From the NCBI GenBank assembly GCA_964372935.1, contig CAYJRF010000005.1, positions 1 to 54,443 on the forward strand: a DNA stretch of 54,443 nucleotides. The letters run 5' to 3'. Source of the stretch: an uncultured Candidatus Saccharibacteria bacterium (GTDB lineage: Bacteria > Patescibacteriota > UBA1384 > 2-12-FULL-50-11 > DASWYB01). The notes under the pieces were generated by a model. That model had not been told where the DNA came from. It searched no databases and saw only the letters and a list, made by a program, of their open reading frames with translations. Positions 1-54,443 of this stretch are shown here, one piece after another (the first letter of the stretch is position 1; the number at the start of each line of letters is the position of its first letter). The position numbers were made by a program, and so were the translations under genes.

Positions 1-179
1 CAATCCGAAAGGGTCGCTTCCGCAGGCGGGCGGAAGGGGGGTTTGGGGGGAATTCCGCCCGCCCTACAAATTTTGGGCGAAATTGGTTCGAATTTTTTCG
101 AACACACACCGCCAGTTAGGAAATGGAGTCTTGGCTTGCCCGCCGTTTTTCGGGGAAATTTCAAGCCGTTTTGAGTGAA

Positions 180-850
180 GTCAAGGCCGGAAGCGGGCTT
201 CCCGAATTTTCATTTGGAAGAATAATTAGTAAAGTAATATAGATAATTAAGTTTTATGAACATGTTTAAGCCAGTCAAAGCAAAGTCTGTCAAAGAATAT
301 TTTGATATGCTTCCAAAAGAGAGGCGCGAGCCAATGGGATTTCTACACAAATTCATTCAGAAAACTGTACCCTCGCTCAAGCCGAATTTTATCTACAACA
401 TGCCAGGCTATGGAAGCTTCAAATGCCAAAATTATCAAAAGAAAGTGATTGACTGGCCGACTATTGCACTCGCAAGTCAAAAGAATTATATAAGCTTGTA
501 TGTCTGCGCTGTTGATAAGGGCGAGTATGTAGCTGAAAAATACAAACATGAACTCGGCAAAGTCAGTGTCGGCAAAAGTTGCATCCGCTTCAACAAGCTT
601 GATGACTTAAACTTTAAGACTTTGGAGAAAGTTATAAAGCTTGCTGCAAAATTTCCCGGATTGGAAGGAGACGGAGAACACCGCTAAAGAAAAACTTGAG
701 ATCGTCCTTTCCGCTCCGCCTGCCGCGCCTTGCCTGCTCGCCGAAATCGGTAGAGCGATAGGCGTGGCAATGGCCGATTTGATAAAATATGTGAGCGTGT
801 TACAATCAATAAAGGTCGAACCAAATAATTAACCAATTAAGACACAAAAC
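180..850. other. AT-rich island around the DUF1801-like gene, contrasting with GC-rich flanks
   Basis: Composition shift visible by eye from about 180 to about 850. No integrase or transposase seen. Confidence 0.4.
256..687 (+). CDS. DUF1801 (YdhG-like) domain protein
   Basis: 143-aa ORF. The pattern KEYFDMLP...YGSF...ISLYV...CIRFNKLDDL resembles small DUF1801 proteins (recall-based). Confidence 0.55.
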   Translation: MNMFKPVKAKSVKEYFDMLPKERREPMGFLHKFIQKTVPSLKPNFIYNMPGYGSFKCQNYQKKVIDWPTIALASQKNYISLYVCAVDKGEYVAEKYKHELGKVSVGKSCIRFNKLDDLNFKTLEKVIKLAAKFPGLEGDGEHR

Positions 851-854
851 GATT

Positions 855-1229
855 ATGACGAACAAAACAATCATTATCGGAGTCGTTGCCGTTCTTGTTA
901 TAGTTGGGGGAGTGTTCTTGATATTTAAGAGCCAGGCGCCAAAAGTCGTGGATGTGAGTGCGCTCATCGGCGACGAAAGCGGGCTGGCGGCCTTCGATGC
1001 CGATCTTGCTTCGTTTGCCGGCGATGAAGTCATTTTGAGCGAGCTTGATCAAACGCTGAACGATGTGGCCGAAACAACTGGTGCCATAAGCGCCACCGAA
1101 TCCATTGACGGCGCTGCAATCAGTCAAGAAGGGAGTCAGGTCGATCTCTCCAAAGATTTGGCTGGTTTGACAAGTGACGACACTATTCTGTCGGAGCTTG
1201 ACCAAGCGTTTGGTGAAGTCACGCGGTAG
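855..1229 (+). CDS. N-terminally membrane-anchored acidic protein with an internal duplicated motif
   Basis: TM helix IIIGVVAVLVIVGGVFLIF, then two copies of a ...(D)xxILSELDQxxxxV... unit. No family recognised. Confidence 0.5.
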   Translation: MTNKTIIIGVVAVLVIVGGVFLIFKSQAPKVVDVSALIGDESGLAAFDADLASFAGDEVILSELDQTLNDVAETTGAISATESIDGAAISQEGSQVDLSKDLAGLTSDDTILSELDQAFGEVTR

Positions 1230-1252
1230 CCCCAAATCACAATCCTAATCCT

Positions 1253-2035
1253 ATGAAAAAACTATCACTGCTACTCGTTCCCGTAGTCGTCTCCGTGGCG
1301 CTTGCGGGAATGCCATCGGTCGGCATGGCACAAACTACTGATGCCGACCTTCAGAATGCTCTTACCCAGCTTCGTCAGTCGCGGCAAGACTTTAAGGACA
1401 GCAAAGCTCAAGAAGTCAACGCGGCGTCTGAAGAAGCCGGTGCTAAAGGTTCAGCCGCGCGGCAAACCGCCCAGCAGAAACGCGCGGATGCCCAGAAACG
1501 GATGGAAGAAAAACGCCAAGAGGTGCTGGTGCGACTCGTGGATATCCAAATCAAATGGCTTAACCGCACCAAAGAGCGAGTGCAAAAGATGCCGAATATC
1601 ACCAATGACCTGAAGTCACAGCTGGCAACAGAAGTTGACGCATCCATCCAGACACTGAATGACGAAAAAGCGAAAATTCAGAGTGCGTCGGGACAAGAGG
1701 CGCTAAAATCTCTTGCTAAGGAAGTTCGCGACCTCTTTAAGTCCAAAAAAGAGATCGTTAAAAAAATTGTTGACGCCATTCTTGCTTCTCGCGCTAATGC
1801 CGCCGCCGCCAAAGCCGAAGATCGAGCCGCGGCAATTAAGGCCAAAGTTGAAGAATTAAAATCTGCCGGCAAAGATACGAGCGAGCTTGACGCTGACCTT
1901 GCTGACGCCGAGAATAAAATCAACGATGCCCAGACAAAAGTGGGGCGAGGGGCATTCAGAGAAGCGAATGAGGACTTGAAAGGCGCCTATCAGAAATATC
2001 GAGGCATTGCTGACAAAGCCACAGGTCTACAGTAG
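1253..2035 (+). CDS. Secreted Ala/Lys/Glu-rich coiled-coil protein
   Basis: Signal peptide MKKLSLLLVPVVVSVALAGMPSVGMA followed by about 230 aa of helical low-complexity sequence. A hairpin follows the stop. Confidence 0.6.
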   Translation: MKKLSLLLVPVVVSVALAGMPSVGMAQTTDADLQNALTQLRQSRQDFKDSKAQEVNAASEEAGAKGSAARQTAQQKRADAQKRMEEKRQEVLVRLVDIQIKWLNRTKERVQKMPNITNDLKSQLATEVDASIQTLNDEKAKIQSASGQEALKSLAKEVRDLFKSKKEIVKKIVDAILASRANAAAAKAEDRAAAIKAKVEELKSAGKDTSELDADLADAENKINDAQTKVGRGAFREANEDLKGAYQKYRGIADKATGLQ

Positions 2036-2045
2036 ATGATATTTT

Positions 2046-2073
2046 GATTACATCAGTTTCAACTGGTGTAATC
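2046..2073 (+). terminator. Hairpin after the coiled-coil gene (12-bp stem with one G-U pair, loop TTCA)
   Basis: gattacatcagt/ttca/actggtgtaatc lies 11 nt after the TAG at 2033-2035. The downstream tract is only moderately T-rich. Confidence 0.35.
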
Positions 2074-2313
2074 TATAATGTCTTTCTAATAAGCGGAGTG
2101 GCTGGGCGGGGTTTACGTTTTTCGAGATGCTTGTTGACGTGTTACACCCCGAGTCGCTGCCTTTCAGTCGGCGCTATGCCGGTCTTGGCCTATCAACTCT
2201 TGAACTGGTCCAGATGGTTTCTTTAATAGTTTTGCTCTTTAAAAGTTGGCCGACGGCGATAGAGCGTTGCAAAATAGGGTCTGATGGCCTAAAGTAGCAT
2301 TTAATAGGGGGTG

Positions 2314-2454
2314 ATGACCATGCGGAGGAATGGGAAGATTAGTCGACCGGGAAGCTGTCGTCAGAGCTCGCGCGAGGAGCGATTTCTATGGCTTGTGGTT
2401 GGTTTTCTGCTCGTCGGCACGTTCCTCGCGGGGTGGCTGACGAGGAATTTCTAG
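2314..2454 (+). CDS. Small (46 aa) single-TM protein, not in the ORF track
   Basis: MTMRRNGKISRPGSCRQSSREERFLWLVVGFLLVGTFLAGWLTRNF. A GGGGGTG purine stretch lies just upstream and a hairpin plus T-run lies just downstream. Confidence 0.3.
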   Translation: MTMRRNGKISRPGSCRQSSREERFLWLVVGFLLVGTFLAGWLTRNF

Positions 2455-2463
2455 CGGGCACTG

Positions 2464-2501
2464 CAGGCGTCGGTGATCCGACGCCTGTCTCGTGTTTTTT
2501 T
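2464..2501 (+). terminator. Rho-independent terminator-like element
   Basis: 10-bp GC-rich stem caggcgtcgg/ccgacgcctg with loop tgat, then a T7 run at 2495-2501. Confidence 0.5.
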
Positions 2502-2511
2502 CGCCGGCGTA

Positions 2512-3492
2512 TTATTTGAGAAAACGTCGAATCTTCGTCTGGGCTCGACGGGTGTCGCGCCACTCGGCGAAAGTTGTTTGCTCGGCGCCGGTTCGTTCGG
2601 TTAGAAATATTAAATGATAGCCATATTGGGTTTTGACCGGTCCGGAGATTTGCCCGGGTTGGAGTTCAAAGAACACCTTTGCCAGCTCGGGGGTGAGTTT
2701 TTCGGCCCGGGCCCGATCAAAAAAGCCCAGATCACCGCCGGTGTCTCGGGTGGTTTTATCGTCGCTATAGAGCTTGGCCTTGTCGTTAAAGTTGGAGTTG
2801 TCTAGTTCGCCGCGGACTTTGAGAGCCTGTTGTTCACTCGAGAGCAAAATATGCTTGACGTGAACTCTCTCGATAACCAGTATCTCGATTTTCTCTTGAT
2901 ACAGAACGTCGGGAATCAGGCGTTTAAATTCGGTATCGGTCAAACTGTAAAGCTGCGACAAGACGGTTCGGACTTCAGCTTCGCTCCCCTTGTCTTGGAT
3001 AATCTTTTGATACGCGGCGTCAATGTCTTGATTGGTCACAAAAATCCCGTGTTTGTTGGCCCATTGTCGCACCACGGCCTCGTCGATTAATTTGTCAATA
3101 ATTTGTTTGCGCATGGCGTCGTCGGGCGGAAGCGGCTGTTGGGTTTGTTGGCTGTAGTAGCGCAGATAGGTTAATCGGTCAAAATACGGCTTGAGGAGGA
3201 TCACGTCTCCTCCAACCGTGGCGACGGGAAACGGATATATGTTTGCGGCGATCGCCAGGGCGACGCCGCCGGAACGTCGGATATAAACCAGATAACCCAA
3301 TGCCGGCAAACCGACGACAAAGTAAATTACGAGAATAAAAACGACAAAAAACGCCAGCGCGCGTCGAAAGCTCAGCACGGTATGACGAGCGACAAAACGT
3401 CGCTGAAACGCCCAATATTTAATCCAGGCAATCTGCAAATCAGTGACCCGCTGGGTCAAAAATCGCCACACTAACGTCAGCATTGACTTCAT
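2512..3492 (-). CDS. Membrane-anchored parvulin-type peptidyl-prolyl isomerase (PpiC/PrsA/SurA-like)
   Basis: N-terminal TM helix. C-terminal rotamase motifs HVKHILL...GGDLGFF...GPVKTQYGYHLIFL. Confidence 0.8.
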   Translation of the reverse strand: MKSMLTLVWRFLTQRVTDLQIAWIKYWAFQRRFVARHTVLSFRRALAFFVVFILVIYFVVGLPALGYLVYIRRSGGVALAIAANIYPFPVATVGGDVILLKPYFDRLTYLRYYSQQTQQPLPPDDAMRKQIIDKLIDEAVVRQWANKHGIFVTNQDIDAAYQKIIQDKGSEAEVRTVLSQLYSLTDTEFKRLIPDVLYQEKIEILVIERVHVKHILLSSEQQALKVRGELDNSNFNDKAKLYSDDKTTRDTGGDLGFFDRARAEKLTPELAKVFFELQPGQISGPVKTQYGYHLIFLTERTGAEQTTFAEWRDTRRAQTKIRRFLK

Positions 3493-3528
3493 TGTAACAC
3501 GGATAGCGTTCCAAATCTCACATTTGGT

Positions 3529-4125
3529 CTACACACCGACTTTGGGCGATCCGATAACGATGACGATTATCAGGACGATTACCAGTATCATGATGCTCCA
3601 AAACTGACGCCAGCCTAAAACTGAATCGGCCGAGAAGCAAGCAAAACGCCAAAATACGTAGCTAAAAACCGTTGGCATATACGCCGCGAGCTCAAAACGA
3701 AACGGCCATTCGCGGGCCATGCTGGCGAAAATGACTAATATTTGGGCAATCATAAACCCGCTAATGACGGAATAGGCCGTGTGATGCTCCCGTTTAAGAT
3801 GGGTGGCATAATGAAGGAGAATCCACATGATACTGCTGGCGATGCCGAAAGTAATTAAAAACAGCAGAGCGATCGGTAAATTGCGATTGTAGTTAAACAA
3901 TAGGCCGTGGTGGGCGGTAAAAAAGAGCAGGGCGAAAATCAGGGGCAAAGAGTCGCGCCGAACCAAGGCCACGAACCCAAGATAAAAACCGCCAAAAAGC
4001 ATCGCCACCCAGACCGCGGGAACCGCCACGCTCTGGCCATAGATGATCAGCTCTGCCAGAACGACGGCGAAAATGGCGAGCGTGGCGGGGATTGGCAGTC
4101 TGGGGGTGACGAATTGCTTATCCAT
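3529..4125 (-). CDS. Polytopic membrane protein, unknown function
   Basis: 198 aa with about 6 hydrophobic helices. No family recognised. Confidence 0.5.
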   Translation of the reverse strand: MDKQFVTPRLPIPATLAIFAVVLAELIIYGQSVAVPAVWVAMLFGGFYLGFVALVRRDSLPLIFALLFFTAHHGLLFNYNRNLPIALLFLITFGIASSIMWILLHYATHLKREHHTAYSVISGFMIAQILVIFASMAREWPFRFELAAYMPTVFSYVFWRFACFSADSVLGWRQFWSIMILVIVLIIVIVIGSPKVGV

Positions 4126-4294
4126 AGATGTTGACTGTTCAAACGGCCATGGTGGTTCCGGACGATTCTGTGCCGTGGAAGACAGCGCGCCTCTTTCAAA
4201 AGTCAGCTGTCGGCGTGGGCGTACCGTCCCGGACGGCTTGTTATGTTCTACTCTTCCGTGGGCGATGAATCAAGCGACGGCCAAATTTTGCCAG

Positions 4295-5674
4295 TCACCA
4301 GGGCGTGGAATTGACAACGCCGGCCCGAAGTTTATCGGGATCGGCGCGGGTAATGTTCGCCCCCACGACAAGGAGAAAATCGTTCGTGGCCGACACCGTA
4401 ACTTTGGCGGGAGCATAAACTTGTTGAAGATAGTTCAAGCTTTTCGGCTTGGAGTCGTCACTGGACGCGTAAAGAGTCGTTATCTTAACATCACTCGACG
4501 GGTTGTCGCTCACAGTAACCTTGAACCCGGCCCATCCCAATTCGGTGGCGACGCGGCTAACTTGTTCCGGAGTGCCAGTCCCGCGCTTGACCGTGATGGC
4601 TGGGGCTTCGGCCAGTCGTGGCGGGGCTGAAAAGTAAGCTCGGGTAAAAAAACGAATTTCGCTAAAATCGTTTGGTCCAGCTTTGGGAATGACAATCGAG
4701 GAGGCGCCGTTGGCCGACCGACCGGCCGTAACCAGACCTTTGTCGCCGTTATCGAGGACATAGGTATTAACGGTGGGTCGATTGAACGACGCGGCGATTC
4801 GGGCAATCTGGTCAAATTCCGAGGGAGAAAAGTCGGTAAGAATATTTTTCCCGAGGGTGGTGATGATGTCGGTGGTTTTTTTGGGGTTAGACAGGACGTT
4901 GGCGGAAAGCATTTTATCTTTAATGGCGACAATGACCTGCTGTTGGCGCTTGGCGCGATCAAAGTCCGAGGTTGTCTCGCGGGATCGGACATATTTGAGC
5001 GCGGTGGTGCCGTTCAGGGTATGGGTGCCGGCCGAAATAGAAAATGGCTCGAAGCCTTTCATCTCGGCGTCGGGAAAACGCGGATCAAAGATCGCGCGAT
5101 CAACATTCACAGTGACTCCATCAAGAGTGTCTATGATTTTATGGAACCCGCTAAAGTCCACTCGCACAAAATAGCTAATCGGCACGCCAAGCAACTGACT
5201 GACAACTTGTTTGGATAAGGCTGGTCCGCCGCCGCGGCTCTTCAGTTGGGTTTCGCCGATCGCGTGGGCGGTGTTTATTTTATCTTTTCCGAACTCGCCG
5301 ATTGTTACATACAGATCACGCGGGATCGAAAGCAGGGAGATGGTCTTGGATTTAACATCAACCGACGCGACAATCAGAGTGTCGGCTAAATTGCCCCCCG
5401 GATGATTGGCGCCGCCAATGCCGATGAGAAGAATATTGATCGGCTCACCGGCCACGCCATCTCTTTTCTCCAAGAGCGATGGCAGCTGACTATAGTTTTT
5501 AGTCGTGGAGTTTTTAATGGCCAGCATAATCGCCGCGCCGTACCAGCCGATTACCGCCGCTACCAGGAGGACGATTAACCAAAGCCAAGAAAATTTTTTT
5601 CGGCGGAACCGATCGAGATTACCTTGACCCCTACCAGACTTGTCCGACGAGGCTAAACGAGTAAGAAATTTCAC
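4295..5674 (-). CDS. LytR-CpsA-Psr (LCP) family cell-envelope polymer transferase with a LytR_C-like tail
   Basis: N-terminal TM helix, then INILLIGIGG...DTLIVASVD...SLLSIPRDLYV, typical of LCP domains. Confidence 0.85.
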   Translation of the reverse strand: MKFLTRLASSDKSGRGQGNLDRFRRKKFSWLWLIVLLVAAVIGWYGAAIMLAIKNSTTKNYSQLPSLLEKRDGVAGEPINILLIGIGGANHPGGNLADTLIVASVDVKSKTISLLSIPRDLYVTIGEFGKDKINTAHAIGETQLKSRGGGPALSKQVVSQLLGVPISYFVRVDFSGFHKIIDTLDGVTVNVDRAIFDPRFPDAEMKGFEPFSISAGTHTLNGTTALKYVRSRETTSDFDRAKRQQQVIVAIKDKMLSANVLSNPKKTTDIITTLGKNILTDFSPSEFDQIARIAASFNRPTVNTYVLDNGDKGLVTAGRSANGASSIVIPKAGPNDFSEIRFFTRAYFSAPPRLAEAPAITVKRGTGTPEQVSRVATELGWAGFKVTVSDNPSSDVKITTLYASSDDSKPKSLNYLQQVYAPAKVTVSATNDFLLVVGANITRADPDKLRAGVVNSTPW

Positions 5675-5785
5675 GGTAGCTCTAGCTTAGCTGATTTACG
5701 CTCCCCTGCCTAGCATTCCACGCGGCGGTTTGGCCAAGTGTTTGTCGCGCGCCTTGGCTCGGTCCCAGACAAAAGTCGGAGGAAA

Positions 5786-6169
5786 TTATGGCGATAAGGT
5801 TGTTGGGTACTTTGGTTCGATGGGACAGTTGGTTCGCGCCGTGGTGATTAATTTTGGCAAGTCATCCGGTAGGCGCGCATCCGATTCCCAGGCAAAAATC
5901 GGCCAACGTAACGCCCAAGCCAAAGCATTAGCCGTGGCGATGGTCGCTCGCAGTCGAGTATAGTGGTCGGGTCCTCTCATCGCCCCAATGTGGGTAATTT
6001 GCTCTATGGGATACCGCGCGTCTTCTAGCAGGTTGGCGATTGCTCCGATTAAACTGCGGTGTTCCTTCTCGGTTCCGAAGGGGCGCGACGATACCTCTGG
6101 TTGATAATCTGGCCGCCAAAGACTAACTTTGGCTTGGCTGGCATCGAGCAGCAAAACGGCAATCTTCAT
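5786..6169 (-). CDS. tsaB: TsaB/YeaZ-like protein, N-terminal half only (127 aa)
   Basis: MKIAVLLLDAS...IGAMRGPDHYTRLRATIATANALAWAL resembles the TsaB 'GPGSFTGLRIG' region in degenerate form. ATGA overlap with the tsaE stop. Confidence 0.5.
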   Translation of the reverse strand: MKIAVLLLDASQAKVSLWRPDYQPEVSSRPFGTEKEHRSLIGAIANLLEDARYPIEQITHIGAMRGPDHYTRLRATIATANALAWALRWPIFAWESDARLPDDLPKLITTARTNCPIEPKYPTTLSP

Positions 6170-6639
6170 TCCGTCTCCGCCGCTTGGCGTAAGTTTCGCC
6201 AGAAATTTTCATCTTTCGAGCGCAATGTCGCGACACGGTGCGACTTGGTTGGGGTAAGATGGAGCCAGACAGTGTTGGCGGGAAAAATGCTTGGGGCGCG
6301 ATCCGCCCACTCAACCAGAGTCGTGGCTTGCGGGCTGGCGAACTGATCGGCCAGACCCAACCGGTCGATCTCGGTGACGCTGTTCAATCGGTAAAGGTCA
6401 GCGTGATAAAGCATTCGCCCGTCAGGCCGGCAGTATTCATTGATTAAAGTAAAAGTCGGGCTGGGAATGACGCCAGTCAGTCCGAACGACCGTGCTAATT
6501 GTTGAGCCAAAGCGGTTTTACCGGCGCCTAACTCGCCTATCAGGGCAATCACACCTCCGCTGGTTAACGCTCGCGCCATCAACTGCGCCAATCGCGCCGT
6601 AGCTTCAAGATCGTAGAGGATATAGTAAGCTTGAAACAT
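6166..6639 (-). CDS. tsaE: tRNA t6A biosynthesis ATPase TsaE (YjeE)
   Basis: Walker A GELGAGKT, SPTFTLINEY and LYHADLYRL. Start moved to the ATG at 6639, 7 nt after the upstream stop. Confidence 0.85.
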   Translation of the reverse strand: MFQAYYILYDLEATARLAQLMARALTSGGVIALIGELGAGKTALAQQLARSFGLTGVIPSPTFTLINEYCRPDGRMLYHADLYRLNSVTEIDRLGLADQFASPQATTLVEWADRAPSIFPANTVWLHLTPTKSHRVATLRSKDENFWRNLRQAAETE

Positions 6640-6646
6640 ATTTATA

Positions 6647-8512
6647 TTATACGGATTTTTTGATTCGGTAAGGTATCGCCAGAATTGATCCAAAGGTAAT
6701 CAAGATGCGCCATAGCCACGGCCGCCAGCCGGTCGCGCCCCGAGGTAGCGTAGCCGGCCCAGGGCCAGCGGCCTGCGCTTGCGGAATTGGTTCGAATCGC
6801 TGTTGGGTTGCTTCCGTGGTGGCGGGGGGCGAAGAGGCGGCTCGGCTGGCGACTGAACGGCTGGCGTCGTCAGGGCCTGGGCTGGTTGTTGCTCTCGGAG
6901 TAATCAGTTCAAAAGTGTCTCCGGCTCGGACGCTTAAATATGTTCCGCGGCTCGATTGTCGCCATTCCCCGCTGGCTCTGACCCGGTCGCCGCGCCGTAG
7001 AGCGGGCTTGGGGAGGCGGTATGACGAGTGGAGGACAATTCTAATTGGCTCGCCGGTGTCAGTGGAAATATCAATGGTTCTGCCGCTTGGCAAAACAACA
7101 GTGCCCGACAAGTCCGTTGCCCGATGGAGTGGCGCGGGAGACGGGCTGGAAGACTGGGAAAGCAATGCTGGAGGAGTGGTATCAGGCCAAAAGATACCGT
7201 CGCGAGTCCACGTTACGCCCTCCGGGGACGGTGGAATAGTGGCCGTATCGACGATATTTCCAGCCGAGTCGTATAAATCGTAGCTGCCGCCGGTGTTGAG
7301 TAAAAAATTACTGGCGCGAAACTCATGGGTCTCGCCGGGGGAAATTGTGCCGGTTAAATCGTAACTTATGGGACGATCCCGACGGCGCAATTGCCAGCTA
7401 TCGAGAATCGCCGGCACGTCATGATTGTTTTTGAGAGTGATGACTTCACTTTTCGTATCAACGCCAACCGGATTGGGTAAGAGCGATAGTATAACGACCT
7501 TGTTATACGTTTGGATATTAAGTATACGAGTGGCGATGTTAGCCTGATCGTCCAAACGTAAGTCAATACGGTATGTTCCGGACCGCTTAAATGACGGACG
7601 GAATGTCTGATCAGTCGACTCGGCAGGCTGGTTATCGACTGACCAATGATAACTGCCGCGATAATTTACGTCTGTCGCCGCTTTAAGCGTTAAGGGTTGT
7701 CCAGCGTAACCGCTATCCGGCCCGATGATTTGAGGTATTGCCGGTAACCCCGACCTAAAGTTGAGTGTGGCGAGGTGAACACCGTTGCCGATCTGGGTAA
7801 ATACCTCGCTATAGTCGGGCTCGGCGCGGCCAAAACGATAATAAGCCACATTGACAGTCTGTTCGGCGGTGCGGGTATTGGCCTGGCCGTTAAAAATCGG
7901 CACAATATGTTTAAGCGTGTTATCGTTGACAATGAAATATCCCTCTTGGTTTAATTGCCCTAGCTCATTATATGAGCGCATACTAAGGTCGTATAACGGA
8001 ACATTCGCTCCCGGTTGATATGATTGTAAAATACGACGATTTGTGGTTGATCCGACTTGCCTTCTCAACAGGTACAAAAATTTTTTCTGCCCTCCCGAAG
8101 ATACGCGGCCGATAATATGGCCGACGACTTGGCCGTTCGGACTGACGGAAATTATTGGCATATTGTTCCACTCATCGTGTTGGGCGAGCCACTTGTCACC
8201 ATTCCAGGTCTCTCCTTGGCAATTAAGGTTAGTGACATTCGTTTCATTGTCGAGGGGCAAATCGATGTCAGAGAAACATATTTTGACGCGAATATCTTGC
8301 GATATGTTTGGCGGACTTCCAAACGTAGTATCCAAGGGAATTAGGAACGGTTCATTGAGGCGAAGTGCCAGGAGAGTTCGGGCTTCAATCGCGGCGTGAG
8401 TTGGCATAGGGGCGGCGACGGCCAACAGCAAGCCACCAAGATAGCCCGCGGTGGCGATCGAGGGCCGCAATCTATGAATCGGGATCGTCAATAATGATGT
8501 CCAAGCCATCAC
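6647..8512 (-). CDS. Tail-anchored surface protein with PKD-like, lamin-tail (LTD) and OB-fold-like domains
   Basis: Signal peptide ...GGLLLAVAAPMPTHA. PKD-like GPDSGYAGQPLTLKA...YHWSV...GTYRIDL. LTD-like LLPNPVGVDTKSEVITLKNN...LDSWQL. OB-like LSGTVVLPSG...GDRVRASGEW. C-terminal TM helix WLWRILITFGSILAIPY. Confidence 0.6.
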   Translation of the reverse strand: MMAWTSLLTIPIHRLRPSIATAGYLGGLLLAVAAPMPTHAAIEARTLLALRLNEPFLIPLDTTFGSPPNISQDIRVKICFSDIDLPLDNETNVTNLNCQGETWNGDKWLAQHDEWNNMPIISVSPNGQVVGHIIGRVSSGGQKKFLYLLRRQVGSTTNRRILQSYQPGANVPLYDLSMRSYNELGQLNQEGYFIVNDNTLKHIVPIFNGQANTRTAEQTVNVAYYRFGRAEPDYSEVFTQIGNGVHLATLNFRSGLPAIPQIIGPDSGYAGQPLTLKAATDVNYRGSYHWSVDNQPAESTDQTFRPSFKRSGTYRIDLRLDDQANIATRILNIQTYNKVVILSLLPNPVGVDTKSEVITLKNNHDVPAILDSWQLRRRDRPISYDLTGTISPGETHEFRASNFLLNTGGSYDLYDSAGNIVDTATIPPSPEGVTWTRDGIFWPDTTPPALLSQSSSPSPAPLHRATDLSGTVVLPSGRTIDISTDTGEPIRIVLHSSYRLPKPALRRGDRVRASGEWRQSSRGTYLSVRAGDTFELITPRATTSPGPDDASRSVASRAASSPPATTEATQQRFEPIPQAQAAGPGPATLPRGATGWRPWLWRILITFGSILAIPYRIKKSV

Positions 8513-9263
8513 TGTCGTTGTTTTCGGTTGTACTCACAGATCGAGAGGGGGGATTGTTGTCCGCGGGCGCGGTGAGATCGGGCGGTTGGCTCGCCCCCGA
8601 GTGGGGATTTCTGGTGGGGTCGCTTGGCACAACAGCGCCCATTTGACGGAGGGGCGTCATTGAGTTATAAAGACGACCGTTGATCACCCCCTTAACTTTC
8701 CCCCGTGGAGTCAGATGAGAATCGTCCGTTTCAAGACGTTTTTTTGCCTGATCGGACAGATCGAGAATAATCGTGCTGATTTCTCGTGGATGCAGAACGC
8801 TGTTGAACACGAATTTTTCTCTTGCCGCGGCCGTTTCAATGATGACCATGCCATAGTCGAAAAGCGAGCTGAAAATTCCCTGATTTTTTGTCGTAACGTC
8901 TTGGACTTCCTCTAAGGCGAGCTCATTGATCTCGCGGTGAAAGAGAGATATTTGATCAATGTCCACCAAGCGTCGATCGGTTACTAGGTAGATGTCGTAA
9001 TAATAATTAATAAACGCCACGGTGAGAAATGAAACGATAAGGAGTAAATAGGCGCTCGTAATCATCACCAAAATGTCGTGTCCAGTCGGATCGGCCAAAA
9101 TGCCGGGGAAGACGGAGAGAGTGAAGACGAAGAAAATTATGCCGATGATTAAAAGGCCAAGAATAATCACAAACCACGGCAAGAAAGCAAGATAGTACGG
9201 CCGAACAAAAACATATACCGATTCGTCGCTCTGTTCGTTGGGAAAAACCTTCCGGAAGTTCAT
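8472..9263 (-). CDS. Membrane protein with a bacterial PH (bPH_2/YdbT-like) domain
   Basis: Two TM helices, then YLVTDRRLVDIDQ...EEVQDVT...VIIETA. Start at 9263 forms an ATGA overlap with the upstream small ORF. Confidence 0.6.
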   Translation of the reverse strand: MNFRKVFPNEQSDESVYVFVRPYYLAFLPWFVIILGLLIIGIIFFVFTLSVFPGILADPTGHDILVMITSAYLLLIVSFLTVAFINYYYDIYLVTDRRLVDIDQISLFHREINELALEEVQDVTTKNQGIFSSLFDYGMVIIETAAAREKFVFNSVLHPREISTIILDLSDQAKKRLETDDSHLTPRGKVKGVINGRLYNSMTPLRQMGAVVPSDPTRNPHSGASQPPDLTAPADNNPPSRSVSTTENNDSDGLDIIIDDPDS

Positions 9264-9445
9264 GCCAGTAACAATAAGACAACTGAACCAAGAATAATCG
9301 TGCTCGAAACGGCGATATAGAGCCAAGACACCGTGGCGCTTTTGTCGCCCGGGAATCGATATCTTTTAAGATGAAACAAGATTGCGTAACTCACTAGTCC
9401 GAAAGCGAAGAGGTAGAGAGCGTAGATGGCGAAGAGAACGGTCAT
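9260..9445 (-). CDS. Small 2-TM membrane protein coupled to the PH-domain gene
   Basis: 61 aa with two hydrophobic helices. Its stop overlaps the next start (ATGA at 9260-9263). Confidence 0.4.
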   Translation of the reverse strand: MTVLFAIYALYLFAFGLVSYAILFHLKRYRFPGDKSATVSWLYIAVSSTIILGSVVLLLLA

Positions 9446-9527
9446 GGTCGTACTGTATCACGACTGGACATTCCCAACCAAGTTATCGGTATGAGAACGA
9501 TGACCCGAGGCTGAAGGGCGATGGCGA

Positions 9528-10523
9528 TCAGACCAAGGTGGGTTGATGGCCAAGATGGGCCGCGGCGGCTGGAGTGGCGCGACGACCCCTTGGAGTGCGG
9601 TCGAGGAATCCTATTTGAAGGAGATACGGTTCGTACATATCCTCGAGGGTATCGCGTTCAATCGCCGTGGCGGCGGCGATAGCTTCCACGCCAACCGGCC
9701 CGCCGGCGTATTGCTCGAGAATGGTTTTGAGAATCCGCTGGTCAATCGGATCAAGTCCGTGGGAGTCGATCCCCAGCTCTCTGAGAGTTGCCTCGACATC
9801 GTCGCGGCGCACAACGCCGTCGCCATGAACGGTCGCATAATCTCGAACGCGCTTAATCAAACGATTGGCGACGCGCGGAGTTCGCCGCGCTCGGTCGGCT
9901 AACAGCGCCGCGGCCTGTGGTTCAATCGAAACGTTAAGCAGTTTGGCTGATCGGGCAACGATTTGAGCCAGGTCTTTGGGAGTGTAGTACTCTAAATGAA
10001 AGTGCAGTCCAAAGCGGTCGCGGAGCGGCGCCGACAGTCCACCGGGTTTGGTGGTGGCGCCAATCAAAGTAAACCGAGCCAATTGCAAACGCATTGTCCG
10101 GGCCGCCGGGCCTTTGCCGAGAACTAAGTCCAGGGCGTAGTCTTCCAAGGCGGGATAAAGCATTTCTTCGATAGTATGATTCAAACGATGAATCTCATCG
10201 ATGAACAGCACCTCACCTGTCTGGAGATTAGCAAGTATTGAGGCGAGATCGCCACTCCGTTCGAGGGCTGGTCCGGAAGTAACGCGTAGAGGTACGTTAA
10301 GTTCTTTGGCGACAATTCCCGCTAGGGTGGTTTTGCCCAAACCGGGCGGGCCGGAAAAAAGAATATGATCGGCCGGTTCTTGGCGCATTAAGGCCGCTTT
10401 AAGGGTTACGGCCAAGTTGCGTTTGAGGGATTCTTGCCCGATATATTCGCTTAGATCCCGAGGCCGCAAGGCGTTGTCAAACGAATTATCGTTTGAGGGA
10501 ACAATTTCGGCGACAGTATCCAT
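9528..10523 (-). CDS. ruvB: Holliday junction branch-migration helicase RuvB
   Basis: LRPRDLSEYIGQ, Walker A GPPGLGKTT, Walker B LFIDEIHRL, and a full-length RuvB pattern. Confidence 0.97.
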   Translation of the reverse strand: MDTVAEIVPSNDNSFDNALRPRDLSEYIGQESLKRNLAVTLKAALMRQEPADHILFSGPPGLGKTTLAGIVAKELNVPLRVTSGPALERSGDLASILANLQTGEVLFIDEIHRLNHTIEEMLYPALEDYALDLVLGKGPAARTMRLQLARFTLIGATTKPGGLSAPLRDRFGLHFHLEYYTPKDLAQIVARSAKLLNVSIEPQAAALLADRARRTPRVANRLIKRVRDYATVHGDGVVRRDDVEATLRELGIDSHGLDPIDQRILKTILEQYAGGPVGVEAIAAATAIERDTLEDMYEPYLLQIGFLDRTPRGRRATPAAAAHLGHQPTLV

Positions 10524-10615
10524 GCTCGTAGCATAGGGAATAGTAGGTTCTTAATCAAGTTGGGCGCGTGGCGACGAGGTGAGTCGCGCGGCCAAAGTAC
10601 GGCGGCGATCAATTA

Positions 10616-11779
10616 TTACGGGACGATAAATCGCGCTCGGCCGTAGTCGGCATAACTGACGTTGCGCCGTTCACTGTAGCCGAATGGCGGATTCCAATTG
10701 TATTCCGAAACATTAATCGTGCCGTCGTCGTTGACACCCTCGACGATCGCCGCGTGGCCATACGGCATTGCCGGTGCCCGATCCCACGACACAATCGCTC
10801 CGGACTGGGGTTTATCCACCACTTGATAGCCTTGGTCACGGGCTAAGGCCGGCCAATTCCACGCGCTTCCCTTGCCCGGGCGGGTATTTTCAAATGAGCG
10901 GCCGTAAACCACATTCCACTTCCAAGCGACATAGGACGTGCATTGACGGGTAAGAAAAAGCCAGGAATCAGCGCTATTAATCGCGGAGTAAGGGTAGCCG
11001 GAGGATCCGGTTAAATAAATTTCTTGATTTTGCTGGGCTAACTTTTGACGGAGGGCGTAGATCTCTTTCGAAATATCGTCGCGCTCCGAGGAAAGTTTTT
11101 TGACTAATTCCCGATACTTCGCTTCGTCGGCCTTTGATTGTTGAAGGAGACCGCTCTGGCGATGCTGTTTTGTCTGGAGGCTGGCGTTGCGGGCCTCCTG
11201 CTCGCCTTTGAGTTTAGCCAAAACGACGCGTTGAGCTTCCAAGCTGGTGCGCTTGGACTCGAGATCGGCTTTAACTCGCGACATCTCTTCGATGGTGGAA
11301 ATGATCCTCTCCTGAAGCGATTGGAGATATTCGCTGCGATCGGCGTAGCGCGAAATATCTTGCCCGTCGGACGCGACCTCGACTGACGACAGATTTGTCA
11401 GCTCATAGAGCGATGCCAGGGAGTCGTTAAGATCTTGATGAACACGGTTTAATTCGGCTGATTTGGTGGCAATGTCTTGATTTGTTGCCTTGATGGACGT
11501 CTCCTTGTCGTTGATTCGTCCCTCGTAATCGCGGATGCTATTTTTAACCGAGGCAATCTGATTTTCCAGGCCGGTAATTTCTTGGGTGTACGAGGCCGAA
11601 GTGTTGGCGGCCTTTTTTTGGAGATCATAATAGCGGTTCAACGAGTCTTCGGCTTGGCTTAATTGATCCTGGAGATCGCGCAGCGAGGCGGCCGAGACAG
11701 TCATTGGCACAACCAAAACTAGTGTCGCCGCGACAATCGCCGTTAGATCGCGAAGGGATAGGTGTCGTTTGCCTCCCAG
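10616..11779 (-). CDS. PcsB-like peptidoglycan hydrolase: coiled-coil N-domain plus C-terminal CHAP domain
   Basis: CHAP Cys (QCTSYVAWKW) and His (GHAAIVEGV). The long coiled coil resembles PcsB. The 5' end is extended to an in-frame CTG at 11779, which restores a complete signal peptide (see finding). The track start is TTG at 11716. Confidence 0.8.
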   Translation of the reverse strand: MGGKRHLSLRDLTAIVAATLVLVVPMTVSAASLRDLQDQLSQAEDSLNRYYDLQKKAANTSASYTQEITGLENQIASVKNSIRDYEGRINDKETSIKATNQDIATKSAELNRVHQDLNDSLASLYELTNLSSVEVASDGQDISRYADRSEYLQSLQERIISTIEEMSRVKADLESKRTSLEAQRVVLAKLKGEQEARNASLQTKQHRQSGLLQQSKADEAKYRELVKKLSSERDDISKEIYALRQKLAQQNQEIYLTGSSGYPYSAINSADSWLFLTRQCTSYVAWKWNVVYGRSFENTRPGKGSAWNWPALARDQGYQVVDKPQSGAIVSWDRAPAMPYGHAAIVEGVNDDGTINVSEYNWNPPFGYSERRNVSYADYGRARFIVP

Positions 11780-11861
11780 ACTGCCTCCTTTGTCACTAGA
11801 CTATCGTAATTGGCTGGCCTGTCAAATTCCAAAGGGCTTCTAACCGGTGTGAGGGGCGTGG

Positions 11862-12788
11862 CTAACGCTTGAGGTGATGACGAACCGAAAACCAGCTACA
11901 GATGACAGCCAGAGCAATGGCGAACAAAATTAGACTACCGCCAACTTGCGAAATATTAGCTTGGAACACAGTCATTAACTCTCGAGCGATCAGGGTATCT
12001 GGCGTCGCGATCACCGTGCTGCTTTCCGGGAGCCCGTTGCGGATGTAAAGATAAAGAGCGGGAAGTGTCAGCAGGCCAGCCAGGAGGCCGTAAAGGGCGC
12101 CTTCGACAATAAAAGGGCCTCGAATAAACGAATCGGTCGCGCCGACCAGTTTCATGACGGTGATTTCATCTTGGCGAAAATGGATGATGATACGAATGGT
12201 GTTATAAACAAATATGATGGCGATGATGATGAAAATCGCGCTGACTATCAGGCCGTCTCGGATGGCCTTTTGAGAGCGGGTAATTAAACTCTGAATAATC
12301 GGCCGACTGTCGCCGTAGGATAGCTTGCGGACATTACCGCCAGTGGCAAAATCGGTGGCCTGAATCTTCGTATGAACGGCGTCGAATTGGGTTGGGTCGT
12401 GGAGCTTTATTTTTACCGTTCGGGGCAGGGGGTTATTTTCGGGGTTGATTTGGTTTTTAATCCTGTCGTCCACGGGCAATGTGTTCCACGCCGCAATTAC
12501 CTGGTCTTTATTCAAATAAACCACATCTTTTACCTCCGGTAACTGACGGAGGTCGGCAACGAATTTTGCCACCTGATCTTCGCTCGGTGTGTCGTTGATA
12601 TAGACTGCCATGTCGAGCTTGTTTTGAATTGAACGGGTAGCTAGCCGAGTGACGTAGGCCTCCAGAGTGAAAGTGCTGACGATAAAGAGAGTCATCGCCA
12701 GGACGAATGTGGCGGCGATCGATAACCAGCCGTTTCGGACATAGTTAAGGACGCCAAACCGCAAAACGCGCTCAAGAGTGTGAGTCAT
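11862..12788 (-). CDS. ftsX: Cell-division ABC transporter permease-like protein FtsX
   Basis: 4-TM FtsX topology with a large first extracellular loop. The ATG at 12788 forms an ATGA overlap with the ftsE stop. Confidence 0.9.
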   Translation of the reverse strand: MTHTLERVLRFGVLNYVRNGWLSIAATFVLAMTLFIVSTFTLEAYVTRLATRSIQNKLDMAVYINDTPSEDQVAKFVADLRQLPEVKDVVYLNKDQVIAAWNTLPVDDRIKNQINPENNPLPRTVKIKLHDPTQFDAVHTKIQATDFATGGNVRKLSYGDSRPIIQSLITRSQKAIRDGLIVSAIFIIIAIIFVYNTIRIIIHFRQDEITVMKLVGATDSFIRGPFIVEGALYGLLAGLLTLPALYLYIRNGLPESSTVIATPDTLIARELMTVFQANISQVGGSLILFAIALAVICSWFSVRHHLKR

Positions 12789-13480
12789 GGTGTCGTTTTT
12801 TCCCGAGTGGCGTAGCCAGCTTGGGCCTCGTCGCGCACAACCCGACCAGCCTTTAGTTCGATGACTCGACGCTGCAAGCGATCGACGACACTTTTGTTGT
12901 GGGTGGCTAAAAGTATCGTCGTACCCAATTGGTTGATGCGATACAGCAAGTCGACTATTTCCCAAGTGTTGGTGGGGTCAAGATTGCCAGTCGGTTCGTC
13001 GGCAATAAGAATCCGCGGCGAATGAATTAGGGCGCGGGCAATGGCTACTCGCTGTTGCTCGCCGCCGGAAAGTTCGTGAGGATAGCTGTTGGCTAGGCCA
13101 TCAAGGTTGACCAGCTCAAGAATTTTCGGAACACGGCGCTTGATATCGGCGCCGAGAACACCGCAGACTTCCAAAGCGTAGGCAATATTTTCCGCCACCA
13201 TTTTTTGAGGTAAGAGCCGAAAATCCTGGAAGATAATGCCAATTTTGCGGCGGTAATGGGGTAATTCGCCCCGCGACAGTTCGGAGATGTCGCGGCCGGC
13301 AACGTAAATCCGTCCTCGAGTTGGCGTTTCTTCTCGGGTGAGAAGCTTGATGAGCGTTGACTTTCCTTCGCCGGATTGTCCCACGAGCGAGACAAATTCG
13401 CCGCTCTGGATGGAGAGCGTAACATCTTCCAGCACTTGGGTCTGGCCGTAGATTTTCGCGACGTTCTGGATTTCAATCAT
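12785..13480 (-). CDS. ftsE: Cell-division ATP-binding protein FtsE
   Basis: Walker A GQSGEGKST, signature LSGGEQQR, Walker B ILIADEPT. Confidence 0.95.
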   Translation of the reverse strand: MIEIQNVAKIYGQTQVLEDVTLSIQSGEFVSLVGQSGEGKSTLIKLLTREETPTRGRIYVAGRDISELSRGELPHYRRKIGIIFQDFRLLPQKMVAENIAYALEVCGVLGADIKRRVPKILELVNLDGLANSYPHELSGGEQQRVAIARALIHSPRILIADEPTGNLDPTNTWEIVDLLYRINQLGTTILLATHNKSVVDRLQRRVIELKAGRVVRDEAQAGYATREKTTP

Positions 13481-13585
13481 AAATCGTTATCACCTTACCA
13501 TAATTGAATTGTTTCGACAGCCGCGCCGCCAGACGCCAAGGCAGAGCAGTCGTTCGTCTCTTTTTATGGCCGCGAAAGACTGTTG

Positions 13586-14176
13586 TCAGTCGTCCGCGGC
13601 GATGTTTTGATACCACGCGTGATCCAACGCCAATCCGCGCCAGTGCAGAGCGTAAATTGACCCAAAATCCGGATACACCGCCGGTTCAAGAAACGGGGAT
13701 TCAAACAAAAGGGCGTTGATGACCAGGGCAATCGGGTGGCCATGGCAGACGGCCACTATTTCCGAGCCTAAATGTTGGATGATTTTTTCCTCTAAAAAGT
13801 GGCGCAGCCGCAAAACGACATCGGCACCCGATTCGGACTCGGCCGTAGAGACAAGCGGCAATTGAAAGCCGATGGTTCGAGATTTTCCCTCGAATTGTTT
13901 CGGTGTCCGTAGTTCCAAGAGACGATCATCCAAGGTAACCGGCGCGTGAGGAAAGGCTAGACCAATCAAAGTGGCGGTTTGTTGGGTTCGGTCAAGTGGG
14001 CTGGTGTAAATGTGGCTGATTTTTCGATGAACCAAACTAAGCGTCGTTTCCTCGACTTCTCGCCGGCCTGCGGCGCTCAAGTGGAACCCGGGTAAGCGAC
14101 CGTAAAGAACGTTGCGCGGGTTATCGACCGCCCCATGGCGGATCAGGTGGACTCGGGTGGAGACGGGAGCGTTCAT
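13586..14176 (-). CDS. Histidine phosphatase (phosphoglycerate mutase-like) family protein
   Basis: N-terminal VHLIRHG catalytic motif and a later CHGHP motif. Confidence 0.8.
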   Translation of the reverse strand: MNAPVSTRVHLIRHGAVDNPRNVLYGRLPGFHLSAAGRREVEETTLSLVHRKISHIYTSPLDRTQQTATLIGLAFPHAPVTLDDRLLELRTPKQFEGKSRTIGFQLPLVSTAESESGADVVLRLRHFLEEKIIQHLGSEIVAVCHGHPIALVINALLFESPFLEPAVYPDFGSIYALHWRGLALDHAWYQNIAADD

Positions 14177-14547
14177 GGACGGGAACGCTGGGGTTGAAGG
14201 CGGACTTTTACCTTTAGTTTTCGCGTCGTGCCGTCAATGCCGACGATTTCGTCGCTGGCGTTCTCTTGGCGCCATTGGAGGAGCTCGTGGTCAAGAATGT
14301 CGTTGAGGTCGGCAATCTCCTCTTTTATTTCCCGTATCTTCGCTTGGTTTTTTTGGTAGGCGGGCAAACTCCAAATATCACTCCGTATTTTTTTCTTTTG
14401 GATCGTCAGCTCGCGCAGTTGGAGATCAACCTCCTGGTATTTGGCGTCTTCTTTCAATGCGTCGTCGAGGGTAGTTTTGATTAACCGGAGTTCATTGGAG
14501 GCCTTATCCAATTGCTCAATTCGTCGCTGAATTATTTCCAGATCCAT
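14173..14547 (-). CDS. Coiled-coil protein, unknown function
   Basis: 124 aa, heptad-rich, with 4-nt overlap onto the phosphatase gene. No family recognised. Confidence 0.5.
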   Translation of the reverse strand: MDLEIIQRRIEQLDKASNELRLIKTTLDDALKEDAKYQEVDLQLRELTIQKKKIRSDIWSLPAYQKNQAKIREIKEEIADLNDILDHELLQWRQENASDEIVGIDGTTRKLKVKVRLQPQRSRP

Positions 14548-14574
14548 CGGGACTCCTTTCTATTTCGCTGATGA

Positions 14575-15489
14575 TTAGACTTCGCCCACGATACCAATTT
14601 CCGGCTCCAAGGTAAAACCGAATTGGGCTTTGACGGTCGCTTGGACTAATTCTATCAGAGAAAGAACGTCTTTTGCCGTGGCTCCGCCAAGATTAACAAT
14701 ATAATTGGCATGGAGAGGAGAAACCATGGCATTGCCCACCCGCTTGCCTTTTAAGCCAGCGCGGTCAATAAGGCGTCCGGCCCCAACGCCGTCAATTTTT
14801 TTGAAGACCGACCCACACGACGGATAATCTCGCAACTGGGGCTGTTTTTGAGTCCGCCACGCCAAGTTGGCTTCGGCTTGCTGACGCATTTTTTCGGGCG
14901 ATCGAGGCGTCAGTTGAAACGTCGCGTCAAGGACAACGATCTGGCGGTGATGGAGAATCGAATCGTCATAACCGAACGCAAAAAATTCTTTGTCAACGGT
15001 TCGGACCGAGTTATCCTCGGTTAACACACGAGCGAGACGAACTATCTCGGCCACGAACAGTGTGCTCTGCCGGTCCGGGGCGAGAAAATGGAGGTTTTGA
15101 CGCACCGCTCCACCGACAGACGAAGGAATCCCCACAAAATGTTCCAAACCGGAGAGGCCACGCTTCATACTCGCGGCGATCAAGGCTTCAATCGTCGCCC
15201 CGCTGTCGGCAACAAGGCGGTTGTCGGGCAAAAACCGATAGCCATCGGCACGGTTATGAATTACCAGTCCCCGGATTCCTTTGTCGCGAATCAAAATGTT
15301 CGCTCCGCAACCGAGAACAAAGTAGGGCAGACTGGCGTTTCGAGCGGCGATGACGATGGCGGCCAAGTCGTCGCCCGAATTCACCTCAACAAAATATTGG
15401 GCCGGGCCGCCAATCCGATACGTCGTGAAGGGCGCTAGGATAACTTCGTGGCGCAGCGAAGGCAGTTTGAGCATCGGTTCATTTAGCAT
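14575..15489 (-). CDS. murB: UDP-N-acetylenolpyruvoylglucosamine reductase MurB
   Basis: APFTTYRIGGPA, GCGANIL, GSVFKK, and a typical MurB length. Confidence 0.93.
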   Translation of the reverse strand: MLNEPMLKLPSLRHEVILAPFTTYRIGGPAQYFVEVNSGDDLAAIVIAARNASLPYFVLGCGANILIRDKGIRGLVIHNRADGYRFLPDNRLVADSGATIEALIAASMKRGLSGLEHFVGIPSSVGGAVRQNLHFLAPDRQSTLFVAEIVRLARVLTEDNSVRTVDKEFFAFGYDDSILHHRQIVVLDATFQLTPRSPEKMRQQAEANLAWRTQKQPQLRDYPSCGSVFKKIDGVGAGRLIDRAGLKGKRVGNAMVSPLHANYIVNLGGATAKDVLSLIELVQATVKAQFGFTLEPEIGIVGEV

Positions 15490-15522
15490 AGCACTCGCGA
15501 CGGGAATTATGGATCCACAACT

Positions 15523-15548
15523 AAAACACCTCCGTTCGGAGGCGTTTT
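15523..15548. terminator. A4/T4-flanked hairpin between pilA and murB (bidirectional-type terminator)
   Basis: aaaacacctcc/gttc/ggaggcgtttt lies 20 nt after the pilin stop on the minus strand. Confidence 0.5.
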
Positions 15549-15567
15549 AGCTGACACTAACGCGCGA

Positions 15568-16017
15568 CTATTGCGAGATCGTGATAACTTTACCAAGCTC
15601 GGCTGACGGAGCGTTGCCTTTAACACGGTTACCGCCCCCGGTGGTGTCGATGCAGATGGTGTAATCGCCACTCGTTGGCTGGGGATCCGCGGGAATGCTC
15701 GAGAGATAGGTCGGCACCATCAGTTGCGTCAGGGTTGACGCGCCACCACTGCCAAACGTTGAACCACTAATTACTTCTGGGGTTGCAGTGCAAACGTCGA
15801 CACCCAGACCAGTGATAGAGCCGTTATTATCGGCGGCGTACTGATTGGCCGCGCTCACCACGGCGCGGACGTCGCTATTGCGCTGGGTGTTACGGGCTTG
15901 GGAGAACTGACGAGCGGGGTTAACCGCCACGATAACGATTGCCGCCAAAATGGCGATGATTCCGATGACAACGATAAGTTCAATTAAGGTAAAACCTTGA
16001 TAAGTCTGTTGTTTCAT
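15568..16017 (-). CDS. pilA: Major type IV pilin (PilA-like)
   Basis: Class III signal peptide MKQQTYQG|FTLIELIVVIGIIAILAAIV with Glu at +5. SD AAGGAGAGG upstream. Confidence 0.85.
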   Translation of the reverse strand: MKQQTYQGFTLIELIVVIGIIAILAAIVIVAVNPARQFSQARNTQRNSDVRAVVSAANQYAADNNGSITGLGVDVCTATPEVISGSTFGSGGASTLTQLMVPTYLSSIPADPQPTSGDYTICIDTTGGGNRVKGNAPSAELGKVITISQ

Positions 16018-16091
16018 AGCCTCTCCTTTCTTTCTGTGGACAGCGCTCGCTCGACCTCATATCTGCAGAGCGCGAAACTACCAGTAACCCT

Positions 16092-16119
16092 ACTATAACG
16101 CAATTGGAAGACATTACAA
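16092..16119 (-). promoter_or_regulatory. Sigma70-like promoter for the major pilin gene
   Basis: On the minus strand, TTGTAA, a 16-nt spacer, then TATAGT, about 75 nt upstream of the pilA ATG. Confidence 0.35.
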
Positions 16120-16159
16120 GACCGCGTCAAGAGGGTAAGTCGATTGTCCGAAACGTGGT

Positions 16160-18403
16160 TTACCTCTGGCTGAAAGCGGGCGATTTGTCGATAGCGGCGC
16201 CAAAATCCGACTCGGCAGAAAATGCTCCGCTGGTAATCTCGGCGGTCTGAAGCAACGGTTTAGCTTGAATGGTTACGACCTGCTTTCCCAGATCAATAAT
16301 ACCGCGCGCGCCAACAACCGCCAACTCGGCGGTATAATCGCCTTGGCGGAGAGGCACTATCGCCACCCCTTGGGTATTGGTAATTTTCCGTTGGACTATC
16401 AGGCCGTAGTGATTGCGAATCGAGATCAAGACATAGCCAATCGGTTGGTGATTGGCGCTGCGAACCGTGATCATCAAATTGACCTCGCGCCGGCGACGAA
16501 TTTCTTCTATCAGGCCAAATATAAAGTAGCCGCTGATCAGTCCATGCATCGGGCTGGGGGCGGTCAGAAACGCCAGTGCGGCGCCCACCCCGGCAGCCAC
16601 CAGAAATATCCGTCGCAGGCTGGCCAGGTGGAACAAGAATGACTCCAACTGCTGTAATTTAAGGTGGCTAAGTTCGAGCGGATCCATCGCTAAATTAAGC
16701 TGGCTGACGTTTTTGGCGCTTTCAAAAGTAACATTCTCGCCTCGATATGCGTTGGGCATGATATGCGAGGGAAAACTAAAAGCGCCATGCCCGGCTGTCA
16801 GGAAGAACGACCCCGCGCCAACCGGAAAAGTGTAAAAGCCGTTTTCGTCCGTTGACGTGCGGGCGATTTCTCGTTTTGACGCGGCATCGGAGAGAATCAC
16901 CGTCGCGCGGCGGATCGGACGGTTCGTGGTGGCGGCGATCACCTTACCCCAAGCTCGGCCAATTTTCTGGTGATGGGTTAAGCCGAAAAACCAGTGGCGA
17001 CTGTTGCGCAAAGCCATGACTATTCGGAAACCGCGCTGAACAGCTCCTTCGCCCAGCGATATGGCAAATAGCCCAAGGAGGAAAAACAGAAGGTTGTCAA
17101 CCGGCGAGACAGTATAATTATTGGTCAGCCAACGTTTGATCATGATGACCGCGGCGGTGAAGTTGCCCTGCGGGGTTGCTGGCGAGTCGAGTTTTTGACT
17201 GAGCAAGTCCTTATAAAATGCTCTCGTGGCCGCGTCGCCCTGATTGCGGGCTGTGCCGGCGTATGCGGCCGTAAGGGTGGTAAAACGGTGTTCGCACTCT
17301 TTGATCGCGTCGCCGGCGAGAGTAAAATAATATGTCGTATCTGGGGTTAGCTCGGAAAGTTTGTAACGGTGATTGGCGGTGTTTTGGGATTCGGTCAGGG
17401 TAATTTTGGCGTCGGCGTAGTTGTTGGCGATCCCGTCGCGTCCGGCACGGGCGGCGTCGTAAAGGTAAATTCCTAGGCGCGTGGGGATGACGGAATTGAC
17501 AGTAACGACAGCTTGAGTGTCCGAGCGTATAACCGCCAAATTACGGAGCTTTCCTTGACACGGTTTAATGTCGTCGCGCTTGGCGTAGTCAAGGCCTTCG
17601 GTATTGTCAAAACCAGTGCCGGATAAGGCGGGTGGGTTGGTGGCGGCGTTATTGTCTGGCGCTACCGTTGTGGGGGCAGTCTTGTTGGCCACGTTGGTCG
17701 TGGTCGGCGACGTTGCCACAGGGGTTATAGTTTGACTGGCGACTGGTCGGGGGGTGGGCAAGCTATAGCGGATAGTTAATTTGGGCGGCGCCGGCCCGTC
17801 GCCTGACGACACGTGGGCGTCGTCACCGGAAAATAGTCCGGTTTTATAGTCGCCGTCGCCAAAGGCGCGGAGGGCGATGCCGTGATTAGGGTAAGTTCCA
17901 GCGACCCATCCCCGCACCGCCTCGGTAACGTCGATTGACGGCGGAAAAACGTTGTTGGCTACCTCTAAGTTGGCGATGCTTTCTTCGGAATAGCTCGGTC
18001 GCGTGTTCCAGGTGGTGGTTTTATCCCATGGCGAGGTAACGCGGCGCAGGCGAATGTCGCCGTAGCCATAAATGGCCGAACCGGAGGGGGTTAAGATTAA
18101 GGTGGCATCGCCAATGATGGCGTTGTTTGGCACTTGACTAACGTCGAACTGAATAAAACTCTCCTGGGCGTCGGCCGGGGCTGTGGCCCAGTCCATGCCG
18201 CCGTCGTAAAGCATGTCGAGCACAGGAGCGGCGTCAAACTGTTTGTCCGATTCGGTCAACTTTACCGTGGTGTCGAAGCTGGGAGTCAGGCTGACTTCAC
18301 TGGCGAATGCCAATCCGGGGGCCACGGCCAGCGCCGCCAGCCAGATCGCCAGACTCGAATAGACCACCACTCGGTGTCGCCAATGATACCTGACTAAAGT
18401 CAT
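16160..18403 (-). CDS. Large pilus-operon membrane protein: DNRLRE/CBM96-like domain, Thr/Pro linker, FN3-like domain, TM segments, two CarboxypepD_reg-like domains
   Basis: Signal peptide ...APGLAFA|SE. The TTTWNTRPSYS motif is typical of DNRLRE domains (recall). FN3-like ...YKLSELTPDTTYYFTL. CarboxypepD_reg-like ATVILSD...TDENGFYTFPVGAGSFFL and a second copy near the C-terminus. About 3 internal TM helices. Confidence 0.65.
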   Translation of the reverse strand: MTLVRYHWRHRVVVYSSLAIWLAALAVAPGLAFASEVSLTPSFDTTVKLTESDKQFDAAPVLDMLYDGGMDWATAPADAQESFIQFDVSQVPNNAIIGDATLILTPSGSAIYGYGDIRLRRVTSPWDKTTTWNTRPSYSEESIANLEVANNVFPPSIDVTEAVRGWVAGTYPNHGIALRAFGDGDYKTGLFSGDDAHVSSGDGPAPPKLTIRYSLPTPRPVASQTITPVATSPTTTNVANKTAPTTVAPDNNAATNPPALSGTGFDNTEGLDYAKRDDIKPCQGKLRNLAVIRSDTQAVVTVNSVIPTRLGIYLYDAARAGRDGIANNYADAKITLTESQNTANHRYKLSELTPDTTYYFTLAGDAIKECEHRFTTLTAAYAGTARNQGDAATRAFYKDLLSQKLDSPATPQGNFTAAVIMIKRWLTNNYTVSPVDNLLFFLLGLFAISLGEGAVQRGFRIVMALRNSRHWFFGLTHHQKIGRAWGKVIAATTNRPIRRATVILSDAASKREIARTSTDENGFYTFPVGAGSFFLTAGHGAFSFPSHIMPNAYRGENVTFESAKNVSQLNLAMDPLELSHLKLQQLESFLFHLASLRRIFLVAAGVGAALAFLTAPSPMHGLISGYFIFGLIEEIRRRREVNLMITVRSANHQPIGYVLISIRNHYGLIVQRKITNTQGVAIVPLRQGDYTAELAVVGARGIIDLGKQVVTIQAKPLLQTAEITSGAFSAESDFGAAIDKSPAFSQR

Positions 18404-18404
18404 C

Positions 18405-18803
18405 CTAAAAGCTCGCGACCTCGTTATACGACACCTGCTGGAGAGTCGCCGACTGGACGACCATCGCCAAATTTGTCCTTAGACCGTTTACCGAGGACCA
18501 AGCGTGGATCGTTTTGTTATTACCGGCGGTGGTAATGGCGTCAATAGTGCAAGCGGTTGCTTGATTGCCAATGCCAATCGTGAGGGTTTCATTCCCGAGA
18601 TAAACATTATTGAGGGAAAGGTTGAGGAGGGCCTGATCCATACAACCTTGAGCGGCAAACCGGCTTTGTTGTTTGTTGGTTTCGTCGAGAGCGCCAAGTC
18701 TGGCGGTAAACGAACTTAGAGCGATTGAGGTGCTGACGGTAATGAGAACGAAAGTCAGAATAATTACCGTGGTGATGGCCATAAAGCCGGAAGGGTGTTT
18801 CAT
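18405..18803 (-). CDS. PilX/GspK-like minor pilin lacking Glu+5
   Basis: MKHPSG|FMAITTVIILTFVLITV has a pilin-like hydrophobic N-terminus with Thr at +5. ATGA overlap with the upstream gene. Confidence 0.5.
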   Translation of the reverse strand: MKHPSGFMAITTVIILTFVLITVSTSIALSSFTARLGALDETNKQQSRFAAQGCMDQALLNLSLNNVYLGNETLTIGIGNQATACTIDAITTAGNNKTIHAWSSVNGLRTNLAMVVQSATLQQVSYNEVASF

Positions 18804-19318
18804 AGGAAAAAATAAGTTTGGTCGAACTGGCTGATCTGATAGCGGCCGGTGAGTGTCATTTGGACGCGTGCCGCCGCTTGGCCATTAATTGTTAGGCGGG
18901 TAAACAAGAGACCGCTGATTTGAGCGTGGCTGTTGCTGATCGGGTAGACGACATCGGCGGAGGTGAACAAACCGTCGCCGTTGCTGTCGCGCCAGAGTCG
19001 AAGACTACCGTTGGAGTCAAGTTGATAACGCGTCCCGTTGGCCTTTTGAAACGTTAGGACGGCGGCGGCGCCGCTGGCGGGGGTAACCGAGCCCTGATTT
19101 ACTTGCTCTAACAACCAGTTAAGCTTTTGGGAGATAAAGCGCCAGTTTTCACTCACCGCGGCTCGTTCGCGGTCGCGTTGACTGGCGGTAATCATGCCGT
19201 TGGCCGACGTCATAAATACTCCCACGATGGCCGAGACCAGCGCCGAATAGAGCAAGACTTCCACCAGCGACAAGCCAGCCGGCGACCTAAAACGTCGGGC
19301 GGATAATTCTAAGGGCAT
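18800..19318 (-). CDS. Minor pilin / pseudopilin
   Basis: ...RFRSPAG|LSLVEVLLYSALVSAIVGV with Glu at +5. Start placed at the internal ATG at 19318; the track ORF extends to 19399 inside the upstream gene. Confidence 0.65.
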   Translation of the reverse strand: MPLELSARRFRSPAGLSLVEVLLYSALVSAIVGVFMTSANGMITASQRDRERAAVSENWRFISQKLNWLLEQVNQGSVTPASGAAAVLTFQKANGTRYQLDSNGSLRLWRDSNGDGLFTSADVVYPISNSHAQISGLLFTRLTINGQAAARVQMTLTGRYQISQFDQTYFFL

Positions 19319-20714
19319 TGTTGCTCCTGACGGAAATATAGATGGTGTTGTTTTCATAGGTAATTCCGGTGGCGGCCTGGGGGAAATTGAGGGTGCCATA
19401 GTCGATGTTGATACTGGCCGGATTAGCGATGTCCAGGACCTGAAATTCGGCGTTCGGCTCTTCCGTAACCATAAACATCAAGCGGTTAACGGCGACCATG
19501 TCGTTAATGCCGGCGGCCATGCCGGCGGAACCCAACAGGGTGATCGCCGCCGGATTGAAGGCGTTGAGGATAAAAAACTCTGGGGCGGTGTCCGACAGCT
19601 TGCGTCCAAGATAAACGTTAAATTCGTCTTTGACAAAGACGCTGTAGCCGTCGGTGGTATCGGCGGCGTTGTAGCTCCCCAATTTGGTCATACTGGCCGG
19701 ACTACTGACGTCAATGACCATCAACTCCTCGTTATCCACCGAGGTAGCAAGGTAGGCGCGCTGATTGAATATCGTCATGTTGTTAACGTTGCCGTTAATC
19801 TCCAAACTGCCTAAAACCGTCGGATTAGCCGGATCGGTCACATTCAGGGCGTAAAACTCTGGCGCCCCGCTTAAGACTTCCATGCCGACGTACAGCGTGT
19901 TGCCCGACACCTCCAGACTTAAAGCGCGACAGGCGCATAAGTCTAGCCGCCGGACAACGACGGGTAAAGCCGGGTTGCTGACGTTGACGATAATCAGCTC
20001 GTCGGTTGAGCCGCCGGCGAGCGAGCCGTAAAGATAATTGCCGCTCACGGCGATCATGGAAATATTGGAGACGCCTAGGTCAACACTACTGTTATTAATC
20101 GGATTGTTGGGGTTAGTAACGTCAAAAATCGCCAGATCAGGCTTCGATTGATTAGCCGCGCTGGCCGACAAATAGACGCGGTTATTGAGACCCTTTACGT
20201 CGGTGCCGGCGGCGCCGATGGCGATGTCGGCTGTGCCGGCGCTTAAGGGCACTTTCCAATTGCCTTCGATATAGTTGCTGGCCTGGGTAACGCTCCAGTT
20301 GGTTAAAATTATGTTCAGGCTCACGGCCAGCGGCCGATTGTGCAAACCAGTCCAAGTAATGGCGCTGGTAACGTTTTTGCTGTTGGCCGAACGGGGGGTG
20401 ATAGTCAAACGGCGGGTAAACGTTCCTTTGGTGTCGCTCGATCCGGAAAATTGCCAATTATTGGCGACTTGGGATAAACCGAAAGTGCCGTTTTGGAGAT
20501 TGCTCCACCCCTGATTTCGAATTAGGCGGACGGCCTCGACGCCCTCCTTGGCGTAGGCCGAGGCGGCCAGAGCGTTTTGGGTGTCGGTCACCAGGGCGCG
20601 GCCGCCAGTAATGAGGGTGATTAAACTTGATGAGGTCATTAAAAACACGCTCGAGGCGATGACTAACTCTAGAACAGTCTGGCCGAGGTGGAAGCGCTTC
20701 ACGACAGCTACCAA
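19287..20714 (-). CDS. Pilin-like N-terminus fused to an LVIVD-repeat beta-propeller (candidate pilus tip adhesin)
   Basis: KRFHLG|QTVLELVIASSVFLM has Glu at +5. A likely GTG start at 20702 gives the leader MKRFHLG. At least 6 repeats of the type ELIIVNVSNPALP, LMVIDVSSPAS, FQVLDIANPAS, LAIFDVTNPNNP. Confidence 0.7.
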   Translation of the reverse strand: MVAVVKRFHLGQTVLELVIASSVFLMTSSSLITLITGGRALVTDTQNALAASAYAKEGVEAVRLIRNQGWSNLQNGTFGLSQVANNWQFSGSSDTKGTFTRRLTITPRSANSKNVTSAITWTGLHNRPLAVSLNIILTNWSVTQASNYIEGNWKVPLSAGTADIAIGAAGTDVKGLNNRVYLSASAANQSKPDLAIFDVTNPNNPINNSSVDLGVSNISMIAVSGNYLYGSLAGGSTDELIIVNVSNPALPVVVRRLDLCACRALSLEVSGNTLYVGMEVLSGAPEFYALNVTDPANPTVLGSLEINGNVNNMTIFNQRAYLATSVDNEELMVIDVSSPASMTKLGSYNAADTTDGYSVFVKDEFNVYLGRKLSDTAPEFFILNAFNPAAITLLGSAGMAAGINDMVAVNRLMFMVTEEPNAEFQVLDIANPASINIDYGTLNFPQAATGITYENNTIYISVRSNNALRIIRPTF

Positions 20715-21145
20715 TCAACCGTTCCTTCGGCGTTAGTCGTCACCGTCAAAATGCGATTGCCGGTTTGAAGGGTAATGACCGCGTTGCTGGTTTGTCCCGT
20801 CAGGGCGGTAAAGTTAAGATCCGCCGGTCCGGTCATGGTAACGGCGTTGGGTCGAGGGTACGTCAGACTTTGTTGAGTCGCGCCGGCGGCGTTCGGGCCC
20901 TGGTAGACGATAATCTGGGCGCTGGTAATACTCACCCCGTGGTTTGACTGATTAAGGTTGGTAACGGCCCGATCACGGGCGTAGGTCAAAAATGATACCA
21001 GGTTATCACGGGTGTCTCGCAGGTTGTAAGACGCCAGAAGGTCGAAGGTGGCTGGCGCCACCAAGCCGATCATGGTCGTCGCGATGGCGATCGCCATTAT
21101 TAACTCAATTAATGTATAGGCGGCAAGGGAACGGGCGCCGATCAT
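20708..21145 (-). CDS. GspH/FimT-like minor pilin
   Basis: MIGARSLAA|YTLIELIMAIAIATTMIGL with Glu at +5 and Ala at -1. LVSFLTYARDRAV resembles the GspH AR motif. The ATG at 21145 lies 1 nt after the pilC stop. Confidence 0.65.
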   Translation of the reverse strand: MIGARSLAAYTLIELIMAIAIATTMIGLVAPATFDLLASYNLRDTRDNLVSFLTYARDRAVTNLNQSNHGVSITSAQIIVYQGPNAAGATQQSLTYPRPNAVTMTGPADLNFTALTGQTSNAVITLQTGNRILTVTTNAEGTVDW

Positions 21146-21146
21146 G

Positions 21147-22214
21147 TCATTTTCCAATCGTTTGGCCCAGGCTGTAGATTGGCAGAATGATGGAGATGGA
21201 TATAAAGCCAACCAAACCACCCATGAATACCATCATCAACGGTTCGAGCAGGGAGATCATGTTTTTGGCAGTCTCGTCAACTTCTTGTTCGTAGTAATCG
21301 CTTAAGTAATTGAGGGTGGTTTCTAGGGTGCCGGCGGTTTCGCTAACTTCCACCATCTGGGAGAACATTTTTGGAAACAACTTCGGATAGCCCTGGAGGT
21401 ACTTACCCAACGGCGCGCCGACTCTGACTTGATCGGCCGCCCCGCGGGTAATTTGTCGGTAGACAAGGTTGGGCATGACTTCACTGGTGATGCCAAGGGC
21501 CTCGACGATTTTTGTCCCGCTTTTTAGAAGGACCGCGAAGGTGCGGGCAAACATGGCCACTTGGACGCTGCGGAAAAGGGGTCCCAAAATCGGTATGTGG
21601 AGGAAAAATCGGTGAATAAAGAATCGAAATGACCCAATATTGAGGGTGAGGCGGAAGGCGATGACAAAACTGGTGATAGACAGTATTACCGCGAGCCAAT
21701 AATGAGTAAAGAAGGCGTGAGTTTTAATCAGCACTCGGGTGGAAAGGGGAAGGATAACGTTCAGGGTACTGAAGACCGGCAAAATTTTGGGGAAGATCAA
21801 AAACATCAAGACGCTCGTGAGTCCCAAGGTCGTAACGAGAATTATTATCGGGTAAAGCATGGCATTGAGAATTTTGCTCGTGAGCATCTGGCGTTTTTTG
21901 AGTTCAACGGCCAAAAGTTCGAGGTTTTCCGACAGTGTCCCGCTGCTCTCGCCGACGCGGATGATATTAATAAACAGGCTGCCCAAGGCGCCCTCGAATT
22001 TCTTTAAGCCGGTGGAGAGGAACTGGCCATTTTCCAGGTCGTCAATAACCGATTGGAGCACTTTGTGCATACTGCGAGACTGGGTTTGTTGCTCGATCAT
22101 ATACAAGCTGTCGAGGAGGGGCATGCCCGAGCGCACCATCAAAGAAATATTACGGGCAAACAAAATTTGCTCCTTCACCGGTACTCGAAGGAAAAAGCTC
22201 CCAGATTTACTCAT
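21147..22214 (-). CDS. pilC: Type IV pilus platform protein PilC (GspF family)
   Basis: Two T2SSF repeats, 3-4 TM helices, and an 8-nt overlap with pilB. Confidence 0.9.
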   Translation of the reverse strand: MSKSGSFFLRVPVKEQILFARNISLMVRSGMPLLDSLYMIEQQTQSRSMHKVLQSVIDDLENGQFLSTGLKKFEGALGSLFINIIRVGESSGTLSENLELLAVELKKRQMLTSKILNAMLYPIIILVTTLGLTSVLMFLIFPKILPVFSTLNVILPLSTRVLIKTHAFFTHYWLAVILSITSFVIAFRLTLNIGSFRFFIHRFFLHIPILGPLFRSVQVAMFARTFAVLLKSGTKIVEALGITSEVMPNLVYRQITRGAADQVRVGAPLGKYLQGYPKLFPKMFSQMVEVSETAGTLETTLNYLSDYYEQEVDETAKNMISLLEPLMMVFMGGLVGFISISIILPIYSLGQTIGK

Positions 22215-23580
22215 GGACGACTCGCAAAACTTCTTCGATGGTCGTCTGACCGTTAATCGCCCGCCGAAACCCGTCTTGGAGCATGGTGGTCATGCCCGCG
22301 CTTTCGGCATAGTGGGAAATTTCGGCGGCGCTGGCCCGTTTCATTATTAGCTCTCTGATTTGATCGTCAACCACCAGGACTTCGTAAATGCCGACTCGAC
22401 CCAAGTAGCCACTCCCGCCGCAGACACCGCAGCCCCGGCCGACAAAAAATTGCCGCGTATTGCCAAGCGTTTGGGGCGGGATGGATTCGGCCAAGCTTTG
22501 ATATTCAACGTCGGTAATAACTTTAGGGGCGCGACAGTAAGAGCAAATTTTCCGCACCAGCCGCTGACCGACGGCGACGTTAACGGTTGAAGCGATCAAG
22601 AACGGTTCGATCTTGAATTCGCTCAATCGAGCCAGGGTTGTCGGGGCGTCGTTGGTGTGGACGGTCGACAAAAGCAAGTGGCCGGTCAAGGCCGCGTTAA
22701 CGGCAATTTCGGCGGTTTCTTCGTCGCGTATTTCTCCCACCATAATTATATTGGGATCTTGGCGTAAAAATGACCGCAGCCCATTGGCGAATGTTAGGCC
22801 GGACTGGGGGTTAACCTGAATTTGGTTGATGCCTTCCATGGAGTATTCAATCGGGTCCTCGATTGTAATAATCGACACTTCCGGTTTATTGAGCGTGTGA
22901 AGAATGGTGTAAAGCATGGTAGTCTTGCCCGAGCCGGTCGGGCCGGTGGCGAGAATCATGCCATAAGGACGAGTGATGGCGTGCTTGACTTTTTGAAGAT
23001 CGAGCGGAAACATGTCCATGTGTTCCAAGGTGAAAGACTCCGATGGCGACTGGAGAAGACGCATTTCAACGTTTTCACCGTAATATGTTGGGACGATTGA
23101 GACGCGAATATCAACCGGTCCAAGGTCGCGCAGGACCATTTTTAATCGCCCGTCTTGAGGGATCTGATGTTCGTCGGTTCGCAGACCGCACAGGATTTTG
23201 ATGCGCGAAACAAACACCGACTGAATGATCCGGGGAAGCGACAGAGCGTCGTGAAGAATGCCGTCAATCCGAAATCGTACCCGAACATAAGTTGGGGTGG
23301 GGTCAACGTGAATATCCGATGATTGCAAGAGGCTGGCATAGGCGATGAGCTGATCGACTAAGCGAACAATTGAAAATTCGCTCGCGTGGCGCGACAGTTC
23401 CTGTTCAATCGAGGCGCGAAGGGTCGCGGCGGTTTGGGCCGCTTGGGCGCGTTCAAGTATCTCCTGCTGTTCGCGCAGTTGCGTTGCCGTTACAGCGGCA
23501 TTGGGACCGACCACGGGCGAAGCAACATTCGCGCCGACGCCAGCCGCGGCCGAATCGTTCGTTGGATTGGCCGCGCCCAT
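22207..23580 (-). CDS. pilB: Type IV pilus assembly ATPase PilB (GspE family)
   Basis: Walker A GPTGSGKTT, Asp and His boxes, tetracysteine CSYC...CGVCGGSG. Low-complexity N-terminus with no T2SSE_N domain. The 5' end may extend (see finding). Confidence 0.93.
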   Translation of the reverse strand: MGAANPTNDSAAAGVGANVASPVVGPNAAVTATQLREQQEILERAQAAQTAATLRASIEQELSRHASEFSIVRLVDQLIAYASLLQSSDIHVDPTPTYVRVRFRIDGILHDALSLPRIIQSVFVSRIKILCGLRTDEHQIPQDGRLKMVLRDLGPVDIRVSIVPTYYGENVEMRLLQSPSESFTLEHMDMFPLDLQKVKHAITRPYGMILATGPTGSGKTTMLYTILHTLNKPEVSIITIEDPIEYSMEGINQIQVNPQSGLTFANGLRSFLRQDPNIIMVGEIRDEETAEIAVNAALTGHLLLSTVHTNDAPTTLARLSEFKIEPFLIASTVNVAVGQRLVRKICSYCRAPKVITDVEYQSLAESIPPQTLGNTRQFFVGRGCGVCGGSGYLGRVGIYEVLVVDDQIRELIMKRASAAEISHYAESAGMTTMLQDGFRRAINGQTTIEEVLRVVHE

Positions 23581-23874
23581 AATGTTGTTACTAACGGCGG
23601 GGACTGGTACGCCTATCGCCGGATTGGTATCAATCGGGTTCCTCCTCCTTATTTATCTTACCTATGGCTATCCCCAGACGCAAATGGTTTGGGGGCGTCG
23701 TGGCCGTATTCTTGAACCGATAGTTTTTGGCCTGATCTTTCGGACAACTGGCGGATAGCGTTATATTTCAATATTCCTGCGGGCATGACTTCGGCGGGGA
23801 TCAACGCCGCGCCACCGCAGATTGAAACATATTTAGAAACCGAGTATAAGGTGTACTGACTCGGAGCGATATCC

Positions 23875-26508
23875 TTAGCGGTTATCGGAACTATTTCCAT
23901 GGCATTTTTTAAACTTTTTGCCCGAACCGCACCAACAAGGATCATTTCGGCCGATTTTTGGCGACATCGGCGAGGGCCTTTCGTTACTCGAGTTGTCGTT
24001 CGGAGATATTATGGTTTCGTCGGCCGCGGTGGCGAATATGCCGCCACCGGCCAGAGATTCGTCGGCGCCGCGAAAGTCGAGATGAGGTTCGGCCGGCGCC
24101 ACGGGCGGCGCCGCTGGGGTAATCTCCACCGTGGCCAAGTGATGAATAACGTCGGTTTCGATTGCCGCCAACAGCCTCTCAAACAAGGAGAAGGCCTCGC
24201 GCTTGTACTGAACCAATGGGTCGATTTGACCGTAGGCCTGCAGGCCAATTCCGTGTCGCAGCTCATCCATCCGATTGAGGTGTTCAATCCAATACTGGTC
24301 TACCAGACGCAAATAAATTAACCGCTCGACTTCCTGAGTCACGGCCAAACCGTATCGGGCGATCTTGTTTTCATAGCTGACTCGGGCCTCGTCTGTCATC
24401 AGGCCGAGAAGCTCGCGATGGAGCCAGTTAGCTTCGGTTACCGACGCTTGGTTCGGATTGGCCGAGGGTTCAAGTTCTAAAATCCGCCGCCGTTTGCGGT
24501 AAATAATCTCGCGGTGCTTGTTCATCACGTCATCGTATTCGACAAGATGCTTGCGAATATCAAAGTTGTGGCCTTCGACGCGCTTTTGGGCGCTTTCGAT
24601 CGAGCGAGTAATCAAGGAGTGAGTGATCGGCACATCCTCTGGCAATCCCAGACGCTCCATCATTGATTTTAGACGGTTGCCGCCAAAAATCCGCATGAGA
24701 TCATCGTCCATCGAGACATAAAACATCGACGAGCCCGGGTCGCCCTGCCGACCGGCTCGGCCTCGAAGCTGGTTGTCGATGCGCCGCGATTCGTGGCGTT
24801 CGGTGCCAATAACGTGGAGGCCGCCCGCGGCGATCACTTTCTGATGGTCGGCTTGCCACGCTTTCCAGGCGGCGCTGGTGGCGTCGCGCGGTGGCGTTCC
24901 GCCCAAAATAATATCTACGCCGCGCCCGGCCATGTTCGTGGCGACCGTGACCGCCCCGGGTTGGCCGGCCTGCATAATGATTTTGGCTTCGCGTTCGTGG
25001 TGCTTGGCGTTCAAGACTTGGTGGGTAACGTGATGTTTTTTGAGCAATCGGGCTAATTTTTCGGATTTGGCGATGGAAATCGTTCCAACAAGGATCGGCT
25101 GGCCGCGGGCTCGCCGCTCGCTTATATCGGCAATCACGGCTTGAAACTTGCCGTCCTCGGTCTTGTAGATGTTGTCTTGGATATCTTTGCGGTCGATTGG
25201 TCGATGAGTGGGAATAATCACGACATCAAGCTGGTAGATCTTCCAAAACTCCTCGGCTTCAGTGGCGGCCGTGCCGGTCATGCCCGATAGCTTGGGGTAA
25301 AGGCGAAATAGATTTTGAAATGATATCGTCGCCAGAGTTTCGCTTTCCCGCTGAACTTCAACCCGTTCTTTCGCTTCAATCGCTTGGTGCAGACCTTCGC
25401 TGTAGCGCCGGCCGGGCATGAGACGACCGGTGAATTCGTCCACGATAATAACTTGACCGTCTTTCACGACATAGTCCTTATTTTTTCGATAAAGGGCGTG
25501 AGCTCGCAGGGCCTCTTCCAGGTGATGAACAAGAATGATGTTCTCCCCGTCGTACATGTTGGGCGTGTTTAGGGCCGATTCGACCTTAGCAATACCGGAA
25601 TCGGTGATGGTCACGGCGCGATCTTTTTCGTCAACGGCGTAATCTTGTTCGGGTTTTAATCGGGGGACAATTTCGGCAAAGGTGGCGTAGAGACTAGTGC
25701 TTTGGGCGGCCGGCCCGGAAATAATCAGCGGTGTGCGAGCCTCGTCAATCAGAATGCTGTCAACTTCATCGACAATGGCATAGAAAGGCGGACGCTGACG
25801 CAAGGCTTGATTCGTCGTGACCATGTGATCACGGAGATAATCAAACCCGAATTCGTTATTTGTGCCGTAGGTGATGTCGGCGCCGTACGCCTCGGGACGG
25901 GACACCGGACGAAAATGGGCCAGCCGTGGATCCGATTCTCCCTCAATCGACATGCTCGGGTCGTAGATAAACGACAGGTCGTGGGCGATAAAAGCCACCG
26001 ATAACCCAAGCAGGTGGTATAGCGGACCGTTCCAACCGGCGTCACGCTTGGCTAAATAGTCGTTGACTGTTACCAGATGGGCTCCGCGACCTGCCAAGGC
26101 GTTGAGGGCCAATGGCAGAGTGGCCACTAAGGTTTTCCCCTCGCCGGTTTTCATTTCGGCGATTTTTCCTTGGTGTAGGACGATCCCTCCCATCAACTGG
26201 ACATCAAAATGACGCATGCCGACGGTCCGCTTGGCCGCTTCGCGCGTCATGGCGAACACCGGCACCAAAAAATCGTCGAGAACTTTTTGGGTTTGTCGCT
26301 TGGTCGCGGTGTCATCGCCAAGTCGGTCAACAGACTCAAGACTGGCGAGGATATTGCGTCGCGCCGCGAGGAAGGACTCGCGAAGCGCTGTGTCCGAGAG
26401 CTTTTCCATTTCGGTTTCGCCCTGATTGATGGCGTCAACCAAGGGTTGGAGTCGTCGGGTATCGCGATTGGTAGTGTCGCGGATCGGGGAGGGAAAAAAC
26501 CGCATCAT
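23875..26508 (-). CDS. secA: Preprotein translocase ATPase SecA
   Basis: Full SecA pattern (MKTGEGKT, DEVDSILIDEARTPLIISG) and C-terminal zinc motif CWCGSGKKFKKCHG. Start set at MMRFF (26508), avoiding overlap with hpf. Confidence 0.97.
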   Translation of the reverse strand: MMRFFPSPIRDTTNRDTRRLQPLVDAINQGETEMEKLSDTALRESFLAARRNILASLESVDRLGDDTATKRQTQKVLDDFLVPVFAMTREAAKRTVGMRHFDVQLMGGIVLHQGKIAEMKTGEGKTLVATLPLALNALAGRGAHLVTVNDYLAKRDAGWNGPLYHLLGLSVAFIAHDLSFIYDPSMSIEGESDPRLAHFRPVSRPEAYGADITYGTNNEFGFDYLRDHMVTTNQALRQRPPFYAIVDEVDSILIDEARTPLIISGPAAQSTSLYATFAEIVPRLKPEQDYAVDEKDRAVTITDSGIAKVESALNTPNMYDGENIILVHHLEEALRAHALYRKNKDYVVKDGQVIIVDEFTGRLMPGRRYSEGLHQAIEAKERVEVQRESETLATISFQNLFRLYPKLSGMTGTAATEAEEFWKIYQLDVVIIPTHRPIDRKDIQDNIYKTEDGKFQAVIADISERRARGQPILVGTISIAKSEKLARLLKKHHVTHQVLNAKHHEREAKIIMQAGQPGAVTVATNMAGRGVDIILGGTPPRDATSAAWKAWQADHQKVIAAGGLHVIGTERHESRRIDNQLRGRAGRQGDPGSSMFYVSMDDDLMRIFGGNRLKSMMERLGLPEDVPITHSLITRSIESAQKRVEGHNFDIRKHLVEYDDVMNKHREIIYRKRRRILELEPSANPNQASVTEANWLHRELLGLMTDEARVSYENKIARYGLAVTQEVERLIYLRLVDQYWIEHLNRMDELRHGIGLQAYGQIDPLVQYKREAFSLFERLLAAIETDVIHHLATVEITPAAPPVAPAEPHLDFRGADESLAGGGIFATAADETIISPNDNSSNERPSPMSPKIGRNDPCWCGSGKKFKKCHGNSSDNR

Positions 26509-26618
26509 GACCTTCGCATTGTACCTAAAACGCCTGTCGCTGTCATGTCGGGGCCCAACCGGTGGTCGAGCGATTAAATCGCCCCGAACCGACGAAACAG
26601 CCCGACGGAACGAGACAG

Positions 26619-26981
26619 TCAATCGCGGTTTTGGTTTGAGGCCGACCACTCTTTTGGCGAGAGACCGGTGTAGTGATAATCGGACTGCTTATCTTTCTCA
26701 ATACTTATCGCGCCGTCTAGGCGATCCAAAACCCGATCGACCGCTTCAATCAAACTGGCGCCATGAGCCAAAAATCGAATCACCGGTTTACGCCCGGGAA
26801 TGTCGACAATGACTTCGGCGGCCTTGTCACCCTGGGGACCGGACTTGGGGAGTTGTTTTACCACGACCTCCATATAGGCGCTGGCCGGCACTAGATGAAG
26901 AAAACGCTGGCATTTCTCCTTGATCTCCGCCACCATCGTCGGCGGACACTCCACGGAACGATGCTTGACATGGACATTCAT
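26619..26981 (-). CDS. hpf: Ribosome hibernation promoting factor (HPF/RaiA, short form)
   Basis: 120 aa. ...ASLIEAVDRVLDRLDGAISIEKDK matches the S30EA pattern. hpf immediately upstream of secA matches Firmicutes synteny. Confidence 0.75.
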   Translation of the reverse strand: MNVHVKHRSVECPPTMVAEIKEKCQRFLHLVPASAYMEVVVKQLPKSGPQGDKAAEVIVDIPGRKPVIRFLAHGASLIEAVDRVLDRLDGAISIEKDKQSDYHYTGLSPKEWSASNQNRD

Positions 26982-27054
26982 TAGGACCTCCCATAGTTTT
27001 CTCGTACCATAAAGTGGTCTAGGCGTCTAGTGTCGGAGAATGATCCGGTGGTGT

Positions 27055-28296
27055 TTAGGCAACCCCCGGGCCGATTGACTCAAATCCTGCGTAGGACTTC
27101 AGCGCTGGCGGCAAGGCAATTGAGCCGTCTGGTCTTTGGCCGTTTTCCAAAATGGCGATAGCCATACGACCAACCGCCACCGCCGTGCCGTTAAGAGTGT
27201 GAACAAAACGGCTTGTCCCATCGGCGGTTTTCGTGCGAATTTTTAACCGGCGTGATTGAAAATCGGTCGTGTTCGAGCACGAGTGGGTTTCGCGATAACG
27301 GTTCTGGCCCGGCATCCAGGTTTCGATGTCGTATTTTTGGGCCGCCTGAACCCCAAGGTCGCCGGCGCATATTTCGACCACCCGATACGGCAAACCCAAG
27401 CCGCTGACAATGCTTTCTGCCAGGTCTAGAAGGCGAGTCAATTCGGTTTGAGCGTGTTCCGGGGCCACAAAACTCACCAGCTCAACTTTGTCGAACTGAT
27501 GTTGGCGCATAATACCGCTAGTGTCGCGTCCGTAGGAACCCGCCTCTCGCCTAAAACAGGTCGAAAATCCAACATAGCGAATCGGCAACGCTTCGACGGG
27601 CAAAACTTCGTTGGCGTGATAAGCCACGAGCGATTGTTCGCTCGTGCCGATTAAGTATAGATCGTCTTGGGTTCGGTATGATTCAGCCACCCCCTGGGGG
27701 AGATAGCCGGTGCCGACAACTGTCGCGGCGTTGACCAGTTGAGGCACGATCATGGGAACAAATCCTCGGTCAATAGCCATGTCCAAGGCGTAACGCACCA
27801 GGGCGAATTCCAAGAGCACCAGCTCGCGTTTGAGGAACGCGAACCGGCTCGACGCCACCTTTCCGGCGCGCTCCAAATCTATCAGGTCGTGGCGCCGGCC
27901 CAAGGCAACATGATCAAGGGGCGCGGGGATCGCTGGTGGGTCCCCGACCGTTTTTACCACGAGATTTGCCGACTCGTCGCGACCTTCGGGAACGCCGTCT
28001 GCCGGCAAGTTAGGCAGAGACAGCATTAATTTTTCGAGGGCGGGGGCGATTGTCGCAAGGCTGGCCGAGGAGCGGGCGATCGCGGCTTTAAGTTCTTTTC
28101 TGGCGCTTATCCCGTCTGGCGTGTCAAAAGCGATGGTTTTTTGTTTCGCTCGGTGTTGTTCCATCTCTTTTTGAGCCGCGCGGTGTTGGGCGTCTAAAGC
28201 GATAATGTCGTCAATCAAGCGTGGGTCGGTTCCTTTTTGGCTCACCCCTTGCTTGACTCTCTCCGGTTGATGGCGAATCAGGTCTAAATCGAGCAT
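27055..28296 (-). CDS. serS: Seryl-tRNA synthetase
   Basis: N-terminal coiled-coil arm MLDLDLIR... and class II motifs (FRREAGS..., TLNGTAVAVGR). Confidence 0.95.
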   Translation of the reverse strand: MLDLDLIRHQPERVKQGVSQKGTDPRLIDDIIALDAQHRAAQKEMEQHRAKQKTIAFDTPDGISARKELKAAIARSSASLATIAPALEKLMLSLPNLPADGVPEGRDESANLVVKTVGDPPAIPAPLDHVALGRRHDLIDLERAGKVASSRFAFLKRELVLLEFALVRYALDMAIDRGFVPMIVPQLVNAATVVGTGYLPQGVAESYRTQDDLYLIGTSEQSLVAYHANEVLPVEALPIRYVGFSTCFRREAGSYGRDTSGIMRQHQFDKVELVSFVAPEHAQTELTRLLDLAESIVSGLGLPYRVVEICAGDLGVQAAQKYDIETWMPGQNRYRETHSCSNTTDFQSRRLKIRTKTADGTSRFVHTLNGTAVAVGRMAIAILENGQRPDGSIALPPALKSYAGFESIGPGVA

Positions 28297-28320
28297 GGCA
28301 ATTCCTTGGCTGTTTGACGA

Positions 28321-29886
28321 TTAACGCGCGTCGTGTCGCGGGGGCGCGCCGGCTTCTCGGAGGCGCGAGATCACGAAAGTTTTGTCGAGCGCGGCGAGGA
28401 ACCAACCGAGTTGGGGACCAAACTCCTTGGCCAGAAAAACGCCATAAATGGCCGAAAACGCCCTCGGCGATGCCAGCCCGGACAAGTTTTTGGTTTCGTG
28501 AAGGAGCTGGTGAATCTCGGCTCCGCGCCACTCGGTTTTCTCCAACCCTTCGGCGACGTTAGCCAAAAAGTGGCGCTGGTCGTCGGACAAGTCCACCGCC
28601 GGCAGGGTTGGTTGAAGCACAAATTTTTGCTCCGGCGAAGCGAACGTGTCCAGCCACCGTCGGGCGTACTCAATTCGCTCGGTCAAATCGGCCGCATCGG
28701 CTTTGGTCAGGGGTTGACCTTTATCTTTCTTGGCCAAAGTCGCGATTTCCAGATGGGGCATTTGGATCAAAAACGCCACTTGGGAAAAGCGCATTGTGTA
28801 CTCCGGCCAAGGGGGATCGGCTTGGATCGCGTAGGCGATCGCTCGGGCTTCCGGTGAGGCGGGGGCCGTTTTAGTGGCGGCCAGAGCCCGATCGAAGGCG
28901 TCAAAAATACGAGGAATCGTCTCGCCTTCCGGCGTGAACTCCAGTTGACGATTGGGCGGCAAGTGGTAGACGAAAAAGCGCATAATTTTTGGCGGGAAGA
29001 TATTCGCGGCATCGTTGGCCGACATCCCCAGACCGCGCGACGAGGACATTTTTTTGCCCCCGATCAAAAAAAACTCGTGCGGATAACCAATTGGCTCGTC
29101 AGCGGAAAAAACTTCCCTCACAATGCATCGGCCGTAATCGCGGGAACTGCCTTTGGTAAAGTGATCCTTCCCGCCTCCCTCGTAAGCAACTTTAAGGAGA
29201 AACCATTTTGCCGGCCATTCGACCTTCCAGTGGATTTTGCCGTTACCGTTATATGGGCTGATGCGTCCGGCATGACCACACCCTCGCGCCCATTTGACTA
29301 AATCGGGTAAGCATCGGTAACCCACGGTTGCCCCATCCCAAGTGTCGACGTAAGTAGTCGCGATACGGCCGCACTGTTCACAGACGACTTGAAAGGGGTG
29401 CCAATCATCGGGACGAGGCGCTCCTAATTTGGCATAGATCTCCCGAATTTTCGAGGCGTTGTCTAAAACGATCGTGATCGCGGGGTTGAACTCGCCGTCC
29501 AGATACATCTGACTGGTTTTAGGCACTTCGGGAAATATTTCCAAATCTTCCATCGCTTCTAAATACTTTGCGGCATAGTATCCGGCGAACGAAGCGTAGC
29601 CGTCAACGGGCGACGGGACCCGAAACAGGGGAATGCCAAGATAGCGCCGAAAATCGGCCGGGACGTCGGACGGCAGGCCATCCATCGGGTCCATGTCGTC
29701 AAACCCGTAGTGATAGGTCGCCGAAAAACCCGACATCATCAGTCCGCGGTAGATCGCTTGGTGCAGCAACACTGTTCGCAGGTGGCCGGCGTGGGCTTTT
29801 CCCGACGGCGTGAACCAATCATATACCGCGTATGGCGGCTGGCGTTTGGCGGCGATTTCCTCAACGATTTTATCGGCCCAAAACAT
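28321..29886 (-). CDS. lysK: Class I (archaeal-type) lysyl-tRNA synthetase
   Basis: MFWADKIV...TPSGKAHAGH (HIGH-like), KMSSSRG (KMSKS-like), and a C-terminal ...FLAALDKTFVISRLREAG that closely matches class I LysRS tails. Confidence 0.85.
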   Translation of the reverse strand: MFWADKIVEEIAAKRQPPYAVYDWFTPSGKAHAGHLRTVLLHQAIYRGLMMSGFSATYHYGFDDMDPMDGLPSDVPADFRRYLGIPLFRVPSPVDGYASFAGYYAAKYLEAMEDLEIFPEVPKTSQMYLDGEFNPAITIVLDNASKIREIYAKLGAPRPDDWHPFQVVCEQCGRIATTYVDTWDGATVGYRCLPDLVKWARGCGHAGRISPYNGNGKIHWKVEWPAKWFLLKVAYEGGGKDHFTKGSSRDYGRCIVREVFSADEPIGYPHEFFLIGGKKMSSSRGLGMSANDAANIFPPKIMRFFVYHLPPNRQLEFTPEGETIPRIFDAFDRALAATKTAPASPEARAIAYAIQADPPWPEYTMRFSQVAFLIQMPHLEIATLAKKDKGQPLTKADAADLTERIEYARRWLDTFASPEQKFVLQPTLPAVDLSDDQRHFLANVAEGLEKTEWRGAEIHQLLHETKNLSGLASPRAFSAIYGVFLAKEFGPQLGWFLAALDKTFVISRLREAGAPPRHDAR

Positions 29887-29985
29887 ATGGCGGTTCGTCT
29901 TTCAGGTTGATCGTATCAAACACCCGGATGTTCTGCCAGTGAGCGATTGCGTCGCCGTCGGCGCCAGCAAACTGGGGTCCGTCCG

Positions 29986-30450
29986 TCAGCTCACGTCTTT
30001 GATGACGTACGTTACGTCGCCTCCGGGAGCGACAATCGTAACGGCTTCCCCCCGCTTGTGTCCCAATAGTCCGCGGCCAACTGGCGACTCGGAGGATATT
30101 TTGTGATGTTCAATGTCGCTTTCTGTCGGCCCAACAATTTCATAGTTCACCGTCTCTTTGTTTACTGCCAGCACGACATAGCTGCCCACATTAACCACCC
30201 CCGATTCCTGTTTTTTCTCGATAATCTCGGCGCCTCTTATTAGGGCGTCAATTTCTTGAATTCGTCCTTCTATGAACGACTGATCTTCTTTCGCGGTCTG
30301 GTATTCGGCGTTCTCCGACAAGTCGCCAAACTCTTTCGCGCGGCGAATCCGTTCTATCACCTCGGGGCGTTTAGTCTCTTTGAGCTCTTTAAGCTCACCC
30401 TTCAAATGCTCGTAGCCTTCTTTGGTCAAGGAAATTGTTTTGACGGCCAT
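29986..30450 (-). CDS. greA: Transcription elongation factor GreA
   Basis: LTKEGYEHLKGELKEL...AKEFGDLSENAEY. Start at 30450 is preceded by AGGAGA. Confidence 0.93.
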   Translation of the reverse strand: MAVKTISLTKEGYEHLKGELKELKETKRPEVIERIRRAKEFGDLSENAEYQTAKEDQSFIEGRIQEIDALIRGAEIIEKKQESGVVNVGSYVVLAVNKETVNYEIVGPTESDIEHHKISSESPVGRGLLGHKRGEAVTIVAPGGDVTYVIKDVS

Positions 30451-30630
30451 TATTCTCCTAAAAAATCTTTCCGGCAATCAAACTATTGCCAGCTTTATCG
30501 CCGCCCCAGCATACCAAATGACTGGTCATTGTCAAGGGAACGACATCCCCAAAAACTGCCCAGGTCTGTTGGGAGTCGCCCACATTTTGATTCTAGGCAA
30601 CGAGGGCGATATGTGGCAGGATGAACAAGT

Positions 30631-31221
30631 ATGATGTCGTTGTTTCAATCTATCGCCACAACTCTCTTGTTGGCCTTTGCGATTCGGTTTTTTGTTGTCC
30701 AGCCTTTTGTGGTTGAGGGATCAAGCATGGAACCGAATTTTTACGATAGCGAATATATTTTGATTGACAAGTTATCCTATCGCTTGCGTCCGCCAGCGCG
30801 CGGCGACGTAGTTGTGTTTCATCCGCCAACCAGTCCGTCCCAAAACTACATCAAGCGGATCATTGGTCTGCCTGGTGAAACGGTCAAAGTTATCGATGGT
30901 CAAGTTGCCGTTAACGGCCAGCTTCTTGAAGAAGAATACCTTAGAACCGGCAAGGTTGGTGTCGGCTCTGCGGTTGACAATGTCCTCACCACTCTGGCCC
31001 AAGACGAATTTTATGTCATGGGGGATAACCGTGATCATTCGTCGGATTCACGAGAGTGGGGAGCGCTAAAACGTCAAAATATTGAAGGTCGAACTTGGCT
31101 GATCGTCTTTCCGTTCGACAATTTTCACTTGGTGGGACAACCGAGCTACGAGGCGACAGTTTCCGCCCTTTTAGATTCCGGTGTATGGCTACTCGCTTTG
31201 AGGAGTTTGACTAGGTCTTGA
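30631..31221 (+). CDS. lepB: Signal peptidase I
   Basis: GSSMEPNF (catalytic Ser), GDVVVF, YIKRIIGLPGE (Lys), GDNRDHSSDSR. Confidence 0.9.
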   Translation: MMSLFQSIATTLLLAFAIRFFVVQPFVVEGSSMEPNFYDSEYILIDKLSYRLRPPARGDVVVFHPPTSPSQNYIKRIIGLPGETVKVIDGQVAVNGQLLEEEYLRTGKVGVGSAVDNVLTTLAQDEFYVMGDNRDHSSDSREWGALKRQNIEGRTWLIVFPFDNFHLVGQPSYEATVSALLDSGVWLLALRSLTRS

Positions 31222-32276
31222 AGCATCTCGGCAACGCCGTCGCCGTTTAAAGCAGAAATAAACCGAGCCGGTAAACGTTGAAGGAAAGGGAAGCGTTTGA
31301 GAAAACGCTCGGCGCGGGCCAAACGCGTGGGAGCCGGCAGTCTTAAAATCGGTTCGATGGCGAGGTCGGTTTTATTGATCGCCACGATAATGGCTTTGCC
31401 TGATTCTTGGGCGTACATGGCGGCGTGGGCGTCGCCGCGAGCCGGTGCTTCCTCGATCGTCAGAAGGAGTATGACGGCGTCGGCTTGGTTGATCGCCCGC
31501 AGGGTCCGAAACAGGGCGTACTTTTCCGCCCCCGGCGTTACGCGGCCGCGACGCTGGATGCCGGCGGTGTCAATCAAATCAAGAGTCGTGCCGTCAGGCA
31601 GTTGGGCAGTCGCGGCGATCACGTCGCGGGTTGTTCCCGCTTCGGCGCTCACGACGGCGCGCGTCCGGCCGATTATTTGATTTAAGAGGGCGGATTTGCC
31701 GACATTCGGTCGTCCGATAATCGCCACTCGAGGCCTTGGCGCGGGCTTGATCGAATGTGGCGACGGGTAGTGCGTTAACAAATAGTTTGCGAAGTCGCTT
31801 ATCCCGCGATTATGAATGGCTGAGACGGGAAAAATATCCTGGACTCCAAGGGCGGCAAAAGAGTGTGCCTGAATGTCGAGAGCGGCGTTGTCGGCTTTAT
31901 TGGCCAAAATAATCGTCGGTTTACTGTGACGACGCAACTGTTTGACAAGCCAAGTCTCGGTTGGGTGAATGCCGGCCGTAACGTCGGTTATCAAGGCCAC
32001 CAACTCGGCTTCCTCGATGGCGATTTCCACTTGGGCGTCAATATTTTCTTGGAGTTCGGGCGTCAGGGGGCTTTCGGTGTCGTGCTGGGGTACGCCGGCC
32101 GTATCAACCACCGTCCAAAAATGATCGTGCTGGTTCATGACCCCAAAATGCCGATCTCGGGTTGTTCCGGGCGCCGAGGCGGTAATGGCCTGACGGCGAC
32201 CGACGAGTCGGTTAAATAGGGTTGATTTGCCCACGTTTGGCCGACCGATGAGTGCGATAAGCGGCGGTTCGCGCAT
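31146..32276 (-). CDS. der: Ribosome-associated GTPase Der (EngA), compact form
   Basis: Two G domains, each with GRPNVGKS, plus DTAG and NKxD. Short C-terminal region. Confidence 0.93.
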   Translation of the reverse strand: MREPPLIALIGRPNVGKSTLFNRLVGRRQAITASAPGTTRDRHFGVMNQHDHFWTVVDTAGVPQHDTESPLTPELQENIDAQVEIAIEEAELVALITDVTAGIHPTETWLVKQLRRHSKPTIILANKADNAALDIQAHSFAALGVQDIFPVSAIHNRGISDFANYLLTHYPSPHSIKPAPRPRVAIIGRPNVGKSALLNQIIGRTRAVVSAEAGTTRDVIAATAQLPDGTTLDLIDTAGIQRRGRVTPGAEKYALFRTLRAINQADAVILLLTIEEAPARGDAHAAMYAQESGKAIIVAINKTDLAIEPILRLPAPTRLARAERFLKRFPFLQRLPARFISALNGDGVAEMLQDLVKLLKASSHTPESKRAETVAS

Positions 32277-32361
32277 AGATATATTCTATGCCAAAAGCTG
32301 TCTTGAATCAAACGCCCCTCGTTGGGGTGGCAATTCGTCGGTAATTTGGTACACCTAGAGG

Positions 32362-33927
32362 GTGCAGTATGCCGACATCATTATTAATCACAAAGCGGGA
32401 CTAGAACCGGTTACTTACGCCATTCCACCGGCGATTCTGGGACACTTGACGAAAGGCAGTGTTGTGCTGGTGCCATACGGTCGGCGCGACGTTCATGGCG
32501 TGGTTTACCGTTTCTTGCGTCGACTTGATCCCCAAATACGCCCCAAGCTAAAATCGATTACTCGCGTTATTTACCCGGAAAATTTCGTGGCCTTATACCA
32601 AATTGTGGCCGCCGAGTCGCTTCACGCCCGCTGGGGTCACGGCATGGGGGAAATTCTGTTCAGGTTGATACCGCCTCTGCCAAGACGGCCGCGACCGGCC
32701 GTGTTACCGAAGGTGACTCGCCCAGTCGGTTACCGTCTGGAAGAGACAATCGTGTCGGTGTCGCGTCGCCTGGGGTTTTATAGGGCTCTGTTTCGTCGGC
32801 TAGCGGCGCGAGGCCAGTCGCTCTTGATTATTACTCACTCTATTGCGACAGCCGCCACGGCCGCTAAGGAATTGATGAACTTGGGCTTGCCGGTGTGTCT
32901 TGGTCCATCTTCGGGTAATTCTGTCTCTCGGCGCCAATATTTCGCTCAAGCGCGGGAGCGCGCTGATGCGGTGATTATGATCGGGCCGCGAAGTATCGTC
33001 GCAACACCTCTCGATTTGGTCGGCGCCGTGGCGATTGACGAGCCGTGGTTCCCCGGTCATAAGGAAGATACTAGTCCAAGGCACTGGTCGGTTATTTTAG
33101 CCCAAGCCCTATGCCAAGCCAGAAAGATTCCTTTGTTTCTGGCCACCACCGTTGTCTGGCCGGATACCGCCGTCTTGGGAGCGGGTCGGACGCGGTTAAT
33201 CGGCGTGGCGGCGGCCAATCGCCTTACTTTGGTGCCCAGTCGGTCGGTCGCCGAGGTGGTCGGCCTGTTCGCCGCCTCGCTGCGCGAAAATCGGGCGATC
33301 GCCGTTTACGAACAACGGCGTGTCTTGCACTGGTGTCCAAACTGCCGCAAGCAGATTTCTGGGGCCGAAACTTGTCTTACCTGTCACAGACCGGGACAGG
33401 TTTTGACCGGGACGACGCGCGCGGCGGTTCAAGCCATCGTACCGGCCAACATTCCCGTTTATACCTTAGCCGAGATTGAGCAATTCCGCCGGTTCAACGC
33501 TGTCCTAATTTTGGGTTTTGACTCTTTGCTCGCCATTAGCGACTATCGGCTACCGTGTTATGTCCGTTCTGTCATCGCCACTCTCCGAGATCAAAGCCGT
33601 GTTTGTTGGCTGGTAACGGCGCAGACTGACGCGTGGGCTCACTACCTTAACGTTTCGCCAACCGAGTTCGACAAGACCGAATTAGCCGAACGTCGGCGCT
33701 ATCGGCTGCCCCCTTACGGCCTGCCCGTGCGATTCACCTGCTCGTCGCGTTCCCCGCTGGAAGCCCTCAAAGAGACGATTAAAACTGTCGCCGTGCGGGT
33801 TGGGTCGGTCCAACTAAGCCACGGTCGGCATTGTCTTTCGGCGATTTTACCCCGCGAGGCGGTTATTCCAGCGAGCTGGCATCGCCGCGGGGTGACGGTG
33901 GACGTATTGCCGCACTATGTCGATTAA
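32362..33927 (+). CDS. priA: PriA-like primosomal protein with degenerate helicase motifs
   Basis: GTG start. PriA-like N-terminus (YADIIINH...VTYAIPP...GSVVLVPYGRRDVHGVV) and one zinc ribbon CPNCRK...CLTCH. No GxGKT Walker A, and IDEPW replaces DEEH. Confidence 0.65.
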   Translation: MQYADIIINHKAGLEPVTYAIPPAILGHLTKGSVVLVPYGRRDVHGVVYRFLRRLDPQIRPKLKSITRVIYPENFVALYQIVAAESLHARWGHGMGEILFRLIPPLPRRPRPAVLPKVTRPVGYRLEETIVSVSRRLGFYRALFRRLAARGQSLLIITHSIATAATAAKELMNLGLPVCLGPSSGNSVSRRQYFAQARERADAVIMIGPRSIVATPLDLVGAVAIDEPWFPGHKEDTSPRHWSVILAQALCQARKIPLFLATTVVWPDTAVLGAGRTRLIGVAAANRLTLVPSRSVAEVVGLFAASLRENRAIAVYEQRRVLHWCPNCRKQISGAETCLTCHRPGQVLTGTTRAAVQAIVPANIPVYTLAEIEQFRRFNAVLILGFDSLLAISDYRLPCYVRSVIATLRDQSRVCWLVTAQTDAWAHYLNVSPTEFDKTELAERRRYRLPPYGLPVRFTCSSRSPLEALKETIKTVAVRVGSVQLSHGRHCLSAILPREAVIPASWHRRGVTVDVLPHYVD

Positions 33928-34000
33928 CTCGCCCAGACATAGAGAAGACGCGAAATTGCCATATTTACTATATAGGGCAACTATACCACGGACAACAGTC

Positions 34001-34174
34001 ATGACAGATGAGTTTGCAGTGGATAAATATCTCAGCCGACGTTTAGGTTATGACCAGCAAAAGATTAAACACAAGAAACATCAGGACGTGAACGCCGATA
34101 TCAACCCCAATACAATCGAAAACTTCTGGGGCTCGCTTTTTGACCAGATGATTTCACTGGTTTCGAAAAATTAG
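34001..34174 (+). CDS. Small hypothetical protein in the AT-rich island
   Basis: 57 aa from the ATG at 34001 (the track ORF begins at 33917, overlapping priA). No SD and no family match. Confidence 0.2.
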   Translation: MTDEFAVDKYLSRRLGYDQQKIKHKKHQDVNADINPNTIENFWGSLFDQMISLVSKN

Positions 34175-34250
34175 CCATTGCATGTCGCTCTCCACGAATG
34201 TAGCATACAAGTAGTTCCAGGCCAGACACAATTAAGCGTGTGCCTGTTTG

Positions 34251-34278
34251 TTGACAATTTCTACCCACTTAGTATAAT
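34251..34278 (+). promoter_or_regulatory. Consensus sigma70 promoter upstream of the HicB-like ORF
   Basis: TTGACA (34251-34256), a 16-nt spacer, TATAAT (34273-34278). The ATG at 34297 lies 18 nt downstream. Confidence 0.55.
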
Positions 34279-34296
34279 CCAATAAACTTTTTCATC

Positions 34297-34656
34297 ATGA
34301 TTAAAATTAACAACACACTACATCGAGGCACAGTTACAGTTTTTCTTTTCCCCAAAGGTAAAAAATACATTGGGGTATGCTTGGAACTGGATATCGTTGA
34401 CGAAGATACTAATATTGAAGAACTTAAAACTCGAATCAGAGAACGAGTCGATTCTTATATTGATTATGTTTGTGATAATAAAAAAGATGGGGCATTACTA
34501 AATCGTCCGGCGCCAGATGAATATTGGAAGAAGTTTTTTACTTATATTCGTTATTTGCAAGAACTTGAGAAAAAAGCTTCATTCCGTAACCACTTCGATC
34601 AACCAACAGAAGGAGTGATTGAGACGTTGCCTCTACGTCGTTTTGCGCGAGCCTGA
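34297..34656 (+). CDS. HicB-like antitoxin-fold protein
   Basis: VTVFLFPKGKKYIGVCLELDIVDEDTNIEELKTRIRERVDSYIDY matches the HicB/UPF0150 pattern 'DGGYvA.cPEL.g...qGeT.EEA..n..eai..yle' (recall). Confidence 0.45.
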   Translation: MIKINNTLHRGTVTVFLFPKGKKYIGVCLELDIVDEDTNIEELKTRIRERVDSYIDYVCDNKKDGALLNRPAPDEYWKKFFTYIRYLQELEKKASFRNHFDQPTEGVIETLPLRRFARA

Positions 34657-34671
34657 TCTAAGTAATCTAAA

Positions 34672-34899
34672 ATGGCTCGTCTGACTCCGCTTTCTTGTAG
34701 AAGAATTGAAGCAAAGTTAGTAATACCTGGGTTTAATTTAGATCGTACGTCAGGGAATATTTGTTACTATACGAAAGTAAAAGAAGGTCGCGAGTTAGTT
34801 GTCCAAGTTCATCGGCATCCTTTAGATTGAGGGATAGAGGTAATCCAAAGCATTTTACGTACTGGAAATATATCTCGAGAAGAATGGCTAGACGCCTAA
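34672..34899 (+). pseudogene. HicA-like toxin frame interrupted by an in-frame TGA (34828-34830), with the catalytic His lost
   Basis: My translation: MARLTPLSCRRIEAKLVIPGFNLDRTSGNICYYTKVKEGRELVVQVHRHPLD*GIEVIQSILRTGNISREEWLDA. It aligns with the HicA pattern ...GSH....vtvP.H..k.l..Gtl..Ilkqagi. The GSH position reads SGN. Confidence 0.5.
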
Positions 34900-35065
34900 A
34901 TGGTTAAAAACAATAAATCGTGCAACAAGCTTAGCTGGGACTAAATAAAAGAAGCTTTATAATCTACATATTACAACGTGATGTACTAGTGTTATTGCCA
35001 TATTCAGATCCGTTCAAAAACACTCCGGGTGGTTAGCCAAGCTTTCAGCCGTGCGGGCGGTGTGG

Positions 35066-35094
35066 TCGCCAGACCGAGCGACTTTCGGTATAAT
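35066..35094 (+). promoter_or_regulatory. Possible promoter giving a leaderless def-fmt mRNA
   Basis: TCGCCA, a 17-nt spacer, TATAAT (35089-35094), then 7 nt to the ATG at 35102. No SD. Confidence 0.3.
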
Positions 35095-35101
35095 CAAGTT
35101 T

Positions 35102-36511
35102 ATGGAACGGAAATTAGTATATTATCCCGAAAAAATATTGCGTCAACCGGCGAACCTGGTCGTTGATTTTGGTCCCGACCTGGAAAAATTATCTCGGAAT
35201 ATGCGGCGAGTCATGCATCGGCACCAGGGCATGGGTCTGGCGGCGCCTCAAGTTGGCGTACCGCTTCGGCTTATTGTTGTCGAATACACCCCGCCGGAAG
35301 ACTCATCGGAATCGGCCATTCCCTTTACGGTGATGATTAATCCGGTAATCGCCTCGTCTCGCGAGCGTGCCGACAAGATGGCCGAGGGATGCCTGTCGGT
35401 GCCGTTCGTCGAAGTGCCGGTGCGTCGATCAATTGGAGTCTCGATCAAAGCGTGTGATCTGACCGGGCGCTCAATCAAAATTAAGGCCAAGGGGCTATTG
35501 GCGCGGATTGTTCAACACGAAGTCGATCACCTCGACGGAAAACTGGTCCTCGATTATGAGACCAGAGTGTCGCCGGTGCGTCGGGCGAGCCAAGTTAGGA
35601 CAATCGTCTGGGGATCGGGATCATTCACGGTTGGGGTGCTAAACGAATTGCGCCCGCGTCTGAATATTGTTCAAATCGTTACCGAACCGCCCAAGCCAAG
35701 CGGCCGCGGCGGGACATTGACGCCATCAATCGCGAAAGCGTACGCCGACACCCTAAAAATTCCCACCGCCGAACCGTCTGATTTAAGCGATCCGCGTTTT
35801 TACGCCTACATTTTATCCCTCAAGCCCGATCTCATGGTGGTGGCGGCGTATGGGCGGTTGATTCCCAAGTCGGTATATGAGCTTCCCCCGCTGGGGACGT
35901 TGAATATCCATCCTTCGCTCTTGCCAAAGTATCGCGGCGCCAGCCCGATTCAGGCGGCGATTTTAGGCGGCGAAGTTAAGACCGGCATCTCAATCATGCG
36001 CCTGGCTCAAGGATTCGACCGAGGCGATATTATTGCCCAATCGCCGTACGATCTCACGGGCAAAGAAACTGGCGGCGACTTGGCGACTGCCTTGGCGGAG
36101 TTGGGGGCGGCGACTCTGCTGGAAATATTACCGGACTACACCGCCGGAAAACTGGTTCCTGCGGCCCAAGATTCCAGCCAAGCGAGCTACGCCCCGAAAA
36201 TTACACCGGCCGACCGCTGGCTGAATCCGATCGACGGCCCGACACTTAATGAACGCAAAATCCGGGCGTTCGCGTCCGATCTCGGAGCGTTTGTGATGCT
36301 CTCGGGTCGTCGTTTGAGCGTTTTTGGGGGACACATTGAAAAAGGTCGGCTGGTGTTTGACGTGGTTCAGCTAGCAGGTAAACGACCCATGACTTGGTCG
36401 AATTTTGTCCGCGGTTGGCGCCAGCCGTTGCAATTTGAACCATATAAAGATATAATAAATAAAACTGCAAATAATCAAGGCGTTCCTGACTCCGAGTTGG
36501 GGATTGCCTAG
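35102..36511 (+). CDS. def-fmt: Fused peptide deformylase / methionyl-tRNA formyltransferase
   Basis: Def motifs GLAAPQVG, EGCLSVP, HEVDHLDG in the first ~165 aa. Fmt follows in the same frame (RTIVWGSGSF..., NIHPSLLPKYRGASPIQAAIL) with a C-terminal Fmt domain. Confidence 0.9.
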   Translation: MERKLVYYPEKILRQPANLVVDFGPDLEKLSRNMRRVMHRHQGMGLAAPQVGVPLRLIVVEYTPPEDSSESAIPFTVMINPVIASSRERADKMAEGCLSVPFVEVPVRRSIGVSIKACDLTGRSIKIKAKGLLARIVQHEVDHLDGKLVLDYETRVSPVRRASQVRTIVWGSGSFTVGVLNELRPRLNIVQIVTEPPKPSGRGGTLTPSIAKAYADTLKIPTAEPSDLSDPRFYAYILSLKPDLMVVAAYGRLIPKSVYELPPLGTLNIHPSLLPKYRGASPIQAAILGGEVKTGISIMRLAQGFDRGDIIAQSPYDLTGKETGGDLATALAELGAATLLEILPDYTAGKLVPAAQDSSQASYAPKITPADRWLNPIDGPTLNERKIRAFASDLGAFVMLSGRRLSVFGGHIEKGRLVFDVVQLAGKRPMTWSNFVRGWRQPLQFEPYKDIINKTANNQGVPDSELGIA

Positions 36512-36525
36512 TCAAGGAGAAAGGT

Positions 36526-36927
36526 ATGTTGGCCATTCGTCTGCGTCGCGTCGGCCGGACTCACGATCCGCACTATCGCATCGTGGTCGCCGAGCACACC
36601 GCGCCCGTTCAAGGAAAATTTTTGGCTCAAGTTGGGCACTATCACCCTAAAACCAAAGCCCTGGTGATTGATCAGACCGCTTTGACGCGCTGGTTGGCGC
36701 AAGGCGCCAAGCCGTCCAACAGCGTGGCGCGATTGGCGTTGCGTCAGGGTATTGACCACAAACAAATCCAAGTAACGACGAAAATCAGCCAACCTAAAGT
36801 CAAGGCTCAAGAACGAGCCAAGGCCAAGCTGTCACCCGCGCCAGCAACATCACCCGCGCCACCCGAACCGACGTCTCCGGAGAGCGAGTCGGCCGAGACC
36901 GAACCGTCTGTCGAAGGCGTGATTTAA
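36526..36927 (+). CDS. rpsP: 30S ribosomal protein S16 with a Pro/Ala/Glu-rich C-terminal extension
   Basis: MLAIRLRRVGRTHDPHYRIVVAE... with SD AAGGAGA upstream. Confidence 0.95.
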   Translation: MLAIRLRRVGRTHDPHYRIVVAEHTAPVQGKFLAQVGHYHPKTKALVIDQTALTRWLAQGAKPSNSVARLALRQGIDHKQIQVTTKISQPKVKAQERAKAKLSPAPATSPAPPEPTSPESESAETEPSVEGVI

Positions 36928-36953
36928 TAACGACCGCCAAGCTGGCCTTTTAG

Positions 36954-39050
<2,097 letters not shown>

Positions 39051-39191
39051 CGGCGCCGCGCCGCCGTGTTTCCCAACCGCTTTGACAATCGCGGCGGGAC
39101 GTCGCTATACTGGTGGCGTATCGCGATTGAATCCCAAGATGAGAGGGTAGCCGCGTTTGGGATGGCTGTATTGGCTGACAAAGGAGGATAT

Positions 39192-39500
39192 ATGACGCGA
39201 ACGGAGGCGGATCGAGACTTTGTCGAGTACGTTGTCAAGGCGATTGTCGACCACCCGGAAGACGTGACGACGGAACGAACAGTAGACGAGCGCGGGGTGC
39301 TGATTAAACTGACCGTTCATCCGGAAGATATGGGAAAGGTGATCGGGAAGGACGGCCGAACCGCCGTGGCCGTTCGCAAGCTTTTGCACATTTTGGGGGC
39401 GAAACATAATGCGCGAGTTAACTTAAAGATCATTGAGCCGGACGGCTCGACCTCCGGCCAGGCCGGCGGCGGGAATCTTGACGAGCCGAGCGCCGATTGA
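39192..39500 (+). CDS. khpA: KH-domain RNA-binding protein (KhpA/YlqC-like)
   Basis: ...LIKLTVHPEDMGKVIGKDGRTAVAVRKLL. Start at 39192 is preceded by AAGGAGG at 39181-39187. Confidence 0.85.
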   Translation: MTRTEADRDFVEYVVKAIVDHPEDVTTERTVDERGVLIKLTVHPEDMGKVIGKDGRTAVAVRKLLHILGAKHNARVNLKIIEPDGSTSGQAGGGNLDEPSAD

Positions 39501-39549
39501 GTGAGCGTTTTCGGCCGGCCAAGCCAGACGGTTATAAGGGGTGTTTATT

Positions 39550-40236
39550 ATGAGAGTAGATATCATAACTCTTTTTCCGGAATATTTCGCTGTGCCACTG
39601 GCAACATCGATTTTGGGTCGGGCGACGGCGTCGAATCGAGTGATTTTTGGCTGTCATGATTTGCGCGCCAGCGCTGATGACGCTCACGGCACGGTTGATG
39701 ACACCCCCTACGGCGGCGGTCCCGGGATGGTTCTGAAGGTCAATGTTGTCAAGGCGGCGCTCGACCGAGTGATTGCCCAAGGCGAGGGCGAGGCTAAGCC
39801 GTTTGTCGTCTTACTGACGCCCCAAGGCCGACAGCTGAACCAGGCCGTCAGTCTCGAATTGAGCCAACAGAGTTGGCTCATCGTTATCTGTGGTCATTAC
39901 GAAGGCTTTGACGAACGAATCCGTCGCTATGTTGATGGGGAAATCAGTATCGGTCCTTACGTCCTGTCGGGTGGGGAGCCGGCGGCGCTGGTTTTAGCTG
40001 ACAGCGTGGTGCGATTATTGCCCGGCGTTACCGGCCACCCGGCCTCAACCCTCGAAGAAAGCTACACCCTCGCTGATGATCGAGGCCGGCTCTTGTTAGA
40101 ATACCCCCAATATACTCGTCCCGAAGAGTTTGACGGCCAAAGCGTACCGGCGGTTTTGCTCTCCGGTCATCACGGCGAAATAGCGCGATGGCGGCTGGAG
40201 CAGGCCAAAAAACGCACCCTGGCCGCCGACGGATAG
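39550..40236 (+). CDS. trmD: tRNA (guanine37-N1)-methyltransferase TrmD
   Basis: MRVDIITLFPEYF...VDDTPYGGGPGMVL...ICGHYEGFDERI. Confidence 0.95.
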   Translation: MRVDIITLFPEYFAVPLATSILGRATASNRVIFGCHDLRASADDAHGTVDDTPYGGGPGMVLKVNVVKAALDRVIAQGEGEAKPFVVLLTPQGRQLNQAVSLELSQQSWLIVICGHYEGFDERIRRYVDGEISIGPYVLSGGEPAALVLADSVVRLLPGVTGHPASTLEESYTLADDRGRLLLEYPQYTRPEEFDGQSVPAVLLSGHHGEIARWRLEQAKKRTLAADG

Positions 40237-40276
40237 GTTGCATTTGGGCTTCGGTCTGTTATGCTAAGGCCAGTTT

Positions 40277-40564
40277 ATGCCGAGTTTGCTAGAATTGTTG
40301 CAACAAGCGCAGAAAGAACTCACCTGTCCAACGTGTGGGCGTCGGTTTATGTTGTCGGAAATCCGTCCGCGTGGCCATGTCAACAACACCCTCATGCTTC
40401 AAGCGGTGTGCTCAAACAATCATTTTCCCATCGTCCTGTTCTTTATTCCCTCCAAGCCATTTACCGACGCCATTACCCCGATTACCAAGGGGGACATTCT
40501 ACGCTTGCGCCAATCACTGGAAGCGTTTGAGGGAGATTTTAAAAAAATCTGGTCCCAAACATAA
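40277..40564 (+). CDS. Small hypothetical protein with a CxxC motif
   Basis: 95 aa, LTCPTCGRRF. It occupies the position usually held by rplS but is not L19-like. Chosen from three overlapping frames. Confidence 0.35.
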   Translation: MPSLLELLQQAQKELTCPTCGRRFMLSEIRPRGHVNNTLMLQAVCSNNHFPIVLFFIPSKPFTDAITPITKGDILRLRQSLEAFEGDFKKIWSQT

Positions 40565-40611
40565 TTGTCCCTTGAAGTGTTCGGCGAATCGGCCTATAAT
40601 AACCGAGTCTC

Positions 40612-41283
40612 ATGGAAACGCCTATTTTACGGGTTGAAACCCGATCGATAATCGGCAAAAAAGTCAAACTCTTGCGACTGCGGGGCCTTGTCCCGGCGGT
40701 GATATACGGTCACGAAGTCGCTAACCAACACGTTGCGGCGCCGCTTTTGGCCTACGAAAAAGTGTTTCATCAAGCCGGGACGAGCGCTCTGGTTGACGTG
40801 GTGGTTGACGACCGTCCGCCCATCAAGGTGCTTTTGCACGAGCCGCAATATCATCCCACAAAAGGCGTGCCGCTCCACGCCGACCTTTATGCCGTCAAAA
40901 TGACCGAAAAACTTCAGACGGAAATCCCGCTCCATTTTATTGGCGAGTCCGAAGCGGTTGAAACCTTGGGCGGGACGTTGTCCACCCCCCTCGATACCGT
41001 CCAAGTCGAGTGCTACCCGGACAAACTGGTGCCGGCGATTGACGTTGATGTTGCCTCTCTTAAAATATTTGACGACGTTATCCGTGTGAGCGATATCGTG
41101 GTGCCGTCTGGCATCGCGATTCTTAACGAGCCGGCGGAAGTCGTGGCCATTGTCATCGAGCCGCGAAGCGAAGAGGAGCTGGCGGCGCTGGAAGAGGTTG
41201 CCGTGGGCGAGGCCGCCGACAAAGCGGCGGTTGAGGCGGTGGAAGTCGAACAAAAAGACCGCGAAGACGAGGCCGCGGAATAG
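40612..41283 (+). CDS. rplY: 50S ribosomal protein L25 / general stress protein Ctc (long form)
   Basis: LRLRGLVPAVIYGH...VLLHEPQYHP, a two-domain L25, and an acidic tail. Confidence 0.9.
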   Translation: METPILRVETRSIIGKKVKLLRLRGLVPAVIYGHEVANQHVAAPLLAYEKVFHQAGTSALVDVVVDDRPPIKVLLHEPQYHPTKGVPLHADLYAVKMTEKLQTEIPLHFIGESEAVETLGGTLSTPLDTVQVECYPDKLVPAIDVDVASLKIFDDVIRVSDIVVPSGIAILNEPAEVVAIVIEPRSEEELAALEEVAVGEAADKAAVEAVEVEQKDREDEAAE

Positions 41284-41315
41284 ACAATGCCCCGAGGCGC
41301 GCCTCGGGGCATTGT
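41284..41315. terminator. Perfect 32-nt palindrome immediately after the rplY stop
   Basis: acaatgccccgaggcg/cgcctcggggcattgt forms a GC-rich hairpin. An A7 run follows on the plus strand, so it is not a canonical U-tract terminator for rplY. Confidence 0.45.
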
Positions 41316-41361
41316 GGGAAAAAAATAGTGTGTTAGCTGGTTTAATGGCTTTCCATCACCT

Positions 41362-41556
41362 TTAGTAGGAGATGGCCAACTCGCCGCCTCGGCGGGTTTC
41401 TATACAGAGAGTCGGTCCCTGGCGACCAAGACTTGGAGCGGCTTCTTGATTCCGTGATGCCGGATCGGGGGCTTTTTTCGCCCGCTCGCCCGCCGCTCGC
41501 TCGCGATCCGCGTGACGTTGCGCGGTTCTACGCTGTCTTTCACGATGCTCTCCCAT
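41362..41556 (-). CDS. Small, highly basic Arg/Glu-rich protein (64 aa)
   Basis: AAGGAGG (41568-41574) lies 11 nt upstream of the ATG. It sits 54 nt downstream of smpB on the same strand. No family recognised. Confidence 0.3.
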   Translation of the reverse strand: MGEHRERQRRTAQRHADRERAAGERAKKAPDPASRNQEAAPSLGRQGPTLCIETRRGGELAISY

Positions 41557-41610
41557 CTTTCTTTCTTCCTCCTTAAAACCAGCCCAACAGAATAAATTCT
41601 AGCTAGTTGG

Positions 41611-42111
41611 TCAAGGTTTGTCAACTGGTCGGGACCGTCGGTGAGGCGCGTTGCTCTCGGCCAGCGAGCGGGCGATGTCGCGCGCGGTGTCACGGGCGCG
41701 GATTTTATGGCGCTTTTCATATTCCTTAGTCCCGCGCGAGATTGCCAGAAGCAATTTTGCCCGTCCGCGCTTCAGATAGACTTTTTGAGGTATTAAAGTC
41801 AGACCTTTTTGTTGAACCAGTCCAATCAGACGGTTAATTTCTTGGCGGTGCGCCAAGAGTTTTAGGCTCCGTTGCGGCTCCTCGGTTTGGGCAATCGAGG
41901 CTCCAACCAACCACAGCTCGGGCTGACGCTGTCCGCGCAGAATCCGGCCATAACTGCCGTCCAGATGCATTAGTCCGGCGCGCACGGCCTTAATTTCCCG
42001 TCCGGTCATCACCAAACCAACTTCCAGCGTGTCAATCGTCTGGTAGTTAAAATTGGCTTGTTTATTCTTGACAACCCTTGGCCGCGACCGCTCCGGTTTC
42101 ATGCATCCCAT
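41611..42111 (-). CDS. smpB: SsrA-binding protein SmpB
   Basis: NKQANFNYQ...EVGLVMTGREIKAVRAG...LKLLAHRQEI...KGLTLIPQKVYL. Confidence 0.93.
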   Translation of the reverse strand: MGCMKPERSRPRVVKNKQANFNYQTIDTLEVGLVMTGREIKAVRAGLMHLDGSYGRILRGQRQPELWLVGASIAQTEEPQRSLKLLAHRQEINRLIGLVQQKGLTLIPQKVYLKRGRAKLLLAISRGTKEYEKRHKIRARDTARDIARSLAESNAPHRRSRPVDKP

Positions 42112-42147
42112 TATACATTGGTCTTGAGGGTGTGATAATGTCGGGTT

Positions 42148-42783
42148 ATGAAGAGTGGCCGATTTATCATCTTTGAGGGTCTCGACGGGTCAGGTCAAAC
42201 AACCCAAGTCGATTTGCTGGCTGTGCGGCTGAAAGGCGACGGGCATAAAGTATTAGTCACTAAAGAACCGACCAATAATCTCGTCGGCGGGTTAATCCGC
42301 GGCGCCTTGACAGGCGAATGGCGCCCATCCAATCAGATAATTCAACTCCTTTACGCCGCCGATCGCGGTCATCATTTGGAACGAGAGATTCTGCCGGCGC
42401 TGGCTAAAGGGTTTATTGTCATATCGGATCGCTATTTTTTTTCTTCAATCGCTTTCGGTTCACTCAATTGCGATACTGACTGGCTAAAAGCCCTGAACCG
42501 AAACTATCCTCAACCGGACCACGCTTTTTATGTTCGCGTGTCGCCCCAGACCGCTCTGAAACGGATTCGCGCCGGTCGCTTCGAGTTTGAGCTGTTCGAA
42601 AAAGAGCAACAATTGACTTTAGTGGCGGCGGCTTACGAAGAGCTCATTCGCGACAACGCTAATTTCTATGCCGTGGACGGCGAACAGCCTATCGAGGCAG
42701 TTCACGAAGCGATCTATCGCTTGTGTTGCGATCGCTTGATTCGCTATTGTCCGTTACCGACTGTCCAGGCCTCCTCGGCCTAA
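42148..42783 (+). CDS. tmk: Thymidylate kinase
   Basis: FIIFEGLDGSGQTTQ P-loop and a DRY-type motif (SDRYFFSS). Confidence 0.92.
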   Translation: MKSGRFIIFEGLDGSGQTTQVDLLAVRLKGDGHKVLVTKEPTNNLVGGLIRGALTGEWRPSNQIIQLLYAADRGHHLEREILPALAKGFIVISDRYFFSSIAFGSLNCDTDWLKALNRNYPQPDHAFYVRVSPQTALKRIRAGRFEFELFEKEQQLTLVAAAYEELIRDNANFYAVDGEQPIEAVHEAIYRLCCDRLIRYCPLPTVQASSA

Positions 42784-44411
42784 AATAAGGCGGGAGTTTC
42801 GTCGAGACGCTTCAAACCGAGGGCTAAGAGCTTGGATTCCTGGCGACTCTCGGCCTTTAATCGAGTCATCTCGGCATTTTCCGACCAATCCACCAGCATT
42901 CCTTGACCGATCGCCGGATGAACTTCGCGGATCCGGCGGGCGATTTCTTGGGCGATATAGCGATAACTCCAGTGGCCTTGAATCGTGCTGCGCAGTTCGC
43001 ACAAATGGTAGGCTTCGCGGGCGTTCATTTTCATGTTGAATCGGATGAGATAGCCGAAGGGAGTAATGTATTGAGCCTCGTGGGGAAACTTAGCGGCTAG
43101 CTTAAAGTAGGCCCGCTGCGCCGAGTCCATGGCTTGGCGATACCGGTCTTTGGCGCCGATTTTGGCAATATCCTCCGGCACGACGTAGCCGAGATTCGGA
43201 TGATAGGTCTGGCGCTGTTGGGTTAACATGCGATGGCGGTGCAAATCGCGGAAAGCGCCGATGTCGCACACGATGTCGAAAGTGTAGCTGGCGTGTTCAA
43301 AGGCGCGCGACACTTTGTGGGTACGGTGGCCGCGCAAGGGCAAAGCGCCGCGTATAATCGCTCGGATGTAGTCTTTGGCTTCCGTAGCCAGGGCGGCGTG
43401 TAGATCGCTCAACGGTCGCTGGCTGGACTCGAACATCATCGCCGCTGCCACGCGCGTTTCGCCGTCTTTGTCAAAATGAGCCAGTTCCACCCCCATGCGT
43501 GTCATGGCCGCCGGAGGCATATCGGGCTGGGGCGCGGCATGCTCATAAGCGGAGCGCGATTTAAGGTAAGCCACGCTTTGCTCGCCGCGTTCGGTTTCGA
43601 TCCGCCGGACAAAAGCCGGCAGGACCAGCCGCAATTCCGCCAGAAGATCGCGGGCAACAACGTGGGCTTCGAGAAATGGGGTGGCGAGAAGACACTGGAT
43701 GACATATTCGAACGCTCGACCGTTACCCACCAGGCCAACATTCGTTAGGGTTCCCATGGGCAGGAGATACCGCGCCACGTCGCAGGCCTGGGCCCTAATA
43801 GCGGCGGCGTAAGCGGTTTCGCTTTGATCCGGCTGGCGGGGAAAGCGGGTGGCAAAGTGGGCTTTGAGCGGATCGATCAGGGCGCCGTAGGTGTCAAACA
43901 GCAAGTCCATAGCGGCGGCGTAAACTTTGCCGAGGGCGGACTTCATGACGTTGGGCGGTCGGTAGTAGGCGTACTGGCCGTGGGCGTCTTTTTGATTAAA
44001 ATTGACGTAACGACTCGACTTTTCGAGTGGGTTGAGACCGATTCGTCGGTCCTCAATCAGCTTGGCGACAACATTGCTGACCTTCTCGACGGCGATGTGG
44101 GTAATTCCGAGCTCGGCCACCGAATCATCCCCGTATTGAACGAGAACTCGGTCATAGAACGCTTCGGCTTTGGCCGGATCCGCCAAGGGAGAATCGTCAG
44201 TTTTCGGGATGTTATATGCGCCGGCGATGCGTTTGAACTCGGCGTCGCCAAAAAATTTTTGAATCAATATCTCGCGGGCCGAAAGAGTCGAGCGACTGTA
44301 GGCGGCAAAAACAGCTCCCATCACGACTTGGGGAAGATTTTTTAAGCCGTAAACGTTTCGGTCTAGGTTGGTAACAAAATGGGCTAACAGGGCTTGCTCG
44401 CGATTATTCAT
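42780..44411 (-). CDS. thyX: Long-form (tandem-domain) FAD-dependent thymidylate synthase ThyX
   Basis: 543 aa. The N-half has ...EDRRIGLNPLEKSSRY (degenerate RHR, SxRY retained). The C-half has DLHRHRMLTQQRQ (RHR retained) and ...YHLCELRSTIQGHWSYRYIAQEI. Confidence 0.85.
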   Translation of the reverse strand: MNNREQALLAHFVTNLDRNVYGLKNLPQVVMGAVFAAYSRSTLSAREILIQKFFGDAEFKRIAGAYNIPKTDDSPLADPAKAEAFYDRVLVQYGDDSVAELGITHIAVEKVSNVVAKLIEDRRIGLNPLEKSSRYVNFNQKDAHGQYAYYRPPNVMKSALGKVYAAAMDLLFDTYGALIDPLKAHFATRFPRQPDQSETAYAAAIRAQACDVARYLLPMGTLTNVGLVGNGRAFEYVIQCLLATPFLEAHVVARDLLAELRLVLPAFVRRIETERGEQSVAYLKSRSAYEHAAPQPDMPPAAMTRMGVELAHFDKDGETRVAAAMMFESSQRPLSDLHAALATEAKDYIRAIIRGALPLRGHRTHKVSRAFEHASYTFDIVCDIGAFRDLHRHRMLTQQRQTYHPNLGYVVPEDIAKIGAKDRYRQAMDSAQRAYFKLAAKFPHEAQYITPFGYLIRFNMKMNAREAYHLCELRSTIQGHWSYRYIAQEIARRIREVHPAIGQGMLVDWSENAEMTRLKAESRQESKLLALGLKRLDETPALF

Positions 44412-44421
44412 GACATTGGCT

Positions 44422-45246
44422 TTATTTCGGCGATACCCGATTAACCACTTTGGCCGTTGCCGGTTGACGAATCTCGCGGTCCAAATACATTCGCGGCAAC
44501 ATCATTGACGGGTGCCATTCCTTCATCATCGTGGCAATTTCGTTCGTAGTTTGGTATTTGCTATTTCGGCCGTAGAGCGGTTGAGCCACCCCTTCGGTCT
44601 TAAAAAACAGGATTTGGGCAATGCGTCGTCCGACGACCAACGGAATCTGGTATTTCGAGGAGTTGTTGGTAATTTCCATCGTCCAGCGATTGCAGTAACC
44701 CACGTCGCCCAGTCCGGCGCACTTGCACACCTCAATAAAATTGCGGCCGGTGCTGGATCGGGCCTTCATCATCGTGGTGATTTTGTCGTCTGTGCCGCCG
44801 ATAAACTCGTGGGTATGAGCCAGAATGGTTTCGCCCGGATCGAGAACGATGATGAACATGTCGTCGTCAATGTTTTCTAGCGGGTATTGATGGTTGTGTT
44901 TGCGCCAGTCTCGCACCAGTATCGCTTCATGGTAGTCGTCTTGGCCGCCCCAAACCCGACCGACATCGCTTTTCGAGTAGGGATTGTAGAATGAGAGCCC
45001 GCCGGCGTCGCGATTCTCGCGGTAATAATGCGGGCCGAGAGTAACATCATACGATCCGGTTCCGAGATTGTTGAGATTGAATGGCTCAATTAAGATATGG
45101 CTGGCGTCTCGCTCACGCAAAATCGCTCGATCGCTTAAATAGGACCATGTGGACGGAATTTCGGCTTTGACCAAATTGATCAGTAATTGACTCAACTGGT
45201 CGCCGGCTTTCGGGTTAACTTTTGGAGCGAGGTTGTCTTCCGCCAT
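44422..45246 (-). CDS. dcd: dCTP deaminase family protein (long form)
   Basis: YLSDRAIL...IEPF...GSYDVTLG...LDPGETILAHTHEFIG...ARSSTGRNFIEV...WTMEITNN...IAQILFF. Start at 45246 is preceded by AGGAGG. 10-nt gap to thyX. Confidence 0.85.
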   Translation of the reverse strand: MAEDNLAPKVNPKAGDQLSQLLINLVKAEIPSTWSYLSDRAILRERDASHILIEPFNLNNLGTGSYDVTLGPHYYRENRDAGGLSFYNPYSKSDVGRVWGGQDDYHEAILVRDWRKHNHQYPLENIDDDMFIIVLDPGETILAHTHEFIGGTDDKITTMMKARSSTGRNFIEVCKCAGLGDVGYCNRWTMEITNNSSKYQIPLVVGRRIAQILFFKTEGVAQPLYGRNSKYQTTNEIATMMKEWHPSMMLPRMYLDREIRQPATAKVVNRVSPK

Positions 45247-45358
45247 GGGCCTCCTAATTGGGTTTACCAAAACATAGGCGGCTGGTGATGTCAAATAACT
45301 GTATGCGTCCATAACATTGGCGGACGGCCGGTGTTAATCAATTGACGCGTCTGTTACG

Positions 45359-46612
45359 ATGACTGCGAGGTTAGCCGTGGCTCAAAACGACACCATATTT
45401 GATTTGATCACCAAGGAATACGCCCGCCAGCAATCGTCGCTGACGCTGATTCCGAGTGAAAATTACGTCTCGCCGGCGGTTCAGGTCGCCCAAGCCAGCT
45501 GTTTTACCAACAAGTACGCCGAAGGCTACCCGGGTAGACGATATTACGGCGGGACACAGTGGTGCGATGCTCTCGAAACGTTTTGCCAACAGCAGGCGCG
45601 GGCCGTTTTTCAGACCGATTATTTTGTTAACGTCCAGGGCTATTCGGGGTCGCCGGCTAATTTGGCGGTCTATTTCGCTCTTTTGGAAATAGGCGATGTC
45701 ATCATGGGGATGAATTTAAGCGCCGGGGGACATTTAACTCACGGTCACAGGGTGAGTGCCAGCGGGACGATTTTTCGCGCCGTCCAGTATGGCGTTGACG
45801 CCGCCAGTCACCAGCTTGATTACGACGCCATCGCCGCTTTGGCTCAGGAGCATCGTCCCAAATTGATTGTCGCCGGCGCGACCGCCTACTCTCGGGCGAT
45901 TGATTTTGATCGTTTGGGGGCGATTGCCAAGTCGGTGGGGGCATATTTACTGGCCGACATATCCCATATCAGTGGCTTAGTCGCCACCGATTTACATCCC
46001 TCGCCTTTTGGCCACGCCGACGTTGTCATGACCACGACTCACAAGATGCTTCGCGGACCGCGCGGGGCTCTGCTATTTTGTCGCGACGAAGAGATTGCCG
46101 CCAAGATAAACAAAGCCATTTTTCCCGGCCTCCAAGGCGGGCCGCATCTCCACACTATCGCCGCTATCGCCCAGTGTCTGTCGGAGGCTTTGGCGCCGGC
46201 GTATGCCAAGTATTGTCGCGCCCTGGTGGCTAACGCGCAAGCCATGACCGATGTTCTCACGAAGCGTGGTCTGACGGTCGTCACCGGTGGAACAGACAAC
46301 CATCTTTGGCTTATGGACCTGCGGCCGAACAATTTGACCGGCCAAGAAGCGCAAGAGATGCTCGAGGGCTACAACATTGTCGCCAATAAGAACGCCATTC
46401 CGTTCGATCCCGCCGGACCGTTTAAGCCGTCGGGACTGCGCCTAGGAACGCCGGCCGTAACCACCCGCGGTCTGACGGTGAAAGACTGTCAAGTATTGGC
46501 CGAAACTATCGTTAAAATCATCAACCGCCAATCGTTGTCTCGGGCGAGCTTAACCAAACTGATCGCCGATCATCCGATTCCCACCTCCGGCTTGGTCACG
46601 GCGACAGGTTGA
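45359..46612 (+). CDS. glyA: Serine hydroxymethyltransferase
   Basis: LIPSENYVSPAV...YAEGYPGRRYYGG...TTTHKMLRGPRG (PLP Lys). Confidence 0.97.
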   Translation: MTARLAVAQNDTIFDLITKEYARQQSSLTLIPSENYVSPAVQVAQASCFTNKYAEGYPGRRYYGGTQWCDALETFCQQQARAVFQTDYFVNVQGYSGSPANLAVYFALLEIGDVIMGMNLSAGGHLTHGHRVSASGTIFRAVQYGVDAASHQLDYDAIAALAQEHRPKLIVAGATAYSRAIDFDRLGAIAKSVGAYLLADISHISGLVATDLHPSPFGHADVVMTTTHKMLRGPRGALLFCRDEEIAAKINKAIFPGLQGGPHLHTIAAIAQCLSEALAPAYAKYCRALVANAQAMTDVLTKRGLTVVTGGTDNHLWLMDLRPNNLTGQEAQEMLEGYNIVANKNAIPFDPAGPFKPSGLRLGTPAVTTRGLTVKDCQVLAETIVKIINRQSLSRASLTKLIADHPIPTSGLVTATG

Positions 46613-46867
46613 CGGCCAATGCTCTTGAGAGAAAATTTGGCTAGATAATCGTGAGATATCGCCTCGAGATATGTTACGACCTTGCCGGAATTAAGGACGA
46701 CTTCAACCCCGGCCAAGCTTGGAGTTGGCGCAAAAATCGGCCATAGATTGCCTTCACGGCTTGGTTAGGCGCCGCCGCCGTGCCGTCAACGCCGCAAGAG
46801 ATTAGCCGCAGGGTCGGTTCATTAGAGTACATGAAACTATTTTACTCGGTTAGGGTTAAAAATAAAT

Positions 46868-46891
46868 GACCCGCGCTGTCTCGCGCGGGTC
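46868..46891 (-). terminator. Rho-independent terminator for the 89-aa gene
   Basis: Stem gacccgcgc/gcgcgggtc with a 6-nt loop. On the minus strand it is followed by ATTTATTTTT. Confidence 0.6.
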
Positions 46892-46911
46892 GAACACGGC
46901 CGATATCGCCC

Positions 46912-47181
46912 TTACCCGACAGCGAGCGACGCTCGCGTCCCAGCTCCCTCGGTGTTCGCTGGGCGATCTGTTGAAGTCGGGTCGGGCGGACAGTGCCGAC
47001 TCACCATTTCCGGGGTAATCTTGATGCTACCCCGCGGTGTTCTTTGCCACTCTTCCATCATGGCGGCGCACAGGTCATCCATTTCCCTCTGGGAAGGAGA
47101 ACGCTCCATAGCGCGATGAAACGCCTCAACCGCCTCCGACCGGACGTTGCATAGTTGGCGCAGTTCGGATTCGGAACCCAC
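46912..47181 (-). CDS. Hypothetical 89-aa protein with good expression signals
   Basis: GTG start is preceded by GGAGGTGA at 6-nt spacing and the gene is followed by a terminator. No family recognised. Confidence 0.5.
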   Translation of the reverse strand: MGSESELRQLCNVRSEAVEAFHRAMERSPSQREMDDLCAAMMEEWQRTPRGSIKITPEMVSRHCPPDPTSTDRPANTEGAGTRASLAVG

Positions 47182-47241
47182 TTTGTATCACCTCCCGCTG
47201 GTCGTGCCGTTCCACTCTTAGGACTATACCACAATTGATTG

Positions 47242-47270
47242 TTGAACGCCCGCGCCAATAGCGATACACT
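47242..47270 (+). promoter_or_regulatory. Sigma70-like promoter abutting the thrS start (leaderless-type)
   Basis: TTGAAC, a 17-nt spacer, TACACT, then 8 nt to the ATG at 47279. No SD. Confidence 0.35.
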
Positions 47271-47278
47271 ACGACTAT

Positions 47279-49012
47279 ATGGAGCAATCGGATCAGCTCA
47301 ATCGGATGCGCCACTCGGCGGCTCATCTTTTGGCCATGGCGGTGCTCAAACTTCGTCCCAAGGCCAAGTTGGGTATCGGGCCGGTGATTGACAACGGCTT
47401 CTACTACGATTTTGAGGTTAATCCGCCACTAACCATGGAAGATTTGCCTCATCTGGAGCAAGCGATGGGCGAATTGATTGGCGCCGATTTTGCTTTTGAG
47501 CGCCGAGAAGTTAGCCGTGAAGATGCCAAAAGGCTGGTGGGTGATCAACCCTACAAGCATGAGCTTATTGACGCCCTGCCGCCGGAAGAAGTCGCAACGG
47601 TCTACCAATCGGGCGGTTTTACCGACTTGTGCCGCGGTCCCCACGTGGGGCGATCGGGCGAGATTAGTTCGGCCTTTAAGCTGACTTCGCTGGCCGGCGC
47701 TTACTGGCGCGGCGACGAGCGGCGGGCCGTGCTCACCAGAATTTATGGCGTCCTGTTGGCCTCTCCCGATGAGCTGTCAGCGTATTTAAGGCAACTGGAC
47801 CTGGCCAAAGATCGCGATCATCGCAAGTTGGGCAAGGAGCTGGGTTTGTTCACGATTATTGACAACATCGGCCCGGGACTGCCCTTGTTTTATCCCAAGG
47901 GAGCCGTCCTGCGATCTTTAGTCGAAGGGTACGTCGAACGTCTTCAGACCGAATTTGGCTACGAAGCCATTTGGATTCCCCACATTTCCAAGGGCGAACT
48001 GTATCGGCGTTCCGGTCACCTCGATAAATACCCCGAGATGTATCCGCCCATGCGCTTAGCCGGCGAGGCCGACTATTACCTCAAACCGATGAATTGTCCC
48101 CATTTTATGATGTTATACCAGTCAACCCCGCGCTCGTATCGCCACTTGCCGGTTCGCTGGACCTGCATCACGACCAACTACCGTCACGAAAAAAGTGGCG
48201 AATTGGCCGGCCTGACCCGCGTGCGCGCTCTTACCCAAGATGACTGCCATGTGTTTTTACGTCCCGATCAAATTGGGGCGGAAATAGACCTTATGCTTGA
48301 CATGGTCGGCACACTCTATCGAGCGTTCGGGTTTGATGATTTTCGGGTGCGAGTGTCAACGCGCGATCCAAGCGAGCCGGGACGTTACATCGGCGAGCCG
48401 GCGGTGTGGGCGGCCGCGGAAGAGACCCTTGCCGGTCTCATTCGTCGGCGCGGTTGGCGCCATGAAGTCGGGATGGGCGAAGCGACGTTTTACGGTCCAA
48501 AGCTAGATTTTATGATCAAAGACGCTTTGGGGCGAGAGTGGCAATTGTCGACGATTCAACTCGACATGAATTTGCCCAAACGATTTGACTTAACCTACAC
48601 CGATTCTGCCGGCGCCCTGCAGCGTCCGGTGGTGATCCATCGCGCGATACTCGGATCGACGGAGCGTTTTCTGGGCATCATGATCGAGCATTACGGCGGC
48701 GATTTTCCCCTATGGCTGGCGCCGGTTCAAGTTGCCATTTTGCCCGTGTCGGAAAAGTTCCTTGATTACGCTCGATTGGTCGAGAAGAAACTAAAAGCTC
48801 ACGCGGTTAGGACATGGATTGATGTCGCTAACGAAAGCGTAGCGAAAAAAATTCGCCAGGCCGAAGGCCAAAAATATCCCATCGTCGTCATCGTCGGTCA
48901 ACAAGAAGCCGAGTCGGCCACGGTGTCGGTGCGGCTGCGTCATGTGGGCGACACGGGACGTCTGTCGGTGGAAAAGTTTCTGGCTTCCCACCAATTCGGC
49001 GACCCCAAATAA
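47279..49012 (+). CDS. thrS: Threonyl-tRNA synthetase lacking the N-terminal TGS domain
   Basis: Begins directly at the editing-domain motif HSAAHLLAMAV. Class II core and anticodon-binding domain are present. 577 aa. Confidence 0.95.
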   Translation: MEQSDQLNRMRHSAAHLLAMAVLKLRPKAKLGIGPVIDNGFYYDFEVNPPLTMEDLPHLEQAMGELIGADFAFERREVSREDAKRLVGDQPYKHELIDALPPEEVATVYQSGGFTDLCRGPHVGRSGEISSAFKLTSLAGAYWRGDERRAVLTRIYGVLLASPDELSAYLRQLDLAKDRDHRKLGKELGLFTIIDNIGPGLPLFYPKGAVLRSLVEGYVERLQTEFGYEAIWIPHISKGELYRRSGHLDKYPEMYPPMRLAGEADYYLKPMNCPHFMMLYQSTPRSYRHLPVRWTCITTNYRHEKSGELAGLTRVRALTQDDCHVFLRPDQIGAEIDLMLDMVGTLYRAFGFDDFRVRVSTRDPSEPGRYIGEPAVWAAAEETLAGLIRRRGWRHEVGMGEATFYGPKLDFMIKDALGREWQLSTIQLDMNLPKRFDLTYTDSAGALQRPVVIHRAILGSTERFLGIMIEHYGGDFPLWLAPVQVAILPVSEKFLDYARLVEKKLKAHAVRTWIDVANESVAKKIRQAEGQKYPIVVIVGQQEAESATVSVRLRHVGDTGRLSVEKFLASHQFGDPK

Positions 49013-49023
49013 GCCGACTCGCC

Positions 49024-49770
49024 CTAGGTTTTAAGAACGTTTTCAAACAAAAAATGGACTGTCAGTGGTCCGACGCCGCCTTTGGGCGGAGTAATCGCCG
49101 CGACCCGATCCTTTACTGCCTCAAAATCAACATCCACGCCCGAGCAATCAAAAATGATTTGACCGGCGCGGGTGTTGTTGGAGTTAACAATATTTTTCGC
49201 CCCGGCCCCGGCAAAAATAACCTCGGCTTGGCGGATAAGAGCGTTTTTTCCCGTCGTGGTCTTGTGGGTGATCGTCGGGCGATGGCCTCGATGGCGTAAC
49301 CACTGGGCGATTGGCCTGCCGACCAACCGTCCTTCGCCGATCACGCCGACCTGTCTGCTATCCAAATCAATCATGTAATGGTCGCAAAGCGCCGCCACGG
49401 CTTGAACCACCGGCGAGGTAAACCGATTACGGCCGGTAAGGTTGTCGACATCTTTGGCGTTAGCGAGACGGTCTAGGACGGCCGCGGTGGCGATCTGTCG
49501 CGGCAGTGGGAGCTGAATAATCACAGAGTCCAGTGTTTTGTCCCTGTTGGCTATGTCCACGGCCGCCAACATCTCCGCGGTGGTCGTGCTAATGGGCAAG
49601 CGAGTTACGCGGGTGCTGATGGCATATTTTTCCGCTTGGCGTTGCTTTATGCTCACGTACAGCTCCGATGCCGGATTCTGACCAACTAAAAAAATTGCCA
49701 GCGTAGTCGGTTTTTGGGCGGGGAAAATCGGCAATTTATCGAGAATCGGTTGGGCCAACAGTAACACCAT
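49024..49770 (-). CDS. folD: Methylenetetrahydrofolate dehydrogenase / methenyl-THF cyclohydrolase FolD (compact)
   Basis: LVGQNPASELYVSIK, IIQLPLP, KDVD, ITPPKGGVGPLT. Confidence 0.9.
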   Translation of the reverse strand: MVLLLAQPILDKLPIFPAQKPTTLAIFLVGQNPASELYVSIKQRQAEKYAISTRVTRLPISTTTAEMLAAVDIANRDKTLDSVIIQLPLPRQIATAAVLDRLANAKDVDNLTGRNRFTSPVVQAVAALCDHYMIDLDSRQVGVIGEGRLVGRPIAQWLRHRGHRPTITHKTTTGKNALIRQAEVIFAGAGAKNIVNSNNTRAGQIIFDCSGVDVDFEAVKDRVAAITPPKGGVGPLTVHFLFENVLKT

Positions 49771-49838
49771 GACATCATAGACGTAAATACCAAAAGAGGC
49801 AATACGTTGCCTCTTTTGGGTTGATTAAGATTTTCGGC

Positions 49839-50531
49839 CTACTTTTTCCGACTAGAAAACTGACCTTCCAGCGATTCCAGGGCTCGCTTGGCGCTTCCTT
49901 GTCCACCCAAACCAAAGGAAATACCTCCCGCCAAGGTAATCATGGTGATCGCGCCGTAAAGGAGGGCGCGCATGACGTCGCTGGCAATGCCGAGCTGGTC
50001 TAAAACGGAAATGATGGTAAATATTATCACGGCGTTTCGAGTCAGGGCGGTAAGGGCGTTTACGTGATCCAGCCCGCTCGCTTGGGTCACGTGTCGCACA
50101 ACGTCCGAAAAGAAGTTGGCGACGATTAGCCCAACAAGGAGTGTCGCGGCGGCGCCGATCACATTCGGAACGTAGCTCAAGACTCGGTTAAGAAAATCTT
50201 GAACGCTCTGAATGCCCATCACCTCGGCTCCGGCCATAAACACCACGATAACTAAGATCCAGGTGACTATCTGACCGAGAATTGCCGAAACGCTCTTTTC
50301 CACGCCCGCCGAATCGAGGAGGCGCGTTAAACCAATTCGGCGCGACAGGCTGTCAAGACCCAAGGCCTGCACCACCGTGGCAATAATGTTGCCAACAATT
50401 AACGCCACCAGCCACCCAACTACCAAAACGATCAACGCCAACACCAGACGCGGAGCAAAAATCGCCAAGCGACTGGAAATGTTACCAAACTGGTCTGTTA
50501 CCGCCGTTACGGCGCCCTCGGTGGATGTCAT
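49839..50531 (-). CDS. Membrane protein built from repeated 'conserved TM helix' units (MscS N-terminal-like, no MscS beta-domain)
   Basis: About four similar TM-plus-amphipathic segments. Assignment is recall-based. Confidence 0.55.
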   Translation of the reverse strand: MTSTEGAVTAVTDQFGNISSRLAIFAPRLVLALIVLVVGWLVALIVGNIIATVVQALGLDSLSRRIGLTRLLDSAGVEKSVSAILGQIVTWILVIVVFMAGAEVMGIQSVQDFLNRVLSYVPNVIGAAATLLVGLIVANFFSDVVRHVTQASGLDHVNALTALTRNAVIIFTIISVLDQLGIASDVMRALLYGAITMITLAGGISFGLGGQGSAKRALESLEGQFSSRKK

Positions 50532-50713
50532 GCTCCCTCCCTAAATAATGCTCATCCCAGTGATTTAATCCCCGGAAACGAGATTGCGAATGATTAACAT
50601 ATTCATCGTAAATGACTTTCAACCGGCTTGTCAAGCCACGCCGAAAGGGGGCAAACCCCGAGTGTCTATGGTTGTTGACACGCCTGACGCGTCGCTTAGA
50701 GGTTGGCCGGTAA

Positions 50714-51073
50714 TCACGTCATCGGCACCTGAGCCAGCTCAACGAACGCCGGCAGAATTGCCTGCAGGATCAAGTAGGCCAACACCGCCACCAAAACAAT
50801 AAACAGCACTTGGGCCCAGTTATGGCGAATAACTTTGATGTCGCACGTGCCGTTGTAGTGCTTGAGAAAGTAGTAGATCGCTCCATCCATAAAGATGAAG
50901 GCCAGCGCCACAAGCCACCAATGGTACATCATCTGAACATTGGCCATGAACGCCGCCGCGACGCTTAGGCCCAAAAACCCCAATACCACGGCCGAGACAC
51001 AACACGACCAAGCGACCAAACCGGTCAACACGCCGATAGCCGCTCCGGACCTAATTTGTTTTGACGTCCCCAT
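50714..51073 (-). CDS. MerT-like 3-TM membrane protein with a vicinal Cys pair in TM1
   Basis: GVLTGLVAWSCCVSAVVLGFLGLS resembles MerT ...ILASACCLGPLVLIALG. A third Cys lies in a loop (GTCD). 23-nt overlap with the kinase gene's end. Confidence 0.4.
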   Translation of the reverse strand: MGTSKQIRSGAAIGVLTGLVAWSCCVSAVVLGFLGLSVAAAFMANVQMMYHWWLVALAFIFMDGAIYYFLKHYNGTCDIKVIRHNWAQVLFIVLVAVLAYLILQAILPAFVELAQVPMT

Positions 51074-52409
51074 TTTTTTCTCCTTTGTTGTATTTTACGC
51101 CCGGCGGGCGCTTTGGCAAGACAATACTAAAGTTGGATCCTCGTCCCTCCCGACTTGTTGCGGTAATGTCACCTCCATGCTTGCGGGCGATAATGCGCGA
51201 AAAATATAATCCTAAACCATAGCCATCCGGACTGGCGTGAATCGCCCCATCGGTGCGATTGAACTGGGAAAAAAGACGCGACAGAACTTCATGGCTCATG
51301 CCAATACCGGTATCGCTAACTTTCACCACAACCTGTTTTTCGTCTGGGGCGATGCTAATGACGACACTGCCTCCCTCCGGGGTGTACCTAATGGCGTTGT
51401 CTAGGATATTTTTATAGGCGATGCGCAACATTCGGCAGTCGCCCCACATTTCGACTGGCTGATGTAACAGATTGACGGTCAGTTTTTGGCTTTTCGCTTC
51501 GGCGCTTGACTTGTACTCGGAAACGATGTCGCGAAGTAACTTTGTTAAGTCGAACTTGGCGATTGACAGTTTCCATTCGCCGCTTTGAATGCGCGCGGTA
51601 TCGAGGAGGTTGTGAATTAGATTTTCCAGTCGTTGATTATTGGCCGTCGCCAAATGGACGAGCTGAAGTTGCTTTGGGGTCAGCCGGCCGAGATCAGCCC
51701 GTTGCATCAACGAGAGGGAGTTTTGGATCGCCAAAAGTGGCGTCTGAAATTCGTGGGAGGCCACTTTGAGCATATTTGAGCGCATGATATCAACCGCCAC
51801 CAAGTGATCGTTCAGAGCCTTAAGGTAATTTGATTTTCTCTCCAAGACATACCGTATTGAACGCTCGTAGATGGTCTGGTACACGAAGTACCAAACAAAC
51901 ACCGCGATCGAAATGGTGCAGAAAGTAAATATGGTCAATATGCCGATCCGTACCGAAACCGTGTAGGGAGCGATCGCCAAGACATAAAAGAAAGCGGCCT
52001 GCAGAATGAGGAGAATTACCACGACATATTCCGAGAGAGGGTACTTGAGAGCGTCGGCGACAATGATCACGAAGTAAAGAAACAAGATCAGGACGCCGTA
52101 TTGTCCGGCGATACTGGCGATGTAAGTGACGATAGCGATATATATGGCGTCGCCGAGCAACAGAAAAGTTTCGTGAAAATATATTTGGGGCAAAAAATAA
52201 TAGACCAAGAAAAAAGCTGTTCCGAGCAACATCACGAACACGAAACTTGCCGGCGCGACGCTTAACGTGGGAAGGAAGTAGAACGACACCGCTAAGGTCG
52301 CGAGCGACAACAAAGCGATCGAAGCGCTCATGCGTTGGATGATTTTTCTATTCACCAATAATCGCGAACCAAGCGCCAATGATTGTGGCAGAGTCCCGCC
52401 TTGTTCCAT
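51051..52409 (-). CDS. Sensor histidine kinase with a polytopic membrane N-terminal sensor region
   Basis: About 6 TM helices, H-box ASHEFQTPLLAI, N/G boxes LDNAIRYTP, DTGIGM, GYGLGLY. Confidence 0.88.
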   Translation of the reverse strand: MEQGGTLPQSLALGSRLLVNRKIIQRMSASIALLSLATLAVSFYFLPTLSVAPASFVFVMLLGTAFFLVYYFLPQIYFHETFLLLGDAIYIAIVTYIASIAGQYGVLILFLYFVIIVADALKYPLSEYVVVILLILQAAFFYVLAIAPYTVSVRIGILTIFTFCTISIAVFVWYFVYQTIYERSIRYVLERKSNYLKALNDHLVAVDIMRSNMLKVASHEFQTPLLAIQNSLSLMQRADLGRLTPKQLQLVHLATANNQRLENLIHNLLDTARIQSGEWKLSIAKFDLTKLLRDIVSEYKSSAEAKSQKLTVNLLHQPVEMWGDCRMLRIAYKNILDNAIRYTPEGGSVVISIAPDEKQVVVKVSDTGIGMSHEVLSRLFSQFNRTDGAIHASPDGYGLGLYFSRIIARKHGGDITATSREGRGSNFSIVLPKRPPGVKYNKGEKNGDVKTN

Positions 52410-52411
52410 GA

Positions 52412-52804
52412 CTACATCAGACTGGTTTTGGGGAGAAATTTTTCCACTCGCGCCACCAGTTGATCCAGGTCTAGTTCGGTTTTAACAACATAATCGGCGG
52501 CGCCTAGGGCCATTATTTCGTCTTTCTCGATCTCTTCCAATAGGGCGCTACAGACAATCACCGGCACGTTATGGAGTGATGTGTCGCGCTTTAATTCCCG
52601 TAGAAATTCTCTCCCATCCATAACTGGCATCATCAAGTCAAGAACGATGGCGTCGGGTCGGCGATTGCGGGCTTGCGTCAGGGCCTCTTTGCCATTGCGG
52701 GCTGTTAAAACGTTCAGCCCTTTGGCCTCAAAAGCCATACGAGAAGTCGTTAGAATCGCCTTGTCGTCGTCGACTAACAGCACCGTGGCGGCGTCATGGG
52801 ACAT
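52412..52804 (-). CDS. Stand-alone receiver-domain response regulator (CheY-like)
   Basis: VLLVDDD...AIVLDLMMPVMDG... with no output domain. 2-nt gap to the kinase gene. Confidence 0.9.
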   Translation of the reverse strand: MSHDAATVLLVDDDKAILTTSRMAFEAKGLNVLTARNGKEALTQARNRRPDAIVLDLMMPVMDGREFLRELKRDTSLHNVPVIVCSALLEEIEKDEIMALGAADYVVKTELDLDQLVARVEKFLPKTSLM

Positions 52805-52955
52805 TCATCATCCTTTTCTGTCTGAATCCACCGTACCACAGCCATTAACCCGTGTCGACGATTCGTCAAGCTTACGACAAACTTTCAAACTATCAACTCG
52901 CCGAGCCGTGCAAAGCGTCGCTTCAAAATGAGCCCGGAGAGGCCGTCCCATTACC

Positions 52956-54302
52956 TTAGTACTCGCCTAACACGTAAGTATCCTTGGCCGTCGTTAGCGG
53001 GTCGGTGATTTTCCAGGCCGCCAACGCCTCATTCAGACTTAAAAAATATGTCCGATCACCGTTAACGCAGTCTAAAAGCAACTGCTCGTGGGCGTTTGCG
53101 CGGCAAAGGCTTGGCGGTATCTTGATAATCGTCGATTTGTTTTCGTCGTTATAAGTCGTAATAATTGCCGGGTCGGGTTGGACACGGACGGTTAACAATC
53201 GAGGCGGACGAGGATGGACATCATCGCAATCTCGAAAGTGAATCACCGCTTCGGTGAGTTTTTGGGCCATCCGCTTGCCGATTGTTAATATTACCGGCAG
53301 TCCGCGCCAGCGACGAGAAGTAAGGGTGAGCTCGATTCGAGCGGACGTTTCGGTTCTGGAATCTCGCGCCACGCCCGCCTCGCGGCGGTAGCCGGTATAT
53401 TGCCCAACTTCAAGGAGACGAGCATGACCCCTTTTTAATGCATTTAGTCGAGCGAGCTTAACACCCTGTTCGCTCTCGGAGGCCGGTGGCTCCATGGTCA
53501 AACCGGCCACGAATGACAAGGCGTGATTTTGAAAAATGTCTCTGATAATGCCGGTGTGATCAAAATAACCGGCGCGAGAGCCGATGCCGTCGGTTTCGGC
53601 CATGGTGATCGTTATGGATTCAATAAACCGAGCGTGCCAAAAATGTTCAAGCGTTTTGTGTCGGAAACGGTAATCGGCTAAATACCGCATGGTCCCTTTG
53701 CCCAAAAAGTGATCGATCAAAAAAATTTGGCTGTCGTGGAAATTTGCCCGAAGTTGGCGGTTAAGTTCGATGGCGGATTGCCAGCTTGTCCCGAACGGTT
53801 TCTCGATCATTAAACAGGGCGAGGGCGCTTCGGCCGAAGGCGGCACATGTAAATTGGCAGCCGCTAAGCGGTCTGCCACACGACCGTAAAATTCCGGGGC
53901 GATGGCAAAGTAGAATATATTGAGGGATTTGCGCGAGTATTGCTTGCCGATGTTTGACACCAGTTCTTTCAGGGCGGTAAAATCCCCGTCTCCGTCAAGT
54001 TGTCCACGGCAATAAACGCAGCGACCTAAAAACTCGTCAATACTTTTTTTATCTTTGGCCGCCAGATTTGGGGCGCTGTCGAGGTGGTCCTTTATAAATT
54101 GGCTGAAATCCGATGGGGAAAATTCTCGCCGGCCAAAACCGATAAGATGCAATCCCGAATCGAACTGACCTTCCACCCAAAGGTTATACACCGCTGGAAG
54201 GAGTTTTTTGCGGCTCAAATCGCCGGTGATCCCAAAAATTGTCACGATTACGGGCGGTCGTCGCATATGCGTACTATGCGAGGCATAGTTAGACGCTGTC
54301 AA
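52956..54302 (-). CDS. zwf: Glucose-6-phosphate 1-dehydrogenase
   Basis: IFGITGDLSRKKLLPA, EKPFG, IDHFLGK. Start may be the internal ATG at 54266. Confidence 0.93.
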   Translation of the reverse strand: MTASNYASHSTHMRRPPVIVTIFGITGDLSRKKLLPAVYNLWVEGQFDSGLHLIGFGRREFSPSDFSQFIKDHLDSAPNLAAKDKKSIDEFLGRCVYCRGQLDGDGDFTALKELVSNIGKQYSRKSLNIFYFAIAPEFYGRVADRLAAANLHVPPSAEAPSPCLMIEKPFGTSWQSAIELNRQLRANFHDSQIFLIDHFLGKGTMRYLADYRFRHKTLEHFWHARFIESITITMAETDGIGSRAGYFDHTGIIRDIFQNHALSFVAGLTMEPPASESEQGVKLARLNALKRGHARLLEVGQYTGYRREAGVARDSRTETSARIELTLTSRRWRGLPVILTIGKRMAQKLTEAVIHFRDCDDVHPRPPRLLTVRVQPDPAIITTYNDENKSTIIKIPPSLCRANAHEQLLLDCVNGDRTYFLSLNEALAAWKITDPLTTAKDTYVLGEY

Positions 54303-54366
54303 ATGTTGGCCATTCGCGGGGCGTTTGTCGTGTTATGAGGTATAATCGAAGAGCGAGCGTAAACAT

Positions 54367-54442
54367 CGGGGTGTGGCCTAGTGGCTAAGGCGTCTGCTTT
54401 GGGAGCAGAAGATCCGCGGTTCGAGTCCGCGCACCCCGACCA
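54367..54442 (+). tRNA. tRNA-Pro (anticodon UGG), CCA encoded
   Basis: Folded by eye: acceptor CGGGGTG/CACCCCG (C1:G72, A73), D arm GCCT/AGGC, anticodon arm TCTGC-TTTGGGA-GCAGA, T arm CGCGG-TTCGAGT-CCGCG, 76 nt. Confidence 0.92.
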
Positions 54443-54443
54443 A

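Follow-up and report, generated by a model that had tools for sequence, protein, structure and literature searches.

A Patescibacteria type IV pilus operon in which a minor pilin carries a predicted β-propeller

Compact sets of genes for an assembly ATPase, a membrane platform and several pilin-like proteins may encode a surface pilus, a DNA-uptake apparatus or a secretion piston, and the locus described here raises the question of which of these it encodes and whether its two unusually large products make it something new. It lies in a stretch of 54,443 nucleotides from an uncultured Candidatus Saccharibacteria bacterium, which is referred to as a whole as the window and from whose first letter all positions are counted. 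Eight genes between 15568 and 23580 on the minus strand (the initial annotation had counted nine) encode PilB, PilC, four pilin-like proteins, a 747-aa membrane protein and PilA, with the following features in the order of transcription:

22207..23580, minus strand: pilB, extension ATPase, 457 aa; PF00437 (T2SSE) 2.2e-120, N-terminal MshEN/N1 domain missing
21147..22214, minus strand: pilC, platform protein, 355 aa; PF00482 (T2SSF) in two stretches, 1.4e-53
20708..21145, minus strand: minor pilin 1, 145 aa, putatively H-type (GspH/ComGD/FimU-like), A/YTLIE; weak profile matches
19287..20714, minus strand: minor pilin 2, modular propeller pilin, 475 aa, G/QTVLE; LVIVD 2.7e-11 and AF2 model
18800..19318, minus strand: minor pilin 3, 172 aa, J position, G/LSLVE; ATG at 19318 behind AGGAG
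18405..18803, minus strand: minor pilin 4, 132 aa, K position, G/FMAIT, two conserved Cys; position and orthologue alignment
16160..18403, minus strand: 747-aa surface protein; profile matches, hydrophobic segments and synteny
16018..16159, minus strand: intergenic region upstream of pilA; Shine-Dalgarno and weak promoter-like site
15568..16017, minus strand: pilA, major pilin, 149 aa, G/FTLIE, two Cys in the C-terminal half; N_methyl 1.1e-7, TIGR02532 3.4e-7
15518..15553, minus strand: terminator hairpin downstream of pilA; 16-bp stem, 4-nt loop, -28.3 kcal/mol

Nearly all genes between 2.5 and 30 kb of the window are on the minus strand, so that the shared orientation of the eight is uninformative. 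The order of the genes is beyond chance because more than nine unrelated contigs share it. A cassette of pilB, pilC and pilin genes for products of about 150, 470, 170 and 130 aa, putatively corresponding to H, I (with the propeller), J and K, is present in every related Patescibacteria locus examined (L001, L002, L003, L004, L005, L007, L009 and the P0041 contig; in L006 it is conserved as far as the contig extends), and the propeller pilin is syntenic with pilB and pilC in each of them. Within the window, pilB and pilC overlap by 8 nt, minor pilin 1 and the propeller gene by 7 nt, and minor pilins 3 and 4 by 4 nt (ATGA at 18800-18803), while single nucleotides separate pilC from minor pilin 1 (21146) and minor pilin 4 from the 747-aa gene (18404). 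The packing first described, with spacings of 1-8 nt, applies to these junctions and is exceeded by the overlap of 32 nt between the propeller gene and minor pilin 3. That overlap follows from the one gene boundary that had to be revised, as the earlier start of minor pilin 3 was replaced by the ATG at 19318 with AGGAG upstream, which gives 172 aa, the length also called independently in three further assemblies of this organism; all other coordinates and junctions, as well as the class III N-termini of all five pilins, agreed with the sequence. Profile-HMM searches of the ORFs bear out the gene names, with T2SSE for pilB, T2SSF for pilC, N_methyl for pilA, LVIVD for the 475-aa product and DNRLRE, CBM96 and CarboxypepD_reg for the 747-aa product. 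The locus is a genuine type IV pilus operon of the Patescibacteria (CPR) with closely packed genes, as had been proposed from pilB, pilC, four minor pilin genes and a major pilin gene with signals of its own.

The class of the pilus is best approached from the ATPase and the platform. PilB scores 494 bits on GspE and 482 bits on PilB (TIGR02538, profile positions 150-563), and as the slightly higher score is that of GspE and both are below the equivalog cut-offs, the label type IVa is approximate. PilC, with three hydrophobic regions, scores 277 bits on GspF and 253 bits on the Thermus-type PilC. For both proteins these values are about twice those on ComGA (234 bits, cut-off 300 bits) and ComGB (128 bits, cut-off 240 bits). 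A PilB/GspE ATPase, a PilC/GspF platform with two T2SSF domains and a major pilin with a class III signal together point to a type IVa-like system. The bacteria of the CPR lack nucleotide synthesis, and uptake of DNA by their pili has been proposed; the filament could accordingly capture extracellular DNA for a nucleotide-poor symbiont, with the propeller or another minor pilin as the receptor. The compact, putatively monoderm-type layout of the operon, in which ATPase, platform, four minor pilins and major pilin are encoded together and a secretin is missing, does resemble comGA-GG of the Firmicutes, and among named families minor pilins 1 and 2 match ComGD and ComGE best. A competence pilus is nevertheless unlikely, given the low ComGA and ComGB scores and the lack of comEA, comEC and comFA in the 54-kb window. 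The major pilin gene is third in Com operons and last here, and Com pili have neither a propeller nor a CBM96 protein, two components which in this operon suggest protein or glycan ligands. In addition, the propeller-bearing pilus of Nanosynbacter lyticus TM7x, T4P-2, made no contribution to competence (PMC11623550).

The window also bears on the relationship to type II secretion. Among its larger ORFs there is no pilT, pilD, pilM/N/O or secretin gene, which matches the absences noted at the outset, and PilT and PilM/N/O were likewise not found in the surroundings of related cassettes, over the 18-21 kb that were read; a Peptidase_A24 (prepilin peptidase) gene is located between the two cassettes of L005. 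A short pseudopilus that acts as a piston for the export or display of proteins across the wall or an S-layer, with the 747-aa protein as cargo or partner, would be in line with the lack of pilT in the window, with the GspE, GspF and GspG models being top or near-top for PilB, PilC and PilA, and with an H-I-J-K gene order that is also that of gspHIJK. Every Gsp score, however, including those of GspE, GspF and GspG, is below its equivalog cut-off, GspC, D, L and M are missing from the 54-kb window, and the C-terminal region of PilA with its two Cys resembles type IVa pilins. The 747-aa protein has a predicted Sec-type signal peptide and membrane anchor of its own and hence needs no dedicated exporter. 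As CPR cells show filaments at their surface and the homologous machinery of TM7x forms true pili (PMC11623550), a piston appears very improbable. The type IVa-like reading, in which the locus would encode the core of a CPR pilus whose tip adhesin is part of a minor pilin and which has a lineage-specific surface protein as accessory, has a good deal in its favour and is regarded as likely on the profile scores, the structure model and the parallels with known pili.

The four pilin-like genes follow the order GspH-I-J-K or FimU-PilV-W-X. The I type is backed by matches of the pilin module and the H type weakly so, and the assignments to H, J and K are tentative, based on position, size and sub-threshold matches and, for K, also on the absent Glu5. 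Minor pilin 1, which is kept at the same position in all related loci, matches ComGD (4.6e-6), GspH (4.8e-5) and the Pfam GspH family (0.013) weakly, and a profile of nine orthologues finds the N-terminal helix of pilins of known structure (5e-10). For minor pilin 3, whose orthologues have the same place in the cassette and 152-187 aa, family members match ComGF (1.2e-4) and GspJ (0.08) weakly, and a comparison with the PDB returned the pilin N-terminal helix at 0.002-0.006. Minor pilin 4 has no significant match to any solved pilin in a PDB sequence search and weak PilX_N matches (0.035 for the window protein, 0.0055 for the best of eight). None of its eight orthologues has a Glu at position +5, while G6, C54 and C85 are invariant; the subunit at the K position therefore lacks Glu5, as is expected of a filament-capping subunit.

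Minor pilin 2 is one of the two large components that set the operon apart, and the claim that a β-propeller is fused to it was confirmed by the LVIVD match and by an AF2 model of high confidence (pLDDT 94.5, pTM 0.83). In the model, the protein consists of an α1 helix (residues 10-68), a pilin sheet (76-138) and 28 strands in seven blades (152-474); an alternative start four codons later would shorten it to 471 aa. It is thus modelled as a PilV/GspI/ComGE-type (I-type) pilin module joined to a seven-bladed LVIVD β-propeller, which is the layout of a modular type IV pilin, with a pilin module at 10-138 and a C-terminal module at 152-474. The family supports this view: pilin modules match ComGE in 9 of 16 members, PilV in five, XpsI in four and GspI in four, and E16, the Glu at +5, is nearly invariant across 70 of the homologues, of which 132 were found and more than 100 are full-length. 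In the paralogous cassette of L005 the pilin at position 2 has 289 aa, with a pilin module that can be aligned with residues 23-148 of the window protein, and lacks a propeller. The propeller matches generic WD40-like propellers in the PDB, which give no hint of its ligand. Matches to PilY1/Neisseria_PilC or RCC1 in Pfam were absent at E<0.1, and PilY1 is not among the top 50 Foldseek matches; PilY1/PilC adhesins bear their propeller on a non-pilin protein, whereas the propeller protein of the window is itself a pilin.

The proposal that this arrangement is outside the described systems did not hold. Architectures that combine a pilin domain (IPR012902) with LVIVD (IPR013211; PMC10210494) are listed, CPR proteins included, in Dataset S1 of Raynaud 2021 (PMC8179133), where modular pilins are proposed to be adhesins exposed at the tip and LVIVD is catalogued as a 'motif of unknown function', without structure, genomic context or position in a minor-pilin set. 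The window protein resembles the PilB-vWA and PilC-lectin modular pilins of Streptococcus sanguinis in its small pilin module and C-terminal functional module (PMC8179133), and in it the catalogued LVIVD module is borne by the I-type member of a putative H-I-J-K set. In the Saccharibacteria, PilX2 of TM7x is a propeller-bearing minor pilin and an adhesin demonstrated by experiment, which is needed for host binding and is dispensable for filament extrusion (Grossman 2024, PMC11623550). Both T4P-2 and the system described here are Patescibacteria type IVa-like pili with a set of minor pilins, one of which has a seven-bladed β-propeller. The propeller of PilX2, however, is described as being of the RCC1 type, and PilX2 has no predicted PilD signal, while the window protein has LVIVD repeats, a canonical G/QTVLE and the conserved Glu5. 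The pilins of TM7x are encoded apart from pilB2 and pilC2, which are accompanied by pilMNO, in contrast to the single operon for pilB, pilC and all pilins found here with no pilMNO nearby, and an anchored CBM96 protein such as that of the window has not been reported for the TM7x locus. Diderm type IVa pili share with the window a set of four minor pilins, putatively of corresponding types and in colinear order, the fourth (PilX/GspK type) lacking Glu5, and a β-propeller at the presumed tip. In the locus described here, secretin and PilMNOP are missing, and the propeller is covalently part of a pilin; PilY1, by contrast, is not a pilin, is made separately and has a propeller family of its own. 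From these likenesses, the propeller is probably the adhesive end of the pilus.

The last gene of the operon encodes a protein with the N-terminus MKQQTYQG/FTLIE and a hydrophobic segment score of 3.5, in keeping with a major pilin. Its identity is 40-53% to the pilins that L003, L004 and L007 encode directly downstream of the minor pilin genes, and also to an orphan pilin of L008. Of the signals that had been attributed to pilA alone, two are sound: a GGAGAGG Shine-Dalgarno sequence 3 nt upstream of the ATG, and the terminator hairpin, which has a z of -6.3, was equalled in stability by none of 200 shuffles and contains the T-rich run as its 3' arm. The promoter-like element TTGTAA-16-TATAGT at 16119-16092 has 9 of 12 positions matched, and sites of this quality do not exceed the number expected from shuffling (8 found, 6.5 expected).

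The presence of a large multi-domain membrane protein before pilA was verified, and its place in the system has to be weighed separately. The protein has a signal peptide, a DNRLRE/CBM96 domain, a Pro/Thr-rich linker, an FN3-like domain and a predicted C-terminal membrane anchor module composed of a TM, a CarboxypepD_reg Ig-like domain, a TM pair and a second Ig-like domain. Matches were found to DNRLRE (4.4e-24, residues 44-196), CBM96 (1.5e-13), CarboxypepD_reg (1.3e-9, residues 486-540) and Pur_ac_phosph_N (2.4e-4), and hydrophobic segments at 12-30, 432-455 and 593-617; the structure model was unusable (pLDDT 38). No curated family covers the C-terminal module (TM, basic KKxxxWGRV, Ig-like, TM hairpin, Ig-like), which is common to at least 56 other protein clusters; the proteins that carry it range from 265 to 3534 aa and have Kelch, FN3 and CBM ectodomains. 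In the one paralogue locus that was read, in L008, a Kelch-bearing paralogue adjoins dnaA, outside any pilus operon. Such a distribution, together with the absence of the 747-aa protein from the cassettes of more distant loci (L003, L004, L005 and L007), would suit a general surface glycan-binding protein that entered the operon in a single subclade and plays no part in the pilus, a reading that deserves serious weight although the odds are somewhat against it. Against it stands the synteny within the subclade (the window, L001, L002 and L009, with one further locus inferred), in which orthologues that are just 31-35% identical directly follow minor pilin 4 at a spacing of 0-4 nt; position and spacing kept despite such divergence argue for selection on co-expression. 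The refuting condition attached to the initial annotation, a lack of synteny between the two large genes and pilus genes in other genomes, was therefore not borne out, the propeller gene being syntenic in all loci examined and the 747-aa gene in the subclade. A far-reaching interpretation, in which the protein is a genuine pilus partner and the module an unnamed surface-display anchor of ultrasmall bacteria that couples a glycan-binding ectodomain to the base of the pilus, possibly in place of PilMNO-type alignment proteins, seems doubtful. The 747-aa protein is probably a lineage-specific accessory and no universal part of the pilus.

In the type IVa-like pilus proposed here, PilB and PilC would power and seat the filament, as their families suggest, and the four translationally coupled minor pilins at H, I, J and K may make up a priming complex for assembly that finally comes to lie at the tip. 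There, by analogy with its function elsewhere, the propeller would be displayed as an adhesin, so that a single polypeptide may do the job of the separate PilY1 in diderm pili and of PilX2 in Saccharibacteria. PilA, with its own ribosome-binding site and strong terminator, would supply the bulk subunit, and the 747-aa product, as a co-translated, membrane-anchored protein of carbohydrate-binding type, probably aids in binding the envelope of the partner cell. The same design is found repeatedly within the group, and the principle behind it has been described before; the operon is a good example of it and not a new kind of machine.

Eight minus-strand genes, flanked by murB (14575-15489) and secA (23875-26649), make up the pilus locus. 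By analogy it can be filed as a Patescibacteria type IVa-like pilus in which the I-type minor pilin carries a putative adhesin and an anchored surface protein is specific to the subclade.

Genes of the pilus operon
22207-23580, minus strand, pilB
21147-22214, minus strand, pilC
20708-21145, minus strand, minor pilin 1
19287-20714, minus strand, minor pilin 2 (propeller pilin)
18800-19318, minus strand, minor pilin 3, start ATG 19318 behind AGGAG
18405-18803, minus strand, minor pilin 4
16160-18403, minus strand, 747-aa gene
15568-16017, minus strand, pilA

The tight coupling described in the initial annotation was recovered at each junction (8-nt overlap, 1-nt gap, 7-nt overlap, ATGA overlap, 1-nt gap), but its count of nine genes falls to eight. 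A candidate for a ninth gene, a 95-aa ORF (23658-23945), is without a Pfam match and uncalled in sister assemblies. Independent gene calls on three other assemblies of this organism support ATG 19318 as the start of minor pilin 3, which is therefore 172 aa long and shares 32 nt with the propeller gene. The shared orientation of the genes is real but means little on its own, as the minus strand carries almost all genes between 2.5 and 30 kb. The flanking murB and secA genes, and a base composition that is flat in both GC and skew across the operon, speak against a mobile or viral origin of the cluster. As proposed earlier, pilA has its own Shine-Dalgarno sequence and is followed by a terminator (16-bp hairpin, -28.3 kcal/mol, z -6.3); the hexamers of the promoter-like element described before it are no better than chance. 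At the other end of the operon, the pilB start (ATG 23580) lacks a Shine-Dalgarno sequence, and a strong AAGGAGGAGG is found about 60 nt upstream at 23650-23641. It is followed by a TTG (23633) which starts a 6-codon mini-ORF, MIPIRR* (minus strand), and by an ATT (23634) that shares the pilB frame and would extend PilB by 18 residues. The region upstream of pilB (23580-23655) may encode a leader peptide or hold a non-canonical start.

PilB matches T2SSE (Pfam, 2e-120) but lacks the N-terminal domain, as the alignment covers positions 150-563 of the PilB model. Its bit scores for GspE (494), PilB (482) and ComGA (234) are all under the equivalog cut-offs. The MshEN domain is missing from the PilB proteins of this subclade (457-487 aa) and present in the 551-583 aa PilB proteins of more distant Patescibacteria cassettes (L005, L007 and the P0041 contig). 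PilC contains two T2SSF domains, and PilA carries the canonical G|FTLIE motif.

The propeller pilin combines a pilin with a β-propeller in one chain of 475 aa. In its AlphaFold2 model (pLDDT 94.5, pTM 0.83), an α1 helix (10-68) and a pilin sheet (76-138) precede 28 strands in residues 152-474 that form seven four-stranded blades; Pfam identifies LVIVD repeats. The pilin modules from 16 members of the propeller family match ComGE (9/16), PilV (5/16), XpsI (4/16) and GspI (4/16), and by these profile matches the protein is classed as an I-type minor pilin. The +5 Glu is nearly invariant among 70 homologues. Minor pilin 1 gives weak ComGD/GspH matches, and the profile of its orthologues matches solved pilins via the N-terminal helix. 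For minor pilin 3 there are sub-threshold ComGF/GspJ-type matches only. Minor pilin 4 gives weak PilX_N matches, lacks Glu5 in all eight orthologues and keeps two Cys; a profile search of the PDB returned no match for it. The PDB searches with minor pilins 3 and 4 and with the pilin module returned N-terminal-helix matches only, or none. In their order, their sizes and the lack of Glu5 in the last member, the four minor pilins are colinear with GspH-I-J-K and FimU-PilV-W-X. The propeller pilin thus takes the place of I, minor pilin 1 is tentatively equated with H, and J and K are assigned by position.

A candidate-limited search found at least 132 homologues of the propeller pilin, about a hundred of them full-length (445-515 aa), and all source names are Patescibacteria (Jorgensenbacteria, Paceibacterota, Uhrbacteria). 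Every locus read has the order pilB, pilC, ~150 aa, propeller pilin, ~170 aa, ~130 aa (L001, L002, L003, L004, L005, L007, L009 and the P0041 contig), which bears out the expectation that the propeller gene is syntenic with pilus genes elsewhere. A scan of a genome collection with 12 close propeller-pilin sequences returned one locus (L006), in which the same order runs up to the contig end just past the propeller gene. A pilA gene of ~155 aa directly follows the cassette in L003, L004 and L007, its product being 40-53% identical to PilA of the window. In L005 (30-11284), two tandem pilB-pilC-four-pilin cassettes are separated by a prepilin peptidase gene, and the second alone has a propeller pilin together with a PilB with MshEN. 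The position-2 pilin of the other cassette (289 aa) has no propeller and aligns with the window protein over residues 23-148 of the latter; this is direct evidence for position 2 as a site that carries interchangeable modules.

Several further observations were made in these genomes. The second cassette of L005 is followed by a PAS histidine kinase and a response regulator. In L003, three tandem small T4SS_pilin genes (PF18895; 18593-19452) are located 8 kb downstream of the cassette on a 609-kb contig. L008 is part of the same 537-kb contig of a sister genome as L001; here, a pilA orthologue (53% identical, 13729-14208) is an orphan gene that lies ~65 kb away from the operon, with yidC and two-component genes nearby, and a further Kelch+CBM96 protein starts at 18240.

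The 747-aa protein has a Sec-type signal peptide, a DNRLRE/CBM96 domain (4e-24), a Pro/Thr-rich linker and an FN3-like domain, followed in its C-terminal region by a hydrophobic segment, a CarboxypepD_reg Ig-like domain, a hydrophobic helix pair and a second Ig-like domain. Its AlphaFold2 model from a 2-sequence alignment is unusable (pLDDT 38). Orthologues (721-739 aa, 31-35% identical) start 0-4 nt after minor pilin 4 in L001, L002 and L009; synteny with pilus genes therefore holds in these loci but not in more distant cassettes, where the gene is absent. The loci with this gene are those with propeller pilins at least 50% identical to that of the window. For both an orthologue cluster (P0128) and a propeller homologue (P0009) the longest contig is 12,743 nt, and the two are probably on one contig. 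The gene is followed by groES in the sister loci, and by pilA in this organism only. Word-indexed searches with a single sequence or a 4-sequence profile found one true relative and missed the orthologues revealed by synteny. An exhaustive profile search brought the number of full-length clusters to about ten; full-length relatives include P0124-P0129, P0135 and P0137.

The last ~250 residues (window 16160-17130) form a module that recurs in 56 or more of the top 150 clusters. It runs from a TM segment and the conserved KKxxxWGRV through the CarboxypepD_reg domain, the conserved DIPxDP, two TM helices and the second Ig-like domain, and no Pfam or NCBIfam model spans it as a whole. Proteins with this anchor (P0131, P0136, P0142, P0149, P0151, P0259 and others) range from 265 to 3534 aa, with Kelch, FN3, CHB_HEX or CBM96 ectodomains, and one Kelch-bearing paralogue adjoins dnaA rather than pilus genes. 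The anchor is thus generic, and the 747-aa protein is an addition to the operon that is specific to this lineage. A more speculative possibility concerns the shared anchor module and a direct role of the 747-aa protein in the pilus. Judging by the basic motif, the first Ig-like domain of the anchor may be cytoplasmic, which would be unusual.

The remaining genes of the window are housekeeping genes (ftsEX, ruvB, SerRS, class I LysRS, a def-fmt fusion, ligA, thyX, glyA, ThrRS, folD and zwf). As first noted, a secretin, pilM/N/O, pilT and a prepilin peptidase gene (pilD) are all absent among the larger ORFs of the 54 kb, as are com genes. The fusion (35051-36511, plus strand) encodes 486 aa with peptide deformylase (20-169) and methionyl-tRNA formyltransferase (185-358) parts; def and fmt are separate adjacent genes in L003. 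The thyX ORF (42780-44411, minus strand; 543 aa) has two Thy1 stretches and is about twice the usual length. Between 34000 and 35050, GC falls to 0.46 and there are only small ORFs of 119 aa (34297-34656) and 52 aa (34672-34830), without a Pfam match or an Rfam family. A 621-aa protein (6647-8512, minus strand) has a sub-threshold lamin-tail domain (26.9 bits vs a cut-off of 34.3), and a 366-aa CHAP-domain protein (10616-11716, minus strand) is encoded directly downstream of ftsEX.

The initial annotation did not recognise the operon among described arrangements; its observation stands, and its interpretation does so in part. Pilin (IPR012902) plus LVIVD (IPR013211; PMC10210494) proteins are already catalogued in Dataset S1 of Raynaud et al. 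2021 (PMC8179133), with one copy in 8, two copies in 8 and five copies in 7. The same paper cites an 860-aa Falkowbacteria protein with 12 LVIVD copies and refers to LVIVD simply as a motif with no known function. The first definitions of the LVIVD repeats and of the DNRLRE domain both came from cell-surface proteins of archaea and bacteria (PMC2447325). The principle of a propeller minor pilin is established in the Saccharibacteria TM7x, where PilX2 is needed for host binding and dispensable for extrusion (PMC11623550). PilX2 is described as having an RCC1-type propeller and no predicted PilD signal, so that the window protein is an analogue from another propeller family and not an orthologue. 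A search of the accessible literature found no account of the operon, of its H-I-J-K assignment or of the CBM96 accessory.

From what is known of type IV filaments, the four minor pilins would form a priming complex that ends at the tip, with PilB and PilC polymerising PilA beneath it. In diderms, PilY1 is a tip adhesin in the form of a separate protein. By analogy with PilY1, TM7x PilX2 and the modular pilins of S. sanguinis, which are proposed to be tip adhesins (PMC8179133), the propeller probably acts as the tip adhesin. The CBM96 protein is proposed to be a co-expressed surface glycan binder.

Among the structures with which ultrasmall episymbiotic bacteria may find their hosts and hold on to them, pili are the leading candidates. 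Among such bacteria, pili have to our knowledge been tested so far in Saccharibacteria only. A self-contained single operon with a putative adhesin within the I-type minor pilin is a recurrent design in other Patescibacteria lineages, for which this locus supplies a structural model of high confidence and a defined set of genes to work on experimentally. The CBM96 protein of the subclade and the widespread anchor module offer a lead on how large surface proteins are displayed. Current understanding is not overturned, and a specialist would not be surprised; the locus is a clean and conserved case, amenable to experiments, and it extends to bacteria outside the Saccharibacteria a principle that was established only recently.

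Follow-up and report, generated by a model that had tools for sequence, protein, structure and literature searches.

Among the host-attachment organelles of episymbiotic Patescibacteria, type IV pili have the best support, and to our knowledge almost nothing is known about the non-pilin partners of these pili. We likewise know of only a few enzymes (alginate, chondroitin sulfate) in which glycan binding by a DNRLRE domain has been proven. Among the closest described systems, the founder of family CBM96 is TM6-N4 of the alginate lyase Dp0100 from Defluviitalea phaphyphila (PMC9971899), and modular pilins with lectin modules are represented by PilC of Streptococcus sanguinis and by PilX1/PilX2 of Saccharibacteria TM7x (PMC9934059, PMC12206443). 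In Gram-negative operons pilY1 follows pilX (fimU-pilVWXY1; PMC7541494). The 'Pam pilus' of a preprint (PMC13278184) is an unrelated donor-strand system and was set aside. Our literature searches found no paper describing the protein analysed here or its C-terminal anchor module.

The gene and its pilus cassette

The window, i.e. the whole stretch of DNA analysed, comprises 54,443 nucleotides from an uncultured Candidatus Saccharibacteria bacterium, a member of the ultrasmall Patescibacteria. The open reading frame under study was confirmed, with an ATG start and 747 aa plus stop; the preliminary description gave no strand for it, and our analysis places it on the minus strand. The source genome contains four type IV pilus gene sets, one of which is closed by this gene as its conserved last member. 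Its start had been described as lying 1 nt after the stop of a PilX-like gene, and indeed the ATG (18403) is found 1 nt past the TAG stop of that 132-aa ORF (18405-18803). The cassette and its surroundings read as follows, in the order of transcription.

22207..23580, minus strand: PilB/GspE ATPase, 457 aa, without an MshEN N-terminal domain
21147..22214, minus strand: PilC/GspF platform protein, 355 aa
20708..21220, minus strand: GspH/ComGD-like minor pilin, longest ORF 170 aa
19287..20714, minus strand: minor pilin fused with an LVIVD beta-propeller, 475 aa
18800..19399, minus strand: minor pilin, longest ORF 199 aa, G↓LSLVE prepilin motif
18405..18803, minus strand: PilX/GspK-like minor pilin, 132 aa, stop 1 nt ahead of the target ATG
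16160..18403, minus strand: target gene P0001, encoding the DNRLRE/CBM96, FN3-like, 3TM/2-sandwich protein
15568..16017, minus strand: 149-aa major pilin with G↓FTLIE, separated by 142 nt from the target gene upstream of it

The real start of the GspH/ComGD-like minor pilin is probably the ATG at 21145. Promoter and terminator scans gave counts equal to chance expectation; a TTGTAA-16-TATAGT site seen in the promoter scan at 16119-16092, ahead of the major pilin gene, was not relied on.

Orthologs were gathered by exhaustive representative search. In all nine orthologous contexts with visible upstream sequence, the gene is the last one after pilB, pilC and four minor pilins, its start ranges from 23 nt within the PilX-like frame to 1 nt beyond that frame's stop, and the slot is retained at 32-48% protein identity among orthologs. 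This synteny bears out the proposed link to the pilus locus. The genes downstream vary, with the major pilin and murB in the window and groES/EL on other contigs. One ortholog (P0009) keeps the head domain and the operon slot, with the entire C-terminal module swapped for one TM helix; another (P0003) is titled 'DNRLRE domain-containing protein' at NCBI. The gene belongs to one lineage-specific cassette for a Com/T2SS-like type IV pilus in a small Patescibacteria family, and four sister cassettes of the same layout (own contig C6, G008, G023 and G034) are without both pilMNO and the target gene. A word-indexed homolog search gave, among the up to 8000 candidates scored, the query alone for the whole protein, to which a profile added one ortholog; for the module region it gave the query alone. 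A scan of the genome-contig collection revealed no relatives beyond two already known, and the metagenome-contig collection held no match to the target.

Architecture of the encoded protein

The protein is divided into the following segments, all on the minus strand.

18302..18403, minus strand: Sec/SPase I-type signal peptide, residues 1-34 (basic n-region, hydrophobic core, AFA↓SE)
17762..18301, minus strand: DNRLRE/CBM96 jelly-roll domain (the head), residues 35-214
17582..17761, minus strand: Thr/Pro/Ala/Ser-rich low-complexity stalk, residues 215-274 (pLDDT below 30)
17270..17581, minus strand: FN3-like beta-sandwich, residues 275-378 (TTYYFTL...ECEH motif)
17111..17269, minus strand: weakly conserved helical/linker segment ahead of the membrane, residues 379-431
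17048..17110, minus strand: TM helix 1, residues 432-452, predicted to run out to in
16955..17047, minus strand: polybasic amphipathic juxtamembrane helix, residues 453-483, ending in conserved WG(R/K)V
16679..16954, minus strand: CarboxypepD_reg-like beta-sandwich 1, residues 484-575, predicted cytoplasmic
16496..16678, minus strand: amphipathic helix, then TM2-TM3 hairpin, residues 576-636
16229..16495, minus strand: CnaB/CarboxypepD_reg-like beta-sandwich 2, residues 637-725, predicted cytoplasmic

The hydrophobic helix at residues 12-30 is the core of the cleavable signal peptide that had been read from the sequence; it is of Sec type with an AFA↓SE site, and the cleavage pattern AxA-A-E/D is kept in 8 orthologs. 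No class III prepilin signal was detected in the target by N_methyl model or by motif, and the neighbouring genes matched. A prepilin or modular pilin was therefore rejected. The DNRLRE/CBM96 call, originally made from the TTTWNTRP motif, is confirmed by two HMM models above their curated cut-offs, CBM96 (PF24517) at residues 37-179 (E 1.5e-13, 51.3 bits vs 26) and DNRLRE_dom (NF033679, NCBIfam) at residues 44-196 (E 4.4e-24, 85.4 bits vs 34), and the CBM96 model matches 8/8 orthologs. Besides TTTWNTRP the head contains a DIRLRR variant of DNRLRE (G-D-I-R-L-R-R, residues 115-121), with D116, R118 and R120, as well as W126, T131, W132 and P136 of the TTTWNTRP region, invariant in 8 orthologs. 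Its AF2 model is of moderate confidence (pLDDT about 60-85) and shows the jelly-roll fold of CBM96 members, for which Foldseek returned 8wab (TM 0.68) and 4ycg (TM 0.53); a chondroitin-sulfate CBM and pro-BMP9 have a matching fold. A PDB sequence match that would place K10/K27/R36/Y159 of the basic, alginate-binding groove of TM6-N4 on the head was not found. The head is the most conserved part of the protein: its mean pairwise identity is 52%, similar to the 53% of the LVIVD pilin, and about 40 of its positions are invariant. Judging by its family membership, it may bind glycan.

The Thr/Pro/Ala-rich linker of the preliminary description corresponds to the stalk at residues 215-274, while the FN3-like module behind it stood only in part. 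AF2 predicts a seven-strand sandwich at residues 275-375 (pLDDT about 80), with two invariant cysteines (C282 and C370), yet no formal family threshold was reached, which makes it the sole such call: there is no fn3 HMM match above threshold in the target, the FN3-like Pur_ac_phosph_N model finds 8/8 orthologs but all below the cut-off (best E 1.8e-5, 22 bits vs 30), and the FN3 arrays that Foldseek brings up all superpose poorly at the global level.

The C-terminal part agrees with the three or so TM helices and two CarboxypepD_reg-like sandwiches first proposed. Besides the signal peptide, TM helices lie at residues 432-452, 597-614 (TM2) and 618-636 (TM3), the last two joined by a loop of some 4 residues that bears no charge. 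Sandwich 1 (mean identity 41%) matches CarboxypepD_reg (PF13620) at residues 486-540 above the gathering cut-off (E 1.3e-9, 38.7 bits vs 32.3), and sandwich 2, which is below the Pfam threshold, is recognized through a family profile that matches the CnaB-type repeats of 6fwv at residues 635-703 (E 3.6e-8); both are AF2 beta-sandwiches with pLDDT above 90. The helix at 453-483 has 6-10 K/R vs 0-1 D/E in all 8 orthologs, a charge that led us to reject a model in which this helix crosses the membrane as a fourth TM segment and the sandwiches lie outside. The charge distribution suggests instead that both sandwiches are cytoplasmic.

The module as a whole (AF2 pLDDT 86.6, pTM 0.79) is unnamed and was defined in this analysis, from an alignment (A2) of 27 modules, as the C-terminus of a secreted protein with a TM helix, an LP...polybasic...WGRV segment, sandwich 1 with FPS...Y.G, an LR.PLL TM hairpin and sandwich 2, all of which the target has. 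It was matched by phmmer in 32 of the best 150 relatives and ends many unrelated CPR surface proteins, giant ones included. It is a generic CPR surface-protein anchor, and a replaceable one, since P0009 has one TM helix in its stead. Foldseek found no whole-module analogue in the PDB (best query-normalised TM-score 0.24); with the whole model and with the module it gave single-domain matches only and no pilus-machine part, and the single protein sequence, searched against the PDB, had no match. The module is apparently a common anchor, well defined in structure but without a solved counterpart, whose Ig-like domains are, unexpectedly, predicted to be cytoplasmic. The earlier remark that no canonical pilus protein has such an architecture holds, as the target is not a canonical pilus protein.

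A probable lectin-like pilus accessory and its rivals

On balance, the sequence evidence suggests that the protein is probably a surface-displayed, membrane-tethered lectin-like accessory working with its type IV pilus. It would be co-translated with the four minor pilins of the tip, exported by the Sec pathway and freed of its signal peptide. A flexible Thr/Pro stalk and an FN3-like spacer would then hold the DNRLRE/CBM96 jelly-roll head outside the cell, and the C-terminal module (TM helix, polybasic helix, sandwich, TM hairpin, sandwich) would anchor it in the cytoplasmic membrane. The head would most likely bind a conserved, probably acidic polysaccharide of the host cell or of the cell's own envelope, and the protein would act as a cell-proximal lectin or adhesin cooperating with the pilus in attachment. 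Of the two functional ideas in the preliminary description, coupling the pilus to a glycan ligand appears to fit best, because conservation is highest in the CBM96 head and one ortholog keeps the head while losing the C-terminal module. So strongly conserved a head is uncommon among host-range adhesins, and would agree equally well with binding to a conserved machine part or to the cell's own wall; moreover, sister cassettes do without the gene, so that its contribution may be minor. The target gives a concrete, conserved candidate for a non-pilin partner, co-translated with tip pilins, and glycan screening of the expressed ectodomain might indicate to what these uncultured cells attach.

The other idea, that the protein replaces a missing alignment or anchoring subcomplex, found no support. 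The source genome carries PilM-like, PilN and PilO genes on its contigs C1 and C4, and PilT and PilD are also encoded elsewhere in it (the PilM family search of the own genome gave mostly other actin-like ATPases, and only the C4 match, inside a pilus cluster, was kept). The four sister cassettes lack pilMNO and the target gene alike, the C-terminal module is generic, and the predicted N-out orientation is opposite to that of PilN and PilO; replacement of PilMNO was accordingly rejected. The anchoring idea survives in a broader form, in which the protein belongs to the pilus machine as a structural or regulatory subunit, its ectodomain fixing the machine to the cell wall and its cytoplasmic sandwiches docking or regulating the MshEN-less PilB or PilC in a PilM/N/O- or MshEN-like role. 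We consider this unlikely. It would account for the strict synteny and coupled reading frames in 9/9 contexts, for the machine-like conservation of the head and sandwich 1, and for the cytoplasmic placing of both sandwiches by charge. In addition, MshEN is absent from 4/4 complete PilBs of cassettes holding the target gene and present in 5/5 tested cassettes without it, four of which share the layout of the window and the fifth of which is the pilM-containing C4 cluster; the P0009-type PilB is incomplete at a contig end and stands outside this count. The correlation hints at a machine-level role that the lectin reading does not explain, but it rests on one clade and is therefore not phylogenetically independent. 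The subunit reading is further opposed by the presence of the same module on many proteins unrelated to pili, by P0009, which keeps the slot without any such module, by the PilM, PilN and PilO genes elsewhere and the sister cassettes that dispense with both, and by a Pfam search in which the target has no homology to PilN (PF05137), PilO (PF04350) or PilM (PF11104); nor does it resemble GspL/M or any machine component in sequence or fold. The pairing of the target gene with an MshEN-less PilB is nevertheless a small, testable lead on the control of pared-down pilus machines.

It is quite improbable that the gene is a mere passenger at the operon end, encoding an ordinary CPR surface protein functionally unconnected with the pilus. 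Paralogous CBM96-FN3-anchor proteins do occur away from pilus genes (P0012 and P0014 in a murB-ftsEX neighbourhood, P0010 near dnaA), and the sister cassettes do without the gene; against this, the slot is kept in 9/9 contexts at 32-48% identity while downstream genes differ, every start codon either overlaps the PilX-like stop or adjoins it, and even P0009, with a different anchor, keeps the slot. A more speculative idea, which we regard as a long shot, is that the module is an undescribed, CPR-wide transmembrane device with two cytoplasmic Ig-like sandwiches, relaying the glycan-bound or unbound state of the head to the MshEN-less PilB/PilC; if true, the protein would be an outside-in sensor or clutch governing pilus extension and not a passive adhesin. 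Least probable is a PilY1-like tip-associated adhesin whose ectodomain would be shed and travel on the tip complex of minor pilins. The slot right after the PilX-like gene and the Sec (not prepilin) signal parallel fimU-pilVWXY1, but three TM helices are present (one in P0009), no cleavage motif was identified, Pfam gave no PilY1 or Neisseria PilC domain in the target at E up to 1, and the system already has its propeller on a pilin; a PilY1 homolog was rejected for its missing domain and the TM helices.

Comparison with known systems

Compared with PilM/PilN/PilO (GspL/GspM), the target is similarly membrane-embedded, encoded with pilB/pilC and predicted to have parts on both sides of the membrane, but it shows no similarity in sequence or fold, and its N-out orientation differs from the N-in bitopic PilN/O. 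Both sandwiches match the transthyretin-like Ig domains of the CarboxypepD_reg, CnaB and NOMO families by HMM, profile and Foldseek; whereas those domains are usually extracytoplasmic, the sandwiches of the target are interleaved with TM helices and predicted to be cytoplasmic. With the PilY1/PilC-type adhesins of type IVa pili the target shares being a non-pilin with a Sec signal and an N-terminal putative binding domain, encoded directly after a pilX-like gene. In contrast to these, it is without the PilY1 propeller, is confined to one Patescibacteria family and, being integral in the membrane with 3 TM helices, cannot ride on the fibre tip.

The nearest likeness of the head is to CBM96/DNRLRE proteins, as it scores above the cut-offs of both models and shares the DxRLRx and TTWNxRP motifs and the jelly-roll fold; the target differs in having no catalytic CAZyme module, and its head is membrane-tethered and encoded in a pilus operon. 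Like the modular lectin pilins, it combines a glycan-binding-type module with a monoderm/CPR type IV pilus, and its cassette also has a pilin-propeller fusion. In the target, however, the lectin-type module is carried on a separate membrane-anchored protein rather than being grafted on a pilin.

Domain architecture and operon position

The open reading frame at 16160–18403 (P0001, here the target) exists as the preliminary description had it, with an ATG start and 747 aa, and its strand is minus. Most of the domains proposed for it also hold. The N-terminal head exceeds the cut-offs of both CBM96 (Pfam, residues 37–179, E = 1.5e-13, 51.3 bits, cut-off 26) and DNRLRE_dom (NCBIfam, residues 44–196, E = 4.4e-24, 85.4 bits, cut-off 34), and residues 486–540 exceed that of CarboxypepD_reg (Pfam, E = 1.3e-9, 38.7 bits, cut-off 32.3); by these matches the target is assigned to the DNRLRE/CBM96 and CarboxypepD_reg families. 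The second sandwich is weak in Pfam; a family profile picks it up through a match to the CnaB repeats of 6fwv in the PDB (E = 3.6e-8), and AF2 models it at pLDDT >90. Both hydropathy and AF2 indicate a signal-peptide core at residues 12–30, with an AFA|SE site, and three internal hydrophobic helices (residues 432–452, 597–614 and 618–636). The FN3 call depends on a sub-threshold match to the FN3-like model Pur_ac_phosph_N in 8/8 orthologs, together with a seven-strand sandwich at residues 275–375 of the AF2 model. Pilin, PilY1 and PilM/N/O identities were all rejected, and we found no earlier description in the literature beyond the NCBI automatic name 'DNRLRE domain-containing protein'.

The target is the final gene of a tightly packed minus-strand pilus cassette:

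22207–23580, minus, pilB
21147–22214, minus, pilC
20708–21220, minus, GspH/ComGD-like minor pilin
19287–20714, minus, pilin–LVIVD-propeller fusion
18800–19399, minus, additional minor pilin
18405–18803, minus, PilX-like gene (132 aa, TAG stop)
16160–18403, minus, target
15568–16017, minus, major pilin, downstream of the target across a 142-nt gap and followed by murB

As first reported, the target starts 1 nt past the PilX-like stop, its ATG (18403) lying one base beyond the TAG. Since no properly spaced Shine–Dalgarno sequence precedes this ATG, coupled translation with the PilX-like gene is plausible. The 142-nt gap holds a promoter-like TTGTAA-16-TATAGT site (16092–16119, minus), and a hairpin follows the major pilin stop (~15529–15542); such sites overall are not above chance counts.

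Linkage to pilus genes and distribution

An exhaustive HMMER search recovered seven full-length orthologs (32–37% identity, 682–739 aa) and one short ortholog, P0009 (48% identity across the head). Nine contexts show what lies upstream (the window, G001/P0003, P0002, P0004–P0008 and P0009), a set that leaves aside the copy in genome G002, which is cut by a contig end. In 9/9 the gene is the last of a pilB–pilC–four-minor-pilin cassette, with a start that ranges from 23 nt inside to 1 nt past the PilX-like stop, while the downstream neighbours vary (the window has the major pilin and murB, the other contexts groES/EL). Because the cassette position is constant while the downstream genes change, the linkage is to the pilus genes, as had been proposed, and the orthologous subfamily does not show the random distribution relative to pilus loci that would have counted against it.

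All three species representatives in the window's family carry the gene. Cassettes that share the layout but lack it occur on contig C6 of the same genome and, in other families, in genomes G008, G023 and G034; there the homologous LVIVD pilin is present and the major pilin directly follows the PilX-like gene. The target gene is thus a lineage-specific addition, not universally needed by this pilus type. The wider family differs: its proteins of CBM96–FN3–anchor or FN3–anchor design lie outside pilus cassettes (P0012, P0014 on G001:C63, P0010 and a C3 paralog in the own genome). P0012 (L033:8001-10142) and P0014 (L014:1415-3628) form a paralogous CBM96–FN3–anchor subfamily on the opposite strand within a murB–His-phosphatase–ftsEX neighbourhood, which is also found just downstream of the window cassette. 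The C3 paralog (L015:5354-6952; G000:C3:29353-30951; 532 aa) lies beside a response-regulator gene; it lacks CBM96 and carries a long Pro/Thr linker and, at its N-terminus, a TM helix.

The preliminary description had further suggested that the target replaces a missing alignment subcomplex. The 790-kb Patescibacteria assembly carries four pilB–pilC clusters, and an orphan T2SSE ATPase outside them (C14:12059-13618):

C1:48778-59309, cluster containing PilN, PilO, PilT and PilD
C4:27-15412, cluster containing a PilM-like gene and a 1080-aa minor pilin
C6:22415-29127, paralogous to the window cassette but lacking the CBM96 gene
C5 (window), 15568–23580, the cassette described here

Since C1 has PilN and PilO and C4 a PilM-like gene, the alignment subcomplex is missing from the window cassette but encoded elsewhere in the organism, which argues against the substitution. 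Directly upstream of the PilM-like gene, an ORF (G000:C4:6799-7704) enters an X-translated stretch of masked/N bases.

A conserved head on a generic anchor

Among five complete cassettes, mean pairwise identity is 68% for PilB, 58% for PilC, 53% for the LVIVD pilin, 43% for the PilX-like protein and about 37% for the remaining minor pilins. The entire target reaches 35%, with 52% in the head, 41% in sandwich 1, 28% in the FN3-like domain, 22% in sandwich 2 and 16–24% in the linkers, so that the head is its constrained part. P0009 (L034:5043-6062, 339 aa) occupies the same operon slot and retains the signal peptide, the head and a low-complexity (Gly/Ser) linker; it lacks the FN3-like domain and the anchor module, and has a single C-terminal TM helix instead.

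The anchor module, the C-terminal 340 residues of the target (16163–17191, minus), forms the C-terminal end of many other CPR proteins whose ectodomains are unrelated, including Kelch propellers, giants of 1500–1839 aa and a 304-aa stand-alone form (e.g. P0039, P0044, P0107 and P0110). Together, this generic distribution and the architecture of P0009 indicate that the slot's invariant feature is a membrane-tethered, surface-displayed CBM96 head, and that the module is primarily an anchor, generic among CPR surface proteins. AF2 models the module as a single compact unit (27-sequence alignment A2, pLDDT 86.6, pTM 0.79); Foldseek found no whole-module match in the PDB, only single-sandwich matches (best query-normalised TM-score 0.24). 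Two invariant cysteines and a T.YY(F/Y)(T/S)...(Q/K)(E/D)CE(H/N) motif mark the FN3-like domain (residues 275–378; 17270–17581). As this pair and motif travel with the module across many CPR proteins, also in P0010, P0011, P0012, P0015, P0017 and P0044, they suggest that FN3 and anchor together form a larger conserved unit, which would contain an extracellular disulfide.

Over 27 module homologs, the ~33 residues past TM1 average 5.5 K/R versus 0.5 D/E (6–10 and 0–1 in eight orthologs), and a single strongly hydrophobic segment precedes this polybasic motif in 22/27. The TM2–TM3 loop is ~4 residues and uncharged, and sandwich 2 is net positive (+5). Given the cleaved Sec signal, the obviously extracellular Thr/Pro stalk and this charge bias, the positive-inside rule makes it likely that the ectodomain is outside, TM1 runs out to in, and sandwich 1, after it, and sandwich 2, after the TM2–TM3 hairpin, are both inside.

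Candidate roles of the target

We lean modestly towards the target being a lectin-type accessory that is exported via Sec and tethered by the generic CPR anchor module. It would be co-translated with the tip minor pilins, and its head would bind glycan near the cell, cooperating with the pilus during attachment. The AF2 model of the head, of moderate confidence, resembles a chondroitin-sulfate CBM (8wab) and pro-BMP9. The founding CBM96 binds alginate (PMC9971899), and DNRLRE domains are present in archaeal disaggregatase-type proteins as well as in lyases of alginate, hyaluronate and pectate; the best guess at the ligand would be an acidic polysaccharide.

An unlikely alternative is that the target belongs to the pilus machine proper, as a subunit or clutch that acts upon PilB/PilC. 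The main point for such a role of the cytoplasmic sandwiches is that PilB lacks MshEN (PF05157), starting instead with a Pro/Ala-rich low-complexity stretch, in 4/4 gene-carrying cassettes with complete PilB (window 22207–23580; L019:4676-6118; L021:4685-6148; L022:4587-5954), whereas MshEN is present in 5/5 tested PilBs from gene-less cassettes (own C6, own C4, G008, G023 and G034), a comparison that sets one clade against several others and is hence not phylogenetically independent; in the P0009-type genome a contig end truncates PilB, which lies outside the comparison. That the target is a passenger gene is still less probable alongside its 9/9 position in the cassette, and a released, PilY1-like tip adhesin is very improbable beside the predicted membrane tether. 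The anchor module and the MshEN correlation most deserve follow-up. As a tethered, putatively glycan-binding accessory, the target may be read as a variant of the non-pilin pilus accessory adhesins.

What the first reader, a model, noticed from the sequence alone, without database searches (positions are those of the whole stretch)
19287..20714. Pilin N-terminus fused to an LVIVD beta-propeller: a built-in tip adhesin?
The protein starts with a short leader plus G|QTVLELVIASSVFLM, with the Glu+5 hallmark of PilD substrates. A GTG at 20702 would give the typical 7-aa leader MKRFHLG. After a pilin-sized globular part come at least six LVIVD-type repeats (ELIIVNVSNPALP, FYALNVTDPANP, LMVIDVSSPAS, FFILNAFNPAA, FQVLDIANPAS, LAIFDVTNPNNP), which should form a beta-propeller. 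In Gram-negative T4P the propeller adhesin PilY1 is a separate protein docked on the minor pilins. Here a propeller of a different family is covalently attached to a minor pilin.
Basis: partly seen in the sequence, partly recalled or inferred. Interest (0 to 1): 0.65.

Follow-up and report, generated by a model that had tools for sequence, protein, structure and literature searches.

The report
Pilus subunit carrying a propeller domain
This gene from an ultrasmall (Patescibacteria/CPR) bacterium encodes a minor subunit of a type IV pilus with a seven-bladed propeller domain fused to it, most likely a binding head at the pilus tip; this architecture is real and widespread but has already been catalogued.

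Summary
ORF 19287-20714 (-) has a short basic leader ending in Gly, then QTVLE with Glu+5 and a hydrophobic stretch. Six LVIVD motifs follow at 44-49 aa spacing (0 of 20,000 shuffles reach six). Pfam LVIVD scores 43 bits against a 20.2 cutoff. AlphaFold2 (pLDDT 95, pTM 0.87) gives a 57-residue pilin helix, a small beta-sheet head, a short linker and a 28-strand, seven-bladed propeller.

The gene is the second of four tightly packed or overlapping minor-pilin genes after pilB-pilC, the GspI/ComGE/PilV position. That order recurs in eight loci in all (five with LVIVD). More than 100 homologue clusters, where named all Patescibacteria, keep Gly-1 and Glu+5.

The same pilin module also occurs bare (143 aa) or with other C-terminal modules (290 aa unknown, 1026 aa fn3-rich) in the same slot, so it is a swappable carrier.

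The tip-adhesin role is inferred, not shown. It is supported by analogy with TM7x PilX2 (RCC1-propeller pilin, host-binding defect) and S. sanguinis PilB. About 30 pilin-LVIVD proteins are already listed in Raynaud et al. 2021.

Verdict: new member of a known kind, moderate interest.

The parts
19287..20714 (-). Gene for the modular minor pilin: 475 aa from TTG 20714, alternative start GTG 20702 giving 471 aa, stop codon at 19287-19289.
   Evidence: ORF list and sequence; SD-like GAAGGA 8 nt before the TTG; 132 homologues found.
20682..20714 (-). Class III (prepilin) leader peptide MVAVVKRFHLG, or MKRFHLG if GTG 20702 is the start. Predicted cleavage is after Gly.
   Evidence: Direct reading of the sequence; Gly-1 is 94% conserved in 78 homologues; the motif is found in 89 of 120 homologues.
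20298..20681 (-). Pilin module: alpha1 helix (residues 8-64 of the 471-aa form, Glu+5 = E12) and a six-stranded beta-sheet head (72-134).
   Evidence: AF2 models (pLDDT 95.4 and 92.9); N_methyl hit in 17 of 28 homologous modules. The Foldseek match to solved pilins is not significant.
20262..20297 (-). Short linker containing one small helix (residues 136-147). It is the least conserved segment.
   Evidence: AF2 secondary structure; entropy by region.
19290..20261 (-). Seven-bladed LVIVD beta-propeller (residues 148-471, 34 kDa, pI 4.3, no histidine).
   Evidence: Pfam LVIVD at 43.1 bits; 28 strands in AF2; Foldseek top hit 5hrm, a seven-bladed propeller, at E 3e-11; motif periodicity; His count.
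20708..21145 (-). Slot-1 minor pilin, 145 aa from ATG 21145, ComGD/GspH-like. N-terminus MIGARSLAA|YTLIE, with Ala at -1.
   Evidence: NCBIfam ComGD E 7.6e-6 and GspH E 7.3e-5, both below the curated cutoffs; its orthologue in L001 hits ComGD at 1.6e-10; start site.
18800..19318 (-). Slot-3 minor pilin, 172 aa from ATG 19318 (AGGAG SD). N-terminus MPLELSARRFRSPAG|LSLVE. It overlaps the 3' end of the propeller gene by 32 nt.
   Evidence: Sequence reading; its positional counterpart in L002 hits PpdC/ComGF/GspJ-type models at E 1.8e-6 to 3e-5.
18405..18803 (-). Slot-4 minor pilin, 132 aa. N-terminus MKHPSG|FMAIT has no Glu+5, as in GspK. It overlaps slot 3 by 4 nt.
   Evidence: Sequence; weak PilX_N hit at E 0.035.
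16160..18403 (-). 747-aa protein with a predicted Sec signal peptide, a DNRLRE/CBM96 domain, CarboxypepD_reg domains and hydrophobic stretches read as likely membrane segments (not run through a predictor). It is encoded between the last minor pilin and the major pilin. Whether it belongs to the pilus system is uncertain.
   Evidence: Pfam and NCBIfam; a 726-aa counterpart lies at the same place in L004 but is absent in L001, L002 and L005.
15568..16017 (-). Putative major pilin, 149 aa, N-terminus MKQQTYQG|FTLIE, preceded by a strong SD.
   Evidence: N_methyl at 31.6 bits and TIGR02532 at 29.8 bits, both above their cutoffs; SD sequence.
21147..22214 (-). PilC/GspF platform protein.
   Evidence: Pfam T2SSF, E 1.4e-53.
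22207..23580 (-). PilB/GspE assembly ATPase.
   Evidence: Pfam T2SSE, E 2.2e-120.

Best explanation
The gene encodes a modular minor type IV pilin of a Patescibacteria (CPR) bacterium.

Shown: it has a prepilin-type leader with Gly-1 and Glu+5, a predicted 57-residue alpha1 helix with a small beta-sheet head, and, after a 12-residue linker, a seven-bladed LVIVD beta-propeller. It is the second of four tightly packed or overlapping minor-pilin genes placed after pilB-pilC. By order and weak HMM hits, these correspond to H/ComGD, I/ComGE/PilV, J/ComGF and K. The same pilin module is found elsewhere bare or carrying other C-terminal modules in the same operon slot.

Inferred mechanism: a prepilin peptidase encoded elsewhere cleaves after Gly. 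The four minor pilins assemble on the PilC platform into the priming complex. PilB then polymerises the 149-aa major pilin beneath them, so the complex ends up at the pilus tip. The 34-kDa propeller, probably too bulky for the filament body (no coordinates or dimensions were computed), is displayed there as a ligand-binding head. It probably binds a surface glycan or protein of a host cell or substrate, and so does in one polypeptide what PilY1 plus the minor pilins do in diderm T4aP.
For: - Motif and repeats.
- LVIVD above the Pfam cutoff.
- AF2 pLDDT 95.4, pTM 0.87, with helix 8-64, sheet 72-134 and 28 propeller strands.
- Closest solved structure is a seven-bladed LVIVD-like propeller, 5hrm: Foldseek E 3e-11 and profile E 1.3e-5 through the repeats.
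- Gly-1 and Glu+5 are at least 94% conserved in 78 homologues; N_methyl hit in 17 of 28 homologous pilin modules and 37 of 80 non-LVIVD carriers.
- The operon order T2SSE-T2SSF-pilin-LVIVD pilin-pilin-pilin recurs in the window, L001, L002, L004 and L005.
- Slot 1 is ComGD/GspH-like, slot 3 is ComGF/GspJ-like and slot 4 lacks Glu+5.
- The carrier module occurs in 732 representative clusters at E<=1e-30. In the top 147, about 57 carry LVIVD and the rest are bare or carry other modules. These sit in the same slot in L006, L007 and L008.
- Precedents: deletion of TM7x PilX2, a minor pilin with a seven-bladed RCC1 propeller, halves host binding (PMC11623550). S. sanguinis PilB vWA is a bona fide adhesin, and modular pilins are argued to be tip-located (PMC8179133).
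Against: - No experiment or expression data exist for this protein; only DNA metagenome runs hold it.
- The window protein itself misses the N_methyl HMM.
- The pilin head has no significant match to solved pilins. The best pilin match is EpsI 2ret_C, E 0.36.
- No prepilin peptidase, PilT or PilMNO gene lies in the 54-kb window.
- The propeller is as conserved as the pilin module (entropy 2.24 vs 2.33). It is not hypervariable, as one might expect of a host-range determinant.
- No ligand is known for any LVIVD propeller.
- Tip location and docking geometry were not modelled.
Confidence: 0.6

Rival explanations
1. Assembly or anti-retraction role rather than adhesion. The propeller is a structural part of the priming complex, like the C-terminal propeller of PilY1, which is needed for pilus biogenesis. 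Its main job would be to start or stabilise the filament, with no specific external ligand.
For: The gene lies inside the core minor-pilin cluster, with overlapping reading frames. The propeller is as conserved as the pilin module, and its conserved residues are structural Tyr, Pro, Gly and Glu of the repeats. PilY1 and minor pilins are reported to form a priming complex (cited in PMC11623550).
Against: The same slot is filled elsewhere by a bare 143-aa pilin or by unrelated modules (290 aa, 1026 aa fn3-rich) in otherwise identical operons. The passenger is therefore dispensable for the conserved assembly role. TM7x lacking PilX2 still makes filaments.
Confidence: 0.15
2. The machinery is a Com-like DNA-uptake pilus or a T2SS-like pseudopilus. 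The propeller would then capture DNA or a secreted cargo rather than mediate adhesion.
For: The operon layout (ATPase, platform, then ComGD/E/F/G-like pilins) resembles comG, and the hits to ComGD, ComGE and ComGF models are the best named ones. No PilT gene is nearby. The modular minor pilin ComZ is discussed in connection with DNA in PMC8179133.
Against: The propeller is acidic (pI 4.3), which is unfavourable for DNA binding. TM7x T4P-2 pilin mutants kept normal competence. PilT may simply be encoded elsewhere in the genome.
Confidence: 0.1
3. The propeller is an enzyme displayed on the pilus. One possibility is a hydrolase related to the Sphingobium TCM1 phosphotriesterase, the closest solved structure. 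Another is a glycan-degrading activity acting on the host wall.
For: 5hrm is the top hit by both fold and profile. Raynaud et al. note modular pilins carrying predicted peptidase modules.
Against: The window propeller contains no histidine. Across 78 homologues the His count ranges from 0 to 12 (median 2), and no His, Cys or Asp column is conserved. The only columns at or above 80% conservation are repeat-framework residues. That 5hrm uses a His-ligated binuclear metal centre is recalled from memory; the ligand list was not retrieved.
Confidence: 0.04
4. The protein is not a pilin. It would be an uncleaved N-terminally anchored membrane protein that displays a propeller on the cell surface, and it merely neighbours pilus genes.
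For: The window protein has no N_methyl HMM hit. The pilin head has no significant structural match to solved pilins. No peptidase gene is in the window.
Against: Gly-1 and Glu+5 are conserved in 94-97% of homologues. Many homologues have canonical G|FSLVE N-termini and pass N_methyl. The slot between other pilin genes is fixed in eight loci. The predicted 57-residue helix is far longer than a membrane anchor.
Confidence: 0.05

Closest known systems
Pilin-LVIVD modular pilins (IPR012902-IPR013211 architectures) in Dataset S1 of Raynaud et al. 2021 (PMC8179133)
   Same: The domain architecture is the same: an N-terminal prepilin motif followed by LVIVD repeats. About 30 proteins are listed (8+8+7+4+1+1+1), including a Candidatus Falkowbacteria protein. 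IPR013211 is the LVIVD entry.
   Different: They were only counted, and the motif was called 'of unknown function'. No structure, operon position or function was given. The window protein would have been missed by that survey, because its own N-terminus does not pass the N_methyl model.
PilX2 of Nanosynbacter lyticus TM7x (Saccharibacteria), PMC11623550
   Same: It is a Patescibacteria minor pilin with a lollipop pilin part and a C-terminal seven-bladed beta-propeller. Its deletion roughly halves host binding without abolishing filaments, and it is proposed as the adhesin.
   Different: The PilX2 propeller has RCC1 repeats, not LVIVD; no RCC1 hit was found here at E<=1. PilX2 is not predicted to have a PilD signal peptide, whereas this family has conserved Gly-1 and Glu+5.
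PilB (vWA) and PilC (lectin) modular pilins of Streptococcus sanguinis
   Same: A bulky functional module is grafted by a short linker onto a small pilin module. The pilin is proposed to be tip-located, and adhesion is demonstrated for PilB.
   Different: The passenger folds differ (vWA, concanavalin-like lectin), the lineage is Firmicutes, and these have solved structures and binding data.
PilY1/PilC of diderm T4aP (Pseudomonas, Neisseria, Myxococcus)
   Same: A seven-bladed propeller is presented at the pilus tip together with the four core minor pilins, with roles in adhesion and priming (as summarised).
   Different: PilY1 is not a pilin and docks non-covalently. Its propeller family (IPR008707) is unrelated at the sequence level: there was no Pfam hit here and no PilY1 among the top 50 Foldseek matches.
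GspI / ComGE / PilV core minor pilins
   Same: The gene is second in the minor-pilin order H-I-J-K, has Glu+5 and a small beta-sheet head. Weak supporting hits are ComGE in 4 of 28 modules, EpsI 2ret_C with probability 0.75, and two homologues named PilV by JGI.
   Different: No HMM or fold match is significant, and the classical members have no C-terminal passenger domain.
Sphingobium sp. TCM1 phosphotriesterase (PDB 5hrm)
   Same: It is the closest solved structure: a seven-bladed propeller built from LVIVD-like repeats.
   Different: It is a soluble metallo-enzyme. The window propeller has no histidine and no conserved catalytic-type residues. Foldseek sequence identity is only 14-15%.

Membership tests
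Type IV pilins (class III signal peptide substrates) | Short, positively charged leader ending in Gly at -1 | tested here: met
   MVAVVKRFHLG or MKRFHLG. Gly is 94% conserved in 78 homologues.
Type IV pilins (class III signal peptide substrates) | Glu at +5 followed by about 20 hydrophobic residues | tested here: met
   QTVLE followed by LVIASSVFLMTSSSLITLIT. Glu is 97% conserved.
Type IV pilins (class III signal peptide substrates) | Match to the N-terminal methylation motif HMM (PF07963 / TIGR02532) | tested here: inconclusive
   The window protein has no hit at E<=1. However, 17 of 28 homologous modules (E<=1, best 2e-6) and 37 of 80 related carriers (E<=0.001) do hit.
Type IV pilins (class III signal peptide substrates) | Lollipop fold: an alpha1 helix of about 50 residues packed against an antiparallel beta-sheet | tested here: inconclusive
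   AF2 predicts helix 8-64 and a six-stranded sheet at pLDDT above 90. Foldseek against the PDB gives no significant pilin match; the best is EpsI at E 0.36.
Type IV pilins (class III signal peptide substrates) | Encoded with type IV filament machinery (assembly ATPase, platform protein, other pilins) | tested here: met
   The order pilB-pilC-pilin-THIS-pilin-pilin-...-major pilin is seen in the window and in L001, L002, L004 and L005.
Type IV pilins (class III signal peptide substrates) | Cleavage and N-methylation by a prepilin peptidase, and incorporation into filaments | not testable with these tools
   This needs biochemistry. No Peptidase_A24 gene is in the 54-kb window.
LVIVD-repeat beta-propellers (PF08309) | HMM score above the Pfam gathering threshold | tested here: met
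   43.1 bits against a 20.2 cutoff. Nearly all of the 120 listed homologues carry PF08309.
LVIVD-repeat beta-propellers (PF08309) | Tandem repeats of about 45 aa forming a closed propeller | tested here: met
   Six full motifs at 44-49 aa spacing plus a C-terminal seventh. There are 28 strands, i.e. 7 blades of 4, at pLDDT about 97. The top Foldseek hits are all seven-bladed propellers.
Modular pilins sensu Raynaud et al. 2021 | [quoted passage not shown] | tested here: met
   Pilin module 8-135, linker 136-147, propeller 148-471.
PilY1/PilC tip adhesins | PilY1-type C-terminal propeller domain (IPR008707 / Pfam PilY1 family), and a non-pilin protein | tested here: not met
   No such Pfam hit at E<=1, no PilY1 structure in the top 50 Foldseek hits, and the protein has a prepilin N-terminus.
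Propeller phosphotriesterases (Sb-PTE, 5hrm) | Conserved metal-binding catalytic residues in the propeller core | tested here: not met
   There are zero His residues in the window propeller and no conserved His, Cys or Asp column in 78 homologues. The exact ligand list of 5hrm could not be retrieved.
GspI / ComGE / PilV minor pilins | Significant HMM or fold match to the family | tested here: inconclusive
   Only weak hits were found: ComGE at E about 0.006 in 4 of 28 modules and EpsI with probability 0.75 at E 0.36. The assignment rests on gene order.

The most novel reading that the evidence does not exclude
The second core minor pilin (GspI/ComGE/PilV position) of Patescibacteria type IV pili may be a general plug-in carrier. 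Its C-terminal passenger (LVIVD propeller, fn3 arrays, lectin-like or unknown modules, or none) would be exchanged between lineages and would set which host cell or surface the episymbiont's pilus tip recognises. On this reading the LVIVD propeller is the commonest such receptor-binding head, and its ligand would be the first function assigned to the LVIVD family.
Probability: 0.3. Interest if true: 0.6.

Novelty: new member of a known kind. Interest (0 to 1): 0.4.

Why it matters
Patescibacteria make up a large share of bacterial diversity. All cultivated members live attached to other microbes, and how they find and bind hosts is an open question. Reviews explicitly single out tip-located minor pilins as candidates.

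This family gives a concrete, abundant and confidently modelled candidate: a pilin with a built-in propeller head, in a fixed operon slot whose passenger domain varies between lineages. If the propeller binds a host ligand, two things follow. The uncharacterised LVIVD repeat family would gain a function, and passenger type could be used to predict host or substrate preference from metagenomes.

For the finding as written, the gain is modest. The architecture is already catalogued, and the concept has a characterised analogue in TM7x.

Tried and rejected
- **GTDB genome scans.** The scan with the single protein found nothing, and the 78-sequence alignment was too diverse to seed a scan. A 12-sequence alignment found only one locus, L003, a Patescibacteria MAG. 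The taxonomic range therefore rests on the few source names.
- **Cluster member look-up.** It returned no organism names.
- **Classifying the pilin module.** Foldseek of the pilin module alone, and the pilin-module profile against PDB sequences, gave nothing significant. Hits included EpsI at E 0.36, geopilin at E 0.019 and LT-IIB noise. The GspI-type assignment could not be confirmed by fold.
- **Phosphotriesterase-like enzyme.** Considered because 5hrm is the top hit, and rejected because the propeller has no histidine and no conserved catalytic-type column. A literature search for the 5hrm ligand list did not yield it.
- **Expression evidence.** Only DNA metagenome runs hold the gene.
- **Machinery genes.** A search for PilD, PilT and PilMNO among the 46 window ORFs scanned (nearly all of those of at least 120 aa that look like genes) found none.
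Full report
**1. What is at the coordinates**

The minus strand carries an ORF at 19287..20714. It is 475 aa from TTG 20714, or 471 aa from GTG 20702. The TTG has a GAAGGA sequence 8 nt upstream, and the GTG has no Shine-Dalgarno sequence. Database gene callers nevertheless used the GTG, giving the 471-aa form P0001. Either start gives a short basic leader ending in Gly (MVAVVKRFHLG or MKRFHLG). It is followed by QTVLELVIASSVFLMTSSSLITLITGG, with Glu at +5.

None of 20,000 shuffles of the protein reached six matches to the motif pattern (mean 0.076). A seventh, shortened motif (ALRIIRP) ends the protein. Pfam LVIVD scores 43.1 bits against a cutoff of 20.2, and Beta_propel PF09826 is just above its cutoff.

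**2. Structure**

AlphaFold2 was run with a 78-sequence family alignment and gave pLDDT 95.4 and pTM 0.87. The predicted elements are:
- a helix at residues 8-64, the length of a pilin alpha1;
- six strands at residues 72-134;
- a short helix at 136-142;
- 28 strands from 148 to 470, which I count as seven four-stranded blades.

Foldseek against the PDB returns only propellers. The best is the seven-bladed phosphotriesterase of Sphingobium sp. TCM1 (5hrm, E 3e-11). The family profile also finds 5hrm by sequence (E 1.3e-5), and the alignment runs through LVIVD-like repeats of that enzyme.

The window propeller has no histidine at all, and no His, Cys or Asp column is conserved in 78 homologues. 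The conserved positions are repeat-framework Tyr, Pro, Gly and Glu. I therefore reject an Sb-PTE-like metallo-enzyme.

The pilin module modelled alone is also confident (pLDDT 92.9). Its Foldseek and profile searches against solved structures are not significant, however. The only pilin in the Foldseek list is EpsI (2ret_C, probability 0.75, E 0.36). The pilin fold is thus predicted but not corroborated by a structural match.

**3. Is the N-terminus really a prepilin signal?**

The window protein does not hit the N_methyl HMM. The family evidence is nonetheless strong:
- Of the 120 best homologues, 89 have G|[QFS]xx[LIV]E followed by a hydrophobic stretch. Most exceptions are truncated gene calls or longer, Sec-signal LVIVD proteins from other bacteria.
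- In the 78-sequence alignment, Gly-1 is 94% conserved and Glu+5 is 97% conserved.
- Many members have the canonical G|FSLVE.
- 17 of 28 homologous pilin modules hit PF07963 at E<=1 (best 2e-6).
- Some homologues are named 'prepilin-type N-terminal cleavage/methylation domain-containing protein' or 'PilV' by their sources.

No prepilin peptidase gene is in the window, so processing cannot be addressed here.

**4. Genomic context**

The gene is part of a minus-strand operon, in this order:
- PilB ATPase (22207-23580);
- PilC platform (21147-22214);
- a 145-aa ComGD/GspH-like pilin (20708-21145, AA|YTLIE);
- the propeller pilin;
- a 172-aa pilin starting at ATG 19318 behind an AGGAG (G|LSLVE), overlapping the propeller gene by 32 nt;
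- a 132-aa pilin without Glu+5 (G|FMAIT, weak PilX_N hit), overlapping by 4 nt;
- a 747-aa DNRLRE/CBM96 plus CarboxypepD_reg protein with a predicted signal peptide and hydrophobic stretches;
- a canonical 149-aa major pilin (G|FTLIE).

The order T2SSE, T2SSF, pilin of about 150 aa, LVIVD pilin, protein of about 170 aa, protein of about 130-155 aa recurs in L001, L002, L004 and L005. Slot 1 hits ComGD/GspH models (E down to 1.6e-10) and slot 3 in L002 hits PpdC/ComGF/GspJ-type models. All of these are below the curated cutoffs.

Slot 4 lacks Glu+5, as GspK does. The four genes thus follow the H-I-J-K order of gsp, comG and fimU-pilVWX operons (established knowledge). That puts the propeller pilin at the I/ComGE/PilV position, which is an inference from order supported by weak ComGE and EpsI hits.

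The rest of the window is housekeeping: SecA, MurB, FtsEX, RuvB, tRNA synthetases and others. The named homologues are all Patescibacteria.

**5. The carrier is shared and the passenger varies**

A profile of the pilin module alone was searched against 1.84 billion representative proteins. It found 22,062 hits at E<=1e-3, 4,954 at E<=1e-10 and 732 at E<=1e-30. Among the 147 best:
- about 57 carry the LVIVD propeller (mostly 460-500 aa);
- the others are 135-175 aa bare pilins, a large 265-290 aa class, or 300-1026 aa proteins.

Pfam recognises fn3, Pur_ac_phosph_N, Laminin_G_3, DUF2341 and BclA_C/TNF in some of the non-LVIVD members and nothing in most. Some short entries may be fragments. Three variants were nevertheless checked on their contigs: 143 aa (L007), 290 aa (L006) and 1026 aa fn3-rich (L008). 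All are complete genes in the same slot of the same operon layout.

The second minor pilin is therefore a carrier onto which different modules have been grafted. LVIVD is the most frequent passenger among the best hits.

**6. Most likely mechanism**

The architecture and operon position are shown. The following steps are inferred:
- A prepilin peptidase cleaves after Gly.
- The four minor pilins form the priming complex on PilC.
- PilB-driven polymerisation of the major pilin lifts that complex to the tip.
- The acidic 34-kDa propeller (pI 4.3) is exposed there as a binding head.

Three observations favour a ligand-recognition role over a purely structural one. The passenger is swapped while the carrier is kept (section 5). 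In the Patescibacterium TM7x, PilX2 is a minor pilin with a seven-bladed RCC1 propeller, and it is needed for efficient host binding but not for filament formation (PMC11623550). S. sanguinis PilB shows that a module grafted on a pilin can be a bona fide adhesin (PMC8179133).

Against this, the propeller is not more variable than the pilin part, no LVIVD ligand is known, and nothing was measured. I put 0.6 on the tip-displayed binding head. The rivals are a priming/anti-retraction role (0.15), a Com-like or T2SS-like function (0.10), a non-pilin membrane anchor (0.05) and an enzyme (0.04).

**7. Comparison with what is known**

- It meets the definition of a modular pilin.
- Its exact architecture is already in Dataset S1 of Raynaud et al. 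2021. IPR012902 followed by one to thirteen IPR013211 entries accounts for about 30 proteins, and the text mentions a Falkowbacteria protein with 12 copies of this 'motif of unknown function'. IPR013211 is the LVIVD repeat.
- A full-text search for LVIVD together with pilin found no study of such a protein.
- It works like PilY1 plus minor pilins but is not a PilY1 family member.
- Its closest functional analogue is TM7x PilX2, from which it differs in propeller family and in having a canonical cleavage motif.

**8. Verdict**

This is a real feature, confidently modelled and correctly read by the first stage. The fusion is not new as an architecture, and the tip-adhesin idea has a published analogue in the same phylum. 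What this analysis adds is the fixed slot in a conserved minor-pilin operon, the seven-blade model, the exclusion of the enzyme reading, and the evidence that the carrier takes different passengers.

Novelty: new member of a known kind. Interest: 0.4.

Noticed in passing
window 16160-18403 (-): A 747-aa protein is encoded between the last minor pilin and the major pilin. It has a predicted Sec signal peptide, a DNRLRE/CBM96 domain, two CarboxypepD_reg-like domains and hydrophobic stretches that may be membrane segments (read by eye). A 726-aa counterpart sits at the same place in the close relative L004, but not in L001, L002 or L005. It may be a clade-specific accessory of the pilus.
   Followed up: partly
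window 18405-18803 (-) and 20708-21145 (-): The fourth minor pilin lacks Glu+5 (G|FMAIT), as GspK-type tip pilins do. The first minor pilin appears to have Ala rather than Gly at -1 (SLAA|YTLIE).
   Followed up: partly
window 19287-19318: The slot-3 pilin gene starts at ATG 19318 behind an AGGAG. It overlaps the last 32 nt of the propeller gene in another frame. The longer 199-aa ORF from ATG 19399 is probably not the real gene.
   Followed up: yes
window, whole 54 kb: No prepilin peptidase (Peptidase_A24), PilT or PilM/N/O gene was found among the 46 ORFs scanned. PilB here (457 aa) lacks the MshEN N-terminal domain present in the PilB of L002, L006 and L008.
   Followed up: partly
L002, L006, L008 (relatives): In several related loci the pilus operon is flanked by response regulators and PAS/HisKA sensor kinases. 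In the window, a kinase/regulator pair lies about 30 kb away at 51051-52804.
   Followed up: no
window 35051-36511 (+): A single 486-aa ORF combines peptide deformylase (residues 20-169) and methionyl-tRNA formyltransferase N-domain (185-358). In L001 these are separate adjacent genes.
   Followed up: no
window 42780-44411 (-): This ThyX (Thy1) protein is unusually long at 543 aa, with two Thy1 stretches, the best at residues 315-500. It may have an N-terminal extension or a duplication.
   Followed up: no
window 10616-13480 (-): An FtsE (ABC_tran), FtsX and CHAP-domain protein cluster, an FtsEX-hydrolase arrangement. Nearby at 6647-8512 is a 621-aa protein whose Lamin Tail Domain hit (26.9 bits) is below the Pfam cutoff of 34.3.
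   Followed up: no
window 19287-20714 (-), residues 256 and 258 of the 471-aa form: The only two cysteines of the propeller form a C-A-C motif in blade 3. The mature protein has 11 N-X-S/T sequons and 35% Gly/Ala/Ser/Thr, similar to the values reported for TM7x tip pilins.
   Followed up: no
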